A stretch of DNA of 64,000 bases from positions 5,180 through 69,179 of the forward strand of contig CAYNIY010000003.1 in NCBI GenBank assembly GCA_964397525.1. The letters are read 5' to 3'. Source of the stretch: an uncultured Eubacteriales bacterium. Lineage in GTDB: Bacteria; Bacillota; Desulfotomaculia; Desulfotomaculales; Pelotomaculaceae. Shown piece by piece: positions 1 through 64,000 of the stretch. The notes beneath the pieces are model-generated. The model saw only the letters and a program-made list of their open reading frames with translations. It had not been told where the DNA came from and made no database searches. How positions within the stretch are numbered: position 1 is the stretch's first letter; each line of letters begins with the position of its first letter. The translations under genes and the position numbers were made by a program.

Positions 1-1
1 A

Positions 2-517
2 GTCGTGGTTTATCCACGTCCATACATTCAAAGCCGCCTGGCTCTCAGAATAGATGAGGTAGTGGTGGTGAAAGGCAAGACTAGGGAGAATGGTGAGGAA
101 ACAAAGATCATCGGCGATGATATATCAACTCTTGACAGCCACCTGGAGGGAGAACTGCACTTAAAGATCAAGAATGCGGACTCACTATTGCTGGACCAGG
201 TACAGATCATGATCAGCAGTTTCAGAGGCAATTCCCCGGTTTTTTTACATTTTGTGAAAGAGAAAAAAGTAATTAAAGCGGGAGAGGAATACTATGTTGA
301 TCTGTCAGGCCCGGTTGTTGGGAAGCTGGAAGACCTGCTTGGTAAGTCAATGGTTAGAGTGAAAAGGAAAAATAATGAGATGAAAGCTGGCCCGGGCAAG
401 GAAAAAAGCGAGAAAGAAGCGGATTTGGAAGCTGCAGTCATTGCCGCTGACAAGAAAGTTAATCTGTCCAAGCCGGCTAAGAAGGTCAAGGATTTCTTTA
501 GCATACTTGAGCTGTAG
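2..517 (+). CDS. dnaE: DNA polymerase III alpha subunit, C-terminal end (gene begins upstream of window)
   Basis: Open frame from window start; OB-fold-like VVVVKGKT...KIIGDDI and C-terminal FRGNSPVFLHF typical of DnaE; classic position upstream of mtrB-accDA-pyk. Confidence 0.85.
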   Translation, partial: VVVYPRPYIQSRLALRIDEVVVVKGKTRENGEETKIIGDDISTLDSHLEGELHLKIKNADSLLLDQVQIMISSFRGNSPVFLHFVKEKKVIKAGEEYYVDLSGPVVGKLEDLLGKSMVRVKRKNNEMKAGPGKEKSEKEADLEAAVIAADKKVNLSKPAKKVKDFFSILEL

Positions 518-622
518 GAGACCAATATTTAATCAGGTTGAGCGGCTTAATACATGCCCGTACTTGTCAGAAAATAGGCTATATGTTAATATAAATCAGC
601 AAAAAATGGAAAAACTTAAGAG

Positions 623-865
623 GTGAATATATTGCCGGTTACAATTGGGGAGATCGCCGGAGAGTATGTTGTAATAAAGGCACTTGAAAACGGGGTCACC
701 ATTATCGGCCTTACCAGGGGCAAGGATACTAGGTTCCACCATTCAGAAAAATTGGATAAGGGAGAGATTATGATCGCTCAGTTCACCGAACACACTTCCG
801 CTATTAAAATTCGTGGGCGGGTAGAGCTGTTAACCAAGCATGGAGGGATTAAGACAGACGACTAA
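623..865 (+). CDS. mtrB: trp RNA-binding attenuation protein (TRAP)
   Basis: [34 protein letters not shown]...[14 protein letters not shown] is the TRAP signature. Confidence 0.97.
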
Positions 866-1074
866 ACACCCGGGCTTTATGAAAGTCCAATTTTTAGCGT
901 TCTGTCTTGGATGTATTTTTTCTAATTAATGGTCCATGAATTTATCAGTTAAACTACTGTATCCAGGGTTATGACTCTGGGTATATTTATGCTCTGCAAA
1001 AAAGAGGATAACCGGCGAGATGAGTAGAAAATAAAGAGCATGCCTCAAACCCTATGAATAAGGAGGCCTTCAAT

Positions 1075-1266
1075 GTGTGGACAGTGGTTTACATAGCTCC
1101 AAACAGGAAGGAAGCTGACAGGCTGGAAAGACTGTTGGCTACCGAAGGCTTTTTAGTGAAATTGAGGATAATCGGATTTCCCCAGGCTGATAATACCTGC
1201 TCAATAGAGATTTTGCTGCCGGAGTCAGAAGTTGACGAGGCTATGGAAGTAATTAATACTGCTTAA
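1075..1266 (+). CDS. small conserved hypothetical protein (DUF2007-like, putative signal-transducing)
   Basis: AAGGAGG 8 nt before GTG at 1075; WTVVYIAPN...LLATEGFLVKLR...IEILLPESE pattern. Confidence 0.65.
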   Translation: MWTVVYIAPNRKEADRLERLLATEGFLVKLRIIGFPQADNTCSIEILLPESEVDEAMEVINTA

Positions 1267-1298
1267 GATAAAGCTGTAAAGCAATATATAGTTAAGGA

Positions 1299-2159
1299 GT
1301 GCTTTTTTTGGTTTTAGAAGTTTTTCGTAAACAAAAAAATGTCGCTGCCCCATCAGGATCAGAAAATCGCGATATCCCGGAGGGTATTTGGAGTAAGTGC
1401 GGGCGCTGCGGTGAGATTCTGTTGAACAAGGATTTGATCAAAAACCACAAAGTGTGCCAAAAATGTGGTTTCCATTTCAGATTGACAGCCCTGGAGCGGA
1501 TAAAAATGACCCTGGATGAGGGGAGCTTCCGGGAAATGGATGCCGATTTGCTTCCGGTAAATCCTTTCGAGCTCTCTGACTACGCTAACAAGCTGATTGA
1601 AGCTCGAAATAAAAGCGGCTTGAATGAAGCGGTGGTTACCGGAGCGGGGACCATTAATAATATTCCATTGGTTATCGTTGTTATGGACACCAATTTTATG
1701 ATGGCCAGTATGGGCACCGTAGTCGGAGAGAAAATTACTAGGGCGATTGAGGCTGCCACTGCCGAAAGAAAGCCGCTGGTTATTTTTGCGGCTTCCGGAG
1801 GTGCCCGGATGCAGGAAGGGATACTATCTTTAATGCAGCTGGCCAAGACTGTGGAAGCACTGGCCAGGTTAAGCGAAGCAGGCCAGTTATATATCACGGT
1901 CATGACCGATCCTACAACTGGCGGTGTCAGCGCCAGCTTTGCCGCTTTGGGTGATATTATTCTGGCCGAACCGGAAGCCATGATTGGCTTTACCGGTCCA
2001 AGGGTGATAGAGCAGACCATCAGGCAGAAATTGCCGGAAGGATTCCAGCGAGCCGAGTTTTTTAAACAGCACGGCTTTATTGACCAGATTATTCCCAGGC
2101 ATCAGCTGAAAGAAACACTTGCCACACTTCTGGAATTTCATCTGCTGGGGGTGAAATAA
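1299..2159 (+). CDS. accD: acetyl-CoA carboxylase carboxyltransferase beta subunit
   Basis: Zn finger CGRC...CQKC, ASGGARMQEG, DPTTGGVSASFA, GFTGPRVIEQT. Confidence 0.97.
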   Translation: MLFLVLEVFRKQKNVAAPSGSENRDIPEGIWSKCGRCGEILLNKDLIKNHKVCQKCGFHFRLTALERIKMTLDEGSFREMDADLLPVNPFELSDYANKLIEARNKSGLNEAVVTGAGTINNIPLVIVVMDTNFMMASMGTVVGEKITRAIEAATAERKPLVIFAASGGARMQEGILSLMQLAKTVEALARLSEAGQLYITVMTDPTTGGVSASFAALGDIILAEPEAMIGFTGPRVIEQTIRQKLPEGFQRAEFFKQHGFIDQIIPRHQLKETLATLLEFHLLGVK

Positions 2160-2162
2160 ATA

Positions 2163-3113
2163 ATGGCGGCAACATTGGAGTTTGAGAAGCCGATCCAGGA
2201 GTTGGAAAACAAAATAAATGAATTAAGAAATTTTTCCAGGGACAAGGGTATAGATTTGACGAATGAAATTACCACCTTGGAAAAAAGGGCCATGGAGGTC
2301 AGAGAGTCCATCTACGGGAATCTCAATTCATGGCAGCATGTGCTGATCTCAAGGCATCCGGAACGTCCTAATACCTATGATTATATCAATTACATTTTCA
2401 GAGATTTCATTGAACTGCACGGAGACAGGTGTTTTGGTGATGATCCGGCAGTGGTGGGAGGTATTGGACGGTTTAACGGCCGCGCAGTTACTGTGATTGG
2501 CCACCTCAAAGGTAAAGACACCAAGGAAAACCTGGCTAGGAATTTCGGGATGGCCCACCCTGAGGGTTTCCGCAAGGGTATGCGTTTGATGAAACAGGCT
2601 GAAAAATTTAAGCGGCCGGTGATCTGTTTCATTGACACTCCAGGCGCTAATCCCGGAATAGGCGCCGAGGAGAGAGGGCAGTTTGAGGCCATCGCCAGAA
2701 GCATCTTAACAATGGCTGCCCTCAAGACTCCTATTATAACAGTAGTGATCGGTGAGGGTGCCAGCGGCGGAGCCCTGGCTTTCGGGGTGGGAGACCGGAT
2801 TTTGATGCAGGAGCATACGATTTATTCTGTCATATCACCTGAAGGGTATGCCAGTATTTTATGGAAGGACTCATCCCGTGCCCGCGAGGCTGCCGAGGCT
2901 ATTAGGATCACAGCCAGCGATATACTGGACCTGGGCGTGGCAGATAAAATAATACCTGAACCACTGGGCGGCGCGCACCGTGATCCTAAAGGTGCTGCAG
3001 ATCTGCTTGCTGAAGCTATAGCTGGTTCATTGGACGAACTTCTGGAACTGTCGCTGGAGAAACTGATGTCTTACAGGTACGAAAAATTCCGTTCCATCGG
3101 AAATTTAAAATGA
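2163..3113 (+). CDS. accA: acetyl-CoA carboxylase carboxyltransferase alpha subunit
   Basis: LEFEKPI, RHPERP, FIDTPGA, GEGASGGAL, VISPEG. Confidence 0.97.
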   Translation: MAATLEFEKPIQELENKINELRNFSRDKGIDLTNEITTLEKRAMEVRESIYGNLNSWQHVLISRHPERPNTYDYINYIFRDFIELHGDRCFGDDPAVVGGIGRFNGRAVTVIGHLKGKDTKENLARNFGMAHPEGFRKGMRLMKQAEKFKRPVICFIDTPGANPGIGAEERGQFEAIARSILTMAALKTPIITVVIGEGASGGALAFGVGDRILMQEHTIYSVISPEGYASILWKDSSRAREAAEAIRITASDILDLGVADKIIPEPLGGAHRDPKGAADLLAEAIAGSLDELLELSLEKLMSYRYEKFRSIGNLK

Positions 3114-3212
3114 CATCTGCGGGGTCGGGACCAATCATGCAATGGCCTGACCCCCTTCTTATTACATTTGAGGCATGTCAGATGTTATTACATACAGCGG
3201 GGAGGGAGAGAA

Positions 3213-4967
3213 TTGCGTCGAACCAAGATTGTCTGCACCATTGGTCCTGCCAGCGATAGTATCTCAATGATCAAGAAACTATTGCGGGCAGGGATGAATG
3301 TAGCCCGCCTTAATTTTTCCCATGGAACGCAGGATGAGCATAAGCGGCGTATCAAAGCTATCCGGCAGGCTGCCGCGGAAACCGGCTTAAATGTGGCAAT
3401 CATGCTGGATACCAAGGGGCCGGAAATACGTTTGGGCTATTTTATAGAAGAACCTGTTTACCTCAAGGAAGGCGATCAAGTAACGTTAACCACAGAACCT
3501 GTCAGGGGAGATAAGAAACTTATACCCATCACATATTCCGGTCTGCCGGGGGATGTCCGGAAAGGCGACACAATACTCGTGGCAGATGGCTTAATAGCCA
3601 TGAAAGTGGTGTCTGCTACAGATACTGAAATACTCTGTACCGTGATGAACAGCGGGGAACTGACCAGTCAGAAAGGGGTAAATGTACCTGGTGTGGAGGT
3701 GAGCCTTCCTGCTATAACTGAGAAAGATATTAAAGATATTGTTTTCGGAGTTGCACAGAAGCTTGATTACATTGCGGCCTCATTTGTCAGAAAAGCTGCG
3801 GATGTGCTTTCCATCCGGCAGATTATTGAAGAGGCCGGGGGTGATCTGGACATTATTTCTAAGATAGAAAGCAGAAGAGCAGTAAACAACCTTGACGATA
3901 TAATCAAAGTTTCTGACGGGATCATGGTAGCCAGAGGCGATCTGGGGGTGGAGATCCCGGTAGAAGAGGTACCGCTGCTGCAAAAAACGATAATTGAGAA
4001 ATGCAACCTGGCTGGTAAGCCAGTAGTTACCGCAACCCAGATGCTGGAATCGATGATCCATAATCCGCGGCCCACCAGGGCGGAAGCCAGTGACGTAGCC
4101 AACGCGATCTTTGACGGTTCAGACGCAGTGATGCTCTCCGGTGAAACTGCCATCGGAATATATCCGCTGGCATCAGTTGAGATGATGGATCGCATAGCCA
4201 GGCGGGCAGAAGCTGCACTCCACTATGAGGAAATGCTCAGCAAGAAAGGAACAGATACGCTCAGGCAGACGGTTACCAACGCTATCAGCTATGCCACCTG
4301 TGCCATTGCTCAGAATCTTGGCGCTGCGGCAATTATTGTCTCCACTGAGTCCGGCCATACCGCCAAAATGGTTTCTAAATACCGGCCAAAAGCGCCTATC
4401 GTGGCTGTCACCCCACATGCGGGGGTGATGAGGAAGTTGGCGTTGAACTGGGGGGTCAAGCCTATCACTGCGCAAGGCAAGGAGAGCACCGACGAGATGA
4501 TGGACGAGGCTATTGACGCATCTCTGAGCGCGGGATTAATAAACGGCGGCGATCTGATTGTTTTTACAGCAGGAATCCCTGTGGGCATAAAAGGGACAAC
4601 CAACCTGATCCGCGTTCACACGGTGGCTGACATCATATTAAGCGGAACCGGGATTGGCAACAGATCAGTAACAGGCACTGTAAGGGTAGCGCACAGCGGT
4701 GCGGAAGCATCAGAAAAGGTTAGGCAGGGAGATATTTTGGTGGCTGCGGTCACAGGCAGCGAATATAATCCGGCAATGAAGAAGGCCGGGGCAGTTATCA
4801 CCGAAATGGGTGGTCTTACCTCACACGCGGCCATCGTCTGCATGGAGTTTGATATTCCGGTTGTTGTGGGCGCTGATGATGCAACGGATATTCTGGCAGA
4901 CGGCGATATCGTTACGGTAGATGGACCGAGGGGTTTAATTTACAGGGGCAGGGCCAGGGTGCTGTAA
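3213..4967 (+). CDS. pyk: pyruvate kinase with C-terminal PEP-utiliser swivel domain
   Basis: RRTKIVCTIGPAS, ARLNFSHG, MVARGDLGVE, ATQMLESM; C-terminal GGLTSHAAIV; TTG start at 3213 after GGAGGGAG. Confidence 0.97.
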   Translation: MRRTKIVCTIGPASDSISMIKKLLRAGMNVARLNFSHGTQDEHKRRIKAIRQAAAETGLNVAIMLDTKGPEIRLGYFIEEPVYLKEGDQVTLTTEPVRGDKKLIPITYSGLPGDVRKGDTILVADGLIAMKVVSATDTEILCTVMNSGELTSQKGVNVPGVEVSLPAITEKDIKDIVFGVAQKLDYIAASFVRKAADVLSIRQIIEEAGGDLDIISKIESRRAVNNLDDIIKVSDGIMVARGDLGVEIPVEEVPLLQKTIIEKCNLAGKPVVTATQMLESMIHNPRPTRAEASDVANAIFDGSDAVMLSGETAIGIYPLASVEMMDRIARRAEAALHYEEMLSKKGTDTLRQTVTNAISYATCAIAQNLGAAAIIVSTESGHTAKMVSKYRPKAPIVAVTPHAGVMRKLALNWGVKPITAQGKESTDEMMDEAIDASLSAGLINGGDLIVFTAGIPVGIKGTTNLIRVHTVADIILSGTGIGNRSVTGTVRVAHSGAEASEKVRQGDILVAAVTGSEYNPAMKKAGAVITEMGGLTSHAAIVCMEFDIPVVVGADDATDILADGDIVTVDGPRGLIYRGRARVL

Positions 4968-4989
4968 GAAATGGGCGTTAAAGAGGGGG

Positions 4990-6069
4990 GTGTTTGCCCT
5001 GATAAAATCAATAATAGGAGATATAACCGATCTATATATTGACGCTATAGTAAACTTAGCAAACAACGAGCTGCGGATGAGAGATGGAGTCGCCGGGGCG
5101 ATCAAGAAGAAAGGCGGCGTTTTAATTGAAGATGAGGCGTTAGCCATGGCTCCGATACCCGTCGGCGAAGCAGTGGTTACAGGTGCCGGCCAGCTGCCGG
5201 CTCGTTATGTAATTCATGCTGTTGCCATGGGCCAGGACCTTGTTCCCGATGTTGACAAGGTCAGATCTGCTGTCAGGAACGCTCTGTTCAGAGCGGAAGA
5301 TCTTAATCTTAAAAGCATTGCTTTCCCTGCCCTTGGGACTGGTTTGGGCGGACTTGATCCGGACCAGGTGGCCAGAGTGATGGTTTATGAAGCGCGCCGA
5401 CATATTGCCAGAGGTTCGGGACTGGAGCAAGTTGTGTTTGCCCTCAGTGATGAAAGATGCTTTGACGCATTCAGCAATATGACCGGTAGAGATACAATAG
5501 TCTGTCTGGGCGACAGTATAACTTACGGTTTTCCTTTTGGCCCGGATGCTTCCTGGGTCAACCTGGGAGCGAAAGCACTCGGCATCAAATTGATCAATAA
5601 AGGTGCTAATGGGGACACTACCCGCAGTATGAGGATGCGTTTCAGCAGGGACGTGACAAGCCTTAAACCCGCTTATGTGATAATTATGGGCGGAGCCAAT
5701 GACGCCTTTATGGGCTATACCCTTGAAAAATACCAGGATAATATAACGGAAATGGTAACGGCAGCTGTAAACAATGGCATATGTCCTGTGATCGGGCTTC
5801 CGGCGCCTATCAGTATAGGTGAGTTTGTAACTGATGAAGTGGGTGTTGCCAGCTGTGAGCTGGAGTGTTTCAGAAACTGGGCGGAAGAATTCGCAGCTGA
5901 TGAAGAGTTACCCGTTCTAGATTTTTATGCACCACTTCTTGCCCCTATCACCGGCAGTGCGGTTCCGGCATATTTTTGTGACGAAGCCCATCCCAGCTTG
6001 GAAGGATACAAAGCCCTGGGCAGGTCATCCGAGAGGCTGCTTTCATATTTAAAAAATGGTTTGCAATAA
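4990..6069 (+). CDS. macro domain fused to SGNH/GDSL hydrolase
   Basis: N-half GDITDLYIDAIVNLAN...GVAGAI...VIHAV...FPALGTGLGG (macro); C-half GDSIT, GANGDT, GGAND, DEAHP (SGNH blocks I, II, III, V). Confidence 0.85.
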   Translation: MFALIKSIIGDITDLYIDAIVNLANNELRMRDGVAGAIKKKGGVLIEDEALAMAPIPVGEAVVTGAGQLPARYVIHAVAMGQDLVPDVDKVRSAVRNALFRAEDLNLKSIAFPALGTGLGGLDPDQVARVMVYEARRHIARGSGLEQVVFALSDERCFDAFSNMTGRDTIVCLGDSITYGFPFGPDASWVNLGAKALGIKLINKGANGDTTRSMRMRFSRDVTSLKPAYVIIMGGANDAFMGYTLEKYQDNITEMVTAAVNNGICPVIGLPAPISIGEFVTDEVGVASCELECFRNWAEEFAADEELPVLDFYAPLLAPITGSAVPAYFCDEAHPSLEGYKALGRSSERLLSYLKNGLQ

Positions 6070-6127
6070 TTGCACATCTTTTTGTTGGCCAAATGGCGCA
6101 GTTTTGAGTTAATGGGAGCTTAACAAT

Positions 6128-6634
6128 ATGAATAATGAAATTGCTATCCCTGAGTTCATTGGAGATACCGAGCAAGCAGTTATTATGGTTGTACCAGCGC
6201 TTGATCAGGACTTGTCTGTATTATACAGGCGGTTTCATGAAGGCGAAGATATAAACTATTGGTTTAAATGGGAATTAGTTTCTACCAGACATAATGAATA
6301 CGTGGTGACACTGGAGATAGGCTGGGACGGGGATGATGTGGTTTCAATAGGTTTTACTCTTGATATGTGGGAGTACCTGCCGCTGATTACGAAAAGGAGC
6401 AACGTAGTTTTAATGACTGACTGGTGTCTGATTGAAGAAGGAATACATGCCGGTTTGGATAGCATGGGCAGGTTTAGGCCAAAGGCGCTTTTGGTACGTG
6501 ATGTCGGGTATGGGATAGAAGGGCTGTCAAGCAAAGTAGCCGAGCAGATGATGTTCCGGGAAAGCAATGACGAGCTGCTACAGTTATTAGAGATTCTGCA
6601 AAGAGGTTTCAAAACAAATATAAATGTACACTAA
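6128..6634 (+). CDS. hypothetical protein
   Basis: 168-aa ORF, GGAG RBS; no family recognised. Confidence 0.7.
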   Translation: MNNEIAIPEFIGDTEQAVIMVVPALDQDLSVLYRRFHEGEDINYWFKWELVSTRHNEYVVTLEIGWDGDDVVSIGFTLDMWEYLPLITKRSNVVLMTDWCLIEEGIHAGLDSMGRFRPKALLVRDVGYGIEGLSSKVAEQMMFRESNDELLQLLEILQRGFKTNINVH

Positions 6635-6710
6635 ATTTTAAATAATAATTATTTTTTTGAATTTCAACATGTTATAATAAAAATTGCTTTAAATTAATAC
6701 TGCATATAAC

Positions 6711-6947
6711 ATGGACAGGTGGGAAGCAAAGTTGAATCTGTTTGATAAAGTGAAGTCAAAAATGTCCTGGGGCGCTGTAAAAAAAGACGCGAAATGCACG
6801 TGCGGCGCAACGCTCATGACAATGCCCAGTGGGAAAAAAGATGTATACTTTTGCAACAGTTGTCACAAACTGCTATATTTCCTTGAATCCGATTTGGAGG
6901 TGCCAAATCTCATCCCATTTAACTTGGGATTTTCTAAGAAAGAATAG
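6711..6947 (+). CDS. small zinc-ribbon-like hypothetical protein
   Basis: CTCG...CNSC cysteine pairs; start uncertain. Confidence 0.55.
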   Translation: MDRWEAKLNLFDKVKSKMSWGAVKKDAKCTCGATLMTMPSGKKDVYFCNSCHKLLYFLESDLEVPNLIPFNLGFSKKE

Positions 6948-6996
6948 GAATGATTTTATCATACATTGCTTCTTACTGGAATAATTATATTATTGT

Positions 6997-7308
6997 GTGG
7001 TGATGGACTTGAAGGGTGTAAACAATACTGAAGTGGCAAAATGGCGCTGGTATGCACTGGCTGTGACGGTACTAGGAATTATCGTATATGCAATGCCTTG
7101 GCTTCCGGTTAAAACCAAGTTTCTATTAGCAATTCCTCTATATGCCTTATTCGTATATGTTTATTACAGGTATATTTGTTTAAAAAAAGGAGCCCAGGCG
7201 GCATTATCAGCAAAGGATGAAGATTCCCTTGACCAGAAGACTTTAACGGAGCAGAACTTAAACAAAAAGTCAAAAGGCAAGGTTAAGTCAGCAGCTAAAA
7301 AGGGTTAG
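6997..7308 (+). CDS. small membrane protein (2 TM, basic tail)
   Basis: Two hydrophobic stretches followed by a Lys-rich C-terminus. Confidence 0.65.
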   Translation: MVMDLKGVNNTEVAKWRWYALAVTVLGIIVYAMPWLPVKTKFLLAIPLYALFVYVYYRYICLKKGAQAALSAKDEDSLDQKTLTEQNLNKKSKGKVKSAAKKG

Positions 7309-7443
7309 TTATTCACAGGGGTAGTAATCCTAAATACAAAGAATTTTGGCAGGATATAATAATCCTGCCATTTTGTTTAAACAAAAATGTTTTAATAAAA
7401 CATTGTCAAAGGCATAATATTTGTGATAAATTATACCAAGTAT

Positions 7444-7466
7444 AATAATATACTTATTATATTATT
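7444..7466. promoter_or_regulatory. probable TetR operator (autoregulation)
   Basis: Perfect 9-bp inverted repeat AATAATATA-cttat-TATATTATT between a TTGTCA promoter-like element and the TetR RBS. Confidence 0.5.
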
Positions 7467-7487
7467 CTCATTCAAGAAGGTGAAATT

Positions 7488-8117
7488 ATGGATCAGACAG
7501 CATTAAAAAGGACTGACAGGAAGAAAGAAGCGACCAGGAAGAAAATAATTTCAACCGCCATAGACCTGTTCAATAGTCAGGGATATGACCAGACAACAGT
7601 AGAGCAGATAGCGGAAGAGGCGGATGTTGCAAGAGGTACCATATTCAATCATTTCCCAGTCAAGGAAGCTATGATACTCGGCTATGTGCAAAGAGGCCTT
7701 AATGATGTCTCCCCTAGAATTGTTAAGGAAGTAGAAAGGCTGCCAGACACCCGGGCCCAATTAGAAGCTTTGTTCCGCCTGGTAAATGAATGGCTCGAAA
7801 AAAACCTGAACGAGGATGTCATAAAAAGATATATGTCATATATGAACCAAACAATGCTTGACACTGCAAGAAACCAGGAGCTGCAAAGCGGATACAGGGA
7901 AATCTTGAAAAGGATCATTGGCACCGGTCAAGTGCAGGGAGAGATCAGGCGTGATATCCCAACGCGCGCCCTGGCAATCTACCTGGACTGGCAAAACGAC
8001 CTGGTTATGACGGAATGGCTATCTCACCCGGGAATGTCTCTGGCAGATATGATTGAAAGGATGACAGACCTCTTCCTCAACGGTGCCGTAGACAGGACAA
8101 GCAGGGCTGTTGGTTAA
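7488..8117 (+). CDS. TetR/AcrR family transcriptional regulator
   Basis: RKKIISTAIDLFNSQGYDQTTVEQIAEEADVARGTIFNHFPVKE HTH. Confidence 0.95.
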   Translation: MDQTALKRTDRKKEATRKKIISTAIDLFNSQGYDQTTVEQIAEEADVARGTIFNHFPVKEAMILGYVQRGLNDVSPRIVKEVERLPDTRAQLEALFRLVNEWLEKNLNEDVIKRYMSYMNQTMLDTARNQELQSGYREILKRIIGTGQVQGEIRRDIPTRALAIYLDWQNDLVMTEWLSHPGMSLADMIERMTDLFLNGAVDRTSRAVG

Positions 8118-8173
8118 TTTGGTGCGGTTGCAGATATATTAAAAGAAAAACCCCGAAGGGTCTGTTAATTCAA

Positions 8174-8260
8174 TGGTGCCGAAGGGGGGAGTCGAACCCC
8201 CACGTCCTTGCGAACGGCGGATTTTGAGTCCGCTGCGTCTGCCAGTTCCGCCACTTCGGC
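8174..8260 (-). tRNA. tRNA-Leu (anticodon CAA)
   Basis: Minus strand GCCGAAGTGGCGGAACTGGCAGACGC...GCGGA-CTCAAAA-TCCGC...GGTTCGACTCCC...TTCGGCACCA; long variable arm, encoded CCA. Confidence 0.97.
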
Positions 8261-8542
8261 AGTTGCTTGATAGCAAACATATTCTAACAGATAGGAAATA
8301 ATGAGTCAATATAAAGCCAGACAGGTTTTGGCTGCTGTTTAATTATGATTCTGCATCTTGAATAAATTGATATTCATATAATTTACTGTTATAAACCACA
8401 TGGTTAATAAAAATATTTAATAACTAAAACTTGTTTTAATCATAAATATATCTTGTATATATATAGCAAAATAGCTAAAATAGGTTTAACTTTACAGTCA
8501 ACCTGATTCATTCAACATGCGTTTTTGAGAGGAGGAGTATAC

Positions 8543-8764
8543 ATGGAGGGAAAAGTCGAGTCTGTGCTGATGAGGGTCAGACCTTTGCTTCAAAGAGACG
8601 GAGGAGACGTCGAGCTGGTGGAGGTTACTGCCGACGGTGTGGTTAAAGTCCGCCTGAAAGGAGCCTGCAGCGGGTGCCCTGGTGCCAAGATAACTTTAAA
8701 GCAGGGTATTGAGAGAATGCTCAAACAGGAGATTCCGGAAATCAAAGAAGTAATTTCTGTCTAG
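8543..8764 (+). CDS. NifU/NfuA-domain Fe-S scaffold protein, Cys form (CSGC)
   Basis: [17 protein letters not shown]...[11 protein letters not shown]; AGGAGG RBS before ATG 8543. Confidence 0.93.
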   Translation: MEGKVESVLMRVRPLLQRDGGDVELVEVTADGVVKVRLKGACSGCPGAKITLKQGIERMLKQEIPEIKEVISV

Positions 8765-9018
8765 TTAAGAATATGCTGATAATTTATAGACCCTTCATTT
8801 CTCACAGGCAAGAGAGGCGGAGGGATTTTTTTACGCTGTCTTTTAGGTTTAATTAACACTATACAATAAAATAATTTTATATTTTTACATTTAAATATAA
8901 GATAATATTGTAATACCCATCTATAACAGGTAAAATAGTTTTAAACTGCGGTGTTACAAAGACATATTCTGTTGGATATATGCAGTGTATATTATAAGTT
9001 GAAGGGAGGTTAATACCA

Positions 9019-9240
9019 GTGAAAGAGAAAGTATTGGAAGCGCTGAATAAAGTCCGGCCTTTTCTTCAAAGAGATGGTGGAGACGTTGAACTTATTGATG
9101 TCACCGAAAACGGGGTGGTAAAAGTTCGTCTGAAAGGTGCCTGCAGTGGGTGACCTGGTGCCAAAATAACCCTCAAGCAGGGTATTGAGCGGTTGCTCAA
9201 GCAGGAAATACCGGAAATTAAAGAAGTGATTTCTGTATAA
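9019..9240 (+). CDS. NifU-domain protein, predicted selenoprotein (CSGU, TGA at 9151-9153); absent from the ORF track
   Basis: GGGAGG RBS + GTG; 73 codons, 59/73 identical to the upstream paralog; TGA aligns exactly to the second Cys of CxxC; frame conserved to TAA 9240. Confidence 0.88.
9165..9186 (+). promoter_or_regulatory. candidate bacterial SECIS hairpin
   Basis: AATA-A-CCCT-CAAGC-AGGG-TATT starting 12 nt after the TGA; the stem is weakened in the Cys paralog. Confidence 0.5.
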
Positions 9241-9246
9241 CTAATG

Positions 9247-9270
9247 AACCCCCTGAAAACAGGGGGTTTT
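9247..9270. terminator. intrinsic terminator between convergent genes
   Basis: AACCCCCTG-AAAA-CAGGGGGTT followed by T run. Confidence 0.75.
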
Positions 9271-9292
9271 AGTTATTTGGATTATTATTACT

Positions 9293-10126
9293 TTAGCGAG
9301 GTGTTTCCAACTGGTAGATGTCTGTCCGCCTGTGTTTTAACAGGGGCAGGGCTTCCCTTATCTTATCTATTTGCTGGAGGTCTATATCTCCGTACAGAAT
9401 CACTTCTTTCTCGTCAGCCCGGGCAATTATTTGGCCCCAGGGATCCACGATAACGGAGTTTCCATAACTAACATAAGATGCTTCGGTGTTCCTGGCCGAT
9501 GCAGCGCCGACCATAAAAACCTGGTTGTCTATAGCCCTGGTCCTCAGCAGCAGTTCCCAGTGGGCCGGCCCGGTATTCATATTGAAGGCGGCGGGCAGCA
9601 CAATTATCTCTGCCCCCATCAGGGCCATTAAAAGGGTTAATTCAGGAAACCGTATGTCATAGCATATCGCCAGACCAAGTGTGCATATTTCTGTTTTGAC
9701 GACGGTGATACTATTCCCGGCTCCGAGTGTCCTGGATTCGTGAAAGGAAAGGCTGTCCGGAAAGTCTACATCAAAAAGATGAATTTTCCGGTGTTTTGCC
9801 AGCAGTTCACCTCTGGGGCCAAAAATGAAGCTCGAGTTATAGATATAGTTTTCTTCCCGTTCGGGAATGGAGCCGCCGACGAGAAAAACTTCCTCTTCTG
9901 CTGCTGTCTCCGACAGCATTTTTAGCGTGCTGCCGTCAGGGAAACTTTCTGCATATTTTGGAAAAAGACTGCTGTTGTAAGGACAATTGAACATTTCCGG
10001 CAGTACTACAAGCCTGCAGCCTTCGGCTGCTGCCTTTTTAATCATTGAACGGGCCTTGGAAATATTCAAATCCTTGTTGTTAATAACCAGCATCTGGCAA
10101 ATGCCAATTTTAAATTTGTTTCTCAT
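9293..10126 (-). CDS. carbon-nitrogen hydrolase (nitrilase superfamily, omega-amidase/Nit2-like)
   Basis: Glu-Lys-Cys triad motifs LPEMF, HRKIHLFD, ICYDIRFPE; GPAHWELLLRTRAIDNQ. Confidence 0.92.
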   Translation of the reverse strand: MRNKFKIGICQMLVINNKDLNISKARSMIKKAAAEGCRLVVLPEMFNCPYNSSLFPKYAESFPDGSTLKMLSETAAEEEVFLVGGSIPEREENYIYNSSFIFGPRGELLAKHRKIHLFDVDFPDSLSFHESRTLGAGNSITVVKTEICTLGLAICYDIRFPELTLLMALMGAEIIVLPAAFNMNTGPAHWELLLRTRAIDNQVFMVGAASARNTEASYVSYGNSVIVDPWGQIIARADEKEVILYGDIDLQQIDKIREALPLLKHRRTDIYQLETPR

Positions 10127-10151
10127 AAATGCCGGTTTATCCCTTCATGAT

Positions 10152-12125
10152 TTATGGTTTCCCGGTTATCAGTATCTCAACAACTGTTGGATCAGCTAAT
10201 GTTGAGGTATCCCCAAGATGTTCAAGATCCCCGGATGCTATCTTCCTTAAAATCCTCCTGAGGATTTTACCGCTCCTGGTTTTAGGCAGGGAGTGTGTAA
10301 AGTGTATGACATCCGGGGAAGCAATCGGGCCTATTTCTTTGCGTACAATAGCAACGAGTTCTTTTCTTAAATCCTCCGTCGCGGTAATGCCGTCTAAGAG
10401 CGTTATATAGGCATAAATGCCTTCACCCTTGATATCGTGCGGGTAGCCTACTACAGCTGCCTCAGCCACTTTGGGGTGAGCTACCAGGGAGCTTTCTACT
10501 TCTGCTGTTCCAAGGCGGTGCCCGGATATATTGATCACATCATCCACGCGGCCCATCAGCCAGTAAAACCCGTCCTCATCTTTGCGGGCGCCGTCAGCTG
10601 TGAAATAGCAGCCCGGGTACTGGGTGAAATAAGTGTTTTTAAACTTATCGGGTTCGCCATAGACACCGCGCATGATACCGGGCCATGGTTTTGTAATGAC
10701 CAGGTACCCTCCTTCATTAACCCCAGCCTCTGTGCCGTCCTGGCGAATAACCTTTGGATTTACGCCGAAAAATGGCAGAGTGGCTGAGCCTGGTTTAAGT
10801 GGGACACCACCGGGCAGTGGTGAAATTAAAATTCCGCCTGTTTCAGTCTGCCACCATGTATCGACAACAGGGCATTTTTCTTTTCCGATTATCTTGTAGT
10901 ACCACATCCAGGCTTCGGGATTAATCGGTTCACCAACCGATCCAAGCAGGCGCAGGCTGCTGAGGTTTCTTCCTTGCGGCCACCTGTCGCCATCCCTCAT
11001 CATGGACCTTATAGCTGTAGGTGCGGTATAGAAGATATTTACACCGTATCTTTCTACAATCTCCCAAAACCTGTCCGGATCTGGATAGTTCGGTGTTCCC
11101 TCAAACATCAGGGTTGTAGCGCCGGCTGAGAGGGGACCATAAATGACGTAACTGTGTCCGGTAACCCAGCCGATATCAGCTGTGCACCAGAATATATCTT
11201 CATCCCGGTAATCAAAGATATACTTAAAAGTTGTTGTAGTGTAAACCATGTAACCGCCGGTGGTGTGCAGCACACCCTTGGGCTTTCCGGTGCTGCCGCT
11301 TGTATATAGGATAAACAGCGGGTCTTCCGCATCCATTTCCTCAGGCTCGCAGTCAGCCTGGGCATATCTCATGAGATCATGATACCAGTAGTCGCGGCCT
11401 TCCGTCATTTCACATTCTTTATCAACCCTTTTAACCACGACGCAGTTTTTAATTCTTGGGCAGTCTAACAATGCATCATCAGCGTTTCCTTTGATAGCAA
11501 GGTGTTTGCCGGACCTGTACCCAAAATTACAGGTAATCAGTGTTTCCGCTCCTGCGTCGAGGATCCTGTCACGCAGGGCTTCCGAGCTGTATCCGCCAAA
11601 AACAACGCTGTGGATAGCCCCGATCCTAGTACAGGCCAGCAAGGTTATGGCCAGCTCGGGGATCATCGGCAGGTAAACGGTAACCCGATCCCCTTTCTTT
11701 ATACCCAAATTTTTTAAGACATTTGCAAATCTGCAGACTTCCCGGTGCAGCTGGAGATAAGTATATGTTTTGCTTTCTTCCAGTGGCTCACCCTGCCAGA
11801 TCAGGGCTGCCTTGTTTCGGCGCCAGCTCTTTAGGTGACGATCCAGGCAGTTATAGGAGGCGTTGAGTTTCGCGCCGTGAAAATATCTTATATAGAAATC
11901 ATCAGTGAAATTATATTCTTCAACCGAATCCCATTTTTTATACCAGTCTATTTGTTCTGCCATTTCAGCCCAGAACTCGTCTGGTTTCTCAATTGATTTG
12001 CGCCACATTTCGTTGCGCTGTTCAAGGCTGCTGACGCGCGCCTTTTCCGCAAACTCAGGAGCTGGATAAAAAACCCTGTTTTCGATCAGCGAAGAATCCA
12101 CGCTTCCAGTTTTTTCCCCTGTCAT
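10152..12125 (-). CDS. acs: acetyl-CoA synthetase (AMP-forming)
   Basis: [52 protein letters not shown] with the acetylatable Lys; ATG at 12125 after GGAGGGG. Confidence 0.96.
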
Positions 12126-12451
12126 AGCTACCCCTCCACCATTATTTGATGAAACAAACCAACTTGAAAAAAGCAATAAACAACAATGCATTTATAATAT
12201 ATCATATTTTTTAAATAATTAAGAATTTTGCTTTAAATTACCACTACAGTCAGTTAAAAAGCATAAAAAGAAGGTTTAATGGTTTCAGTTTTCTGATAAG
12301 AAAGGTTGAATAATATGATGGCGGATGTATATATATCTATGGTTAAAACCTTTATAAGGGAATTATAAGCCAGCTGCGGGCAGTTTACTTTGAGAGATGT
12401 AAATAAATATTAAATAAAAGTTAAATTTTCCTTAAAGAAATCGGGGCAATA

Positions 12452-12480
12452 TTGACATCCAAAAAACAGTGTCTTATAAT
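12452..12480 (+). promoter_or_regulatory. sigma-A promoter of clpB
   Basis: Exact TTGACA-17 bp-TATAAT. Confidence 0.85.
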
Positions 12481-12482
12481 AT

Positions 12483-12499
12483 GGTCAAATAAGGTCAAA
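12483..12499 (+). promoter_or_regulatory. CtsR operator
   Basis: GGTCAAA-TAA-GGTCAAA heptad direct repeat at the transcription start of clpB. Confidence 0.88.
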
Positions 12500-12594
12500 G
12501 ATAATTTTGATCTGCCAAAGTTTATTAATGCTGCGAATTTAGGGCGGCTGGTCGCCGGATTATTTCAAATCCACGAATTGGAAGGAGTAATTAC

Positions 12595-15189
12595 ATGAGG
12601 CTGGATAAACTTACCTTGAAAACACAGGAAGCACTTGAAGATGCACAAAAGATCATGTCTGAACATAGTCACCAGCAGATGGAGAGTGAGCATCTGTTGT
12701 TGGGTTTGCTCCGGCAAGATGAGGGCTTGGTCCGGCAGATCCTGAAAAAAATGGAGATCAATATAGTAAATTTAGAGAATCAGGTTCTGGCCGCTGTGGA
12801 CAGGCTGCCAAAGGTCAGCGGCGCCGGTGGGCCACATGTTTCTCAAGGACTGTCTAAAATCATCGACCTTGCCTGGAAGGAAGCGGAGAGGCTCAAAGAC
12901 GAATACTTGAGTACTGAACATGTATTGCTGGGTATGGTTGCCGGCAGGGAAGGGGAGGCAGGAAAAATCCTGCGTGCAAACGGGGTGACCCAGGACGCTG
13001 TCTATAAGATCCTGCTGGAAATCCGCGGCACCCAGCGTGTAACTGACCAGAATCCCGAGGATAAATACCAGTCCTTGAACCGTTTCACCAGGGACCTGAC
13101 AGAACTGGCCCGCAAAGGCAAGATGGACCCGGTGATCGGCAGGGACGAGGAAATCCGCAGAGTGGTCCAGGTGCTTTCCAGGCGCACAAAAAACAACCCG
13201 GTTTTAATCGGTGAGCCTGGTGTGGGCAAAACAGCAATAGTTGAAGGCCTGGCCCAGCGCATAGTCAGCGGTGATATTCCGGAAAGTTTAAAGAACAAGC
13301 GGCTCCTCAGCCTGGATATAGGCGCTATGGTAGCAGGCTCGAAATACCGGGGTGAGTTTGAGGACCGCCTGAAAGCAGTATTGAAAGAAATCAGTGAAGC
13401 CCAGGGGGAAATCGTCCTCTTCATCGACGAACTGCATACCCTGGTTGGCGCCGGTGCCGCGGAAGGGGCCATGGATGCAGCCAACATGCTTAAGCCGGCA
13501 CTGGCGCGGGGTGAGCTGCGCTGTGTGGGTGCCACTACCCTGGATGAGTTCCGCAAGCATATAGAAAAAGACGCTGCCCTGGAGCGCCGTTTTCAGCCTG
13601 TTTACGTGGGGGAACCCAGTGTAGAGGATACCATTGCTATCTTGAGAGGTCTAAAGGAAAAATATGAAGTGCACCATGGGGTAAGGATAAAAGACGCCGC
13701 CCTAGTGGCTGCGGCGACGCTCTCCCACCGTTATATTTCAGAGCGTTTTCTGCCTGATAAGGCCATTGACCTTATCGACGAAGCGGCTTCCCGCCTGCGG
13801 ATAGAAATCGACAGCATGCCAACTGAAATAGATGAAATCGACAGGCGGATCAGGCAGCTTGAAATTGAAAAGCAAGCGCTGGCCAAGGAACAGGACAGAG
13901 CCAGCCAGGACAGGTTCGAAAAAATGGAAGAAGAACTCCGTACCCTGAAGATAAGTATTGATACCTTGAAGGATCACTGGCACAAGGAAAAAGAATTAAT
14001 TCAAAGCATCCGGGAAATCAAGGAGAGGATTGAAGAGACTCGATTGATGGAACAGGGTGCAGAGCGGGATACCGACCTGGCCAGGGTTGCCGAACTGCGG
14101 TACGGCGTGCTGCCCGAATTAGACAAAAGGCTTCAGCAAAACAATGAAAAGCTGGAAAAACTGCAGATTGAACACAAAATGCTTAAAGAGGAAGTAGATG
14201 AAGAAGATATTGCCGAGGTGGTGTCCAAGTGGACTGGTGTCCCCGTATCCCGGATGCTGGAGGGAGAAGTACAGAAACTGCTTAAGATGGAAGAGCTCCT
14301 GACAAAAAGAGTTGTTGGCCAGGATCGGGCGGTACAGGCAGTTTCTGACGCCATCCGTCGGGCCAGGGCCGGGGTATCCGATCCGAACAGGCCAATGGGA
14401 TCTTTCATATTCCTTGGCCCTACCGGTGTAGGCAAGACCGAGCTGGCAAGAGCGCTGGCGCACTTTCTGTTTAACGATGAGCGGGCCATGCTGCGCTTCG
14501 ACATGAGTGAATATATGGAAAAGCACACAGTTTCAAGGCTGATCGGGGCACCTCCGGGCTACGTCGGTTACGAGGAGGGGGGCCAGCTTACCGAAGCGGT
14601 ACGCCGCCGCCCTTACGCGGTTATTCTGTTTGATGAGATCGAGAAAGCACACCCGGATGTATTCAACATTCTGCTGCAGTTGCTGGATGACGGCCGGCTC
14701 ACGGATGGGCACGGCCGCACCGTAGATTTCCGGAACACGGTAGTGATCATGACCTCAAACCTGGGAGGCCACTTGTTCCGGGAAATCAAGGATGAAAACC
14801 GCGCGGAGCTTGAGGCTCGCGTGATGGAGGAGCTAAGAACTAACTTCCGTCCGGAATTTTTGAACCGCGTTGACGAGGTAGTCATATTCAATAACCTGGG
14901 CAGAGATGAGATTGTCAGGATTGTGGACATCCAGCTGGAGCTGCTTAAACAGCGCCTGGCGAAACTAGGTCTCTCCCTGGAAATTACAGAGGAGACTAAA
15001 GCGCTGTTGGCGGAAGAAGGTTTTGATCCGGTATATGGTGCCAGGCCATTGAAAAGGGCTGTCCAGAGGCGCCTGGAAAATCCGCTTTCGGTGCATATCC
15101 TGGAAGGCAAGAAAGCTCGGGGCGGCGGTATCCTGGTTAAGGTTGATCCGGTGAGCGGCAGCCTGGTCTTTGAAGACCGGCCGGAATAA
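12595..15189 (+). CDS. clpB: ATP-dependent chaperone ClpB
   Basis: Two AAA modules ([16 protein letters not shown]), coiled-coil M domain, 864 aa. Confidence 0.98.
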
Positions 15190-15225
15190 AACCTAGGACT
15201 TGGATGCATACTGTGAGAATTATGA

Positions 15226-15257
15226 CGTGAAGGTGCGGCTTAAGCCGCACCTTCACG
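15226..15257. repeat. perfect 32-bp palindrome downstream of clpB (terminator-like)
   Basis: CGTGAAGGTGCGGCTTAAGCCGCACCTTCACG equals its reverse complement. Confidence 0.85.
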
Positions 15258-15431
15258 GTTGGCTAAACCAACCCTGCAAAAAAACCGGATTCCGGTGTAT
15301 AATAATCCATGATGAATTCTTCTTAATTATGTATTAGCAGAGGTATTTGCAGCAGGAGCTTAGGAGAAGGCAGCAGAAATTTAAGCACCGGCCACACGTG
15401 CCGGTAAATTAACCTTTGGGAGGCAGAATAT

Positions 15432-16538
15432 ATGGCTGCAAAAGTTTATTTTACCGATATGAGGGCGGGCTTCAATAAGAGCTTGCTTGATAAAGTAGAA
15501 AGGTTATTCGACTATGCTGGTATGTCCACTTTTATTGGATGTAAAGATCTGGTAGCGATAAAGCTCCATTTTGGGGAAAAAGGAAATACAGGCTACATCC
15601 GCCCCCAGTTTCTGCGCAGAATAGTTAACAAAGTAAAGAGTCTGGGTGGGAGACCTTTCCTTACAGATACAAACACACTTTACTTTGGCAGCCGCTCAAA
15701 CGCGATTGATCATCTGCAAACCGCTATTGAAAATGGCTTCGCATATGCGGTGATAGATGCGCCGCTCATTATTGCAGACGGGCTTGCCGGTAAGGACTAC
15801 ATAAATGTAGAAATAAACCGTAAGCATTTTAAAGTTGCCAAAATAAGCTCGGCGGCATATCATGCTGATGCGATAATTGCTTTAACTCATTTTACAGGGC
15901 ATGAAATGGCCGGGTTTGGCGGTGTATTAAAAAACCTTGGTATGGGACTGGGATCAAGGAGCGGTAAGCAGAACATGCATTCAGACGCCCTTCCCTCGAT
16001 AAATCCTGACAAGTGTACAGCCTGCGGCAGGTGTAGTGAGTGGTGCCCTGCGGAAGCTATCAGGCTTAAGGGAAATGATTACCAAATAGATGAGAGAAAA
16101 TGTATAGGCTGCGGGGAATGTACCGTTACTTGTCCAGTGCAGGCGATTGCTGTTAACTGGAAAACAGAACCTGCTGCCATCCAGGAAAAAATAGTTGAAT
16201 ACGCTGAAGGAGCTTTAAAAAATAAAAATGGAAAATACGGTTTTATAACCTTCCTTACTAATATATCTCCCCATTGCGACTGCTTTGGCTGGAGTGACGC
16301 CCCGCTGGTAAAGGACATTGGTATTCTTGCCTCCCGCGATCCCGTGGCTATCGACCAGGCCTGCATTGACCTTATCAACAGGGAGAAAGCTCTTCCTAAC
16401 ACAAAGCTTAACGGTAAAACTGATTCGAAGGATAAATTCAAGTCTTTATATCCTGACATAGACTGGCAGCGTCAGCTGGGCTATGCTGAGGAAATCGGTC
16501 TGGGCACCAGAAAGTACGAGTTGATCAAATGTGACTAA
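15432..16538 (+). CDS. DUF362 protein with 2x[4Fe-4S] ferredoxin insert
   Basis: KLHFGEKGN...PFLTDTNTLY; CTACGRCSEWCP and CIGCGECTVTCP; PHCDC. Confidence 0.9.
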   Translation: MAAKVYFTDMRAGFNKSLLDKVERLFDYAGMSTFIGCKDLVAIKLHFGEKGNTGYIRPQFLRRIVNKVKSLGGRPFLTDTNTLYFGSRSNAIDHLQTAIENGFAYAVIDAPLIIADGLAGKDYINVEINRKHFKVAKISSAAYHADAIIALTHFTGHEMAGFGGVLKNLGMGLGSRSGKQNMHSDALPSINPDKCTACGRCSEWCPAEAIRLKGNDYQIDERKCIGCGECTVTCPVQAIAVNWKTEPAAIQEKIVEYAEGALKNKNGKYGFITFLTNISPHCDCFGWSDAPLVKDIGILASRDPVAIDQACIDLINREKALPNTKLNGKTDSKDKFKSLYPDIDWQRQLGYAEEIGLGTRKYELIKCD

Positions 16539-16549
16539 ACAAGGATTTG

Positions 16550-17848
16550 ATGTATTCTATGAGAAATGAACCGGATAACCGTCCACTGTCCAATAGTCCG
16601 CCAGGGAAACGGGAAAAAGCGGTACTTGTTGGGATAGAATTAGCGGGGGACGATCCCGAACAGACAAAATATTCTCTTGAAGAACTGGCCCGACTGGCCG
16701 ATACCGCGGGCGCCGATGTCCTGGGGCAGATGGTTCAAAAAAGAAACAAACCCGATGCGGCAACTCTACTGGGCAAAGGCAAAGCAGAAGAGATAGCCGT
16801 ATTCTGCCAAGAACTAAAGGCTAATTTATTGATAATTAACCGGGAGCTGTCTTCTGCCCAGTTACGCAACCTGGAGGAGCTTACTAGCGTCAGGGTCGTC
16901 GACCGGACCCAATTGATCCTCGATATCTTTGCCCTTAGGGCCAGGACCAGCGAGGGCAAGCTGCAGGTGGAACTGGCCCAGTTAAACTATCTGCTGCCCC
17001 GTCTGGCAGGACATGGTGCTTCAATGTCCCGCCTTGGCGGTGGTATCGGGACCAGAGGTCCGGGTGAAACGAAGTTGGAAGTTGACCGCAGGCGTATTCG
17101 CAAGCGGATTGCAGACCTTAACGAGGAGATCAGGGAAGTAAAAAAACATCGTGATTTATTACGCCGGGGACGCAGAGAAATGCCAATTCCCTTGGTAGCC
17201 CTGGTAGGTTATACGAACGCCGGAAAATCAACCATCCTAAAGAAATTAACAGGCGCCGCCCTGCTTGTGGAAGATAAGCTTTTCGCTACCCTGGATCCCA
17301 CCACAAGACGTGTTGTACTGCCAAACAATGAAGCAATTTTACTGACGGATACCGTGGGCTTTATCCAGAACCTGCCCCACCACCTGGTAGCGGCATTCAG
17401 GGCAACCCTGGAAGAAGTTGTAGAGGCGGATCTTCTTCTGCATGTGGTTGATGCGTCCCATGCAAACGCTGAAAAACAGATTGAAGCGGTGGACAAAGTC
17501 CTGGCATCGCTGGGCGCATCGGAGAAACCCGTAATCATGGTCTATAATAAATTTGACCTTGTGCAGGGTAAAGATTTGCTACCGGTGGAAAAAGGACAGC
17601 AGACTGTCTCTCTATCTGCCCAAAAAGGATGGGGTTTTGGTGAACTCTTGGAAACTGTAGCCCGCGCTTTTTCCTCCAGGCGAGTGAGAAAAACTTTTTT
17701 TGTGCCTTTCAATAAGAGCGGGGTACTTCCTATGCTGCATGAAAAAGGGATGATACTGCAGGAGGAGCACGGTGAAAAAGGAGTGACATTGGAAGTTGAG
17801 ATAGAAGTTGTTTGGGCGAACAGGGCGGAGGCAAGAATTAGAGATTAG
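16550..17848 (+). CDS. hflX: ribosome-splitting GTPase HflX
   Basis: GGGIGTRGPGETKLE, GYTNAGKST, LFATLDPT, DTVGFI, NKFD. Confidence 0.97.
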   Translation: MYSMRNEPDNRPLSNSPPGKREKAVLVGIELAGDDPEQTKYSLEELARLADTAGADVLGQMVQKRNKPDAATLLGKGKAEEIAVFCQELKANLLIINRELSSAQLRNLEELTSVRVVDRTQLILDIFALRARTSEGKLQVELAQLNYLLPRLAGHGASMSRLGGGIGTRGPGETKLEVDRRRIRKRIADLNEEIREVKKHRDLLRRGRREMPIPLVALVGYTNAGKSTILKKLTGAALLVEDKLFATLDPTTRRVVLPNNEAILLTDTVGFIQNLPHHLVAAFRATLEEVVEADLLLHVVDASHANAEKQIEAVDKVLASLGASEKPVIMVYNKFDLVQGKDLLPVEKGQQTVSLSAQKGWGFGELLETVARAFSSRRVRKTFFVPFNKSGVLPMLHEKGMILQEEHGEKGVTLEVEIEVVWANRAEARIRD

Positions 17849-17856
17849 ATGCAGAG

Positions 17857-17882
17857 TGCAGGTATCTACCTGCATCTTTTTT
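17857..17882 (+). terminator. intrinsic terminator after hflX
   Basis: TGCAGGTA/TACCTGCA stem followed by T run. Confidence 0.7.
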
Positions 17883-17971
17883 TGAAAAAATCTGAGGTAA
17901 AAAAATTCAGGGGTCCAAAGTATATTAAAATGTTGGGACTTTTGGTGAATGTTTTTAGGACCTTTACATAA

Positions 17972-17999
17972 TAAAGATTCATCAAAGCCTTGACGATAA
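17972..17999 (+). promoter_or_regulatory. sigma28 (SigD/FliA)-type promoter for flgM
   Basis: TAAA-16 bp-GACGATAA versus consensus TAAA-N15/16-GCCGATAT. Confidence 0.65.
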
Positions 18000-18030
18000 T
18001 TGTGATAGGAAGCAAAGGCAGGTGTTCCAG

Positions 18031-18333
18031 ATGAGGTTAAACGGGTCTTGTGAAACAAGGTCTCTAAAAGCCTATATACCATTATTAAAGAAAGACAGGA
18101 CAATGCAAAAAGAAAAAAATGACTTACAAAGCCCGAGGGACAGGATTGATGTTTTACAGGAAGCTATAAAAATTCTATCATGCAGGAGTGTGTACGATAA
18201 AAAATCAACAGTCCGGGAAGACCTGGTAGCAGGCTTAAAAAAAAGAATACAAGATGGTTTATATAAGCCAGACAGTGAAAAAATTGCTGCCGGTATAATA
18301 TCAGATATATTATTAGCTCAAACCATCGCCTGA
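18031..18333 (+). CDS. flgM: anti-sigma28 factor FlgM (divergent)
   Basis: C-terminal VREDLVAGLKKRIQDGLYKPDSEKIA matches the FlgM sigma-binding region; sigma28 promoter upstream. Confidence 0.8.
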   Translation: MRLNGSCETRSLKAYIPLLKKDRTMQKEKNDLQSPRDRIDVLQEAIKILSCRSVYDKKSTVREDLVAGLKKRIQDGLYKPDSEKIAAGIISDILLAQTIA

Positions 18334-18467
18334 ACTGTCTGAATAAATGCCGTGATCCTAATAGATATAAAAGGAGAGTGATCATCGGATATTTTTAATA
18401 TTATTAAAATGCAAAACATCACTAAAGAAAAATAGTGACGTGAAGGCAAAAAAAAGATGAAGTAAGC

Positions 18468-18494
18468 TAAATTTAAAACGAAATAAGACGATAT
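18468..18494 (+). promoter_or_regulatory. sigma28-type promoter of the former flagellin gene
   Basis: TAAA-15 bp-GACGATAT, followed by a hag-like leader and ATTCATGGAGGAA RBS at 18561-18573. Confidence 0.65.
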
Positions 18495-18572
18495 AGAAAG
18501 TAGAATAATATTTTACGAGGCGGCCGACCCGTAAAAAACCACAAGTAAGCGTTAAGAGAAATTCATGGAGGA

Positions 18573-19088
18573 ATGAAACTGACAAAACAGGATGATTGTC
18601 TTTTGCGGTCCCTTTGTCGAGACAGGCACAAAAAAGTTAACGACTAATATATTATCAATACTTTACACTCAGTAATGTTTGAAAACTAAATGATTAATGC
18701 TTCAGACAGGCGCCAATAATAAGCAAAGCATTTCAACTATAATTGCCAACATAAGAAATAATGGCGGAACCGCTGAATCGATATCAGACCAATCTGTCGT
18801 CTGGATTTTAAAAATGACCTGTGCTGATGCCGCGATTGACATTGTGATTAAACCATTGCACAGACACCTGTAACCCGCTGGATTAGTGTCTGTCAGGAAA
18901 TAGGGAATATCTGACCAATAATGTAATCTTTTAATAGGATTATCGCCAATTTACTCACCTGCAACGTGGACATATGCATAAGTATAATGAGACAGAGCAT
19001 CATGAGCAGATTCGCTGCTATCACAATGTCCATGCTGGCCCGGGCGAACCAACAGACATTTCTGCAATATCCGAAGAATAAGCAATGA
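18573..19088 (+). pseudogene. fliC: heavily decayed flagellin gene
   Basis: Fragments in different frames: LQTGANNKQSISTIIANIR...ADAAIDIV (18697-18873) and NVD-20 aa-MLARANQQ (ending 19088), matching flagellin LQIGAN and the VD-x20-MLAQANQ C-terminus; stops and frameshifts. Confidence 0.72.
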
Positions 19089-19089
19089 C

Positions 19090-19120
19090 CAGGGGAGCCG
19101 GTTAAAGGCTGGTTCCCCTG
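19090..19120 (+). terminator. hairpin after flagellin remnant
   Basis: CAGGGGAGCCGG...CTGGTTCCCCTG inverted repeat; no T tail. Confidence 0.5.
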
Positions 19121-19418
19121 CAGCGAGAGAAACAAACACCAGACATTTAAACAAATCTGGTGTCAGATATAAATTTCATATTAAGTCGTCCTACCAATGA
19201 AACAAAAATAAACTTTGCAAAATCTTAAACATGTTTTTGATGTATCCAATATACTTTAAAAATTAAAATATGCAAAAGGCTTTTTCCCAGCATATAGTAA
19301 TCAAAAAATATTTAGGTTATCAAAAACACGATAGTTATACAAAAACTCAGCGTGTCATTAAAATAAAAACCAAGCTTAAATCAGCTTGGTTTTTTACTAT
19401 TTAATTGACGCAACGAAA

Positions 19419-19433
19419 AATTTTCACAAAAAT
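19419..19433. promoter_or_regulatory. possible CodY box upstream of the fli operon
   Basis: AATTTTCACAAAAAT, 2 mismatches to AATTTTCWGAAAATT; the region is AT-rich so it may be chance. Confidence 0.3.
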
Positions 19434-19522
19434 CTGTTTTTATTGCAGGAATACGTTATTTGTTGTAGAATGAATTTACATAAAATAAGGAAAATTGTAC
19501 CTTTAAAATATAATATTTCTGT

Positions 19523-19682
19523 CGGAAAGGGCAAACTTCCCGAAAGGGAGGGGCGCAAAACTTCGGGCCTAAAGCCGAATAATTATACAGCGGACAGGTT
19601 TGGGATTATATTTGTGTTAATTTATTATATCCAAAAACTGTTTTGCTTTTGATTTTTTAGCCAGGGCGGCTGAGTTGCCGGG
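19523..19682 (+). promoter_or_regulatory. cyclic di-GMP-I (GEMM) riboswitch with extended P3
   Basis: GGGCAAAC-TTCCC GAAA GGGAG-GGGCGCAAAAC...GGCCTAAA...GCGGCTGAGTTGCCG; GAAA tetraloop and CTAAA receptor; G at the G20-equivalent position. Confidence 0.85.
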
Positions 19683-19692
19683 ATTGCGTATC

Positions 19693-19723
19693 AAACCAAG
19701 CCCTTTCAATAGGGCTTGGTTTT
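19693..19723 (+). terminator. riboswitch expression-platform terminator
   Basis: AAACCAAGCCCT-ttcaat-AGGGCTTGGTTT then T-rich, 10 nt after the aptamer. Confidence 0.8.
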
Positions 19724-19767
19724 AATATTTATTTGATTTATGTACTTGAGTTATATGTTTTTAAAGT

Positions 19768-21315
19768 TTGAGGTGGTTTACATTGGCCCCGGGTAACTTC
19801 TTTGCCAGGTTAGAAGAGCGATGGCTGGCTCTGAATCCAACCAGAAAATTTTTTGCAGCCCTGGTGATAGCCGGGGTCGTTGTTTCATTGTTTTTCCTTG
19901 GCCAGATGGCGTTCAAATATTCCTATGAGCCCTTGTTAACCGGGCTTGATCCAATAGACGCCGGTGTCATTGCAGAAGAACTTAAAGCCATGAATATTCC
20001 ATACCGATTAACCGATCAAGGAAAAACTATCAGAGTACCGAAAACCCAGGTTTACGAGACGAGAGTCCAGTTGGCAAGCAGTGGAGCGCTCGGCGGCAGT
20101 ATGGGTTTTGAACTTTTTAACCAGGACAAGATCGGCCGTACTGACTTTGAGTTGCAGGTAGATTATCAAAGGGCGCTCCAGGAGGAATTGAGAAGGACCT
20201 TAATCCAGATGGAAGGTATTCAGCAGGCCAGGGTACACCTGGTAATACCGCAAAAAAACGTTATTGTAAATGATAATCAGGGTACAACATCAGCTTCCAT
20301 AGCTCTAAAGCTTGAAACTGCAGCTGAATTGAAACCTGAACAACTTCAGGGCATTTGTGATATTCTTGTCGGCAGCCTGGAGGGGCTGAAACCGGAAAAC
20401 ATACATATAATAGACACTGAAGGCAACATCTTAAGTGACAGCCTGAATATCAATGATCCACAAAACATTGTTACCACAAGGACCGCCCTCGATCAGCAAA
20501 AAGCCCGTAGATTATATGAAAAAGAGCTTGAAAAAAGGGTACAGCAGATGCTTGTCTCAATCCTGGGCCAGAATAAAGCTGTAGCGATGGTCACAGCAGA
20601 TATTGACTTTAATCAAAAACAGATAACCAGCACAACTTCTACCAATCCTCAAAATCTTAAAACCAGTGAGCATTTCACAAAGGAAAGCGGGTCGGGGAGT
20701 GAAACCTGGGAAGCACCAGACACAGATCCCAAAGCTGCGGCTGATCAACCTCCCATTGGCAGCGGCACATCAAGCTATTACAAGGAAGATAGTGAAATAA
20801 AGTATCAGGTGGACACTAAGGAGGAAACCCTGATCAATGCGCCCGGAAGTATCATTCGGCTGTCTGCTTCTGTGGTAGTCAATGAATCTGATGGTGTTTT
20901 GGATACCCAGAAGGTGAAAGACGTTGTTGCAGCAGCCATTGGATTCAACCAGAACCGTGGAGATCAGATAAATGTCTCCAGCATGGTTTTTGACGACACC
21001 TACCAGAAAAAGGTCGAGGACGAAATGGCGCTGCTTGAAACAAAAGCCTCAGCAAAAGAACGATTCAACACTTACATCCGGATTGGGAGTCTGGCGTCAG
21101 CTGCATTCCTGGTCTTAATCCTATCAACAATTATTTGGCGGCGCAGTGCGCTGCGTGTTGATACCATTGACAGGAATGGTTTTGTTCCAGTAAAAGATAT
21201 TGAAGCGGGAGAATTTACTGTCTACAGGAATGATAAACAGCAGAGAATCAGAGATATGGCCAAAGAAAAACCTGAAGAAATAGCCGAACTTTTAAAAGTA
21301 TGGATCAAAGATTAA
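19768..21315 (+). CDS. fliF: flagellar MS-ring protein FliF
   Basis: Two TM segments, GFELFNQ, YQRALQEELRRT, ARVHLVIP, C-terminal AKEKPEEIAELLKVWI; true start may be TTG 19783. Confidence 0.93.
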   Translation: MRWFTLAPGNFFARLEERWLALNPTRKFFAALVIAGVVVSLFFLGQMAFKYSYEPLLTGLDPIDAGVIAEELKAMNIPYRLTDQGKTIRVPKTQVYETRVQLASSGALGGSMGFELFNQDKIGRTDFELQVDYQRALQEELRRTLIQMEGIQQARVHLVIPQKNVIVNDNQGTTSASIALKLETAAELKPEQLQGICDILVGSLEGLKPENIHIIDTEGNILSDSLNINDPQNIVTTRTALDQQKARRLYEKELEKRVQQMLVSILGQNKAVAMVTADIDFNQKQITSTTSTNPQNLKTSEHFTKESGSGSETWEAPDTDPKAAADQPPIGSGTSSYYKEDSEIKYQVDTKEETLINAPGSIIRLSASVVVNESDGVLDTQKVKDVVAAAIGFNQNRGDQINVSSMVFDDTYQKKVEDEMALLETKASAKERFNTYIRIGSLASAAFLVLILSTIIWRRSALRVDTIDRNGFVPVKDIEAGEFTVYRNDKQQRIRDMAKEKPEEIAELLKVWIKD

Positions 21316-21321
21316 GGGGGT

Positions 21322-22338
21322 TTGGCATTGCAGCGAAAAAAGCTTACAGGCGTTCAGAAAGCAGCAATCCTGCTAATAGCATTAGGATCCGACCTGTCTT
21401 CCCGGGTGTTGAAACTGGACTTTGATCAGGATGACATAGAGTTGCTCACCCAAGAGATATCCAATTTGGCTGAAATTCCGTCTGAGGTCAGAAACGCGGT
21501 TATTGACGAGTTTATAGAACTGCAGAAAACGAGGGATTACCTTTCTCATGGAGGTTTAAGCTACGCGAAAGAAGTTCTGGAAAAGGTTGTTGGCCATCAG
21601 AAAACTGCAGAAATACTGAACAAGCTTAATATTGATATGAAAGACAAACCATTCAGTTCGCTTCGCAAAATTGACGCCAAACAAATTTATAACTTTATAT
21701 ATGAAGAGCACCCGCAGACAATTGCTTTAATACTTGCTCACCTCACACCTGAGCAGGCAGCAATTATACTGGGCATGATGCCGCCAGAACAGCAGAGTGA
21801 AATTTCCAGGAGGATAGCAATCTTAGATCGTTTCACCCCTGACATTGTAAGGGATGTCGAAAGTTTGTTGGAAACAAAACTATCAGCGGTGGTGCATCAG
21901 GAGCAAACTATGGTGGGCGGTGTGCAGTTTTTGGTTGATGTCCTCAATAAGGTTGGCAGAAGCACTGAGAAGGTTATAATGGATGGACTTGAGAAAGAGG
22001 ACATGGAGCTGGCGGAAGAAGTATATGGAAGTATGTTTGTGTTTGAAGACCTTGTTAAATTGCCGGACAGCTTTGTCCAGAGGATGCTGAAAGAGGTTGA
22101 TTCAAATGATCTAACGCTGGCTATGCGGGGCGCTGATCAGGAAGTGAATGCCAGGATTTACAAAAATATGTCCAAGCGGGCTGCTGAAATGATTAAGGAA
22201 GAAATTGAATTTATAGGCCCAGTAAAGCTGAAAGAGGTTGAAAAAGCACAGCGTAAAATTGCAGCTATCATCCGAAAGCTGGATGATAGTGGTGAAATCG
22301 CGAAATTTCGTGGTAGTGGTGATGCCATCACGGCTTGA
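21322..22338 (+). CDS. fliG: flagellar motor switch protein FliG
   Basis: TGVQKAAILL, EHPQTIA, GGVQ linker, MFVFEDL, NMSKRAAEMIKEE. Confidence 0.96.
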   Translation: MALQRKKLTGVQKAAILLIALGSDLSSRVLKLDFDQDDIELLTQEISNLAEIPSEVRNAVIDEFIELQKTRDYLSHGGLSYAKEVLEKVVGHQKTAEILNKLNIDMKDKPFSSLRKIDAKQIYNFIYEEHPQTIALILAHLTPEQAAIILGMMPPEQQSEISRRIAILDRFTPDIVRDVESLLETKLSAVVHQEQTMVGGVQFLVDVLNKVGRSTEKVIMDGLEKEDMELAEEVYGSMFVFEDLVKLPDSFVQRMLKEVDSNDLTLAMRGADQEVNARIYKNMSKRAAEMIKEEIEFIGPVKLKEVEKAQRKIAAIIRKLDDSGEIAKFRGSGDAITA

Positions 22339-22467
22339 AATAATTTCAAACGCTGGTATGTATGATTTAATGATAGTATAACAGTATCGGAGCTCCATCA
22401 TAGCTTTCCAAATAATTATAGTTTACTATGGCAATAAAGGACTAAAATCTAGAGAGGGGTAAAGGCT

Positions 22468-22848
22468 GTGTTGACAGAAGATGAAATTAGATCCTTCCTG
22501 ACCGGGGGTAATGCCGGCGCAGCTGCTATAAAAAAAGCAAAGTTTCCCTCTCTGGAACCGGTAAAAGCGGTCAATATGGCCTCATCCAACATGTCCCACC
22601 TGGAAGATGTCCAGATCGAAATTAGTGTGGAACTTGGTCAAGCCAGCATTAAAATTAAAGACGTGCTTGGCCTTGCCAGGGGTTCTGTGATCAAGCTGAA
22701 TAAAACAGCAGGTGATGAAATGGATGTGGTTATGAACGGCCAGCATTTCGCAAAAGGTGAGGTCGTTGTGAACAAAGATTCTTTCGGTTTAAGGATCGCC
22801 TCAATCAACCCTGCTCATCATTTAAAACTGACCGATGGAATAACTTAA
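22468..22848 (+). CDS. fliN: flagellar motor switch protein FliN
   Basis: SpoA domain ISVELGQA...GSVIKLNKTAGDEMDVVMNG...GEVVV...FGLRI. Confidence 0.9.
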   Translation: MLTEDEIRSFLTGGNAGAAAIKKAKFPSLEPVKAVNMASSNMSHLEDVQIEISVELGQASIKIKDVLGLARGSVIKLNKTAGDEMDVVMNGQHFAKGEVVVNKDSFGLRIASINPAHHLKLTDGIT

Positions 22849-22984
22849 GCAGTTCAGGTCCCAGCCCGGGATGCAGGGGCTAAAAATTTTGCGGGAATTG
22901 CTGGTTTGGTCTGGATTAACAGGAATAACTAATCTTTTTCAGAATAAGTATAGTATTATTAATAAGTTAGCAGGGTGAACCCTG

Positions 22985-23062
22985 CCGAACCAGGTAATTT
23001 CTCCCTCCGCGAGATAGTAAATAACTGATGTCGAGGCCTTAGGGACGGTGTTGCTTGATTGA
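22985..23062 (+). pseudogene. flhA: 3' remnant of flhA
   Basis: Frameshifted LPNQVIS-LREIV-N-DVEALGTVLLD* whose TGA overlaps the flhF TTG start, the usual flhA-flhF junction. Confidence 0.6.
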
Positions 23063-24366
23063 AAATAAAACGTTATTTAGTTAGAGAAATGCAGGAAGCT
23101 ATTCGGCTTATCAAACAGGACCTTGGTTCCGATGCAGTAATTGTAAGCAGTTATAAGGTCTCTGCCAAGGGTTTGATTGGTCTTTTTTCGCCGCGTCTAC
23201 TTGAAGTTACCGCTGTCCTGGATGACAATCCTGAAATTCAATTAAGTGTCGGTTGCCCGCCTGCACAAATGGCTGTAACAGAAGGCGAAAGCCGCGGAAG
23301 AGAAATTGGCCCTGCGAATGAAATGGCCGGGCTGCTATCAGAAAACAAAAAATTTAAGCATACCAGGCCCAGGAATGTATACGCCAACGCCAATAGTAAT
23401 GCTGACCAAAGCAGTACAAGGTATTTACCCCATGAATTAAAGAAGAAATTGACTACAGATAAAGCTGCCAACTGGTCAGTTATTGAAGACATGGACGAGC
23501 CTGAAAAAGATGAGAAGCATATTTTTGAAACATCAACAACAGGCAAAATAAAAGTCGGATCAAACGGTGATCCAGGCCCCAATTGGAGAAAGACGCTTCT
23601 TAATATGGATATCGGTGAAGATATTGTTGAACAACTGTTGTCAACTGCAGAATGTATTCAGGATCAACCTGAATCAAAAGCACAATTTGCTTATTTTTCC
23701 CTGTTAAAACAAATAACAAATCTTCTTGAGCCAGCATACCAATTAAAGGATCGTCCCAGGATATTAACTTTTATGGGCCCTCCAGGCGGGGGTAAAACAA
23801 CAACACTAATCAAGCTTGCCACCCGTTTCAAAGTATTTGAAAACAAAAGGATAGCCCTGGTGGGAGTAAGCAACTACCGAATCGGTGGTGATGACCAGCT
23901 GCATGCTTACGGCAAATTCCTGGATGTGTCGGTTGATGTGGTGATGACGCCTGCCGAACTTGTTAAGGCGCTGGATGATCATGTTGATAAAGATTTAATA
24001 TTAATTGACACCTATGGCCGTTCACCCTGGAATACAGGGAAAGTGTTGGAACTAAAGAGCTTTTTAAATGTGCTGGATGAACCTCACGAGGATTATTTAG
24101 TGCTCAACGCCTCTTCAAAGAACAGGGATCTGGTGAAAACAGCCAGTGAATTTAACAGAGTTGGTTTTACAAAAATAGTCTTTACCCGGATTGACGAGAC
24201 TGAAACGCACGGTTCAATATTGAACCTGGTTTACAATACCGGCGTACCAGTGGCTTATCTGGCCGGGGGCCAGAAAATACCTGATGACATCAGTGAAGCG
24301 AGCCCGAAGATAATTGCAAAATTATTATTTAAGGGGGTTGACCCCGATGAAATTATGGCAACCTAG
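23059..24366 (+). CDS. flhF: SRP-family GTPase FlhF
   Basis: MKIKRYLV..MQEAIRLIKQDLGSDAVI N-terminus; GPPGGGKTTT, DTYGRSP, TRIDET. Confidence 0.93.
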   Translation: MKIKRYLVREMQEAIRLIKQDLGSDAVIVSSYKVSAKGLIGLFSPRLLEVTAVLDDNPEIQLSVGCPPAQMAVTEGESRGREIGPANEMAGLLSENKKFKHTRPRNVYANANSNADQSSTRYLPHELKKKLTTDKAANWSVIEDMDEPEKDEKHIFETSTTGKIKVGSNGDPGPNWRKTLLNMDIGEDIVEQLLSTAECIQDQPESKAQFAYFSLLKQITNLLEPAYQLKDRPRILTFMGPPGGGKTTTLIKLATRFKVFENKRIALVGVSNYRIGGDDQLHAYGKFLDVSVDVVMTPAELVKALDDHVDKDLILIDTYGRSPWNTGKVLELKSFLNVLDEPHEDYLVLNASSKNRDLVKTASEFNRVGFTKIVFTRIDETETHGSILNLVYNTGVPVAYLAGGQKIPDDISEASPKIIAKLLFKGVDPDEIMAT

Positions 24367-25213
24367 GACGGGTCAGAGTTATTATCATAACAGCATTTTG
24401 AAAAACGAAAGCTGCTTATGGGGGCCCAAAGCCATAGCGGTGGCAAGCGGTAAGGGTGGAGTTGGCAAAACATCAATTACGGTCAATTTGGCCCTTTGCC
24501 TGGCCCAGAAAGGCAACCAGGTGACCATTTTTGACGCGGATCTTGGTTTGGCTAATGCTGAGGTGCTGCTTGGGATAATACCGCCATACAGTCTTTTTGA
24601 AGTGCTTTACGGGGGTATGACACTGGAAGATATCGCAGTTCAGGGGCCCTGCGGCATCAGGGTGATTTCCGGGGGGTCCGGTTTTCTGGAGATGGCTAAC
24701 CTGGATCGAACACGTCGCCAGCAGCTCCTCAGGATGTTTAACCAGTTTGTAAGTAAGGATGAAATTGTTCTTATCGATACCAGCGCTGGAATAAATAAAA
24801 ATGTTCTTGGTTTTGTAGCTGCCGCCGAGGAAGTCATTATTGTTGTCACACCGGAGCCAACATCGCTTACAGATGCCTATGCTTTGATCAAAATATTAGC
24901 CAACTTCAAACTTCATTCGGAGGTCAATGTAATAGTTAACCGTGCTGTTGACAGGCAAGAGGCCATGCGCACACTCAGCAGGATATCTACAGCAGCCGGC
25001 CGTTTTCTCGACATAAAAATTAATTTTTTAGGCTGGGTTCCGGAAGACAAATCAGTATCCCAGGCTGTGAAGAACCAGCAGCCATATTTTTTAACAAACA
25101 AAAATTCGCCGGCTTCCCGCAGCATTGCCGGGATTGCTGAATACCTTGTTGGAGATGACCATATAGCCCCAAGAGAAGGATTTTGGACCAAGCTGATGGG
25201 TTTATTCAGCTAG
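24347..25213 (+). CDS. flhG: MinD-like ATPase FlhG/FleN
   Basis: SGKGGVGKTS, DADLGLAN, PEPTSLTDAYALIK; follows flhF. Confidence 0.93.
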   Translation: MKLWQPRTGQSYYHNSILKNESCLWGPKAIAVASGKGGVGKTSITVNLALCLAQKGNQVTIFDADLGLANAEVLLGIIPPYSLFEVLYGGMTLEDIAVQGPCGIRVISGGSGFLEMANLDRTRRQQLLRMFNQFVSKDEIVLIDTSAGINKNVLGFVAAAEEVIIVVTPEPTSLTDAYALIKILANFKLHSEVNVIVNRAVDRQEAMRTLSRISTAAGRFLDIKINFLGWVPEDKSVSQAVKNQQPYFLTNKNSPASRSIAGIAEYLVGDDHIAPREGFWTKLMGLFS

Positions 25214-25296
25214 GGTGGTATGTTTGACGAAGATGTCCGGTGTTCAAATAATATAGGTGATGAGTGTAACTTAAATTATTCAAGGGGTGTGAATGA

Positions 25297-26052
25297 ATGG
25301 CTGTCACCGATGAGATTTGGCGGAGTTATCGCCAGTCCAGGGACGCGGAGCTTAAAAATGAAATTGTTTTAGCTCACCTGCCCCTTGTTAAATATCTCGC
25401 CGGTCGGCTGGCGGTGAAACTGCCTTCATTTATTGGGCAGGAAGACCTGGAAAGCTATGGTGTTTTTGGTCTAATGGAAGCCGTGGATAAATTTGATCCT
25501 GATCTGGGTGTGAGTTTTAAGGCTTATGCCTACAACAGGATACGCGGGGCAATGATTGATGAGATAAGAAAGCTTAACTGGATTCCCCGCACATTGTGGC
25601 AAAAAATTCAGCTCCTGAATGCAACCAAGGAAAAATTGCAAAAAGAGCTCGGGGAGCAGATCAGTTACGAAGTATTGGCTGGTGCTATGGGAATAACAAT
25701 ATCAGAGCTGTATAAACTGGAAGGGCAGGTTAACCTTCTTTCCCTGTCATCTCTGGATGAAACAATATCTCTGGCAGATGGTGAAAGAGTGAGGTGGGGG
25801 GATATGATTCGAGATCCCGACAGCCCTGATCCTTTGGATATTGTAGAGAGTGATGAAAGCAAGCGTCTTTTGATAAAAGCCATAGAGGATCTTCCGGATA
25901 AAGACAGAACTGTCCTTGCTCTTTACTACCAGGAAGAACTGACATTAAAGGAAATTGGCAAGGTCCTTAACGTTTCCGAGTCGAGGGTTTGTCAATTACA
26001 TACAAGGGCTTTAAACAGGTTGAGGGGTAAACTGGAACAGGCAGCTTATTGA
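25297..26052 (+). CDS. fliA: RNA polymerase sigma28 (FliA/SigD/WhiG family)
   Basis: DLESYGVFGLMEAVDKFD, RIRGAMIDEIR, LTLKEIGKVLNVSESRVCQLH. Confidence 0.95.
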   Translation: MAVTDEIWRSYRQSRDAELKNEIVLAHLPLVKYLAGRLAVKLPSFIGQEDLESYGVFGLMEAVDKFDPDLGVSFKAYAYNRIRGAMIDEIRKLNWIPRTLWQKIQLLNATKEKLQKELGEQISYEVLAGAMGITISELYKLEGQVNLLSLSSLDETISLADGERVRWGDMIRDPDSPDPLDIVESDESKRLLIKAIEDLPDKDRTVLALYYQEELTLKEIGKVLNVSESRVCQLHTRALNRLRGKLEQAAY

Positions 26053-26100
26053 GATACAGCTAGGGTAAAACGATAAAATAGAATTAGGGCTGATTGAATT

Positions 26101-27090
26101 ATGGATAAAATATCTCCCAAAGAAATAAATGCCTTGCTGGATGCCATGTCAACCAGTGAGATCAAAATGAATGAGCTGCAGAAATCACTGCAACCTGCAG
26201 AATGCGAGCTCTATGACTTCCGGCACCCTGATAAGTTCACCAAGGAACAACTTTGTGCGCTGGAGGTTATGCACAGCGGATTTACACGACTTCTTTCCAG
26301 TTATTTATCTGGCTACCTGCGCTGTAATATACAAATTGAGGTTGCTTCCATTGTTCAATTGACATATGAAGACTTTATACATTCTGTTCCCAATCCTGCG
26401 GTGCTGACATTATTTTCTATAAATCCTTTAAAAGGAACGGCGATAGCCCAGTTAGATCCGGTGTTTCTTTTTCCAGTGATAGATCTGTTTTTTGGCGGAA
26501 GTGGAGTAACCCCCAAAAGCATTCGCGATTTGACTGATATCGAACTCTCAGTCACCAGAAAACTAATGACAAAAATTTTGGATAACCTTGCCTTGGCCTG
26601 GAAAGACATTATCCGGTTTGTACCAGTTGTTGATTCTGTAGAGACCAATCCTGATCGGATACAGGTTTATTCTTTAAATGAAACAGTTGCTTTGGTTTCC
26701 TTAACTGCTGGAGTTGGGGCATCGGCAAAAGGATTTATTAACCTGTGTCTGCCATACAACTTGCTTGAGCCGGTGGTGTCTAGGCTTACTCTGCAAAGAC
26801 GCTGCGGGCCCCGAATATCTGAGAGCAACGAGGCGGATAAAAGGAAGCTGCAGCAGTGGCTCGAAATGCCGGCTGTGGAGCTTACAGTCCTGGCAGGCCA
26901 AACATTGATGCAGGTGAACGATTTTCTTCAATTACAGGAAGGGGACGTATTGCTGCTGGATAGAAGGGTGGATCAGGATATGGACTTGTATGTTGATGAA
27001 CAAATGATATGCAAAGTTAAGGCTGGTTATATGGGCAGCCAGCTTGCTGTTCAAATCACTGCGCTTGTGGAGGGCGAAAAAGATGGCTAG
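26101..27090 (+). CDS. fliM: flagellar motor switch protein FliM
   Basis: ISPKEINALL, YDFRHPDKF, GFINLCLPY, C-terminal SpoA domain. Confidence 0.93.
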   Translation: MDKISPKEINALLDAMSTSEIKMNELQKSLQPAECELYDFRHPDKFTKEQLCALEVMHSGFTRLLSSYLSGYLRCNIQIEVASIVQLTYEDFIHSVPNPAVLTLFSINPLKGTAIAQLDPVFLFPVIDLFFGGSGVTPKSIRDLTDIELSVTRKLMTKILDNLALAWKDIIRFVPVVDSVETNPDRIQVYSLNETVALVSLTAGVGASAKGFINLCLPYNLLEPVVSRLTLQRRCGPRISESNEADKRKLQQWLEMPAVELTVLAGQTLMQVNDFLQLQEGDVLLLDRRVDQDMDLYVDEQMICKVKAGYMGSQLAVQITALVEGEKDG

Positions 27091-28378
27091 GCTATTAAAA
27101 CAGGAAGAGATTGACGCTCTCCTGCACACGCAAAACCATGAACTTGTCCTGCCGGAAGAGGCGGAAGCAGGCACATTAGGGGAGCAGGCCCAAAAGAAAA
27201 AAGCGGCAAAAAAAACTCGCGCAGAGCAGATAATTGAACCAAGTACAAAAATAGTTGAGGTGCAACCTGACTTCGCCGGAGATTTTTTAACTGAAGATGA
27301 AATGGACTCCCTGGGCGAAGTCGGCAATATGTACATGGGTTCGGCGGCAGCTGCACTTTCCACGCTTTTCAACCAAAATGTGAAATTCACAGAGCCGAGA
27401 TTAACCATATCAACTTTGGAAGACCTATTAAACGGTTTTCTAACGCCGCATATGGTCGTTTTTATGCGTTTCACCGAAGGGCTATCAGGTTTCAACATGC
27501 TGATTATGAAAATAAAAGACGTTAATGTATTAGCCGATTTGATGATGGGCGGAAAAGGTATAAATGTACCGGTAGAAGCAAATGAGATTAGTACAATTGC
27601 AGCGGTTAAGGCTTTAAAAAAGATGATCAGCACTGCATCTACCTCAATGGCTGCAATGTTAAACCGTATGGTTAAAATTTCTCCGCCTGAGATAAAAGTT
27701 TGTAACAGCGTTGATGATATTAAATTTACATCATTTAGCCCGGGAGATCCAATGGTTGTTGTCCGATATAAGATGACAATTGGGGATATACTGGACACAC
27801 AAATTATGAGGGTCATGGGTTTTGATACAGCGAAAGAAGAAGCAGGACTTTTCCTCAGCAGATTAATGGGCCAGGGCAAAGAACTGCCTGCGCCAGCGGC
27901 AGAAGAAACAATTGGTGAAGACCTGACCTTAGCTGCAGATGAACAAGCCGCCTCGATTGATCTTGATCATATCAATATGGAAGACAAAACGGAGCCTGCT
28001 GCATCAGTTAATCAGGTCAGACAGCATGAAGTATCAGCTGTGGTGAAGCCGGAGCAAGTCCCTGCTTTGTTTGAGCTGCCTTCAAAAGCAGAACCCGCTG
28101 ATTATGGTTATGACCAGCAGCGCCTGGAGCTGATACTTGATATACCTTTAAAGATTACAGTCCTGCTGGGGCGAACCAGATTACCGATTAAAGATATATT
28201 GGGCCTGGCTCCGGGATCTGTTATTGAGATGCAGAGTCTGGTTGATGAACCGGTGGAAATTCTGGTTAACGGGACACTGGTGGCTACCGGTGAAATTGTT
28301 GTAGTGCATGATAATTATGGTGTCAGAATATCCAATATCATCACACCCAGGGAAAGGCTGCAGAACCTGGGAACTTGA
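27083..28378 (+). CDS. fliY: flagellar switch protein FliY (CheC-like + FliN domain)
   Basis: LLKQEEIDALL, DSLGEVGNMYMGSAAAALS, LILDIPLKITVLLGRT...YGVRI. Confidence 0.88.
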   Translation: MARLLKQEEIDALLHTQNHELVLPEEAEAGTLGEQAQKKKAAKKTRAEQIIEPSTKIVEVQPDFAGDFLTEDEMDSLGEVGNMYMGSAAAALSTLFNQNVKFTEPRLTISTLEDLLNGFLTPHMVVFMRFTEGLSGFNMLIMKIKDVNVLADLMMGGKGINVPVEANEISTIAAVKALKKMISTASTSMAAMLNRMVKISPPEIKVCNSVDDIKFTSFSPGDPMVVVRYKMTIGDILDTQIMRVMGFDTAKEEAGLFLSRLMGQGKELPAPAAEETIGEDLTLAADEQAASIDLDHINMEDKTEPAASVNQVRQHEVSAVVKPEQVPALFELPSKAEPADYGYDQQRLELILDIPLKITVLLGRTRLPIKDILGLAPGSVIEMQSLVDEPVEILVNGTLVATGEIVVVHDNYGVRISNIITPRERLQNLGT

Positions 28379-28384
28379 ATACTC

Positions 28385-28411
28385 AAAAAAAGCCCTTCAA
28401 GGGCTTTTTTT
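28385..28411 (+). terminator. intrinsic terminator ending the fli operon
   Basis: AAAAAAAGCCC-ttcaa-GGGCTTTTTTT. Confidence 0.85.
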
Positions 28412-28464
28412 AAACCTTATATACATTTAGCATGATTGGATCAAGGGCTTAGAGGGGGAGAAAA

Positions 28465-29208
28465 TTGAAGATCTATGCCATCGGGGATGTCCACCTGTCT
28501 TTTCGCAAGCAAGCTAACCCTAATTGTTGGGACAGTGCGGAAATTTATAAGCCAATGGAATTGTTCGGTGAAAAATGGCGGGAGCATTACCGCAAGATAT
28601 ATAAGAACTGGATGGATACAGTAGAAACCGGTGATTTAGTCCTGATGCCCGGCGATATTTCTTGGGCTTTAAAACTTAATCAGGCAAAGTTTGACCTTGA
28701 TTTTCTCGGCTTGCTGCCAGGGACAATATTATGTGTAGCCGGCAATCATGATTACTGGTGGCAGAGTCTTACACAGGTCAGGGCTGTCCTTCCCCCTAAT
28801 ATTAAGGTTATTCAGAACGACTGCATACAATGCGGCGATCTCGCCGTTTGCGGATCCAGGGGGTGGTGGTGCCCTGGCTCCGAGCGCTTTAAAACAGAAG
28901 ATTTAAAGATATACCGCAGGGAATTATTGCGGATGGAGAATTCGCTGCAGGGGGTTGTATCGAGAAAGTTAGAAGATATAATTGTATTAATTCATTTCAT
29001 GCCTACAAATGAGTTTCATCAAAAAAATGAATTCATTGAGCTGTTTCAAAAATACGGGGTAAATACTGTGATTTATAGCCACCTTCATGGATCAGCAGCG
29101 CGCCTGCGCCTTCCCGACAGCGTCTGGGGCATTAATTTTTATCTTGTAAGTGCTGATTATGTTGACTTTACCCCGTTTGCGATCGAGACATTAAAACGCA
29201 GCTATTAA
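28465..29208 (+). CDS. calcineurin-like metallophosphoesterase
   Basis: GDVHLS, PGDISW, GNHDYW, YSHLHG. Confidence 0.9.
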   Translation: MKIYAIGDVHLSFRKQANPNCWDSAEIYKPMELFGEKWREHYRKIYKNWMDTVETGDLVLMPGDISWALKLNQAKFDLDFLGLLPGTILCVAGNHDYWWQSLTQVRAVLPPNIKVIQNDCIQCGDLAVCGSRGWWCPGSERFKTEDLKIYRRELLRMENSLQGVVSRKLEDIIVLIHFMPTNEFHQKNEFIELFQKYGVNTVIYSHLHGSAARLRLPDSVWGINFYLVSADYVDFTPFAIETLKRSY

Positions 29209-29248
29209 GTAAATTGCTTTGAATAAACTGGCAAAGGATGAACATTCA

Positions 29249-29881
29249 ATGACTACGGAAGCAGTTTTATTTGATCTGGATGGTACTTTGGTTGATTCAT
29301 TGCCTTTGATATTCAGGACATATCGGCAGGTTTTTGCTGATATGGGCATGCCGTGGCATGAAAGCGATGTAGAGAAAATGATTGGGTTGCCTTTGAAGGA
29401 CATCGGGAAGTATTTTACCGGGAAAGATGAGTCCAGGTTTGAGGAACTCTACCAGTTTTATTATCACCGGGATCATGATATTTTTACCAGGCTCTATCCC
29501 GGCACACTGAAGATGCTGCAAAATCTTGAGAAACACAAAATCAAGCTGGGGATTGTAACATCCAAGGGAAGGTCCGGAACTGCAAAAACTGTTGCTTTTA
29601 CCGGGCTTGATCGTTTTATGAATATAATTGTGACCGCGCATGATGTTATAAAGCATAAGCCCGATCCGGAACCCCTGTTGAACGCAATAGAATTCCTGGG
29701 GGTACAGGTTGTCAGGACCATATTTGTTGGTGACAGCAGATTTGATATTTTGACCGGACAGAATGCCGGCGCCCGTACCCTTGGTGTAACCTGGGGTTTA
29801 GAGAGCCGTGAAGAATTGGCATGCCTGCAGCCGGATGGCATGATAGACCGATGGGAAGAATTGATTGAGTTTATCAGCTGA
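29249..29881 (+). CDS. HAD-family hydrolase (PpaX-like pyrophosphatase)
   Basis: LFDLDGTLVDS, HKPDPEP, VGDSRFDI. Confidence 0.88.
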   Translation: MTTEAVLFDLDGTLVDSLPLIFRTYRQVFADMGMPWHESDVEKMIGLPLKDIGKYFTGKDESRFEELYQFYYHRDHDIFTRLYPGTLKMLQNLEKHKIKLGIVTSKGRSGTAKTVAFTGLDRFMNIIVTAHDVIKHKPDPEPLLNAIEFLGVQVVRTIFVGDSRFDILTGQNAGARTLGVTWGLESREELACLQPDGMIDRWEELIEFIS

Positions 29882-29912
29882 TAAGCGATAATTCTCTACG
29901 GGGGCATGGACT

Positions 29913-30194
29913 TTGATAATTGGAGTTATGACGGTTGAATTGCACCTGGGGGATGCAAATTCCCTCAAGGAAAAGAGAAGGATTTTAAAAAGTTTAATTG
30001 AACGGATAAAAAACCGTTTTAATGTTTCTGTGGCTGAGGTTGCACAACAGGATCTTTGGCAGAGATCAACTCTTGGTATTTCTATTGTCAGCTGTGATCA
30101 GGCCTTCGTGCACAAGGTATTAGCCGCTGTAATTAAATTTATCGAAGCACAGGGCACAGTATTGATCACAAACTATCAAACAGAAATTTTATAG
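29913..30194 (+). CDS. DUF503 (YlxP-like) protein
   Basis: SLKEKRRILKSLIERIKNRFNVSVAEV...DLWQR. Confidence 0.92.
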   Translation: MIIGVMTVELHLGDANSLKEKRRILKSLIERIKNRFNVSVAEVAQQDLWQRSTLGISIVSCDQAFVHKVLAAVIKFIEAQGTVLITNYQTEIL

Positions 30195-30298
30195 ATTTGA
30201 TTGATATATTTACGAGCAAAGCAGGTTAGCTTTTGTTACAATTAATTTATGAAAAAGCTGAACCTTTATAGTATATAAAATTAAGGAGGTATGAAAAA

Positions 30299-30817
30299 AT
30301 GAGTGAAGATCTGGTCCAAAAGGCAAAAGACAACGCCAAACAGAACTTTAAAGACGGACTCAACTGCTCGGAATCTGTGTACAAAGCTGTTATTGACACC
30401 GGGGTTGCTGACATCAGCCCAGAAACCGTGTCCCTGGCTACCGGATTCGGCGGCGGCCTGGGCCTTTCCGGAAACAACTGCGGCGCCCTGATCGGGGCCA
30501 TTATGGCAGTGGGCGCTGTACATGGGCGGCGCAACCCGCTGGAGGGCGAATTTAAAGACAGGGTTGACAGGCTTTACGGTAATCCGGGACTGTACCGCTT
30601 ATTTAACGGGATGGCCCACGAATTTAAAGAAAAATTTGGCGCGCTGGACTGCGGGAAACTCAATGAAGCATACCCGGAATGGTTCGACAAAGACAGGGCC
30701 AGGGGCTGTATGAAGATGGTGATCTACGCGGCAGGCATGGCTATGGAATATATACTTAAGGGAGAAAAAGAAGGTTATACACAGGCCTTTGGTTTCAACA
30801 TGGCCGGCAGGAAATAG
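30299..30817 (+). CDS. C-GCAxxG-C-C family (putative redox-active) protein
   Basis: NCSESV, GFGGGLG...CGALIG, GALDC, GCMKMV. Confidence 0.85.
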   Translation: MSEDLVQKAKDNAKQNFKDGLNCSESVYKAVIDTGVADISPETVSLATGFGGGLGLSGNNCGALIGAIMAVGAVHGRRNPLEGEFKDRVDRLYGNPGLYRLFNGMAHEFKEKFGALDCGKLNEAYPEWFDKDRARGCMKMVIYAAGMAMEYILKGEKEGYTQAFGFNMAGRK

Positions 30818-30911
30818 CGGCCCAGCGAAGATATTGTTCAATTAATAATGAATTTGTTGATATTTGTGCTGCCATTATAAGCTAATACTGAACTCCCGGG
30901 GAGGATATTTC

Positions 30912-32831
30912 TTGAAAAAATACCTTTACATCGGCAGCCTTTTTGTGCTGCTAATTTTGGTTGTTTTGTTTGTATTACAACGGACACGTCCTGCGGCCTT
31001 TCCTATTTACCAGGATGGAGCATCCTGGGAGAGTAAGAGGAAAATGGCGCTAATCCGCTTGGAGGATGTCAGTCCCGGTATATACAATACCAGGGAAAGC
31101 CTGGATAAGCTTGAAGCCATAGCAAACTATTTATATGACGAGGGAGTCCCGTTTCAAGTTTCAGTCATCCCGGTTTATAAAGATCCCGGCAATAACATAG
31201 ATGTAAGCATCGGTGACACAGACAATCCCCAGGTTCAGGATTTTATCAAGACAATCAAGTACATGCGGGATAAGGGCGGCAAAATAGGCCTGCACGGTTA
31301 TACTCACCAGTATCTCAAAGAGGTTACCGGCGCCGGGTACGAATTCAAGGAAAGCGGGACACTCGTATATGCCCAGCCAGCTTATGCCGAAGAAAGGACC
31401 AGGCAGGCGTTGGAGGTGATGGACAAGGTTGGTATCCCAGTTGATTACTGGGAAACTCCTCATTATACTGCCACGCAGGAGCAGTACCGGGTTTTCAGCA
31501 AATACTTTGGGTTGATCTATGACCCCAACCCGTTAGACAAAAAATTCAAAAACATGAGCTCCTGGGACAGCACCGGTACTGACAATGAATGTGCTATTTT
31601 TGTACCTGCTCCGCTGCTGAATATAAATGACGATAAAGATGTAAATAGGATTTTCAGCCAGCTGGATAAAAATGATCCGGTAATGTTGGCTAGTTTCTTT
31701 TTCCATCCTTACCAGGAGTTTAAGTCCATGTACAGAGTGAGAGCGGAAGAGGGTTATTATTTCTACGCGCATGAAACTGATTCGTACCTGCACAGGCTGA
31801 TTGAAGGGTTCAAAGAAAGAGGTTACAGGTTTGTCTCAGTTTTTGATCTGATTGATTTTTTGCCGGCCCAGAGGATTACCAGTATTTCTGCTTTTAATGA
31901 CGGAAAAATACTGACCGGGGATGTTGACGGTGACGGACGCAGTGACTTTATAGCGGGTGAATCAGCTTCAGGGCGCTGGGTTGTTGCCAAAAGTGAGATC
32001 GAGCAATTACTGCCAAGAAACAAACCTCAGTCATTTCGAGAGCCTGAGGAATGGCTCAACAACTGGGGCCAGAATGGCACAAAAGATTTTGTCGCTGGTG
32101 ATTGTAACGGTGATGGGAAAATGGATTTACTTTACAGGGACAGCGCTACTGGAGAGATTCAGGTCGCCTTGAGCGATGGCAGTAAATTCATAACCCAGGA
32201 GCAGCCATGGGGCAGTTTTGATATTTCAAATGGAGCGGTAGGGATTTTCACAGGCTATTTTAATAGAGACAATAAAGAAGACCTGTTGTTTTGGATTCAA
32301 AGTGAAGGTACAGCCTATGTTGCCCTTAGCAGCGGCAGCGGTTTTTCTCCAGCCAAAGTATGGCTGGAGAATTGGCAGAACATCGCCGGCTCATTGATCC
32401 TCACCGGTGATTTCAGCGGGGATGGGAAAACAGACCTGGCAGCCTTTGACAAAAACAACGGTGCCTTAAAGTTGGCTTTAAATATTAATTCAGGCTTTGA
32501 TCCAGCTGCGGGTGAAGACGGCCAGCCAGTGAATTTTGTTACCGGTGAAAGGTGGCAGGTATTGTCCGGAGATTTTACCGGAGACGGCGTTGATGATATA
32601 TTGGCTTATGATTGCACCGAAGGCAAATGGGAGTTTATCCTCTCAAAAGATAGGTATTTTTACAGGGAAGGCTGGCCATTTGTATATTGTAAAGATGCGG
32701 CAGGAGAAGCCATTGTCGGTGATTTTAACGGCGACAAGAAATATGACCTGGCAGTGGCGCGCCATTTCACAGACAGCCTGACTTCTGTTGACATTGCTGT
32801 TTCAGTAATAAACAGCAATAATGCTCCTTAA
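30912..32831 (+). CDS. membrane-anchored DUF2334/polysaccharide deacetylase-like domain + FG-GAP/VCBS repeats
   Basis: N-terminal TM; IRLEDVSP, LHGYTHQ, WETPHY, FFFHP; repeats GDVDGDGRSD, GDCNGDGKMD, GDFSGDGKTD, GDFTGDGVDD, GDFNGDKKYD. Confidence 0.8.
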   Translation: MKKYLYIGSLFVLLILVVLFVLQRTRPAAFPIYQDGASWESKRKMALIRLEDVSPGIYNTRESLDKLEAIANYLYDEGVPFQVSVIPVYKDPGNNIDVSIGDTDNPQVQDFIKTIKYMRDKGGKIGLHGYTHQYLKEVTGAGYEFKESGTLVYAQPAYAEERTRQALEVMDKVGIPVDYWETPHYTATQEQYRVFSKYFGLIYDPNPLDKKFKNMSSWDSTGTDNECAIFVPAPLLNINDDKDVNRIFSQLDKNDPVMLASFFFHPYQEFKSMYRVRAEEGYYFYAHETDSYLHRLIEGFKERGYRFVSVFDLIDFLPAQRITSISAFNDGKILTGDVDGDGRSDFIAGESASGRWVVAKSEIEQLLPRNKPQSFREPEEWLNNWGQNGTKDFVAGDCNGDGKMDLLYRDSATGEIQVALSDGSKFITQEQPWGSFDISNGAVGIFTGYFNRDNKEDLLFWIQSEGTAYVALSSGSGFSPAKVWLENWQNIAGSLILTGDFSGDGKTDLAAFDKNNGALKLALNINSGFDPAAGEDGQPVNFVTGERWQVLSGDFTGDGVDDILAYDCTEGKWEFILSKDRYFYREGWPFVYCKDAAGEAIVGDFNGDKKYDLAVARHFTDSLTSVDIAVSVINSNNAP

Positions 32832-32871
32832 AGATAATTATCATTAATTATGTAGAAAAGGTGATGGAAAA

Positions 32872-33186
32872 TTGAAAAAATTAGTGTTTGATGACTTCAG
32901 AGAACATTTTTTAGAGTGTCTGTCTCGTGAAATCGAGTTTGATCAAAGTGTTTGCAGCGAGAAAAACTGGACTGACACTGGAGATCTGAAAATCAGGAGG
33001 AAAGTTATGGAAGCATTAAACAAAGAATTAAAAAAGAAGTACGACATGGAATTTGAAATCAACCAAAGGCTCTTATCAGTTGCAGGACCCGTGGAGAGCG
33101 CCATAATCCAGGCTTACCACGAGTTAAGCACAATAAATATAATGAAAAGGATAAACGCCAAAATAATTGCCAGACGGAGCAACTGA
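32872..33186 (+). CDS. hypothetical protein
   Basis: 104-aa ORF with GGTG/GGA RBS; no family recognised. Confidence 0.7.
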   Translation: MKKLVFDDFREHFLECLSREIEFDQSVCSEKNWTDTGDLKIRRKVMEALNKELKKKYDMEFEINQRLLSVAGPVESAIIQAYHELSTINIMKRINAKIIARRSN

Positions 33187-33283
33187 TAAAAAGCAGAAGT
33201 TATTAGATAATTGAAAATATTTTTTAAAAATTGTAAAATTTTTAAAGCAATTTTTAAAATAGTGTTGTATAATAGTTTTTAAG

Positions 33284-33445
33284 AGGTTTGGTGAAGACCT
33301 ATTTGCCGGGTCTGCATTAAAGTAACCGCCTCTAGTAAATGGTTTTTGGGGGTATAGTTAAACCGGCGAGGCCGGTGCTACTCACTGAAACAGATGTTTC
33401 AGCGGTGTGTACCGTGTCAGAGTGCTGATTTTTCTGTAGATCCCG
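33284..33445 (+). other. candidate structured 5' leader RNA of the OFA transporter
   Basis: Three hairpins plus a long-range 10-bp closing helix downstream of a TATAAT at 33268; no known riboswitch consensus recognised. Confidence 0.35.
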
Positions 33446-33580
33446 AAGACTATTTTTATTTTTGGCAGGAAAGAGGTGATGAGTGCAAAATATAATTCGG
33501 AATAATTCTTATACTTAATGTTTTTGTATCAGCAAGATCAATTATGAGCATAACTAATAAAAATGAAAGGACGTGAACTT

Positions 33581-34870
33581 ATGCCTAGATGGGTACCTGT
33601 ATTAGGAGGGTTTTTAGGCAGCACTACCTGCGGTTTGCTGCTGTATGCATTCAGCGTATTCATTAAGCCCCTGCGGACAGAATTCGGCTGGACGGCTACC
33701 CAGGTTGGTTTGGCCTACGCTATTGTTGTTCTGGTATTTGGACTGATGACATTTCCCGCCGGCAAACTGAGTGACAAGTTTGGGCCCAGGCCGGTTGTGG
33801 TTATCGGGGGAGCCATCCTTGGTATCGGCTTCTACATGGTATCAACCTTAAAAGGACCGGAAGATTTAAGCAAATTATATCTGTACTATGGCCTTATCGC
33901 TGGTTTTGGAGGCGGGATGGTTTACCTGCCGCCAATTGCTACCGCACCCAAATGGTGGCCCGACCGTCGGGCCCTGGCCACCGGCCTCTCGGTGGTTGGT
34001 CTCGGATTGGGTTCGTTCATCATGGGCCCGTTGGCGACATCCATGATTAACAACCCGGCTATCGGCAACGGCAGCGCGCTGCCGGTGTTCAAGTATGTAG
34101 GTATGGCGATGTTTGTTATGGCTATCGTCGCTGGTCTGTGCCTGTCTAATCCGCCGGCCGGCTACAAGCCGCCCGGTTGGAACCCGCCCGCGCCGAAGGC
34201 TGGCGCACCCAAAACGGGCAGGGACTTTACCTTCGGGGAGACAGTCAAGTCTATTCAGTTCTGGCTGCTTTACGCAGCGTATTTCTGCGGTTCATTTGCC
34301 GGCCTAATGGTTATCGGTGTTATGGCCGCCCACGGCATCAATGAGATGACTAAAGAAGCGGCTGCCCTTGCCGGGGTGGCTGTTAAGGAACTTCCGGCGG
34401 ATGTTACGAAGGGCATTGCCATGCAGGCCGCCATTGCGACCAGCTCACTAAACGGAGCCAACGCTCTGGTGCGGGTTCTGATTGGAGCTATTGCCGATAA
34501 GACGGGCACGAGAATCTGCTTCCTGGTCACCTTTATCCTGCAGGTTGTGGCCATGCTGGTATTGTTCCCGGTAGGAAAAACTCTTCTCCTGCTCTGCATT
34601 GTGGCAATCATCATCGGCTGGAACTACGGCGCCATGTTTACCCTGTTCCCGGCTACCTGCATGCAGTACTTCGGTCCGACAAACCAGGGTATCAACTACG
34701 GTCTGCTGTTCACCTCCTGGGGCATAGCCGGCTTTATATCGAACCTGCTGGCTGGCAGAATGTTCGATATGTTTGGCACATACTCCATGTCGTTTATTAT
34801 CGGTGCTGTTTTCGTCGGCATTGGTGTATTCTGCTTGTTAATCAGTAAAAAACCGGCAATTATGGAGTAA
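33581..34870 (+). CDS. OFA-family MFS transporter (oxalate/formate antiporter-like)
   Basis: About 12 TM; GKLSDKFGPR, KWWPDRRALATG, NYGLLFTSWG; alternative start 33563. Confidence 0.9.
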   Translation: MPRWVPVLGGFLGSTTCGLLLYAFSVFIKPLRTEFGWTATQVGLAYAIVVLVFGLMTFPAGKLSDKFGPRPVVVIGGAILGIGFYMVSTLKGPEDLSKLYLYYGLIAGFGGGMVYLPPIATAPKWWPDRRALATGLSVVGLGLGSFIMGPLATSMINNPAIGNGSALPVFKYVGMAMFVMAIVAGLCLSNPPAGYKPPGWNPPAPKAGAPKTGRDFTFGETVKSIQFWLLYAAYFCGSFAGLMVIGVMAAHGINEMTKEAAALAGVAVKELPADVTKGIAMQAAIATSSLNGANALVRVLIGAIADKTGTRICFLVTFILQVVAMLVLFPVGKTLLLLCIVAIIIGWNYGAMFTLFPATCMQYFGPTNQGINYGLLFTSWGIAGFISNLLAGRMFDMFGTYSMSFIIGAVFVGIGVFCLLISKKPAIME

Positions 34871-34903
34871 TAACGTTTAACGAAAATATCAGTTCGTTTT
34901 TCA

Positions 34904-34938
34904 AAAAGGAGCACCCTGCATCGCAGGGTGCTCCTTTT
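34904..34938. terminator. bidirectional intrinsic terminator
   Basis: AAAAGGAGCACCCTGC-atc-GCAGGGTGCTCCTTTT. Confidence 0.88.
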
Positions 34939-34966
34939 ACATGAATAAAAATGTTAGGGTTAAAGG

Positions 34967-35311
34967 TTATTTAAAAATTTTTTCATAACAGGTACGGCAG
35001 ACATAGAAGCCAACAGAACTGCGGCAAATAATCAGTTCCTCAAATTCTTCGCCGGGCTTCCACTGGATACATTCCGGGCAGCGTTCCAGTTCATTTTCAT
35101 TCCACTGGCTGCCGCATGAAAAACAAGAGAATTGATTAACCGTGCTGATGCCTGCTTCGCCAGGTAATGCCAGCGATTGACTGCCGCATTTTGGACATTC
35201 ATATAGTGGCACTATAACCTCATATCCACATAAATTGCAGAAGAATTTGCCATCCGCTGCTATATGCCATTCACGGCGGCAGCGGGGGCATTCAAAAGCT
35301 GGGCTGCTCAT
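34967..35311 (-). CDS. small protein with six CxxC motifs (multi zinc ribbon)
   Basis: GGAGG upstream of ATG 35311; CPRC, CNLC, CPKC, CFSC, CPEC, CRTC. Confidence 0.7.
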   Translation of the reverse strand: MSSPAFECPRCRREWHIAADGKFFCNLCGYEVIVPLYECPKCGSQSLALPGEAGISTVNQFSCFSCGSQWNENELERCPECIQWKPGEEFEELIICRSSVGFYVCRTCYEKIFK

Positions 35312-35446
35312 CTGGGTCGACCTCCATCTGCACGGATTTTGCGATTTACTTATGATGCTTTGTTTAAATAATATATGCACACAGCCAGTCATGCAACCTC
35401 TCTTTTAAAGAAGCTTGAAAAACAAAATGATTCAACTAAAAAATGC

Positions 35447-35490
35447 AAAAAAAACGCGCCTTTTGCTAAGGCGCGGATGAGCAGGGGGTA
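35447..35490 (-). repeat. 44-bp element (copy A) including a terminator hairpin, downstream of CoA-transferase beta
   Basis: Minus strand TACCCCCTGCTCATCCGCGCCTTAGCAAAAGGCGCGTTTTTTTT; 38/44 identical to 39876-39919. Confidence 0.8.
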
Positions 35491-35532
35491 AAAATTGCAT
35501 TAGAATATTTATTAAATAATATTCCTTTAATT

Positions 35533-36348
35533 TTATTCTTTTATTTTCTTTCTCACGAAATAGCCCTTGGGATCGATGACTTCCCGGATCAGCCGGACTT
35601 CTTCAACTGTGGGCGGTTCAAAAGCATACACATCATCAGGGATAATCAGTTCGAACCCGGTCGCTTCCTGGACGCTCTTGATGGTCTCACCAGGAAGTGT
35701 TGCGATAAGCTTCATGCGCTTGGTATCATCATCAAAGCCCATAACGGCCTTGGTAGTGATGACTCTGTATGGGCCTTGTCCGGCCATGCCGGCGCGCCAG
35801 CGGGCATTGGGGGAACCATCCAGGTAGCCGGGGCTGGTGATATAGTCAATCTTTTCGTTGAAACGCCTGGGCTCGTGCACCATAATGATAATGGTACGCT
35901 CACAAGAGCAGGCCATGTCGCTGGCGCCGCCGCTGCCTGGAAGACGGGTCTTTGGCTTCTGGTAGCCTTCCGGGAAAGAACCCATCATGGTTGAATTCAG
36001 GTTGCCGTAGGGGTCAATCTCTGCGCCGCCTATAAACCCGAAGTCGCAAAAACCGCGCTGGGTCAGTTCAAAAGCAGAGTTAAGCCCGAGCAGGTAGTTG
36101 GCCTTAAAAGTAGTCCTGGAGCCGCCTACTGAAAGAGGCAGGCCGCGGGAGAGTTCTGGCCCTACAGCGCCTGCTTCAAACACCGGGACGATACCGGGTC
36201 CGTGTGTCAGCTGGGCCAGGGTGATTGCCACCATGGGCAGGCCTGTTCCAGCAAACACCACTTTATTGTCGATCAGGGTCCTGGACCCTGCCACAACGAT
36301 CATTTCTTGGGGAGTAAAGTCTTCCGAATATTTTGCCACTTTTTCCAC
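35533..36348 (-). CDS. family I CoA-transferase beta subunit (GctB-like)
   Basis: VFAGTGLP, FEAG (catalytic Glu position), GGAEIDPYGNLN, RLPGSGGA. Confidence 0.92.
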   Translation of the reverse strand: MEKVAKYSEDFTPQEMIVVAGSRTLIDNKVVFAGTGLPMVAITLAQLTHGPGIVPVFEAGAVGPELSRGLPLSVGGSRTTFKANYLLGLNSAFELTQRGFCDFGFIGGAEIDPYGNLNSTMMGSFPEGYQKPKTRLPGSGGASDMACSCERTIIIMVHEPRRFNEKIDYITSPGYLDGSPNARWRAGMAGQGPYRVITTKAVMGFDDDTKRMKLIATLPGETIKSVQEATGFELIIPDDVYAFEPPTVEEVRLIREVIDPKGYFVRKKIKE

Positions 36349-36351
36349 CTC

Positions 36352-37371
36352 CTAACTTCCTAATACCGTGTAGGCTGCGTCAAGCCGAATGCCAGGCTCG
36401 AGTTTCTCTACATACTGAATTTGGCTCAGCGGGATCTTGTTGATGAACTCAGTTGTGTTTTCCACGCCGAAAATGTATTTGTCATAATATTCCTGGAGCG
36501 GAGCACGGTCACCTTTACGGAATTTCTCACAGGCACCCCTGAACTCGGGGATGTGTTTTTCGTCATAGTAGTAAAGACCGCCGCTGTTGCCCGGGTATGC
36601 CCCATAAGGCACTTCAATAACTGCATCTACTGAGAAGTAGGGGATGCTGATCCGGTTCGGGTAGCGGGTCATGTCATCATGCTCAATCAGGCGGTCACAG
36701 GTAACAATGGTGTGCGCAGCAGCCATGGATATTTCAGGGCAGGTAAAGAGTGGTCCCTGAATCCGGCAGTTGCCGTAAATGTCTGCTTCCTGGACATGAA
36801 CGAGCGCGACGTTCGGGTGGGAGGCTGGCAGAAGCATGATCGGCCTGTTCGTAAACGGGCAGTCTTGAACTACAGCCCGGTTAGTCTTGAGCATGTCGCT
36901 GCCCATTGGGCTGCGGCAGGGGATAAAAGGCAGCCCCATGGAACCTGCTTTGAAACGGGCGGACATGTTGTAGTTACTCCAGTCTTCAAGTTCAATCAAA
37001 GAATTCTCAGTCATGTAACGCAGCAGCGGTGAAATGCCGAATGCTTCATGAGCCATGTAGGCAAGTTCCATTCTCTTAATACTGTTTTTGCTGTCGTCCA
37101 GACACATGGCTCCAGCCAGGTATTCAGGTGCGAGGCCGGCAGACTGGTAAGAAAGTGTTAAGTTTTTTCTCCCCTGCCTGATGATCTCGTGCACGATGGC
37201 TATTGGCTGCCTGGCGTTAACAAATCCGGCTATGCCAAGATTGTCTCCGTCTTTGACGTACTTTTGGACTGCCTCTTTCAGGCTTATTCTTTTGTCTCTT
37301 TTTGACTTGTCCTTGTTTGCCAGAAACTGCCTGGCTTCATCGGGTGATAGGCCTGTCCAGTACATATTCAC
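36352..37371 (-). CDS. family I CoA-transferase alpha subunit (GctA-like)
   Basis: AVQKYVKDGD, ARFKAGSMGLPFIP, HPNVALVHVQEADIYGN, VDAVIEVPYGAYP. Confidence 0.92.
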   Translation of the reverse strand: MNMYWTGLSPDEARQFLANKDKSKRDKRISLKEAVQKYVKDGDNLGIAGFVNARQPIAIVHEIIRQGRKNLTLSYQSAGLAPEYLAGAMCLDDSKNSIKRMELAYMAHEAFGISPLLRYMTENSLIELEDWSNYNMSARFKAGSMGLPFIPCRSPMGSDMLKTNRAVVQDCPFTNRPIMLLPASHPNVALVHVQEADIYGNCRIQGPLFTCPEISMAAAHTIVTCDRLIEHDDMTRYPNRISIPYFSVDAVIEVPYGAYPGNSGGLYYYDEKHIPEFRGACEKFRKGDRAPLQEYYDKYIFGVENTTEFINKIPLSQIQYVEKLEPGIRLDAAYTVLGS

Positions 37372-37488
37372 TCTCCTTTTCCTTCGATAGAAAATTTTTT
37401 CTTTCTCTGTAAAATCATAACCCCCTTAAAAACTAATTCTATTTTACACACAAATTCTATTCTATTGTTCAAAAGATACATATATATT

Positions 37489-37506
37489 GTACGAAAGTAC
37501 TAGTAC
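37489..37506. promoter_or_regulatory. candidate regulator box 1 in the divergent promoter region
   Basis: GTACGAAAGTACTAGTAC, 14/18 identical to 37664-37681. Confidence 0.4.
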
Positions 37507-37663
37507 CTAACATTTATATTTAAACATTATTATTAACTAAATATTAAGAAAATTAATGAAAATTTAATATCTTAATCATTATTTTTGCTGTTATTAAAAA
37601 TTAATAAATTATGCTTATATAATTCATAAATTATGCTTTGACATATGGATACAGATGATACAT

Positions 37664-37720
37664 GTACCAAGGGACAAGTACACCCGATACATTGCTATAA
37701 ACAATAATTATAGGTAAAAT
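37664..37720 (+). promoter_or_regulatory. candidate regulator box 2 plus sigma-A promoter of the rightward CoA-transferase operon
   Basis: GTACCAAGGGACAAGTAC (37664-37681) ends 10 bp before TTGCTA-17-TAAAAT (37692-37720). Confidence 0.45.
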
Positions 37721-37872
37721 TATGGAAAATGCAGTTTTACTAATTCATATATAGCATGGGTTTCCGGACTTATTCTAATTGTTTATGAAGGTGGTGATAT
37801 TAAAAACTTCAAAATAAAGCGTCACTGCAAAAAGCAAGATGTTAAAAGAAAAACTTTTGGGGAGGTAAAAAA

Positions 37873-38934
37873 ATGATAGGCGATGTTAGTTCCAAAATTA
37901 AAAACATATCCACTCTACAGTACAAGGAGAAGAAATTTGAATACTGGGGCCCGACTCCCGATGAATCAAGGAAGTTGATGGTAAACAAGTCGCATGCCCT
38001 AAAAGATAAGACCATGCCTTTGAAAGATGCAGTTGCCAAGCATATCAAAGACGGTATTAACCTGGGCATCGGCGGTTTTGTTAATACCAGGGTTCCAGTT
38101 GCCATCGTACATGAAATAATAAGACACGGGGCAAAAGACCTAACCCTTTCGTTCCAGTCAAACTCCATCTGTCCTGAACTGCTGGCAGGAGCCATGATTG
38201 TAGATCCTGACCGTGTCTCCGTAAAGCGCGTTGAATTAGCCTGGTGGGGTTATGAAATTATCGGTATTGCCCCCCTGATTCGCTACCTGGCAACCAATGG
38301 ACTGATTGAAATGGACGACTATACGAATTACGGCATGTCCGTAAGGTTTAAAGCAGCATCTATGGGGATTCCCTTTATCCCGGTCAGGGATCACGGTGGT
38401 TCGGATATGGAATTGGTTAACCGGGGCAAAATGATTAAATGTCCATTTACCGGCAAGAACGTTTATCTGCTCCCGGCCTGCCATCCGGATGTGGGCATTG
38501 TCCACACTTCAGCCGCGGATATGTACGGCAACGCCAGGATTTTCGGGGCTTACTGCACCTGCCCGGAAATAGCCCAGGCTGCCAACGCCACGATTATGAC
38601 CACCGAGAAAGTTATCCCCTCTGAAAACATAAGGAACTATCCAAACCTGACCGAAATTCCGTTCCCAGTGGTAGACACTGTAACTGAAGTTCCATTCGGA
38701 GCTCATCCGGGAGCCAGCTACGGCAATTACTGGTTTGATATGGACCACATCAAAATGTTCAGGAGTGCTTGTGAAGACTTCCGCAAGACCGGCAGCAAGG
38801 ATGCAATGAAAAAATATTATGATGAGTATATTTTTGGCTGTGAAAACCATGATGATTTCATCGAGAAAATTGGTTACAAGACCATTAAGAAGCTTAAGGA
38901 AATGGATGGCGGCCAGCCAATCATCCTGACCTAA
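37873..38934 (+). CDS. family I CoA-transferase alpha subunit (GctA-like)
   Basis: AVAKHIKDG, VRFKAASMGIPFIP, HPDVGIVH...ADMYGN, VPFGAHP. Confidence 0.92.
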   Translation: MIGDVSSKIKNISTLQYKEKKFEYWGPTPDESRKLMVNKSHALKDKTMPLKDAVAKHIKDGINLGIGGFVNTRVPVAIVHEIIRHGAKDLTLSFQSNSICPELLAGAMIVDPDRVSVKRVELAWWGYEIIGIAPLIRYLATNGLIEMDDYTNYGMSVRFKAASMGIPFIPVRDHGGSDMELVNRGKMIKCPFTGKNVYLLPACHPDVGIVHTSAADMYGNARIFGAYCTCPEIAQAANATIMTTEKVIPSENIRNYPNLTEIPFPVVDTVTEVPFGAHPGASYGNYWFDMDHIKMFRSACEDFRKTGSKDAMKKYYDEYIFGCENHDDFIEKIGYKTIKKLKEMDGGQPIILT

Positions 38935-38977
38935 TAAATTGTTCCATAAAATAAATGTTATACAAGGAGGTAAAAAA

Positions 38978-39763
38978 ATGTCTGAATATACTCCATTTGA
39001 AATGATTGCCTACACAGGCTCCAGAATTCTTGAGGACGAGAGAATAGTATTTGTGGGTACAGGACTGCCGATCATTGCCGCGATGCATGCCCAGCTGACC
39101 CATGCCCCCAACCTATATATGATTTATGAAGCCGGTTCACTGGCGCCCATTCTGGATATGGGGATGCCTTTATCCGTTGGTGACACAAGGGCGGGCCGCA
39201 AGGCTTGTTATCTCAAAGGTTTATGCGGTGCATTTGAACTGACCCAGAGAGGCTGCGCAGACTTTGCCTTCATCGGCGGCGCCCAGATTGACATGTACGG
39301 TAATATCTGCTCGACCATAGAAGGGCACAATTATGATAAGCCGGGCATCAGGTTCCCGGGAAGCGGCGGCGCCGGCGCTATGGCGGCCAACTGCGAAAAA
39401 ACCATCTCCATTATGGCCCTGGAGAAAAGGAGATTTGTTAAAAAGCTCGACTTTGTAACGAGCATCGGCTTTGGCGACGGCTCAGCAGACTATAGGGAGA
39501 CGGCTGGTGTTATGGGTTCAGGCCCGTACAGGGTTATTACCAACCAGGCATTATTCGGCTTTGATGAGGCAACCAGGAGGATGAAGCTCCTGGAAGTAAA
39601 ACCTGGCCGGACGCCTGCTGAAATACAAGATCTGGTTGACTTCGAGTTAATCATCCCGTCGGATGTGAAGGAAATGGTTGAACCGACTGATGAGGACCTC
39701 AGGCTTCTGCGGGATGTTATTGACGCCGAGGGTTACTTCCTGAAGAGAGTAATCAAAAAATAA
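38978..39763 (+). CDS. family I CoA-transferase beta subunit (GctB-like)
   Basis: VFVGTGLP, YEAG, GGAQIDMYGN, RFPGSGGA. Confidence 0.92.
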   Translation: MSEYTPFEMIAYTGSRILEDERIVFVGTGLPIIAAMHAQLTHAPNLYMIYEAGSLAPILDMGMPLSVGDTRAGRKACYLKGLCGAFELTQRGCADFAFIGGAQIDMYGNICSTIEGHNYDKPGIRFPGSGGAGAMAANCEKTISIMALEKRRFVKKLDFVTSIGFGDGSADYRETAGVMGSGPYRVITNQALFGFDEATRRMKLLEVKPGRTPAEIQDLVDFELIIPSDVKEMVEPTDEDLRLLRDVIDAEGYFLKRVIKK

Positions 39764-39875
39764 TTAAACAATGATAAAATTATACATTTTACATCGGGAG
39801 GTGCTATAAATACAGGTTAAATCTAAATAAAGAAAAAAAGCCCTTAAAATAGGCTTATAACATTTAAAGAATAAC

Positions 39876-39919
39876 TACCCCCTACTCACCTGCGCCTTGG
39901 CAAAAGGCGCACTTTTTTT
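39876..39919 (+). repeat. 44-bp element (copy B) including a terminator hairpin
   Basis: TACCCCCTACTCACCTGCGCCTTGGCAAAAGGCGCACTTTTTTT. Confidence 0.8.
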
Positions 39920-39966
39920 CATAATTAAAGCAGCTCTTCAAGAATAGCTGCTTAGGACTTAATTCA

Positions 39967-40650
39967 TTATGTCGCTTCCCTGCCGGTGGTATCCACCAAC
40001 CTCTCCTGGAGGGCCATTACAGCGGCCTGGGTGCGGTCATTAACGTCCAGCTTGATTAAAATACTGCTGACATGAGCTTTTACAGTACGCAGTGTAATAT
40101 TTAATTTGCCTGCAATTTCCTTGTTGCTGTGGCCGTTAACAATTAACTGAAGAACTTCTTTTTCCCGGACAGTTAGTAGTGAGGGGTTTTTTTGCATTTG
40201 GTAATGGGGGGCGCCCTGCACCAAATTTACCAGAAGCTCGTTGGCGATGGCGGTATCTACAAAGTAGCGGCCTTCTGCAACGCTTTCCACGATCTCGATC
40301 AGCTGCTCGGCCGGGCTGTCCTTTAAAACATAAGCCGAACAACCGTCACGGATTGCCTGCACTACTTTATCATGCTGGTTGCTGACGGTCAGAATAATCA
40401 CCTGAATGCCCGGGCTTTTTGATTTAATTACTCTTGCCGCCCGGATACCATCCATTTTGGGCATATTCACATCCATTAAGACCATTGTTGGTTTAAGTTT
40501 GGCAATGGACTCGATAGCTTCTTCGCCGTTGGTGGCTTCTCCAATCACTGAAATATCATGCAGCTCAAACAGCATCCTCAGGCTTCGACGTACCAGTGGG
40601 TCATCATCTACCAGCAGCAAGCGTATTTCATTGGTTAAGAACTCATTCAT
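39967..40650 (-). CDS. NarL/LuxR-family response regulator
   Basis: LLVDDD, LMDVNMP (phospho-Asp), YVLKD; C-terminal LTVREKEVL...SNKEIAGKL...TVKAHVSSIL. Confidence 0.95.
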   Translation of the reverse strand: MNEFLTNEIRLLLVDDDPLVRRSLRMLFELHDISVIGEATNGEEAIESIAKLKPTMVLMDVNMPKMDGIRAARVIKSKSPGIQVIILTVSNQHDKVVQAIRDGCSAYVLKDSPAEQLIEIVESVAEGRYFVDTAIANELLVNLVQGAPHYQMQKNPSLLTVREKEVLQLIVNGHSNKEIAGKLNITLRTVKAHVSSILIKLDVNDRTQAAVMALQERLVDTTGREAT

Positions 40651-41944
40651 CTGAATCACCATGCCGGGCCTGGTTGTAAACTGGCAGGATTACCATGAAT
40701 TTGGTGCCCCAGCCCGGTTCGCTTTCAACTTTAATTGAGCCGCGGTGAGCTTCAATGTTTTTTTTGGCAATAGCCAAGCCAAGGCCAGTGCCGCTTTGTT
40801 TGGTTGTAAAAAAGGGCTCGAATATTTTTTGTTGGATATCAGAGGGGATACCGCATCCCCAGTCTTCAATGGTAACCACTACTTGGTCAAATAAGTGGTT
40901 GGTAGATACCCGCACAGTCCCGCCGCTTTCGGAGGCTGCAAGAGCATTTAATAGCAGGTTGCCGAATATTTCTTTGAGTTTTTCAATATCTGCCAGGGTG
41001 CGGGGAATTGGTTTGCTTAAGGATGTTTCTATTATGAAATCTTTGCCATGTCTGTCTCTGTATTCGGACACTAATCCCTTTAGTATTTCGTTTAAGTCAA
41101 TTTCTTCGAAGCGCAGGTAAGTATCACTTGAGAAATGCAGAAGGTCTTCCATGGTCCTGCTGACCCGGTCGACTGCCTCTTTGACAATATTTAAGTCTTC
41201 ACTGATTTCCATCTTCCAGGAGTTTTTCTTTTCGATGGAATAAAGTGATACCCTGATCGAGGTAAGCGGATTTTTAACCTCATGGGCGATAATGGCTGCC
41301 GCCCTGCCGAGGGCCGCCAGCCTTTCTGCCTGTTTTACTTTCTGTTCAAGTGATGTTATGATGTCATCTTTTTCCTTCAGGTCTTTTTCATATGTTATCG
41401 AATTTTTAAAAGCGATACTGATCTGGTTGCAGATCAATTCAAGCATACGGAGATCTTTTATGCTGAAATCCCCACTGCTTTCCGGACGAGTGACGTGGAT
41501 GGTGCCAATGAAATTTTCATCTAAAAGGATTGGAGCTCCGATCCCGTAAAGAATGCCGTCACGCCTGAGAGCAGATTGAAAATAAGGAAGCTTTTTGATT
41601 TCTTCAACCGGGTAGATATCCGTTGAGCGCCAGCCCCTTTTAGTCTGAAGCTGTTTTATAAAGAGGAAATGGCTGGATATGTTTTCCCTGAATTGTTTTA
41701 ACAACCTTTCACTAAAACCAATATTTGAGTGAATCGTTACTTTGCCTGAACTTTCGTGATAGAAGAAGATACCGCTTTTTTTATGCTGGATAAGCTTTGG
41801 CAGGTGTGAGTGTACAGACTGCAGGATCTCGTCAAGATCAAGATTTGATGTTACAATACTGCTTATTTCCAGCAGTATTTCAAGCTCGTCCAAGGTAAAT
41901 CCTTTATACAAACCTTCTTTGTTTTCAGTCCTGGTGGCTGGCAT
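40643..41944 (-). CDS. cytoplasmic GAF-domain sensor histidine kinase (HisKA + HATPase)
   Basis: GAF-like N-terminus without TM; [34 protein letters not shown]. Confidence 0.93.
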
Positions 41945-42142
41945 GAAATCCCCCTTCCGAAAAAATTATTAATTACATTATAGCAGGTCATAGTATATTT
42001 CGCACTTTTGGAATAAATTTGTTTTGCATCAACTGGATATGTAAGGGGTTGTCTTAAACAGAAGCTTGATTACCAGTCTTTTTAAAGGGATAATAATATG
42101 AGTTACTCATAAACTAAATACAGCTTATTTGTCTGAGAGGAG

Positions 42143-42658
42143 ATGTCTTATTTGATTTACCCTTATGAAGGTGTGGACCCGGTAATAGACTCATCAGCTT
42201 ACATAGCACCCAGTGCGTTGGTGATCGGCAAGGTTAATATAGGCCCGCGCGCAAGCATATGGTATAACTGTGTCATTCGCGGGGATTATGATTCAATTAT
42301 AATAGGAGCAGATACTAATATACAGGACGGTTCAATACTGCACGAACACGCTGGGTCGCCTCTATATGTGGGAGACAGGGTGACAGTAGGGCACAGGGTT
42401 GTCCTGCATGGCTGTACCGTTGAAGATGACGCTTATATCGGTATGGGCGCGATGATCATGAATGGTGCCCGCATCGGCGCCGGGGCAGTGGTGGGGGCTG
42501 GCTCGCTGGTGCTTCAGGGCCAGGAGGTGCCGCCTGGATCAATTGCTGTGGGTTCGCCGGCAAGGCTGCTCAGGCTAATAAAAGAGGGGGAAATGGATCG
42601 GTTTCGGGGTGCTGTGGGCAGGTACCTGAAACTAGCGGAAAACCATAAAAAACTATAA
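42143..42658 (+). CDS. gamma carbonic anhydrase family (hexapeptide repeat) protein
   Basis: IRGD, NIQDGSILH, TVGHRVVLHGC. Confidence 0.92.
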   Translation: MSYLIYPYEGVDPVIDSSAYIAPSALVIGKVNIGPRASIWYNCVIRGDYDSIIIGADTNIQDGSILHEHAGSPLYVGDRVTVGHRVVLHGCTVEDDAYIGMGAMIMNGARIGAGAVVGAGSLVLQGQEVPPGSIAVGSPARLLRLIKEGEMDRFRGAVGRYLKLAENHKKL

Positions 42659-43657
42659 GAATAAAAATGAAGCAATCCAATAGGTCATAAAAGCGAGAAA
42701 TGCTGTTACCGGCAGTGTTATCACCCAGGCTACAACCATCTGCTGGCCTGTAGACCAGCGGACCGAGGATAAACGCTTGGCCGAGCCCACGCCCATAATT
42801 GAGGATGATATTACATGTGTGGTGCTGACCGGTAATTTGATCAGCGTGGCCAGGATGATAATCATCGCTGATGAAACATCTGCCGCAAATCCGTTGGCTG
42901 GCTCCAGTTTAATAATCCTGGTGCCGATTGTCTTGATGATTCTGTATCCGCCTACGGACGTCCCTAAGGCCATAGCCAGCGCGCATGTTGCTTTTACCCA
43001 GAAAGGCACGTCCAGATTAGCTTGGAATCCACCGGCCACCAGGGCGAAAGTAATGATGCCCATAGATTTTTGAGCGTCGTTGGTGCCGTGACTAAAGGCC
43101 TGCCAGGCAGCAGTAAAAATTTGCAGGGTGCGAAAATTCCGATTCATTTTACCTGGATTGCTGTTTTTGAATACTGCTCTGATCAGACTCATAATCAAGT
43201 ACCCTACAATAAAGGCAATTACTGGCGACAAAACCAAAGCCTCCAGAATTGTGATGAAACCAGCATAGTTCACCGCCATTATACCTTCCGCTGCGATTAC
43301 CGAACCGGCTAAAGAGCCAATCAGGGCATGAGATGAGCTGCTGGGTATGCCAAAATACCAGGTAACCAGGTTCCAGGCAATAGCCGCTACCAGCGCTGCC
43401 GCTACGATGATCATGCCGTGCTCGAGCTTCAGCGGATCGGCAATTTTCCCGCCGATTGTTTTAGCCACACCGGTAAAGGCCATCGCACCAAGCAGGTTCA
43501 TAAAAGCAGAAAATATAATCGCCACCCTGGCCGGCAGGGCCTTGGTCGAGATTGAGGTGGCTATGGTGTTTGCCGTATCGTGAAAGCCGTTGATGAAGTC
43601 AAAGGACAGCGCCAAAAAAACAACAATGGCGATCTGAACGATTACTGGATCATACAT
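42653..43657 (-). CDS. pit: PiT-family inorganic phosphate transporter
   Basis: NGFHDTAN, PSSSSHALIG, HGTNDAQK, PVSTTH. Confidence 0.95.
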   Translation of the reverse strand: MYDPVIVQIAIVVFLALSFDFINGFHDTANTIATSISTKALPARVAIIFSAFMNLLGAMAFTGVAKTIGGKIADPLKLEHGMIIVAAALVAAIAWNLVTWYFGIPSSSSHALIGSLAGSVIAAEGIMAVNYAGFITILEALVLSPVIAFIVGYLIMSLIRAVFKNSNPGKMNRNFRTLQIFTAAWQAFSHGTNDAQKSMGIITFALVAGGFQANLDVPFWVKATCALAMALGTSVGGYRIIKTIGTRIIKLEPANGFAADVSSAMIIILATLIKLPVSTTHVISSSIMGVGSAKRLSSVRWSTGQQMVVAWVITLPVTAFLAFMTYWIASFLFL

Positions 43658-43668
43658 TTTAACTCCCC

Positions 43669-44283
43669 TTAAGAATTTCGCATAATGATACCTTCCAATA
43701 TGTCTGCTACATCTTCACAGGCATCGGATACTTCTTCCATCATATAATATATTTCTTTTCTTTTAATAATCTCTATCGGGTCAGTGCAGCTGGAGAACAG
43801 GGTTTTCAGGCTGTCCCGAAGGAGATCGTCAGCGACATTTTCCAGGTCATTGATTTTATGAGTGTGGATGGGCATTTCTTTCAATTTCTTTTCTACCAGG
43901 CAGTTGATCGCAAGGGAAATTTCCTGAGTGCACATCTCAATGTTTCTGGCAAAAAGTTTCATGAAATCATCAACCTCCGTAACATTGAAGAGGTCAAAGC
44001 TCCAGGCGCAGGCCTCCAACAAATCCAGGACATCGTCAAGTTTGATCGTGAGGCCGAGAATATCTTCCCTGTCCAAGGGCGTGATAAAAGTGTTGTTTAG
44101 TTCTTTGATTACTGCGTGGGTGTACTGGTCTCCCTGGGATTCAATGGATTTCATTTGAATGGCAAATTTTTCAGCATCATCCAGGTTGTTCAGCTCTTCC
44201 CGGAAAACTTTTGAGGCCAGCATCATGTTGTCAACCACTAGAACAAAGTATTCGAAAAAAGGATCTTTTTTTCTTGGCGACAT
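43669..44283 (-). CDS. DUF47 (PhoU-like) Pit accessory protein
   Basis: IESQGD...TFITPLDREDI...LDDVLD, LENVAD; directly upstream of pit. Confidence 0.92.
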   Translation of the reverse strand: MSPRKKDPFFEYFVLVVDNMMLASKVFREELNNLDDAEKFAIQMKSIESQGDQYTHAVIKELNNTFITPLDREDILGLTIKLDDVLDLLEACAWSFDLFNVTEVDDFMKLFARNIEMCTQEISLAINCLVEKKLKEMPIHTHKINDLENVADDLLRDSLKTLFSSCTDPIEIIKRKEIYYMMEEVSDACEDVADILEGIIMRNS

Positions 44284-44390
44284 ATTAACACCTCATAATT
44301 TAGTAGTTTTTTATCCTCATGTATAAGACCAGAAGACTTCCTGCCTGATTACGAATCAGTGGAGTTTAGGTTATTCCTATCTCTGATATC

Positions 44391-44430
44391 TTAACATATC
44401 TAAGAAATCTAAATGTTAAATCTATGTTAA
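44391..44430 (-). promoter_or_regulatory. candidate Pho boxes
   Basis: Minus-strand TTAACA repeats at 44425-44430 and 44414-44419 (11-bp period), plus an inverted copy at 44391-44396, upstream of DUF47-pit. Confidence 0.5.
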
Positions 44431-44522
44431 GAAAACTACCTGGATTAAATTTCTGTTAGAGTAATTTAATAATTTTTTAATTGATTGTAACTAAAAATTT
44501 AATATAAAAAGGATAGAATAAA

Positions 44523-45386
44523 ATGACGGAGGTGTTAGAAGAGATGCAGTTTAATTTATCGGAAATTATATGGGTGCTTTTTTTGATGATGGCTTTATTG
44601 CCTGTCTTAAAACAGCAGCGTCTTGAAATTATGAGGATGAGACTGATTCGCAAGATAGAGATCAGTCGCAAGTCCAGGCTAATCACACTGATACACAGGC
44701 AGGAACTGCTCAGTTTGCTGGGTATACCGCTATCAAGGTATATAAACATAGAGGACTCTGAAGCTATCCTGCGGGCTATCCGGCTGACACCTGATGATAT
44801 GCCTATCGACCTGTTATTGCACACGCCGGGGGGCCTTGTCCTTGCTACTGAACAGATTGCCAGGGCGCTGCAAAAACATCCGGCCAAGGTTACGGTGTTC
44901 GTTCCTCACTACGCAATGTCTGGCGGAACTATGATCTCACTGGCCGCGGATGAGATAGCAATGGACGATAACGCTGTTTTAGGGCCGGTGGACCCTCAAT
45001 TGGGTGAATTCCCTGCAGTATCCATCCTTGATGTCCTCCGCCAGAAAGACAAGAATGAGATAGATGACAGGACTCTGATGATGGCTGAAATGGCTGCCAA
45101 GGCTATGACGCAGGTGAGGGATTTTGTCTTTTACTTGCTGGCAGACAAGATGGAGGAAAAGAGTGCAAAGGATCTGGCAGGGTTGCTTTCTAGTGGTAAC
45201 TGGACTCATGACTATCCGATCGACAGCGATCAGCTCAAAAAAATGGGGCTTCCGGTCAAGGTTGGACTGGCGGATGATATATACTCATTAATGGAACTCT
45301 ACCCGCAGCCTGCTCAGCGCCGGCCATCAGTGCAATTTATTCCGCTTCCTTATGGAAAAAAGGAGAGCGAACAGGGAGGGAAGTAA
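44523..45386 (+). CDS. SDH-family ClpP-fold serine protease, membrane-anchored
   Basis: HTPGG, AMSGGT (Ser), GPVDPQ (Asp), WTHDYPI (His). Confidence 0.88.
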   Translation: MTEVLEEMQFNLSEIIWVLFLMMALLPVLKQQRLEIMRMRLIRKIEISRKSRLITLIHRQELLSLLGIPLSRYINIEDSEAILRAIRLTPDDMPIDLLLHTPGGLVLATEQIARALQKHPAKVTVFVPHYAMSGGTMISLAADEIAMDDNAVLGPVDPQLGEFPAVSILDVLRQKDKNEIDDRTLMMAEMAAKAMTQVRDFVFYLLADKMEEKSAKDLAGLLSSGNWTHDYPIDSDQLKKMGLPVKVGLADDIYSLMELYPQPAQRRPSVQFIPLPYGKKESEQGGK

Positions 45387-45541
45387 CTTACATTTATTTA
45401 CTACCTGAAAATTAATAATATTCATCCTGCTCCTGGTGCATATTAGCAGCAAATATATCAATCCTGAAAATAAAATAAGCTTCTTTTGAGGTCATCCTGG
45501 GCGGCGGCGAAGAATCTTACACCAATATAAATAAGGGAGGT

Positions 45542-46594
45542 GTGTTTTTGCAGACCGGTCTAATTTATGACCCGGCTTATTTGAACCACGACACGGGCAG
45601 GCATCCGGAAAACGGTAACCGGGTTGCACATGCCTACAGCATCCTGAAAAAAGCCGGCATGCTGGAAAATCTTATTGCTATCAAACCGCGTCCAGCCAGT
45701 TTGGACGAGATAGAATTGGTCCACATACCCAACTACATTGCCAGGTTCAGGGATTATGCCGACGGGGGTGGCAGCAGCTACGGTCCTGACAATATTGTAT
45801 CCCGCGGCACCTTTGATACAGCTTTGCTGGCGGCAGGAGGCACTCTGTCGGCTGTTGATGCGGTTCTGGAAAGAAAGGTTGAAGGCGCTTATGCCTTGGT
45901 GCGCCCGCCAGGGCATCATGCTAGGCCGGGGGAGGCAATGGGGTTTTGTTTTTTTAATAATGTTGCGGTAAGCGCGCGATATGCGGCTAAAAAGTATGGC
46001 CTGAACAGGATCCTGGTGGTTGACTGGGACGAACATCACGGCAACGGCACAGAAGAGATATTTTATAACGACAATTCAGTCCTTTATTTCTCTGTGCACC
46101 GTGATGGCAATTACCCAGGCACAGGTCAAATCGACCAGGTCGGCGAAGGGGTAGGCGCGGGTTTCAATATCAATGTTCCTCTTCCCAGGAGATGCAGTGA
46201 CGACGATTATGAATATGTCTTCCGGCAGATCCTGCAGCCCGTAGCTAACGCTTATAAACCTGAGCTTGTATTGATATCAGCTGGCATGGATACTCACGCA
46301 AAAGATCCCATCGGGCAGATGAATATGTCCGGCAACGGTTACTCGAGGCTGGCATCGGTGGTCCTGGAAATAGCCGGCCGGTGCTGCGGTGGCGCCACAG
46401 TTTTTGTGCTGGAGGGCGGTTATAATTTACAGGCCCTCGCGGAAGGTGTGCTGGCGGTAATTAATACCATGGTTAACTGGGATCTTAAAGAGGCTAACCT
46501 GCCAGAAGAGGACCTGATGGTGAAGAAAGCTGTCAAAAACGCTGTCAGCAGTGTCCGGCGGCTTCACGAACGTTACTGGCCGGTTCTATTCTGA
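45542..46594 (+). CDS. Zn-dependent histone deacetylase-family protein
   Basis: HPEN, RPPGHHA, GFCFFNN, DWDEHHGNGT, YPGTG, SAGMD, LEGGYN. Confidence 0.94.
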   Translation: MFLQTGLIYDPAYLNHDTGRHPENGNRVAHAYSILKKAGMLENLIAIKPRPASLDEIELVHIPNYIARFRDYADGGGSSYGPDNIVSRGTFDTALLAAGGTLSAVDAVLERKVEGAYALVRPPGHHARPGEAMGFCFFNNVAVSARYAAKKYGLNRILVVDWDEHHGNGTEEIFYNDNSVLYFSVHRDGNYPGTGQIDQVGEGVGAGFNINVPLPRRCSDDDYEYVFRQILQPVANAYKPELVLISAGMDTHAKDPIGQMNMSGNGYSRLASVVLEIAGRCCGGATVFVLEGGYNLQALAEGVLAVINTMVNWDLKEANLPEEDLMVKKAVKNAVSSVRRLHERYWPVLF

Positions 46595-46716
46595 TTTAAT
46601 TAAGGGGACATGCCCTGAATCCGGGTATCTCTCCTTTCCTTAAACCGGCGCTGTGCGATGGTGCAGACAGCTTCAAATACCATAGACTTGCAGTATATTT
46701 ATTTCACTACAGTATG

Positions 46717-46743
46717 AAAGGATGCCTCAAAGGGCATCCTTTA
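46717..46743. terminator. bidirectional terminator
   Basis: AAAGGATGCC-tcaaa-GGGCATCCTTT between convergent genes. Confidence 0.7.
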
Positions 46744-46812
46744 TTGACACACGGTTTATTGGTAGAGTAACTCCAATTATCCTCACAAGGAAGTCAATAA
46801 TTTTTGAAAATT

Positions 46813-47979
46813 TTACACTCCTGGCAGACTAACCCTTGTTTTTTCTGCCAGGTCCAGGCTGCCGTCCCGGATAACCAGTTCGTCTGCTGTCAGGCCGCCG
46901 GTAATTTCAACATTATCCTGGTCGCTGATCCCGGTTTTGACCAGTTGGTGCTGGATCCGTTTGTTGACCACAACCATGACTTCCTTTTGCCCGTCCTCCC
47001 TGGTGCGCACAGACTCCCTGGGCAGTACCAGGACATCTTGCCGGGACATTGTCTCAATAGCCACACGCACCTCGTAACCGGGTTTCAGGTTGGCTGGATC
47101 GGGCAGGGTGATAATTACCGGCACCCGGCGCTGGATCACTCCCAGGGCGGAGGTTTTTTCTTCAGCCTGCGGGTAGATTTTTTGTACTTCGCCCACCAGT
47201 ACTCGCTGGCCTAATATCGGGGCTGTGATTGAAACCCTCTGGCCGATTTTGACATCTGCCAGGTCATCGCTCAAAATATCGGCTTTTACCTCCGGCTGGC
47301 CTGATACTGCTACCTTTGCCAGTAGTGTGCCTGGGCTGACCACCTGCTCCTGTTTGACCGGCAGGTCCATTACGATCCCGGTAACCGGACTCTTGACTAC
47401 CAACTGCCCCTCTTTGGCACTGAGCTGCTGCAGTGACTGGTTCAAACCGGCTTCCTGGGCTAAGGCACTTTCCAGGAGAGAGTTTTGTTCATTAATAATC
47501 TTTTGGTTGGTTTCTACCAGTAACTTGGCCTTGTCGTAATCCACCTGGCTGATTGCCCCGGCACTATATAACACCTCTGAGCGGGCCAGGTTGTCCTGGG
47601 AGTCCTTTAAATCAAGCTGGAGGCGCTCCAGGGCGGCACGGGCGCCGCTGGCGGCAACCGCGGCCTGGGATATCTGGGAGTGTACTTCGCTGATCTGCAC
47701 TGCCAGGTCAAGGTTCTCCAGTACCGCCAGGGCCTGGCCCTTTTCCACGTCCTGGCCGGTTTCTACCGGGACTTCAACGACCCTGGCGCTTTGCGTGGCG
47801 TGTATGTCGTAGTTAGTGGCAGACTGCACGTAGCCGGTATCGGCCACTGCCCGGATAATGCTGCCCTGCTGCGCCTGGACTGTCTCGACCTCCGTCCCGC
47901 CATTGGCATAGGACCAAAATGCGATTGCCAGCGCTGCCAGTACAGCCAATACCAGGTAAATTACATTTTTTCGTTTCAA
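46813..47979 (-). CDS. efflux membrane-fusion (HlyD/MFP) subunit
   Basis: N-terminal TM, lipoyl-like halves flanking a coiled coil, KSPVTGIV, LKPGYEV. Confidence 0.9.
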   Translation of the reverse strand: MKRKNVIYLVLAVLAALAIAFWSYANGGTEVETVQAQQGSIIRAVADTGYVQSATNYDIHATQSARVVEVPVETGQDVEKGQALAVLENLDLAVQISEVHSQISQAAVAASGARAALERLQLDLKDSQDNLARSEVLYSAGAISQVDYDKAKLLVETNQKIINEQNSLLESALAQEAGLNQSLQQLSAKEGQLVVKSPVTGIVMDLPVKQEQVVSPGTLLAKVAVSGQPEVKADILSDDLADVKIGQRVSITAPILGQRVLVGEVQKIYPQAEEKTSALGVIQRRVPVIITLPDPANLKPGYEVRVAIETMSRQDVLVLPRESVRTREDGQKEVMVVVNKRIQHQLVKTGISDQDNVEITGGLTADELVIRDGSLDLAEKTRVSLPGV

Positions 47980-47991
47980 TTGAATTCCTCC

Positions 47992-50379
47992 CTAATCCCT
48001 GGTCTTTAAAACCTCCACCAGATCCAGTGTTCTTATTCCTCTGACTGCCAGCCGGTAGGCGGCTGTGATGAATAAAATCCCTCCCAAAGCCGATAGGAAG
48101 TAAGTCATTGGGTAGATCACCACCCTGAAAGTATAGGTGCTGTAGACATCAGAAGTACTCATCATGGCCTGGATATAATACTCAGACAGAAAGCGGCCGA
48201 AAGGCAGGCCCAGGGCAACTCCTAAAAGTGCCTGCAGCAGGTTTTCTTTCAGCAGCAGGCCCGAAACCTCCTGGACGGTAAATCCCATTACCCGCAGGGC
48301 AGCCAGTTCTCTCTTTCGTTCAGCGAAACTGATGACCGAAGTGTTATAAACAATGGCAAAGCCCAGCAACATGGCAAAAGCAACCATAATGACAATGAAG
48401 ACGTACATGTATTCCAATTCTGAAGTAAAGCTCTCCATTTCTGCCCGGCGGCTGAGAATGGAAGAAACGCCGGTCATATCGTTTAATTCCGCTTCCACCA
48501 GCGAGGCTTGCCCCGAGTCAACTTTGAGCATGGCTCCGGAGATGAGCCGGTTTTCCTGCATGATCCGGTTGGCCTCTTCCAGGGTCAGGTAAGACATGCC
48601 GCCGATGAACTGCTGGTTGATGCCCATAATTTTCACTGTGCTGCGATGTGCGGGCCCCAGGGGGAGCAGGGTCTCCACCTCAATTTCATCCCCCACCTTC
48701 AACTGCAGTTTTCTGGCTGTGGAACTGCTGATCAGCAGGCCCGTATCCGGCAGCCGCAGGGGAGTGCCTATTTTGCTTGTTAATTTCTGCATGGCTGTGT
48801 CATGGGGCAGGCCGACTAGAAGTTCCTCCTGAGAACGGCCCGCGTAGTGTATTTTCACAGGTACCTCAAAAACTGGCTCAGCCTTTGTCACCCCATCGAG
48901 GCGGGTGATGCCCAGCAGGTCGGTTTCCTTTATCGGTTCAGTGAAACGGACGAAATAGTCATATTTTTGCGTGAAGAATTCAGCAATCATAACATCAACG
49001 GTGTCCTGGTAAAAAAATGCTACGATCAACATGCTGGTGGCGAAAATCACTCCCAGCAGGGTAATCGCGGAGCGGAGTCGGTTGCGTATGATAGTACGAA
49101 GACCCATCTTCCAGGTAGTATCCAGCCTGCGCCAAAACCATACCCAGCTCTCCAGGAAGATTTTGCCCGCCCCCCTGGGAGCCTCGGCCTGCATAGACTC
49201 TGCTGGCTGGATAGCCAGCACTCCGCGGGAAGCTGTTAAACCGGCAACGGCACCCACGCTGATACTCAGGGCAAACCCATAAAGCAGCGCCTGGCTGCTG
49301 ATCCCGCTGACAACCTGAGGCAGGTTAAAATAATAGGCATAAAGATTGGAAAGTGATGATGCCAGCAGAATCCCAGCCAGCGAACCCAACAGGGCTCCCA
49401 AAAAACCCACTAGTACAGCATAGCTGGTATAGTGCCACATTATTTGAAAGTTATTATAACCCATGGCTTTCATGGTCCCGATTTGGGAGCGCTGGGACTT
49501 AACCAGGCGTCCCAGCATCACAAACTCGATCAGGGCGGCGATGATCAGGAAGATGGAGGGCAGAAACCGGGACATGATCCGCAGCTGATCCATTTCTCCC
49601 GACATGACTGCATCGCTCAACTGTTGTTTGCGCGGGTAGCTGGCCAGCATGCCGTACGGCTCCAGGATGCCGTCGATTTGTTTTGCCACATTTTTTTCGT
49701 CGGCCCCGGGAGAAAGCTTGATGACTACTTGGTTTATCTGCCCGGACAGGTTCAGGATCTGCTGGACCTGGTTATGCGGCACCATGAAGATACCGAAATT
49801 TCCCGGCTCGGGGATCAGGCTGGCCTGGTCCTTCATCGGGTAAATGAATTCCGGTGCGGTAGCTGTTCCCACCACTGTCAGGGATACCTGCCTGCCCTCG
49901 GCAACAATAGTCACTGTATCGCCGGGTGACAGCTTATTGGCGGCAGCGTACTGGGGATCCAGCAGGACTTCCGCATCGCTGCCTTCGGGATACCTTTCAA
50001 AAAGACGGCCAGTCAGCAGGTGCAGGCGGTTAACTTCCGTATTCATGGGCAGGGGGTAGCTGGTCAGGCGGGCAGTAGCCCTTTCGCCGCCCACCCCGAT
50101 CACAGGCACATCTTTCTGGATGCGACCGGTGGCCCGGGCTACCCCGGGAACCGACTCAATCCGTTTGATCACACCTTCGGGCGCCTTGATCACATGGAAA
50201 TAGTAATCAGCGAAATTATTTTCCCGGTAAAAGATGTCTTTGGAATGAATCATATTGTAGGACACGGTACCCATACTAATATAGACCGTGATGCCTACTA
50301 TCACAACCGCTGTTACTGCCAGGAACTGTCCGCGGGTGGTTTTAATAGTCCGCCACAACTTTTTGGCCAGGATGAACAT
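47992..50379 (-). CDS. ABC exporter permease (two FtsX/MacB-type domains)
   Basis: IGTMKAMGY and ERKRELAALRVMGF; start coupled to the ATPase stop by TAATG. Confidence 0.9.
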   Translation of the reverse strand: MFILAKKLWRTIKTTRGQFLAVTAVVIVGITVYISMGTVSYNMIHSKDIFYRENNFADYYFHVIKAPEGVIKRIESVPGVARATGRIQKDVPVIGVGGERATARLTSYPLPMNTEVNRLHLLTGRLFERYPEGSDAEVLLDPQYAAANKLSPGDTVTIVAEGRQVSLTVVGTATAPEFIYPMKDQASLIPEPGNFGIFMVPHNQVQQILNLSGQINQVVIKLSPGADEKNVAKQIDGILEPYGMLASYPRKQQLSDAVMSGEMDQLRIMSRFLPSIFLIIAALIEFVMLGRLVKSQRSQIGTMKAMGYNNFQIMWHYTSYAVLVGFLGALLGSLAGILLASSLSNLYAYYFNLPQVVSGISSQALLYGFALSISVGAVAGLTASRGVLAIQPAESMQAEAPRGAGKIFLESWVWFWRRLDTTWKMGLRTIIRNRLRSAITLLGVIFATSMLIVAFFYQDTVDVMIAEFFTQKYDYFVRFTEPIKETDLLGITRLDGVTKAEPVFEVPVKIHYAGRSQEELLVGLPHDTAMQKLTSKIGTPLRLPDTGLLISSSTARKLQLKVGDEIEVETLLPLGPAHRSTVKIMGINQQFIGGMSYLTLEEANRIMQENRLISGAMLKVDSGQASLVEAELNDMTGVSSILSRRAEMESFTSELEYMYVFIVIMVAFAMLLGFAIVYNTSVISFAERKRELAALRVMGFTVQEVSGLLLKENLLQALLGVALGLPFGRFLSEYYIQAMMSTSDVYSTYTFRVVIYPMTYFLSALGGILFITAAYRLAVRGIRTLDLVEVLKTRD

Positions 50380-51089
50380 TACCACTCAATCCTTTCCGGC
50401 GGCAGCGGGGTCTCGTTCTCAACGATTTCCACGATCCGGCCGCTGCTCATGCGCAGCACCCGCTGTGCCATGGCACCAATAGCGGCGTTGTGGGTGACGA
50501 TAACGACAGTGCTTCCGTGCTCTTTGCTGACATGGAGCAGCATGGCGAGAATCAGTCTGCCGGTCTGGGAGTCCAGGGATCCCGTAGGCTCATCACACAG
50601 CAGCAGGCGGGGATTTTTGCCCACTGCCCGGGCGATAGAGACGCGCTGCTGTTCACCCCCACTCAACTGGGCTGGGAAGTGGTCCATGCGAGATGCCATG
50701 CCCACCTCCTGCAGGACTTCAGCTGTAGGCAGGGGATTGTCCACCAGATTGGCCGCCAGTTCCACGTTTTCCCTGGCGGTCAGGTCGGGAATCAGGTTGT
50801 AAAATTGAAAAACAAAGCCCACCGCGCTGCGGCGGTAATGGGTTAGCCGCGCCTCACTGGCCTTGCTCAGGTTTTCTTTGCCAAAATAAACTTCACCGCT
50901 GCTCGGCAGGTCCATGCCGCCCATAATATTTAGCAGTGTGCTTTTGCCGGAACCGCTAGGCCCTAAAATAACCAGCAGCTCACCTTCAAAGATATCAAGG
51001 GAAGTTTCTTTCAGCGCTTCAACTGTTACTTCACCCATTATGTAGGTTTTAGTGATCTTATCTAATTTCATCAGTACATTTTTACTCAT
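50379..51089 (-). CDS. ABC transporter ATP-binding protein (LolD/MacB-like)
   Basis: GPSGSGKST, LSGGEQQRV, LCDEPTG, VTHN. Confidence 0.95.
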   Translation of the reverse strand: MSKNVLMKLDKITKTYIMGEVTVEALKETSLDIFEGELLVILGPSGSGKSTLLNIMGGMDLPSSGEVYFGKENLSKASEARLTHYRRSAVGFVFQFYNLIPDLTARENVELAANLVDNPLPTAEVLQEVGMASRMDHFPAQLSGGEQQRVSIARAVGKNPRLLLCDEPTGSLDSQTGRLILAMLLHVSKEHGSTVVIVTHNAAIGAMAQRVLRMSSGRIVEIVENETPLPPERIEW

Positions 51090-51202
51090 TTTTTTCAGCC
51101 TTTGAGTTATTCTCTGGAAATATTATATATTTGCGCCATTATATAATTCCTGAGGAGCAATTACAATCAGCTGTAATCAATTGTATAAGGGTGATGCTGT
51201 GA

Positions 51203-53197
51203 TCAGGTTCGCTGTACTGAAAGCCTGCTGTCCAGCGCCAGGTGCGCAAGTACAAACATGGCATGGGACCAGTTCAAGGGCATTACCCAGGCAGGGCCGC
51301 CCGTGTGTTTGTCCGCCTGTTCCGGTAGGAGCAGGTGTTGGTTGGCCTGTGCCAGGGACCACTGGTACAGTTCTTCCGCCCGGCAGCGGTTTCCAGCCAG
51401 GCAGTGATATAAAGACAGCCAGAGGGTTGTAATCAGCCAGGGATTGCCGCCCCGGTAAGTATCGCCTTCGTAACGGTGGATGCCACCGGTATTATGATTC
51501 CAGAGGTTTTGTTCGATGGCCCGCGCCGTAGCCGCCATTTTTTTGTCATTTGGCGACAGGACAGCGAAGGGATAGAACAGGCCCAGTAGGGCAGCGTCAA
51601 TCCGCGCATCTTTTTCTGCCCAGTGATGCTGGTAAAGCCCGGTGTGATCTTTAGTGGTATAAACTTTACCTCTGCCGTCCAGTTCAGCATTGCGGGAGTT
51701 ATCCTGTATCATGTGGTTCACTCCGCGCACAAAAGAGCTGCGGCGATCAGACCACTGGTGTTTCAAGATGCCTTCTTTTACCTTTGCGGAAGAGGCAAGC
51801 CACTGCCTTGACGTTTCTTTTTTCCCGCACACGCCGGCGATGTCCGAGGCAGCCATTAGGCCGGCGCTGACTGCTGCGGCAGAGTATGTCCCCTGGCTGT
51901 AAGTATCTTCCCAGGGATCGATGCTGACTGTCGGCAGGCCGTTAGCCTGGATGCTGTTTGAGAGGTAATCCGCTCCGGCTGCCAGCGAAGGCCAGATGTC
52001 TTGCAGAAAGCGGTCATCGCCGGTAACATTGTAGTGGTGTTTGTAACCCCACAGCACCGAGCCGGCCTGGTCAATTTGCCTGCCCCAGAACGGCGCCACC
52101 GAGCCATCGGTAAAATAACGCTGGTGCCAGCTGCCGTCCCGGTCCTGAACACTCTTGGCAAAATAGTAGAAATTGGCGGCTGGCTCGTGATAACCTGCCT
52201 CGTCAAGGGCTGCTGCGATGTAAACTGCATCACGCGGCCAGCAATAGCCATAACCGCCGCAAGACGTATGGTGAGGGTCAAATTCAGGCGCCGCGATGGG
52301 GGCGCCGGTTTCTTTATTCAGCATTAGTTTTATTGCCAGGAGTGATCTATTAAACGCGCCGGCCCTGTGTTCTGTTTTCTGATGCAGCACCGGCTTTAGC
52401 CAGCCATGCCAGTACTGCCTTGTTTCTTCTAGCCAACAGCCGCCTTCCCGTGAGCGGGCCTCTGACAGCAGGGCTCGCACCTGTTCCTCATTATTACCTG
52501 CCGCAAGGTAAAGGGTGATGGTTTTATGTTCCCGTGGTTTCAGCTCACCCAGGTCCCAGGACAGGCTGCCTGTGTTTTGCAGGATATGATCACGGTTGCC
52601 CCGGAGCAAACCTTTTGCTGCATCATGGTATGGATCTGTGTCAGTGCCGCGTCTGCCGCACTGGTATCCGGATAGCGGGTAGCCGGATCCACCCAGCGCG
52701 AGGTATGTGTTTCTTCGGAAAAAGACAAGTGATTCATTGGTGTAATCTACGTAGGCGCTGTCCTGAGCGGCAGACTCTTCTATGTTAAAGTTGCAGTAAA
52801 CGAAAAAAGCAATGCTTTTTTTTTCGCCCTCATTACAGAACTTGAAATTTCTGACCAGAATATCATGATCAGGGATGACAAAATCGCTCTGAATCACATT
52901 CAGGTGATGTTCAGCTCTGGAAAGAGCAGTCTCTAAAATATTTGTGTTGTCCAGGTAGCGCTGTGAAGATTTCCAGAAGTTTAAATGGAACCATTTAGTG
53001 CGTGTCTGCCTGCCGGGCATAGTAACCCTGATGCCGGGCCAAAACCTGCCCAGATGCTGGCCGTAATCAACATTGGGCCAAAAAAGCCTGAACAGTTCGC
53101 CATTTTCCCTGTGACAGGCCAGCATCCTGCAATTTCCAATTATTGCCGTGGGCATTTCAATTGGGGTCTTTACGTTTCTGATTTTCTCCACCGCCAT
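51203..53197 (-). CDS. glycoside hydrolase family 15 (glucoamylase-like)
   Basis: AAPEFD, YCWPRDAV, QIDQAG, DPWED (acid), LPEQ (base), PLNWSHAMF. Confidence 0.9.
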   Translation of the reverse strand: MAVEKIRNVKTPIEMPTAIIGNCRMLACHRENGELFRLFWPNVDYGQHLGRFWPGIRVTMPGRQTRTKWFHLNFWKSSQRYLDNTNILETALSRAEHHLNVIQSDFVIPDHDILVRNFKFCNEGEKKSIAFFVYCNFNIEESAAQDSAYVDYTNESLVFFRRNTYLALGGSGYPLSGYQCGRRGTDTDPYHDAAKGLLRGNRDHILQNTGSLSWDLGELKPREHKTITLYLAAGNNEEQVRALLSEARSREGGCWLEETRQYWHGWLKPVLHQKTEHRAGAFNRSLLAIKLMLNKETGAPIAAPEFDPHHTSCGGYGYCWPRDAVYIAAALDEAGYHEPAANFYYFAKSVQDRDGSWHQRYFTDGSVAPFWGRQIDQAGSVLWGYKHHYNVTGDDRFLQDIWPSLAAGADYLSNSIQANGLPTVSIDPWEDTYSQGTYSAAAVSAGLMAASDIAGVCGKKETSRQWLASSAKVKEGILKHQWSDRRSSFVRGVNHMIQDNSRNAELDGRGKVYTTKDHTGLYQHHWAEKDARIDAALLGLFYPFAVLSPNDKKMAATARAIEQNLWNHNTGGIHRYEGDTYRGGNPWLITTLWLSLYHCLAGNRCRAEELYQWSLAQANQHLLLPEQADKHTGGPAWVMPLNWSHAMFVLAHLALDSRLSVQRT

Positions 53198-53208
53198 TTA
53201 ACAGGTTA

Positions 53209-54003
53209 TCATCTTTGAAGCAGTATTTTTATTAGTTCTTCGTGGACCCAGCCGTTGCTGGCTGTGATGGAAAGGTAGCTGGTGAGGGTGAGCTTTTTGC
53301 CCTGGATGTCTGAGACCTTTCCGCCGGCTTCTGCCACCAGCAGCGAACCAGCAGCAACGTCCCAGGGCATCAGGGTATGCTCCCAGAAACCGGTAAGCCT
53401 GCCACAGGCTATGTAGGCCAGTTCCAGGGCAGCAGAACCCAGAGCCCTCAGATTGGAGCAGCTTCCGGCTATCTTCGGGTAGTCAATATTGCGAAGCCGC
53501 TCATTAAACTTCTTGTTCTCGGGATAGCCTGTAACCAGGAGCGCCTCCCGGAGGGTTTTTCTTGAGCAATCAACCCTGACTGGCCTGCTGTTTAAAAAAG
53601 TGCCGCAGCCTGCAGCTGCGGTGAAGCATTCATTGCGAAAAGGGTCATATACAACACCGGCCACCATTTTACCACTGCTGGCCAGGCCTATCGAAACACA
53701 GCAGAAGGGGATACCGTAAACAAAGTTGGTAGTGCCGTCCAGCGGATCTACATACCAGGTATAGCCTTCAGGCATGGCATTTACCATACCGGTGGTTTCC
53801 TCGCCGATGACCGTATGGTCGGGAAATTTCTCGAGCAAACCGCCGGTAATCAGGGCTTCAGATCTGCGGTCCACCTCGGTCACCAGGTCCGAGGGGCAAG
53901 ACTTGTATCCTCTTTCAAAGTTTCCACCGAAATTGTCCCTGATTATTTCACCAGCTTGCCTGGCCAGGGCGGCGGCAGCTTCAAGATATACAGTGTGTGC
54001 CAT
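53209..54003 (-). CDS. inositol monophosphatase family protein
   Basis: LVTEVD, GEE, WYVDPLDGTTNF, GSAALELAY, WDVAAG. Confidence 0.93.
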   Translation of the reverse strand: MAHTVYLEAAAALARQAGEIIRDNFGGNFERGYKSCPSDLVTEVDRRSEALITGGLLEKFPDHTVIGEETTGMVNAMPEGYTWYVDPLDGTTNFVYGIPFCCVSIGLASSGKMVAGVVYDPFRNECFTAAAGCGTFLNSRPVRVDCSRKTLREALLVTGYPENKKFNERLRNIDYPKIAGSCSNLRALGSAALELAYIACGRLTGFWEHTLMPWDVAAGSLLVAEAGGKVSDIQGKKLTLTSYLSITASNGWVHEELIKILLQR

Positions 54004-54065
54004 TTACTCTCCTTACGGCTGTAAATATATTTGAAAAATATCATATCTGATATAAGCAAATGCTT

Positions 54066-55094
54066 TTATGTGCTGAGCCATTTATCATGGTACTGCAGCA
54101 GCCTGGCGCAGGTTATTATAAAGAAGGCAGCTTCAGCACAGTACCATTTGCCGGAAACTTTATCTATATATGCTTCCTGGGCACAGCGGACCTTTTCATA
54201 GGCCCTGTTGTAATCTCCGTGCAGGCAGGCATAAAGGCCAAGGAGCATCCAGGGATAATGGGGAGGCACGAGGTTCGGCCAATTTGGCTGAGCGTCATTA
54301 AAAAGCTTATAAAGACCGGCGCCTCTGTCCCTGCCGGCTTCAATTAAACCGCAAAGCACCGGAAATACCTGGCAGGCTGCGTCAGGATAAAATTTATTTA
54401 AATTGGTGCCCCGGCTAAGCCAGCCGATTTTACTGGCATAATAGCATGATTTGCGATTGTTCCAGAGTTGCCTCTCGATGCCATCGGCTATTTTCTCCGC
54501 CATAGAACCGAAAAAGGAAGCCTCATAGTCACCCAAACCATGCAGCAGCTCTGCAAAGTACGCCAGCCCCCAGTAAGCCTCGCAGTTGTCCATTAAATAC
54601 TTCACCTTGTACCCGTTCAAGGCAAAGGTCAGGCCGTCGCGGTCCATTAAATTTATGATCGATGCGGCTACTTTTTTTAAGGATAGCAAGCTTTTTTTGA
54701 TCCAGCTGGCCTGTCCGGCCTTTTTATGATAAAGGCAGGCTAAAGCAAGGAATGTACCCGCGTAGGCATCCTCAGAATCCGGGCGAGCTGTCTTGAAATT
54801 CAGATTACTGCCGTAAATGTAATCTAGGATGGTTCCGTCATCTTCGAGGCTGCGCAGGTACCAGTCAAGGTAGCGCTCCACCAGGGGGTAGCAGGAAGGC
54901 TCTTCAAGCATTGCAATTGCGGCATAATTTGAAAAATAAGGCATTACCCCGGACTGGTCCGGGTACCTGGCAATAGCACCGTCAGCTGCGTGTCCAGGTT
55001 GGAGGATCTGGCAGCTTTTAAGCCAGTATATTTGGGCAGCGGCACCGCTGCTGAGGTAGTTGATTATTTCAGGCGACTGGTTTTGATATTTCAT
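54066..55094 (-). CDS. hypothetical protein, probable six-hairpin glycosidase-like fold
   Basis: Helical Trp/Tyr-rich pattern; DSEDAYAGTF, KYLMDNCEAYWGL; fold is inferred. Confidence 0.6.
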   Translation of the reverse strand: MKYQNQSPEIINYLSSGAAAQIYWLKSCQILQPGHAADGAIARYPDQSGVMPYFSNYAAIAMLEEPSCYPLVERYLDWYLRSLEDDGTILDYIYGSNLNFKTARPDSEDAYAGTFLALACLYHKKAGQASWIKKSLLSLKKVAASIINLMDRDGLTFALNGYKVKYLMDNCEAYWGLAYFAELLHGLGDYEASFFGSMAEKIADGIERQLWNNRKSCYYASKIGWLSRGTNLNKFYPDAACQVFPVLCGLIEAGRDRGAGLYKLFNDAQPNWPNLVPPHYPWMLLGLYACLHGDYNRAYEKVRCAQEAYIDKVSGKWYCAEAAFFIITCARLLQYHDKWLST

Positions 55095-55149
55095 GAAAGT
55101 CCCTCATTATTATTTCCCCTTTGGGATGTCACCAACAGGTGAGGAGAGG

Positions 55150-56532
55150 TTAATACTCCCACTCAAACTTTTCAATTACTGGGAACCGGCCCAGGGCTTC
55201 CTTCATTATTTCGCAAATCCTAGTTAATCCTGCCGGTGTCTTTGCCTCACAGCGGGCGACTAAAACCGGCTGGGTATTGGATGCCCTGACCAGTCCCCAG
55301 CCGTCCTCGAAGAGCACCCGCAGCCCATCCACATCGATTACGTCGTATTTTTCCTTAAATAATGCTACCAGTTTTTCTACTACCTTGAATTTTTCCTGAT
55401 CGAGGCAGGGTACCCTGGTTTCTGCCGTTGAATAATACTTAGGTATGCCGGCCAGCATTTTTGACAGGGGTTCGTCTGAGCGGGAAAGTATTCTCAGCAG
55501 GCGGCCAGCAGCATAAAAAGCATCATCATAGCCAAAATATTCGTCGGCAAAGAACATATGACCAGACATTTCTCCGGTAAAAACAGCCCCGATTTCTTTC
55601 ATCTTTGCTTTGATTAGTGAATGGCCTGTTTTGTAGAAGAACGGTTTGCCTCCCAGGCGGACAACCTCATCAACCAGCGCCTGAGAACATTTGACCTCGA
55701 TAATCGCATTGGATCCGGGATGTGCTGCCATGATTTCCCGCCAGTACAGGCACATCAAAAGATCACCCCAAATGATACCGCCGGTGTCATCAACTACGCC
55801 GATCCTGTCGGCATCGCCGTCAAAGGCGATACCCAGGTCTGCTCTATTTTCAACAACAGCAGTCCTCAGTTCAGTAAGATTAACAGTTTTGACTGGATCC
55901 GGCTGGTGATTTGGGAATGAGCCGTCAGATTCACAGTAAAGGGGTATAACTTCACAGCCCCAGTTCTCCAGGATCTGCACAGCAGCAATAGAGGCTGTGC
56001 CGTTGCCGCAATCCACCGCAACCTTTAATTTGCGCGGGCCAAGTACAATTTTTTCCTTGAGCATTTCGTAGTAAGGCGGCAACGCATCGAGCTCTGATTG
56101 GCTGCCCGGGGCAGAAGGGAAAACACCGGCAATCATTTGTTCCTTAAGTTTTTGAATGTCCTCGCCATAAATTGTGCCACTGCCAAGGGCCAGCTTAAAA
56201 CCATTTTCGTCAGGTGGATTATGGCTGCCGGTTACCATTATTCCGCCATCTATGCCATAATGTATCCGGGCGTAATACAATGCAGGCGTAACTACCAGCC
56301 CGATATCGACAACATCACAGCCAACGGATATGAGGCCCCTGATGATAGCGTCGCGCAGCCGGCTTGAACTGAGGCGGTTATCCCTGCCAACCAATACCTT
56401 TTTGCTGCCGGAGGTTTTTACATAGGTGCCAAAAGCTTTTCCCAGCAGCTCGGTTGTTTCATCTGTCAAATCCCGCTGGGCTACCCCGCGAACATCATAC
56501 TGCCGGAAGATTTGCGGATTAATTTTTGCCAA
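55150..56532 (-). CDS. phosphomannomutase/phosphoglucomutase
   Basis: VTGSHNP (phospho-Ser), FDGDADR, GEMSGH, VRASNT. Confidence 0.95.
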   Translation of the reverse strand: MAKINPQIFRQYDVRGVAQRDLTDETTELLGKAFGTYVKTSGSKKVLVGRDNRLSSSRLRDAIIRGLISVGCDVVDIGLVVTPALYYARIHYGIDGGIMVTGSHNPPDENGFKLALGSGTIYGEDIQKLKEQMIAGVFPSAPGSQSELDALPPYYEMLKEKIVLGPRKLKVAVDCGNGTASIAAVQILENWGCEVIPLYCESDGSFPNHQPDPVKTVNLTELRTAVVENRADLGIAFDGDADRIGVVDDTGGIIWGDLLMCLYWREIMAAHPGSNAIIEVKCSQALVDEVVRLGGKPFFYKTGHSLIKAKMKEIGAVFTGEMSGHMFFADEYFGYDDAFYAAGRLLRILSRSDEPLSKMLAGIPKYYSTAETRVPCLDQEKFKVVEKLVALFKEKYDVIDVDGLRVLFEDGWGLVRASNTQPVLVARCEAKTPAGLTRICEIMKEALGRFPVIEKFEWEY

Positions 56533-56827
56533 TACTGTCAGCCTCCTTTATATTTTGTTGGTTAAAAACAAGATTTCAAACCATTATCATTCAGATGCCG
56601 CATTGTGTTTTTGAATTCTTTGAATTATAACAAAAAAATCTCTCTTCCAATCAGGATAATTATACCATATCAAATTTGTTCATGAATGAAAAAATGCTTT
56701 CACGTTGTGTTATATATAATTGTAGTTTATAATTTATGTTGTAAAGTTATTAATTAGGCATTAAATTGCTTTTATTCCCACATAGCAATAAATCCAAGTG
56801 AATTAGACAAAAAAAGGGGAATGTCCG

Positions 56828-57136
56828 GTGAACAACCCTCGGTTGCTTCTGATTTTATTTGCAGTAGCCTTTCTTATTATTCAGGTCATAGGCTTTATGA
56901 GCGGTATATCGAGACATGAGGAAAGAATGGCAAAACTTGAAAAACAGCTGGTGCAGTTTGAGACAAAAGGCACTTACATAGACTTAAAATCCGATCCCGC
57001 GGTGCAGTTAAAAGAAGAAAAAGCAAGATTTAAAACCGAGACATTAGGTTTTGTAGTCAGGGTTCTGGTTATATCGGGGGCAACAGCTTTTGTTTATGCC
57101 ATGATGAAGGATGACAAGGGACAAAAAAGCGGCTAG
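56828..57136 (+). CDS. small 2-TM hypothetical protein
   Basis: Two hydrophobic segments around a coiled coil; GGGGA RBS. Confidence 0.65.
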   Translation: MNNPRLLLILFAVAFLIIQVIGFMSGISRHEERMAKLEKQLVQFETKGTYIDLKSDPAVQLKEEKARFKTETLGFVVRVLVISGATAFVYAMMKDDKGQKSG

Positions 57137-57270
57137 GCACGCCGCGCCGTGTATTTTTTATGCCAGCATGATTTAAAGAGCGATATCATTTAGGGGCTGT
57201 CCTGTTACTACGAGGATAGCCCCTGCCAGTCTAGGACAGCGATATTAGACAGAACAACTTTTTAGGGTGA

Positions 57271-58122
57271 TTGAAGATGAGCTTGAATGGAATATACATG
57301 TCAACAGCTGAAGTAAGTGATGCCCTGGGGATCACCCCGTCTTCAGTCCACAGGCTGGTACAGGAAGGACTCCTGGAGGTGAAGGAATCAAAGCAGTATA
57401 AATCAGGAATAGAAGCTTATTTCGACTGCAGCGAAATAAACAAACTTTTACTTATGATGCCTGCGCTGCGAAGAAAATGGCAGCAGGCCGAAGACAGCCG
57501 TCTTGGAGCAATGAAGGCTGCATTTAGACGAGCGGACGCAGCAGAAAAGGCTGTACGGCACACCATCATAAAAAAGAACTTCCTGCTCTCCCTGGAGAAT
57601 TTTCCTGAAAGGGCAGCAGCTCTTTTACGGGCTTCGTTTTTTCTGTATCACCTGAATCATTATGCCAAGGGCGGCGAAGAATACCTGTATGATTTAAAAG
57701 AAAAAATTTTAAAGCGATTCCAGTCAGACTTTTCAGCGGAGGACGGTTTGGAAGTTTTCTTTGTTGAAGGTGAACAAAAAGTAATCTTGTGTACCGCCTG
57801 CCGCTTGAAGGCTCAAAGTATGGAATTGGACTATATAAAGTACAAAACAAATTTCGGAGGCTGTCCGCAGTGCAGGAAGGAAGAAGACTACTACAGCTTG
57901 TTTGAATTTAGGGTGGAATATGGGGAGCACCGTTTTTGTTTTCACACCCCTTACAGCATAGCCAGAAAGTGGTTTGAAAACATTGATGAACTGCTTAAAA
58001 AAGCGAGTGAGAAGAGGAAAGAGGAGGCACTGCCTTTCGGCAGGCCGATTTCCGAGGCTGAGGCCCGGGCAGTCACTCTGAAAGAAGTGATCTCCGAACT
58101 GAAATCATATTTGGGAGAATGA
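57271..58122 (+). CDS. MerR/excisionase-type HTH fused to a YkyB-like domain with CxxC pairs
   Basis: STAEVSDALGITPSSVHRLVQEGLL; FLYHLNHYAK...YLYDLKEKIL...FCFHTP; CTAC and CPQC. Confidence 0.7.
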   Translation: MKMSLNGIYMSTAEVSDALGITPSSVHRLVQEGLLEVKESKQYKSGIEAYFDCSEINKLLLMMPALRRKWQQAEDSRLGAMKAAFRRADAAEKAVRHTIIKKNFLLSLENFPERAAALLRASFFLYHLNHYAKGGEEYLYDLKEKILKRFQSDFSAEDGLEVFFVEGEQKVILCTACRLKAQSMELDYIKYKTNFGGCPQCRKEEDYYSLFEFRVEYGEHRFCFHTPYSIARKWFENIDELLKKASEKRKEEALPFGRPISEAEARAVTLKEVISELKSYLGE

Positions 58123-58291
58123 AGCTGCGAGACGATGCTGGTAATGTCAGCAATCAGCTTCGTGAGTTGGTTCATGATCCGCCTGTAGCGGCCAAACCGT
58201 CTGATGTTGGCTGTTCCCCCCGCTTCCTTAAGGGCACTGAACATCTTTTACATTTCTCCAACCAGGGAGTGTTCCCTTTAAAGGAAATAGT

Positions 58292-61200
58292 TTAAAAACT
58301 TAAGGCCACCTCGTCGCGATCTAAACGTGTTTTTATAGCGCGCACTCTTTCAGCCAGATTGGGATTTCCCGCTGCCGCGCGCTCGATCTGGCGGAGCAGG
58401 TCAATCTCTCTCCTGAAGATGGAAAAAATATCACCAGGCTGCAGGGATGACATGGCCAGCAGTTCGGTAAAACTGGCGCCGTTATACCAAGCATAGGCCA
58501 GTGCGCTGGGCACACTGGACCAGATGCAAAATTTCTCGGGCACTCCCATTTTGAGCAGGTTTCGCCTGAGTAAAGACATCTCGTGCAGGGCAGGCAGGTC
58601 CACCCTGACTACATGGATGTTTTTACCGGGGATATATTCCACTCCGGCCAGGACAGCAGCAGCTTCTGCCGGCTCCACCTCTTCAAGCAAACCGGAGAAG
58701 GCTAATTCTGCAAGCAGTATTTCCTGCACATGCAGTTCTAGGGCGAATATCCCCCTTGCGAAAAATTCGCGTCCTTTAATGTATCCAAGCTCTTCCAAAA
58801 GGCTGCGGACTAATTTATATTCAACAAAAATAGCGTTGGCGTTTTCTGATACCACCCTGAATTCCTGTCTGAGCAGGTTTAAATAATTTTGGGATTGTTT
58901 TAAACTCTCTATCGTTGTGCGGCATTTTTCCGTGTCACGGCATTTTTTAGCCGTGAAAGAGGAAAGTTGTTTCTGGAGAAGATCTTTTTCTTTGTTTTTG
59001 CCTTTCCAGCGCAGGCGCTTCAGCTGCCGGCGGGCTTTGATTCGTTCCAGGGGGCAGGCTAGAGTCTGGCTATCCGGGCAGACGGTTAATTCTGAAACCC
59101 GCTCAGTGACTATTTTGATTTCCATTTCCAGGCTGTCTTTTCTCTTTTTGATCTGGTGCATTTTAAAATTACCGTTTAAGAAGCGGTCGATTTCAGTGTC
59201 TGTCTTATAACGCAGCAAACTCAGCACCGTGTTGGGGGATATAGTCAGCCTGCCGGTAACCGGTTCTACTTCTTTTTCTTCAAAAAAGCCTGTTTGTTCA
59301 GGGAAGCGGCTGTCAATACGGATAAAGACATGGCCCACCTGATCAAAGCCGCGCCGCCCGGCCCGCCCTGCTATTTGGAAGAACTCTCTGTTTAGCAGGA
59401 TGCGGAAGTCATGACCATCCCATTTCCTGGTGGAGTCGAAGACGGCGCTGGCGGCCGGGAAATTTACACCGGCGGCAAAAGTTTCCGTGCAGAAGACTAC
59501 CCAAAGCATCCGGTTGGAATAAAGCTTTTCCACCAGGTATTTTACCGGGGGCAGGAGGCCGGCATGGTGAAAGCCGATGCCCTGGTATAGCAGCCTGCGC
59601 AGGCTGCGCCAGCTTGGCCCGCTGAAAGTGCCGGGCTGTTCAGCCTCAGCCGCCCGGATCTGTTTGCCCACGATTTTCTTTTCCTGGGCGTTGAGAAAGT
59701 CCCAGTCATGTCCCAATTCCTGTGCCAGAATTTCAGTCCGCCCCCGGCTGAAAACAAAAAAGAGGGCAGGAAGTTTATCCTGGATCAATCCGGTTATTTC
59801 ACTGCAGGACAATTCCGGCAGTTCCGCGGCCTTATCGGTTTCGTTCCAGTAACGCCTGCTGCGCGAAGCTTTGCAATATTCAGCCAGATCCGCTATCTCA
59901 GAGCGGGCTTCCTTTTCAGCAACAATCCGGCCGCCAGGGAGCAGCCAGCGGATTGCCAGCGGTACGATTCTCCTCTTTTCCAGGATAACAACGACGTTGC
60001 CGCCGCGCACCGTGCTGATCCAGTCGGCCATTTCATCTACATTAGGCACTGTCGCGGAAAGGCCCAGGATTTTAACATGAGGAGGAGCGAATAAAATACT
60101 TTCTTCCCAGGTCGTGCCGCGTTCCACATCATCCAGGAAGTGGATTTCGTCAAAAACCACGTATGAAGTCTTATCCAGCTGTTCCGGCTCGCTGAGACAC
60201 CAGTTCCTGAATATTTCCGTGGTCATGATCAGCATAGGTGCGCTGGCATTAATGCTGATGTCACCGGTAACCAGGCCGACTGATTCTTCTCCGAACAGTT
60301 CTTTGAAGTCCCTGTACTTCTGGTTGGAGAGGGCCTTCAGAGGAGATGTGTAGACCATACCAAGTCCCTGCGACATCACGTCTTTTGCCAGCATCTCCGC
60401 CACCAGGGTTTTGCCGTTTCCGGTAGGCGCCGAGACCAGGACAGAGAGTCCTTCGCGCAGTGCTGCTGCTGCCTCAATCTGAAAGTCATCGAGGGTTAGT
60501 TCTTCCTGTTGGGACGGCAGGGATTCCTTTCTTCGCAGGGGGCTTTTTTTGCCGCGGCCAGAATGATCAAAACCTTGTTCCTGTTGACGGGATTGTCCCT
60601 GCTCACTGCTCCAGGCAGAAACAATATCTGAAACGGAATCCCGCAATTTTTCAAGATCGCTGCGCCTGAAAAAGAAAACCTGATCATGGTTGTTGATCTT
60701 CTCAATTTGAATAGGAGCAAGCATTCCTTCTTCAACGAGGCGGTTTACCTGGCTTGTAGTTATACCCAGCAGTGCCGCGGCATCAGGCAGCCTCATTCTT
60801 TCATGTTCTCTGGCGAGCCTGCGGAGCCTGCCATTGTCTCGTTTCAAGTCTTCAATATCGGAACGCCAAAACCGCTTTCTATCGTCGAGCATAAAAGGCC
60901 CCAGTGCTCCGGCGTCAGCCATAGACAACACAGCGTCAATGCCCAGGCCAAGCACGCCTGCTGCTTCATTTTCTCCCAGTGAATGCTCTTTCAGAAAGGC
61001 CGGGGCGCTGACCGTATGCGGTGGAGCGAAGTACCGACCGGAAATATCACCGAGCTGTTCGACCATAACTTCACCGGGGAACTCCCGGCGCAGGCAGAAA
61101 TATTCCTTACCCTCAAACTCGGCTTTGACACTATAGCTATCTGAGACACAGGCAAACTCATCAGTGCTAAGTCCCAACTGCTCGGGATCAAAAAAAGGTT

Positions 61201-61972
61201 GGGGGAGTGCATCCAGTATTGCCCGGCACTGCTTCAGCCGCTCACGTCTCGCCAATTCTCTTTGGCCGTCTTCAGAGCCTGTGGTTGTTATGAACCCTCT
61301 GGGCAGCCTGATGAAAGGATCTTGGTCGATGCCGGCAGAAAGCCTCGCGGTTATCTCCTTATGGCCGCTGAACAGGCGCAGCAAATCTGCATGACGGCGG
61401 GGCCGTTCGTTGATATATTTCAGCAGGCTATCCCAAGCACCTTTACTGTCAGGCAGTGTATAACGCCCATCCGGGAGCTGGCTGAAACTACGCCAAACCG
61501 GGAGCCTGATGTTTTCCAACCCGGCTGCTGCAATAATTTCTTCACGGGTACGGGGTATGCCATCGCCCAGCAGCCCGGCAACAACCTTAAGCTGCTCTGC
61601 TGTAAGTTCACTGCTGACACCCGGCTCTTTTGTGTGGTCAATTTTTTTCAGCAGAGCCAACACTTTGGGGATGGTTTTGCGCATTTCTCCACGGCTGGTG
61701 TACCAGGTAGCTCCGGATGCGGCAGGAGCGGACTTCTCCCCAATCAACCAGCCAAACCTGGTTTTCAGACGCCCGATCAGGACTTCCTCTTTTTCGATCA
61801 TGGATGAGAGCGCCCCGGCTATAGAATCATAATCGCAGTCACATTGCGAGTATACTGCTTCCAGGGGCAGCGGATCCTGTCCCTTTAAAAGCGACAGAAG
61901 GCTTTCCCTGGCTTGTTTTGTTTTCGGATTTGCCAAGTTTGAATACCCCTCCGATTGTATAACTGATATCAT
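58292..61972 (-). CDS. Ski2/HelY-like DExH helicase with a long N-terminal extension carrying two MerR-type HTHs
   Basis: APTGNGKT, DEIH, LSAT, HHAGLLP, TETFAAGVNFPA, QIAGRAGRRG, C-terminal PGDIFSIFRREIDLLRQI. Confidence 0.9.
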   Translation of the reverse strand: MISVIQSEGYSNLANPKTKQARESLLSLLKGQDPLPLEAVYSQCDCDYDSIAGALSSMIEKEEVLIGRLKTRFGWLIGEKSAPAASGATWYTSRGEMRKTIPKVLALLKKIDHTKEPGVSSELTAEQLKVVAGLLGDGIPRTREEIIAAAGLENIRLPVWRSFSQLPDGRYTLPDSKGAWDSLLKYINERPRRHADLLRLFSGHKEITARLSAGIDQDPFIRLPRGFITTTGSEDGQRELARRERLKQCRAILDALPQPFFDPEQLGLSTDEFACVSDSYSVKAEFEGKEYFCLRREFPGEVMVEQLGDISGRYFAPPHTVSAPAFLKEHSLGENEAAGVLGLGIDAVLSMADAGALGPFMLDDRKRFWRSDIEDLKRDNGRLRRLAREHERMRLPDAAALLGITTSQVNRLVEEGMLAPIQIEKINNHDQVFFFRRSDLEKLRDSVSDIVSAWSSEQGQSRQQEQGFDHSGRGKKSPLRRKESLPSQQEELTLDDFQIEAAAALREGLSVLVSAPTGNGKTLVAEMLAKDVMSQGLGMVYTSPLKALSNQKYRDFKELFGEESVGLVTGDISINASAPMLIMTTEIFRNWCLSEPEQLDKTSYVVFDEIHFLDDVERGTTWEESILFAPPHVKILGLSATVPNVDEMADWISTVRGGNVVVILEKRRIVPLAIRWLLPGGRIVAEKEARSEIADLAEYCKASRSRRYWNETDKAAELPELSCSEITGLIQDKLPALFFVFSRGRTEILAQELGHDWDFLNAQEKKIVGKQIRAAEAEQPGTFSGPSWRSLRRLLYQGIGFHHAGLLPPVKYLVEKLYSNRMLWVVFCTETFAAGVNFPAASAVFDSTRKWDGHDFRILLNREFFQIAGRAGRRGFDQVGHVFIRIDSRFPEQTGFFEEKEVEPVTGRLTISPNTVLSLLRYKTDTEIDRFLNGNFKMHQIKKRKDSLEMEIKIVTERVSELTVCPDSQTLACPLERIKARRQLKRLRWKGKNKEKDLLQKQLSSFTAKKCRDTEKCRTTIESLKQSQNYLNLLRQEFRVVSENANAIFVEYKLVRSLLEELGYIKGREFFARGIFALELHVQEILLAELAFSGLLEEVEPAEAAAVLAGVEYIPGKNIHVVRVDLPALHEMSLLRRNLLKMGVPEKFCIWSSVPSALAYAWYNGASFTELLAMSSLQPGDIFSIFRREIDLLRQIERAAAGNPNLAERVRAIKTRLDRDEVALSF

Positions 61973-62150
61973 TTGTAGTCTAGCACATCCTGTCTTAAAA
62001 AAACAATAATAAACAGGCAGCCAGACAAGGTTGCCGGCACCCGGGCAGTAATTTCAAGGCTGTCCTAAAAATTTCATTAAAAAATCGGTGAAAGCTAGCA
62101 TTTTATGGTATGTTAAATATAGTATATGAGAAAACACAGGGTGAAAGCGA

Positions 62151-63749
62151 ATGCTCAGAGTATCTGGTTTGAAATTGTCTATAGAAGATGACAGTGCAAA
62201 ACTGGCTAGTATATTATTGAAGAAGCTCGACATAAACCGGGAAGACTTAATGGAATATAAAATTTTCAAGAAGTCTGTTGACGCCAGGCAGAGAGACAGC
62301 ATGATTTTTTTTAACTATACTGTCGATGCCGCATTAAAAAACGAAGAAGCAGTTTTAAAAAGATTGTATAGCAGGGGTGTGGCTGCCGCGCCGGACATGA
62401 AATATGTTTATGTCCGCTGCGGCCTGGAAAAGCTGAAACTCAGGCCGGTCATTCTGGGCAGCGGCCCAGCCGGGCTTTTTGCCGGGATAATTCTCTCTAG
62501 CATGGGTTATAGGCCGCTGCTGTTGGAAAGAGGCGCGGATGTTGATACCCGGGCAAAAGCTGTCCGGCAGTTCATGAATAAAGGCGAGCTGGATACCGAG
62601 TGCAACATTCAGTTCGGTGAAGGCGGGGCCGGAACATTCTCTGACGGTAAGCTGACCACCTTGATCAGGGACACCAGGTGCAGGAAGGTGCTGGAGGAAA
62701 TGGTCCTGGCAGGGGCGCCGGCGGAGATACTTTATCTCAACAAGCCCCATGTCGGAACCGATAACCTCAGGACAGTGGTAAAAAACCTGCGTGAAAAAAT
62801 TATCAGTCTCGGGGGTGAAATCAGATTCAACAGCAGGATAACCGACATAGATATTGTTCTGAACAGGGTCGCAGGCGTAGTAGTCAACAATAATGAAAAA
62901 TTACCTGCTGATGTCCTATTAATGGCGCCCGGGCACAGCGCAAGAGACACTTTTGAGATGCTGCACAAAAGAAACGTGCCCTTGTCGCCCAAGCCTTTTT
63001 CCATCGGCGTCAGGATCGAACATCGGCAGGAACTTATAGACCGGGCCCAGTATAAAAGGTTTGCCGGTCATGAAAAACTCGGGCCGGCAGATTACAAGCT
63101 GGCTTACCATGCTTCAAACGGCAGGTCAGCTTACACCTTCTGCATGTGTCCCGGCGGTGAAGTAGTGCCGGCGACTTCGGAAGAAGGCTGTGTGGTCACC
63201 AACGGCATGAGCCTTTATGCCCGTAGCGCGCCAAACGCCAACAGCGCTCTGCTGGTTGGTGTGGGGCTTGGTGATTTCGGCAGCAGTCACCCGCTGGCCG
63301 GGGTAGAATTCCAGAGAAGATGGGAGAGGCTGGCTTTTGCCCTGGGCGGCGGCAATTACAATGCCCCTGCGCAACTAGTGGGAGATTACCTGGCCCGCAG
63401 GGCCTCAACAGGGTTCAGTGAGGTGACCCCGTCATACCGCAGGGCGGTCAGACCGGCCAACCTTGAGGACTGCCTGCCGCTTTACGTGCTCGAAACAATA
63501 AGAGAAGCCCTGCCTGAGCTGGATAAGAAGCTGCGGGGCTTTGCCGCGCCAGACGCTGTCATGACCGGTGTCGAAACGAGGTCTTCTTCTCCCGTCAGAA
63601 TTTACAGGAGCGAAAATTTTGAGGCGGGCATAGGGGGCCTCTACCCGGCAGGAGAAGGCGCCGGTTACGCCGGCGGTATAATCTCCTCGGCGGTGGACGG
63701 GATCAAGGCGGCTGAGGCGATTGCATCAAAATACAGTCCCCTGGGATAG
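62151..63749 (+). CDS. uncharacterised FAD-dependent dehydrogenase (COG2509-like)
   Basis: GSGPAG, QFGEGGAGTFSDGKL, FCMCPGG, VETRSSSP, GEGAGYAGGIISSAVDG. Confidence 0.9.
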   Translation: MLRVSGLKLSIEDDSAKLASILLKKLDINREDLMEYKIFKKSVDARQRDSMIFFNYTVDAALKNEEAVLKRLYSRGVAAAPDMKYVYVRCGLEKLKLRPVILGSGPAGLFAGIILSSMGYRPLLLERGADVDTRAKAVRQFMNKGELDTECNIQFGEGGAGTFSDGKLTTLIRDTRCRKVLEEMVLAGAPAEILYLNKPHVGTDNLRTVVKNLREKIISLGGEIRFNSRITDIDIVLNRVAGVVVNNNEKLPADVLLMAPGHSARDTFEMLHKRNVPLSPKPFSIGVRIEHRQELIDRAQYKRFAGHEKLGPADYKLAYHASNGRSAYTFCMCPGGEVVPATSEEGCVVTNGMSLYARSAPNANSALLVGVGLGDFGSSHPLAGVEFQRRWERLAFALGGGNYNAPAQLVGDYLARRASTGFSEVTPSYRRAVRPANLEDCLPLYVLETIREALPELDKKLRGFAAPDAVMTGVETRSSSPVRIYRSENFEAGIGGLYPAGEGAGYAGGIISSAVDGIKAAEAIASKYSPLG

Positions 63750-63853
63750 ACATCCATGCGGCTAGAGCGGCCCCACCAGAGGATAACATTACTTGAAGCC
63801 TGTTATTAGAATAGTGAATTGTCATAATATAAATATTAAAGGAGTTTTGGCTG

Positions 63854-64000
63854 ATGCAGGGATGTGCTACGGTCAGGATTGCGGTTGTGGGCGGCGGCGC
63901 TGCGGGAATAATAGCGGCTATTGCCGCGTCGTACAGAGGCGCGGACGTCACCATCATTGAGAAAAACAACAGGATTGGCAAAAAAATTCTGGCCACCGGC
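63854..64000 (+). CDS. HI0933/BaiN-family flavoprotein, N-terminus (runs off window; below ORF-track cutoff)
   Basis: MQGCATVRIAVVGGGAAGIIAAIAA...IIEKNNRIGKKILATG. Confidence 0.88.
   Translation, partial: MQGCATVRIAVVGGGAAGIIAAIAASYRGADVTIIEKNNRIGKKILATG

Follow-up and report, generated by a model that had tools for sequence, protein, structure and literature searches.

Proteins of the Nfu family deliver Fe-S clusters to many enzymes, and in the characterised members a transferable cluster is bound between the CxxC pairs of two subunits. The Cys-type single-domain proteins of known structure (PDB 1XHJ, domain 1 of 2Z51 and the C-terminal domain of 2M5O) carry this C-x-x-C dyad in the loop before helix 2 of an α-β fold, and none of the solved or characterised Nfu proteins has selenocysteine (Sec). 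The Fru/Frc and Vhu/Vhc hydrogenases of Methanococcus and the hydrogenases of Desulfovibrio occur as Sec and Cys forms in one genome, in separate transcription units, and these isoenzyme pairs are regulated by selenium. The SECIS elements of Escherichia coli fdhF and Moorella thermoacetica fdhA are hairpins within the coding sequence, 3′ of the UGA, whose apical loop reads GG(U)N (GGUC in both organisms) and lies about 18–20 nt after the UGA. Among Fe-S carriers, the HesB-like selenoprotein (IscA/A-type carrier, TIGR01911), common in anaerobes, has Sec in place of a conserved Cys; it was found in 86 organisms (Peng et al. 2016, PMC5029168), and the family shows dynamic Sec/Cys exchange (Zhang et al. 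2006).

The 64,000-nucleotide stretch of DNA analysed here (the window), from an uncultured bacterium of the Pelotomaculaceae, contains an Nfu gene of the Cys type followed by a paralog in which a UGA replaces the second Cys of the motif. The domain is that of the Cys-type single-domain proteins over its full length, with the same α-β fold (TM 0.69–0.87) and the dyad at the same position, and the upstream copy (8543–8764) is an ordinary member of the family. We think it highly probable that these two separately transcribed paralogs encode single-domain Nfu-type Fe-S cluster carriers, the upstream one with C-x-x-C, and that the UGA at codon 45 of the downstream one is decoded as Sec by the organism's own SelA/SelB/tRNA-Sec/SelD. 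Decoding would be directed by an RNA element in codons 51–61, composed of two adjacent hairpins of which the second has a GGNN loop, and would yield a 73-residue Nfu with a C-x-x-U site. Such a protein would resemble the HesB-like selenoprotein in being an Fe-S carrier with Sec for a conserved Cys, but it differs in fold and family, which are unrelated, and in motif, which is UxGP in HesB-like proteins (PMC13188914) and CxxU here. The pair also differs from the selenium-regulated pairs of Methanococcus and Desulfovibrio in that it consists of 73-aa carriers, lies in tandem, and lacks the Cys copy in many relatives.

UGA recoding of this kind is canonical and Nfu is a well-known family; their combination, a Sec-containing Nfu, appears to be uncatalogued in the literature compared. 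Neither NifU nor Nfu nor PF01106 appears in the complete family list of Peng et al. 2016 (PMC5029168, Table S3), in Zhang et al. 2006, in a 2022 review (PMC9312934), in Haft's 2022 preprint, or in Table 1 of a May 2026 review (PMC13188914), which covers every known or predicted family of prokaryotic selenoproteins and gives the domain identifiers. The remark in the initial annotation that some anaerobes are known to have NifU-like proteins with Sec thus found no backing in these sources, and a search of full-text literature for NifU together with selenoprotein returned nothing relevant. An exact look-up of the full-length proteins with C for U likewise gave nothing, records bearing U, RefSeq included, being beyond its reach. 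What the public records do contain are truncated products: BAF60313.1 of Pelotomaculum thermopropionicum ('hypothetical protein PTH_2132', 47 aa), SHF07090.1 ('NifU-like domain-containing protein', 45 aa) and, for the window's own gene, a 44-aa fragment. Because such records (PTH_2132, for example) cut the gene to 44–47 residues, ten related genomes appear to be without an intact Nfu, which distorts metabolic reconstructions.

Both genes lie on the forward strand, as do all features given below, and are co-oriented and separated by 254 nt. The Cys-Nfu gene (8543..8764) starts with ATG and encodes 73 amino acids with a CSGC motif, the second Cys of which is TGC at 8675–8677; it matches PF01106 over the full domain at 1.1e-28. 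The Sec-Nfu gene (9019..9240) starts with GTG and spans 73 codons; its in-frame TGA at 9151..9153, the proposed selenocysteine codon, is residue 45 of a CSGU motif and aligns with the second Cys of CxxC in Cys homologs, and on read-through the product matches PF01106 at 1.7e-29. The surrounding residues read ...KGACSGCPGAK... in Cys-Nfu and ...KGACSG-TGA-PGAK... in Sec-Nfu. The two copies are identical at 59 of 73 residues, plus the Cys/TGA column, and 3′ of the TGA they share 27 of 28 residues and a stop codon at the same position, so that the tandem of 73-codon NifU-domain paralogs with TGA for the second Cys of CSGC stands as the initial annotation had described it. The open reading frame listing does miss the full 9019–9240, ending Sec-Nfu at 44 aa, and the further claim that each copy has its own ribosome-binding site (RBS) and 3′ hairpin holds as well (RBS sequences, strong for both copies; folds at 8791–8832 and 9246–9269). 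Since TGA is the normal stop of 11 of the 44 long ORFs in the window, the organism uses the standard genetic code. The start codon of Sec-Nfu varies between GTG and ATG among strains: in metagenome runs X2 and X5 the G at 9019 is an A, and because this change converts the GTG into an ATG it supports the assigned start.

Conservation of the TGA was surveyed with a six-frame search that reads through stops, in the nearest 61 genomes, in 162 species genomes of the class, and in 400 genomes sampled from the phylum. Of the 61 nearest genomes, 43 contain a homolog interrupted by a single in-frame TGA, and at least 74 of the 162 genomes of the class have the TGA form of Nfu; the phylum sample added one further family with TGA forms and had Cys forms in all other lineages. 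Among 125 homologous genes fetched after tblastn, 36 have TGA at query residue 45 and at no other position, and the remaining 89 have TGC or TGT there. The recurrence of TGA at exactly this codon is far beyond chance. In all 36 TGA genes the frame stays open beyond the TGA up to the same stop, and all possess a strong RBS. In contigs of three independent metagenome studies the TGA is unchanged, the nearby differences being only synonymous apart from the 9019 G>A described above. By its best protein matches, the organism falls among Pelotomaculum-like Desulfotomaculia of digesters and sludge. Ten relatives, one of them a complete genome (G021), have the TGA gene as their sole PF01106 gene, and if that gene were dead they would therefore be without any Nfu.

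The codons beyond the TGA behave as coding sequence. Over the 28 codons that follow the TGA, the two copies of the window are separated by 11 synonymous and two non-synonymous changes (dN/dS 0.028, pS 0.58), values that point to an old duplication and to strong purifying selection on the tail. Among 28 distinct Sec orthologs, pN/pS is 0.22 at codons 62–73 versus 0.17 at codons 2–44, and across comparisons dN/dS downstream of the TGA lies at 0.03–0.22. Contigs from four metatranscriptome studies cross the TGA, jointly covering 8958–9252: X16 (9037–9200, identical to the window), X23 (8980–9252), X24 (8958–9171) and X25 (9015–9245). They are 90–100% identical to the window, and the letters at 9151–9153 are unaltered in all of them. 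As libraries of this kind can contain DNA, we regard these contigs as supportive, not decisive, for transcription of Sec-Nfu in nature.

The genome also encodes what Sec insertion needs: selA, selB, selC (tRNA-Sec) and selD, the four genes named for checking in the initial annotation, were all found, each above its curated cut-off. The tRNA-Sec scores 68.8 bits against a cut-off of 47, and selA (624 bits) adjoins selB (394 bits) on contig 22. SelD is itself a selenoprotein, its gene carrying an in-frame TGA near the N-terminus (...SSAG-TGA-AAKIGP...), and a Sec-type fdnG, for the Tat-exported formate dehydrogenase-N alpha subunit (HCARL-TGA-HAPTV), is present as well. Across the class, selA occurs in 156 of 162 genomes, and none of the six genomes without it has a TGA-form Nfu; this co-occurrence is as expected and hardly discriminates, because the Sec trait is nearly universal in the class.

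The candidate recoding signal lies in codons 51–61. Hairpin 1 (H1, ACCCU-CAAGC-AGGGU, 9169..9183) places its loop 20 nt after the UGA, and hairpin 2 (H2, UUGAGC-GGUU-GCUCAA, 9185..9200) presents a GGNN apical loop 37 nt after it, which is the far end of the bacterial SECIS range of about 16–37 nt. The H2 stem is invariant in 33 of 33 distinct Sec forms, and its loop is GGNN in all of them and GGUC in five lineages. Compared with the elements of E. coli fdhF and M. thermoacetica fdhA, the loop is thus more distant, and there is an extra conserved hairpin between the UGA and the GGNN hairpin. The same two-hairpin layout recurs in selD of this genome, where a GGUGC loop starts 33 nt after the UGA (position 36 from the U), whereas fdnG has the classical spacing, with a single hairpin and a GGUCU loop 19 nt after the UGA (position 22 from the U). 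H2 is likely to be the SelB-binding element, and H1 may be a spacer or auxiliary hairpin.

The synonymous sites of this region were compared between 33 distinct Sec genes and 17 closely related Cys genes using the Fisher test. All 33 Sec genes use ACC for Thr51, ATT for Ile56, GAG for Glu57, CGG for Arg58 and CTC for Leu60, versus 9/17 (p = 4.5e-5), 9/14 (p = 1.3e-3), 15/17, 4/16 (p = 2e-8) and 8/17 (p = 1e-5) of the Cys genes, respectively. Synonymous diversity over codons 51–61 is correspondingly low in Sec forms (pS 0.205 versus 0.808 for the Cys genes); outside these codons the Sec and Cys sets resemble each other. A freeze of synonymous sites confined to this stretch and to the TGA forms fits a SECIS element, and the adjoining Cys and Sec copies provide a natural control that defines the SECIS nucleotides of this lineage. 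The case for the element rests on this contrast because its fold energies are ordinary when set against shuffled sequences (z = -0.2 to -1.1). Covariation was not found in H2, all six pairs of which never vary; in H1, pairing holds in 86.7% of cells, partly through shifts of register, and double changes within a fixed register are absent. RNAalifold favours a different outer pairing of the region. An outer CCNGG/CCGG helix was considered and is not claimed, as it is only 88% paired with many breaks at one pair. Searches of Rfam, at the gathering threshold and at E values up to 10, returned chance matches only, with no family fitting the SECIS region. A genome-wide search for a TGA with a GG-loop hairpin after it was noisy: of its 66 matches only those at Sec-Nfu and fdnG are credible.

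Taken with the conservation of its tail, these features make Sec-Nfu very probably a genuine, Sec-containing gene, judged from its sequence and that of its relatives. Gene callers and public records end it at the TGA, as the 44–47-aa entries such as PTH_2132 and SHF07090.1 illustrate, in keeping with a pseudogene, an assembly error or a short gene of 44 residues. This reading is already contradicted and we give it practically no weight: a TGA at one and the same codon is shared by at least the 74 genomes mentioned, with frame, length and stop kept and with selection acting downstream; the identical TGA stands in independent assemblies and in RNA contigs; and a 44-residue product would be without helix 2 and strand 3 of the modelled fold. 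The initial annotation had thought a pseudogene unlikely and had left room for a TGA restricted to this assembly; the distribution across the class, the downstream selection and the independent assemblies uphold the former and dispose of the latter. It is also very improbable that the UGA is decoded not as Sec but by a suppressor or near-cognate tRNA (Trp, Cys or Arg). The downstream hairpins are of ordinary stability and atypical spacing, and the assignment of Sec is made from sequence, all of which would suit such a tRNA. Several observations argue instead for Sec: all homologs have a metal or redox Cys at this position, selA is present in all carriers checked, the downstream constraint is specific to UGA forms, a GGU-type loop also follows the UGAs of selD and fdnG, and genes that have reverted from Sec to Cys (TGT or TGC) hold decaying relics of the element.

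As to the protein, PF01106 (cut-off 27 bits) scores the Sec copy at 102.2 bits and the Cys copy at 99.6, with the matches running from profile position 1 or 2 to 67. An NCBIfam scan returned only the NifU C-terminal domain and NfuA models for the two copies, and neither matched TIGR01911, the HesB-like A-type carrier. Residues C42 and C45 show no variation among 31 aligned homologs, and the Sec copy is strictly without the second Cys. Sequence matches in the PDB comprise 2Z51 (Arabidopsis CnfU/NFU2, 5e-22), 1XHJ (S. epidermidis SE0630) and 2M5O (human NFU1), as well as rice and mouse NifU-like domains. The AF2 model of Sec-Nfu (pLDDT 84.7) consists of a helix, two strands, the CxxU loop, a long helix and a strand, and Foldseek matched it to two of these structures, with TM 0.87 for 2Z51 and 0.85 for 2M5O at a probability of 1.00. 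By analogy with the characterised Nfu family, two subunits would bridge a [4Fe-4S] or [2Fe-2S] cluster via their CxxC/CxxU motifs, and in Sec-Nfu a selenolate would replace one thiolate ligand per subunit, altering the uptake and hand-on of the cluster. The Cys paralog would most likely serve as a selenium-independent backup, or as a carrier with other clients.

The main functional rival to a carrier is a small selenol/thiol oxidoreductase that would, for example, reduce persulfides or disulfides on Fe-S assembly partners, the kind of role presumed for most CxxU/UxxC selenoproteins. Human NFU reportedly has a thioredoxin-like activity, which would count for this role, and in our model the CxxU loop precedes a long helix. 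Moreover, UxxC/CxxU redox motifs are found in most uncharacterised selenoproteins (2026 review, PMC13188914). We nevertheless regard an oxidoreductase as unlikely. Both copies match the Nfu domain completely and with high scores, and in the family members that have been characterised its CxxC supplies the two cluster ligands. In ten genomes the Sec form is the sole Nfu, so that the carrier role would stand vacant, and the HesB-like selenoprotein demonstrates the use of Sec by Fe-S carriers. A different question, compatible with the carrier reading, is whether the pair forms a selenium-responsive switch, in which the Sec gene would be expressed in the presence of selenium and the Cys gene induced by its scarcity, after the manner of the Methanococcus hydrogenase pairs. 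The recurrence of the Cys-then-Sec order in 22 genomes of several families, and the conserved promoter and terminator of each gene, speak for such an arrangement, and labelled metatranscriptomes gave contigs of the Sec gene and zero of the Cys gene, a hint only, since absence of contigs is not absence of RNA. Upstream alignments, however, reveal no shared operator beyond the promoter elements, 13 genomes of the family have no Nfu but the Sec form and three none but the Cys form, and between the two copies synonymous sites are saturated and 14 residues differ, which makes it possible that they serve different clients. On balance a switch is possible but doubtful. Joining it to the carrier reading in its boldest form, Sec45 might be a direct selenolate ligand of the inter-subunit cluster that allows faster or more oxidation-tolerant transfer, with the tandem acting as a selenium switch and possibly with mixed Cys/Sec dimers; we put this forward as a speculative proposal that may well prove wrong.

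The proposed carrier would matter beyond this locus. If Sec is a cluster ligand, Nfu would join the HesB-like proteins, becoming just the second known Fe-S carrier family with such a ligand, and selenium nutrition would be linked to the maturation of Fe-S enzymes in syntrophic propionate oxidisers and sulfate reducers of digesters, sediments and aquifers. Were both the Sec45 ligand and the switch to hold, syntrophic and sulfate-reducing Desulfotomaculia would have their Fe-S cluster supply coupled to the availability of selenium.

Each gene appears to form a transcription unit of its own. Upstream of the Cys copy lies a promoter-like site (8453..8481; -35 TTGTAT, 17 nt, -10 TAAAAT) that is conserved upstream of Cys copies in seven related genomes; a consensus scan left it unlisted owing to its weak -35, and it is a putative assignment. 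The RBS of this copy (AGGAGGAG, 8530..8537) ends 5 nt before the ATG at 8543, and the gene is followed by a terminator-like hairpin (CCCTTC...GGAGGG with T7, 8791..8832), predicted by folding and conserved in the alignment of relatives. The promoter-like site of the Sec copy (8908..8936; TTGTAA, 17 nt, TAAAAT) was found by the scan, and both of its hexamers are conserved in nine genomes. Both sites are putative sigma-70-type promoters, conserved per gene across seven to nine genomes. Metatranscriptome contigs begin downstream of the second site, at 8958 and 8980, within an inferred 5′ leader (8943..9018) that is conserved across nine genomes. A small hairpin in this leader (8976–8992), of unexceptional fold energy, has arms ATATA/TATAT in the window versus TTATGA/TCATAA in relatives. 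The leader also holds the RBS, GGGAGG at 9004–9009. After the Sec copy the scan placed an intrinsic terminator with a T-run at 9246..9269 (-21.1 kcal/mol, z = -5.6, with 0 of 200 shuffles as stable). The RNA contigs of the Sec gene start at or after 8958, with ends at 9245–9252, which fits a monocistronic transcript. As each copy has its own conserved promoter and terminator, the two may be regulated independently.

The Cys-then-Sec order on one strand, with the genes 200–700 nt apart in the 22 genomes, is also that of the cultured Desulforamulus putei DSM 12395 (L050) and of a metagenome-assembled genome (L051), and three genomes have a tandem of two TGA copies. Within the window's own family (36 genomes), the Sec form is present in 31, in about 13 of them alone; three have the Cys form alone, and in two neither form of Nfu was detected. 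The Sec form thus looks like the constant, often sole, Nfu of this bacterial family, and the Cys copy like an optional extra. In a protein tree of 72 columns, weakly resolved and with many open forks, Sec and Cys forms are intermixed, and its well-supported branches force at least seven changes between the two states; the tree bears on this intermixing only and gives no date for the duplication. We read these changes as repeated interconversion of the Sec and Cys states. Relics of the recoding element confirm recent reversions from Sec to Cys: one Cys gene (G010, TGT) still has both SECIS-region hairpins intact, and two others (G003 and G009, TGC) retain H1, an eroding H2 and a GTG start codon of the kind usual in Sec forms. 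In the window's genus, the long-established Cys copies hold no trace of H1 or H2. The neighbours of the pair, a C-N hydrolase and an acetyl-CoA synthetase downstream, suggest no functional link. In other genomes, an ECF sigma/anti-sigma pair is located upstream of the locus.

The two-hairpin layout that follows the UGA of the Sec-Nfu gene recurs in the same genome at selD, which lies outside the window on the minus strand of contig C1 (55580-56506; locus L012). This gene has an in-frame TGA, in the context SSAG-U-AAKIGP, and therefore encodes a Sec-type selenophosphate synthetase; its UGA is followed by a pair of neighbouring hairpins, and a GGUGC loop begins 33 nt downstream of that codon (position 36, counting from its U). 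The same genome also encodes a formate dehydrogenase-N alpha subunit (contig C54, plus strand, outside the window; TIGR01553, 1061 bits) that has a Tat signal and a TGA (~775) at the canonical site, HCARL-U-HAPTV. In the SECIS hairpin of this gene, the loop is GGUCU and lies 19 nt downstream of the UGA codon, at position 22 when counted from its U.

Among related genomes, the Nfu genes of G010 (locus L038) and of G003 and G009 (loci L015 and L016) have TGT or TGC in place of TGA and are recent Sec-to-Cys reversions. Their SECIS hairpins are intact in G010 and half decayed in G003 and G009, making these reverted genes useful for dating the loss of the SECIS element. Three other genomes, G055 (locus L042), G112 and G115, carry tandem Nfu genes that both contain TGA, forming Sec-Sec rather than Cys-Sec pairs. 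In public records, the Sec-Nfu proteins of Pelotomaculum thermopropionicum SI (BAF60313.1, PTH_2132, 47 aa) and Desulforamulus putei DSM 12395 (SHF07090.1, 45 aa) were deposited as fragments that end at the TGA.

The Sec gene is preceded on the plus strand by a leader of ~75 nt (window 8943-9018) that is conserved across nine genomes. Immediately 5' of the RBS, the leader contains a small hairpin (8976-8992) whose arms are ATATA/TATAT in the window's genome, whereas those of its relatives are TTATGA/TCATAA. Its fold energy is not exceptional; the hairpin might influence stability or control translation. The start codon itself (window 9019) is polymorphic among strains: the window has GTG, and two independent metagenome assemblies (X2 and X5) have ATG.

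Downstream of the Nfu genes, on the minus strand, are genes for a carbon-nitrogen hydrolase (9293-10126) and an acetyl-CoA synthetase (10152-12191). Comparison of the window with loci L050 (D. putei), L062, L064, L045 and L068 placed one or both of these genes immediately 3' of the Nfu gene or genes in several genera, in varying orientation. Upstream, other genera have an ECF sigma/anti-sigma pair, whereas the window has a TetR gene and a tRNA-Leu(CAA). No functional link between Nfu and its neighbours was evident. Elsewhere in the window, and unrelated to the Nfu pair, is a c-di-GMP-I riboswitch on the plus strand (19520-19682; Rfam, 60.6 bits).

Follow-up and report, generated by a model that had tools for sequence, protein, structure and literature searches.

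Why does a bacterium without a flagellum keep an uninterrupted set of genes for the flagellar rotor? The question arose from a 64,000-nucleotide stretch of DNA (the window) from a small-genome Pelotomaculum bacterium of anaerobic digesters, whose genome (a MAG of 136 contigs, 98% complete) is strongly reduced (1.9 Mb vs 3.5 Mb). Between positions 19768 and 28378, the window encodes intact FliF, FliG, FliN, FlhF, FlhG, FliA, FliM and FliY. An earlier note, made from the sequence, had described these eight genes as full-length members of one operon ending in a terminator, and our analysis agrees: all of the ORFs are open, Pfam domains are covered over their full length in every gene, and a GC stem followed by T7 lies behind fliY (Table 1). 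This hairpin has four G-C pairs, which A-T pairs could lengthen, and was missed by a consensus terminator scan. We also observed two points that are absent from that note, namely, an upstream flgM gene with a sigma-28-like promoter located 23 nt before it, and a probable fliF start at TTG 19783, which is preceded by a GAGGTGG ribosome-binding site.

Table 1. Features of the reduced flagellar locus (window coordinates).
Feature	Position	Strand	Basis
Sigma-28-like promoter, TAAA-N16-GACGATAA	17972..17999	+	Whole-genome motif scan; consensus match alone
flgM (anti-sigma-28 factor), intact	18022..18333	+	Pfam FlgM, 1.8e-9; ortholog of P. propionicicum C1 flgM
Non-coding scar of ~17-kb deletion	18334..19414	.	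Synteny with P. propionicicum C1
c-di-GMP-I riboswitch aptamer	19520..19682	+	Rfam RF01051, 60.6 bits vs gathering score 35
Intrinsic terminator, presumed riboswitch expression platform	19693..19727	+	12-bp stem then T-rich tail
fliF (MS-ring protein), full length	19768..21315	+	Pfam YscJ_FliF + YscJ_FliF_C
fliG (rotor / C-ring top)	21322..22338	+	Pfam FliG_N, FliG_M, FliG_C
fliN (SpoA-domain C-ring protein)	22468..22848	+	Pfam FliMN_C; synteny
Scar of flhA 3' end, adjoining flhF	23010..23058	+	blastn, 83% identity to last ~50 bp of P. propionicicum C1 flhA
flhF (SRP-type GTPase, flagellar placement)	23059..24366	+	Pfam SRP54
flhG (MinD-like ATPase)	24314..25213	+	Pfam ParA/CbiA/MinD-type
fliA (sigma-28)	25297..26052	+	Pfam Sigma70_r2/r4
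fliM	26101..27090	+	Pfam FliM + FliMN_C; synteny
fliY (EIDAL N-terminus + CheC-like domain + SpoA domain)	27044..28378	+	Pfam CheC + FliMN_C
Terminator-like hairpin closing the operon	28386..28411	+	GCCC-TTCAA-GGGC then T7, read from sequence

The flagellated congener P. propionicicum C1 (NZ_JBMGJC010000005; flagellar region of ~55 kb) served as the synteny reference, and the fla/che operon of Bacillus subtilis provided a general model for comparison. The C1 region shares with the host orthologous genes in the same order and strand (55-89% amino-acid identity; FliF 68%, FliA 89%), the same c-di-GMP riboswitch leader and the same flanks (clpB-DUF362-hflX upstream, metallophosphoesterase-HAD-DUF503 downstream), and differs by ~35 genes that the host has lost in at least 7 independent deletions. 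These genes comprise motAB, flgN/K/L, flagellin, fliD/S, flaG, flgB/C, fliE, fliH/I/J/K, flgD/E, flbD, fliL, fliO/P/Q/R, flhB/A, a PilZ gene, two rod genes and cheD/R/C/Y. The ~17-kb deletion took flgN, flgK, flgL, flagellin and its modification genes, fliD, fliS and flaG. In C1, fliN sits between fliL and fliO, and in the host the fliH-to-fliL block upstream of it is deleted; likewise deleted are the PilZ/YcgR-like gene that precedes fliA in C1 and, from the fliA-fliM interval, both rod genes and all four che genes. The deletions spared every retained ORF, the riboswitch and the flhA 3' stub ahead of flhF. The word "excised" in the earlier note is therefore apt, as the losses are clean deletions rather than erosion. 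Of the two scars which that note had proposed, the one of flhA stands, tiny as it is, while a possible flagellin C-terminal remnant at ~18700-19055 (+) is hinted at by two weak collinear motif matches (E 0.04 and 0.2). The axial, export and stator genes, noted earlier as missing locally, are absent genome-wide: Pfam searches of the whole assembly gave no match to FHIPEP, Flagellin_N or CheW, CheA was not found in the whole genome, and tblastn with every ORF of the C1 flagellar region returned the retained genes as sole matches, with no export, rod, hook, stator or flagellin gene elsewhere.

The clade is known from two genomes and some metagenome contigs. The second species, Pelotomaculum sp. 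UBA4789, possesses an identical reduced operon, collinear at 88.8% nucleotide identity, and a third lineage from another metagenome (~93% identity) shows the same architecture. The operon junctions are not assembly artefacts, because contigs from other studies' metagenomes cross them. Among ~100 aflagellate genomes (a phylum sample plus the family), none retained fliG as part of a reduced module, which marks the state as rare. G008, a congener that is independently aflagellate, kept flgM, the riboswitch and fliA, with the riboswitch fused directly to fliA, and discarded the rotor genes together with FlhF/G, illustrating that the rotor is not generally needed within the genus.

Selective constraints were estimated between the host and UBA4789, both of which are in the reduced state (dS ~0.25). 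The per-gene dN/dS values ranged from 0.036 to 0.325, similar to the flanking housekeeping genes (0.08-0.19), and no upper 95% limit exceeded 0.62; pooling the genes gave 0.159 (CI 0.135-0.191). The values were 0.17 for fliF, 0.13 for fliG, 0.13 for flhF, 0.05 for flhG, 0.04 for fliA, 0.16 for flgM, 0.30 for fliN (CI 0.13-0.62) and 0.33 for fliM. The adjacent scar, with 83% identity to UBA4789 and 22 indel events in 1,081 bp, provided a neutral benchmark; its rate predicts ~167 indels across the retained genes, for which neutral simulation gave ~49 premature stops. The 8.2 kb of retained genes show no frameshift, no stop and 2 in-frame indels, and strain-level indels in four metagenomes fell in non-coding spacers only. 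Because dN/dS is far below 1 and frameshifts are lacking beside an indel-rich scar, neutral decay is rejected: selection maintains the rotor module. Together with the genome-wide absences, the low dN/dS bears out the earlier suggestion that selection for some role outside motility has kept the rotor genes free of stops. However, constraint on the C-ring genes is 2-3 times weaker than in a flagellated pair (FliM 0.33 vs 0.10, FliN 0.30 vs 0.15, FliG 0.13 vs 0.065), and part of their ancestral function is thus evidently gone.

Which surfaces were kept was judged from motifs and domains. Motif inspection upheld the earlier reading that FliF retains both TM segments and its C-terminal FliG-binding tail and that FliG retains EHPQ, the GG linker and the charged torque helix. 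The stator-facing charges of FliG persist without any stator, which could equally mean that the loss is not very old. The ring-building domains are constrained (FliF RBMs 0.16, FliG_M 0.05, FliY SpoA 0.11); the first 70 residues of FlhF are 100% identical to UBA4789 and 99% to C1 (N-terminal dN/dS 0.00), and the Walker A motif and C-terminal amphipathic helix of FlhG are conserved. The N-terminal CheY motif of FliM, LSQxEIDALL, has become ISPKEIN(A/T)LL and is relaxed (dN/dS 0.89 over the first 40 codons vs 0.07 in the flagellated pair). In FliY, the N-terminal LLKQEEIDALL is intact, and the second CheC catalytic site is lost (SEAMNQM to VKALKKM). Surfaces specific to chemotaxis thus look relaxed or lost, while those that build the rings or bind FlhG are kept. 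This pattern agrees with published partner maps, in which FlhG binds FliY, not FliM, in B. subtilis (PMC12826062) and the EIDAL motif of FliM is the CheY binding site (PMC6946799). A CheY signalling hub, proposed in the earlier note, is unlikely, with CheA, CheW and the operon cheY gone and the CheY-binding end of FliM and one FliY phosphatase site degraded.

The riboswitch is homologous to that 5' of flgB in C1 and carries an 82-nt insertion within one hairpin of the aptamer. With its leader, it is 95.8% identical between the host and UBA4789, and 45-60 bp separate its terminator from fliF. The hflX-flgM spacer shows 95% identity to this sister species, the flhG-fliA spacer contains a sigma-70-like promoter match, and the host genome encodes 8 GGDEF proteins for c-di-GMP synthesis. 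As for expression, metatranscriptome contigs (95-97% identity) cover six of the genes; these were assembled from a single small metatranscriptome, that of a near relative, in which DNA carry-over is possible, and they give a weak sign that the retained genes are transcribed.

The retained set equals the flagellar parts whose assembly needs no type III export (the MS-ring protein FliF; the C-ring proteins FliG, FliM, FliY and FliN; the placement and loading proteins FlhF and FlhG), plus sigma-28/FlgM and the ancestral c-di-GMP-I riboswitch. Because the gate, ATPase, rod, hook, filament, stator and chemotaxis kinase are absent, the module has no means to secrete, to rotate, to propel the cell or to answer CheY, and the rotor core seems to serve a purpose other than motility. 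We consider it likely that the locus is a lineage-specific, selection-maintained remnant of the Pelotomaculum flagellar operon, whose products form a closed, non-rotating MS/C-ring platform for FlhG and FlhF. Our best guess at its function is that of a scaffold that lacks a gate, is put in place by FlhF/FlhG and is under the control of c-di-GMP; among the roles listed in the earlier note, the data favour its polar FlhF/FlhG scaffold in this form. At permissive c-di-GMP, the riboswitch would allow read-through of the operon, a direction borrowed by analogy from the riboswitch of C. difficile flgB. Membrane-inserted FliF and FliG would be captured by FlhF, and FlhG would dock on the FliY EIDAL motif and then load FliM, FliY and FliN onto FliG. 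The resulting plaque at the cytoplasmic membrane would give FlhG (a MinD-like ATPase) and FlhF (a GTPase) a platform with a positional or regulatory role. It might convey the c-di-GMP state or tag a place in the cell, e.g., for growth of the wall, for division or for aggregation within a syntrophic floc. In model organisms, the export gate aids MS-ring assembly; assembly of the ring without a gate is assumed here, and we infer both it and the cellular role. The host genome encodes MinC, MinD and MinE, and the division cue listed in the earlier note, if read as a replacement for Min, thus gains no special support.

Other explanations were weighed against the same data. Selection might act only on moonlighting roles of FlhF, FlhG and sigma-28/FlgM, with the ring proteins as partners or stabilisers and ring assembly irrelevant. 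The most constrained parts are indeed FlhG, FliA and the FlhF N-terminus and the least constrained FliM and FliN; FliA and FlgM survive even in the otherwise stripped G008; and FlhG has known non-flagellar partners, such as GpsB in B. subtilis, and acts in division control in C. jejuni (PMC12826062, PMC6946799). However, dN/dS lies at 0.13-0.33 in all five ring genes and its upper confidence limits stay below 1, the domains that build the rings are constrained like the flanking housekeeping genes, and sigma-28 cannot explain rotor retention because G008 has FliA/FlgM without a rotor. We regard this explanation as rather unlikely. That the retained genes are functionless leftovers of a transitional stage, awaiting disabling mutations, is very unlikely: nine ORFs are open in both species while the neighbouring scar gathered its 22 indels over the same time, none of the predicted stops or frameshifts has appeared, the pooled dN/dS is low and the host genome is strongly reduced. 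This holds even though loss is ongoing genus-wide (full, rotor-only and flgM/fliA-only states coexist), the flagellin scar is still faintly recognisable and the dN/dS of the C-ring genes is raised. A very recent transfer of the locus between the host and UBA4789 is opposed by flanks with the same dS.

It is also conceivable that the frames from fliF to flhG stay open merely because a frameshift or premature stop in them would, by transcriptional polarity, lower the expression, from the riboswitch promoter, of an essential regulator, fliA, which lies downstream within the same riboswitch-controlled unit; the fusion in G008 makes riboswitch-to-fliA the conserved core. Such polarity leaves the selection against amino-acid replacements in the ring genes unexplained, and fliM and fliY, 3' of fliA, were retained nonetheless. 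Moreover, the tolerated in-operon deletions show that deletion was an available route, and the flhG-fliA spacer has its own promoter match; this scenario is highly improbable. It is scarcely credible that the flagellum is complete, with the missing genes in parts of the fragmented genome that escaped assembly or binning. In the UBA4789 MAG, one contig of 6.9 kb does carry a second fliF along with flagellin, fliD/S, flgB/C and fliE, but the FliF of this contig shares 48% identity with the resident FliF and 53% with that of C1, below within-genus values, which fits mis-binning from another family member (UBA4789 MAG contamination 4%). The ancestral locus itself shows the deletions, and independent assemblies confirm them; FlhA is missing from both MAGs, and the host MAG is 98% complete.

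The platform reading, to which we return, has several counterparts in known systems. In C. jejuni, FlhG works with MS-ring/C-ring proteins in the spatial control of cell division (Balaban & Hendrixson 2011; PMC6946799), a documented non-motility role that needs exactly FliF, FliM, FliN and FlhG; however, C. jejuni is fully flagellated and has no Min system, whereas the host has MinC, MinD and MinE and no flagellum. The host's retained set also equals the gene set of the early assembly module, in which FliF/FliG are captured by FlhF and FliM/FliN or FliY are loaded by FlhG (PMC12826062). The FliY EIDAL motif, FlhG membrane helix and FlhF N-terminus of this module are conserved in the host, but in all of the organisms studied it is a mere intermediate to the complete flagellum, while here it would be the end product. 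Regarding control, Cd1 is a c-di-GMP-I riboswitch upstream of the Clostridioides difficile flgB operon and, as in the host, a class I aptamer followed by a terminator heads an early flagellar operon; unlike Cd1, the host riboswitch heads a rotor-only operon and bears the insertion, and in G008 it controls fliA alone. The basal bodies of Buchnera are flagellar remnants that retain the export apparatus, and the non-flagellated Lysobacter enzymogenes OH11 keeps the FT3SS (PMC7688988). In both, as in the host, a subset of flagellar genes outlasts motility and a new role has been proposed. However, they keep the type III export machine, while the host, judged by its genes, has lost export and keeps the complementary, export-independent subset.

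The window lies in a metagenome-assembled genome (MAG; G000) of 1.92 Mb in 136 contigs, 98% complete, which its named relatives place in Pelotomaculum; the closest matches were Pelotomaculum sp. UBA4789 (G006), a sister species, and the flagellated P. propionicicum C1 (G002). Pfam annotation of G002 placed all flagellar genes within one region of about 55 kb, in the order clpB-DUF362-hflX-motA-motB-flgM-flgN-flgK-flgL-(about 10 kb including flagellin)-fliD-fliS-flgN-like-flaG-riboswitch-flgB-flgC-fliE-fliF-fliG-fliH-fliI-fliJ-fliK-flgD-flbD-flgE-fliL-fliN-fliO-fliP-fliQ-fliR-flhB-flhA-flhF-flhG-PilZ-fliA-two rod genes-cheD-cheR-cheC-cheY-fliM-fliY-metallophosphoesterase. When all ORFs from this stretch were run by tblastn against the whole MAG assembly, the only genes recovered, besides flanking housekeeping genes, were flgM, fliF, fliG, fliN, flhF, flhG, fliA, fliM and fliY, all in the G002 order; a minimum of seven separate deletions at the ancestral locus thus produced the reduced operon. 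The two largest removed fliH to fliL and fliO to flhA, a 173-bp spacer separates hflX from flgM where motAB lie in G002, and the riboswitch leader is homologous to that before flgB in G002. Of the eroded scars of flhA and flagellin described in an earlier note, the former was recovered, as the final ~50 bp of flhA persist ahead of flhF; the flagellin remnant is weakly supported. The spacers left by the two largest deletions are polymorphic for indels among strains and species, yet the ribosome-binding sites of fliN and flhF were kept. The aptamer in the window carries an 82-nt insertion within one hairpin, and in the reduced lineages the riboswitches match plain c-di-GMP-I, unlike that of G002.

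Features of the reduced flagellar locus and of the loci compared with it
Feature	Locus	Position	Strand	Evidence or remark
Terminator 3' of hflX	window	start of 17.8-28.4 kb region	+	
Sigma-28-like promoter	window	before flgM	+	motif match
flgM	window	18022-18333	+	Pfam
Non-coding DNA (scar), 1,081 bp (~1.1 kb)	window	18334-19414	+	between flgM and riboswitch
Flagellin remnant (weakly supported)	window	18700-19055		
c-di-GMP-I riboswitch (RF01051)	window	19520-19682	+	60.6 bits vs gathering score 35
Terminator (presumed expression platform)	window	19693-19722	+	11 nt downstream of riboswitch
fliF, fliG, fliN, flhF, flhG, fliA, fliM, fliY	window	19768-28378	+	uninterrupted, in this order; full profile lengths matched
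Spacer, 129 bp	window	22339-22467		fliH-to-fliL deletion
Spacer, 210 bp	window	22849-23058		fliO-to-flhA deletion
FlhF residues 1-70	window	23059-23268		
Terminator-like hairpin	window	~28386-28411	+	operon end
Riboswitch before flgB in G002	L020 (G002:C5)	12575-12682 (G002:C5:127575-127682)	minus	best match c-di-GMP-I-GGC (RF03167), 62.9 bits
Flagellar contig of G006	L057 (G006:C109)	1-6931		6.9 kb
Retained stretch of G008	L058 (G008:C24)	13660-15297		
c-di-GMP-I riboswitch of G008	L058 (G008:C24)	14318-14423		67.6 bits
Group II intron D1-D4 fragment of G008	L058 (G008:C24)	11856-12083		108.8 bits; between clpB and hflX

The earlier list of operon genes was confirmed by Pfam. FliF, FliG, FliM, FliN and FliY were full length with every Pfam domain present, and alignments displayed the two transmembrane segments and FliG-binding tail previously ascribed to FliF, as well as the EHPQ motif, GG linker and charged helix ascribed to FliG. 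Pfam also identified both a FliA-type sigma factor with sigma-70 regions 2 and 4, 89% identical to FliA of G002, and an anti-sigma factor with the FlgM domain. FlhF gave an SRP54 match and FlhG a ParA/MinD-type match, with GKGGVGKT and EGFWTKLMGLFS conserved in FlhG (deviant Walker A; C-terminal amphipathic helix); the pair thus has the makeup of a placement system composed of an SRP-type GTPase and a MinD-like ATPase with a C-terminal amphipathic helix. The riboswitch is a predicted member of RF01051 by its covariance score and downstream expression platform. One good match to a sigma-28 promoter preceded flgM; the remaining genome-wide motif matches were no better than noise, with unremarkable downstream ORFs, and the scan yielded no sigma-28 regulon.

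Whole-genome tblastn and profile searches agreed with the earlier claim that export, rod, hook, stator and flagellin genes are absent. Pfam searches of the whole MAG for FHIPEP (FlhA), Flagellin_N and the CheW domain found no protein, and all three were positive in flagellated congeners. Queries with congener proteins of the export gate and ATPase (FlhA, FlhB, FliP/Q/R, FliH/I/J) returned nothing except ATP-synthase paralogs for FliI; FlgB/C/D/E/F/G/K/L, FliE, FliD and FliK had no match in the genome, and the Pfam-identified MotA and MotB of G002 had no tblastn match at E <= 1e-5. Judged by gene content, the MS-ring and C-ring proteins of a functional flagellum are present, and its export, rod, hook, junction, filament, cap and stator components are absent; likewise, the type III secretion core that would mark an export-competent remnant of the Buchnera or Lysobacter type was not retained. 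Independently assembled metagenome contigs from other studies span the junctions riboswitch-fliF-fliG-fliN, fliG-fliN-flhF-flhG-fliA and fliA-fliM with 0-3 differences, and therefore the architecture is not a mis-assembly. The MAG is about half the size of the genomes of flagellated congeners (1.9 Mb vs 3.3-3.5 Mb), and the small genome together with the absence of all CheW-domain proteins points to a syntroph that is streamlined overall and probably lives in aggregates.

Pairwise dN/dS ratios between the MAG and G006 were 0.16 for flgM, 0.17 for fliF, 0.13 for fliG, 0.30 for fliN, 0.13 for flhF, 0.05 for flhG, 0.04 for fliA, 0.33 for fliM and 0.19 for fliY, all far from 1, compared with 0.08-0.19 for flanking genes; the pooled value was 0.159 (CI 0.135-0.191), and every bootstrap upper limit was <=0.62. 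The adjoining scar was employed as an internal neutral standard, and it showed 83% identity and 22 indel events between the two species. At the scar rates, ~167 indels and ~49 premature stops would be expected over the coding part, whereas the 8.2 kb of coding sequence contained no frameshifts, two in-frame indels and stops in neither species. Judged by these alignments, the low dN/dS and open frames beside an indel-rich scar exclude neutral decay since the split of the two species, and the cluster does not look like a decaying set of pseudogenes, for which frameshifts, stops or a dN/dS near 1 would be expected. The riboswitch and its leader were the best conserved non-coding piece (95.8%), and in four metagenomes strain-level indels fell in spacers only. 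The dS values to flagellated relatives were saturated (1.2-1.8).

To compare constraint, G002 and G007, a second flagellated genome, were used as the reference pair. Relative to this pair, constraint on FlhG and FliA was unchanged or tighter, that on FliF and FliY was similar, and that on FliG, FliN and FliM was 2-3 times looser. The first 40 codons of FliM had a dN/dS of 0.89 vs 0.07 in the flagellated pair, and the CheY-binding motif within them, LSQxEIDALL, here reads ISPKEIN(A/T)LL; in addition, VKALKKM has replaced SEAMNQM at the second CheC-type catalytic site of FliY. Tight dN/dS was observed for FliG_M (0.05), the ring-building regions of FliF (0.16), the FliF tail (0.11) and the FliY SpoA domain (0.11). 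Also kept were the Walker A and membrane helix of FlhG and the N-terminal LLKQEEIDALL of FliY, identical to that of flagellated relatives, with which FliY would retain its FlhG docking motif (EIDAL). Over its first 70 residues FlhF shares 100% identity with G006 and 99% with G002, and the rest of the FlhF B region shows only ~53% identity to G002; this N-terminus resembles an interaction surface under extreme constraint, perhaps the counterpart of the FliG-interaction domain reported from Shewanella. In B. subtilis the partner of FlhG is FliY, not FliM (PMC12826062), and CheY binds the EIDAL motif of FliM (PMC6946799); the kept and relaxed surfaces match these partner maps. It appears that surfaces for lost partners (CheY/CheA) are relaxing and those for retained partners are kept, with the exception of the stator-facing charges of FliG, which are still there. 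The CheY signalling hub suggested earlier is unlikely, since the cheY of the operon is deleted, no CheW-domain protein exists genome-wide and the CheY motif of FliM is altered; the locus thus lacks both the CheA/CheW/CheY input and the intact FliM motif of a chemotaxis-coupled switch complex.

The retention of the same subset in non-motile relatives, a point raised in the earlier note, held for two lineages and failed elsewhere. G006 possesses this reduced operon as well, in a stretch of 17 kb that aligns collinearly with the window (88.8% nucleotide identity), and a lineage in a further metagenome, at about 93% identity, shares the fliG-fliN and fliN-flhF junctions. A search for more members among metagenome contigs yielded only one 2.4-kb contig (93% identity), and a scan of genome contigs found G006 as the only reduced relative. 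One contig binned with G006 (C109) encodes a flagellin (595 aa), fliD, fliS, flgB, flgC, fliE and a second fliF. This FliF shares just 48% identity with its resident counterpart, and no flhA lies alongside; the flagellin was thus rejected as resident, and the contig is probably mis-binned from another family member, a second flagellar locus being the less probable reading. G008, an aflagellate Pelotomaculum species (94% complete), has nothing left between hflX and the metallophosphoesterase gene but flgM, the riboswitch and fliA, with the riboswitch directly before the sigma-28 gene, and would therefore seem to keep a sigma factor under c-di-GMP control although there is no flagellum for it to regulate. 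A tree built from five linked proteins placed G008 as sister to the flagellated G007 (support 99/98), so its flagellar loss was independent. The riboswitch/sigma-28/FlgM circuit has thus outlasted the flagellum in two independent lineages, and the rotor with FlhF/FlhG only in the lineage studied here. At the position of the group II intron fragment of G008, the window and G002 carry a DUF362/4Fe-4S gene.

Among 401 genomes of the phylum with completeness >=90%, FlhA was found in 304 and FliG in three FlhA-negative ones (G063, G221 and G255), in each of which, as in G017 within the family, an ordinary operon had been truncated by the end of a contig; FliG is likewise missing from three more aflagellate genomes in the family. 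None of the ~100 aflagellate genomes sampled in the phylum had fliG in a reduced module. Therefore, the rotor-only state is rare and is not the usual route of decay.

From its gene content, the retained set is unable to export, rotate or sense CheY-P, and it corresponds to the export-independent early assembly module. We infer that it assembles rings and has a cellular role: FlhF would capture FliF and FliG, FlhG would load FliM, FliY and FliN, and the product, in the explanation that we prefer, would be an MS/C-ring plaque without a gate, which FlhF/FlhG put in place, which is made according to the c-di-GMP level through the riboswitch and which acts as a platform for positioning or regulation. 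Eight GGDEF proteins are encoded in the genome, and the operon is still under a c-di-GMP riboswitch. Our tentative proposal, plausible rather than probable, is that the FlhF/FlhG-loaded rings form a free-standing organelle of the cytoplasmic membrane, gate-less, stator-less and c-di-GMP-switched, acting as a spatial or signalling hub, e.g. by titrating the MinD-like FlhG or by marking a pole in aggregated syntrophic cells. If this is true, the first intermediate of flagellar assembly would perform a function of its own on which selection can act. Precedents for non-motility roles of these very proteins are known: in C. jejuni, FlhG controls the division site with FliF/FliM/FliN (PMC6946799), and FlhG of B. 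subtilis binds GpsB (PMC12826062). A Min replacement by FlhG and the C-ring was rejected, as minC-minD-minE are present in the usual mreBCD-PBP2-minCDE-rodA cluster. One small soil metatranscriptome contained contigs 95-97% identical over fliF, fliG, flhF, flhG, fliA, fliY and a flanking gene, and no contig over the scar; being contigs only, from a near relative and with DNA carry-over possible, they are faintly suggestive of transcription.

The strongest alternative to a ring-based platform is that only FlhF, FlhG and FliA moonlight and the ring proteins are passengers, which leaves the tight constraint on ring-building domains unexplained. Operon polarity that protects fliA would account for the open upstream frames; however, it explains neither the low dN/dS nor fliM and fliY, both of which lie downstream of fliA. 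The notion that the missing flagellar genes are hidden elsewhere is contradicted by the negative genome-wide profile searches and the junction-spanning independent contigs, and a simple transitional stage of flagellar loss by an architecture shared with G006 and with a further lineage and by purifying selection measured against the neutral scar. The low dN/dS and the lack of frameshifts relative to the scar thus favor the earlier suggestion of selection for a non-motility role over an intermediate stage of loss.

Flagella are often lost, and in this phylum the loss normally leaves nothing behind. The locus offers a natural experiment: a flagellum was pared to precisely the core that is independent of export, and purifying selection has since preserved this core across one or more speciation events. 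It isolates a non-motility function of the rotor/FlhF/FlhG module, which in model organisms is always confounded by a working flagellum, makes it testable whether MS- and C-rings can assemble and matter in the absence of an export gate, and provides eight genes as a minimal cassette for reconstitution. The locus is relevant, too, to the biology of Pelotomaculum, in which a part in contact with partner methanogens has been ascribed to the flagellum. In searches of the open-access literature, where absence is no proof, no described rotor-only remnant was found. Flagellar remnants with new roles are already known, and those examples keep the export machine. Buchnera reportedly has such a remnant, and another has been described in Lysobacter (PMC7688988). 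The operon in the window differs from both in that it comprises the complementary, rotor-only subset, with no export machine.
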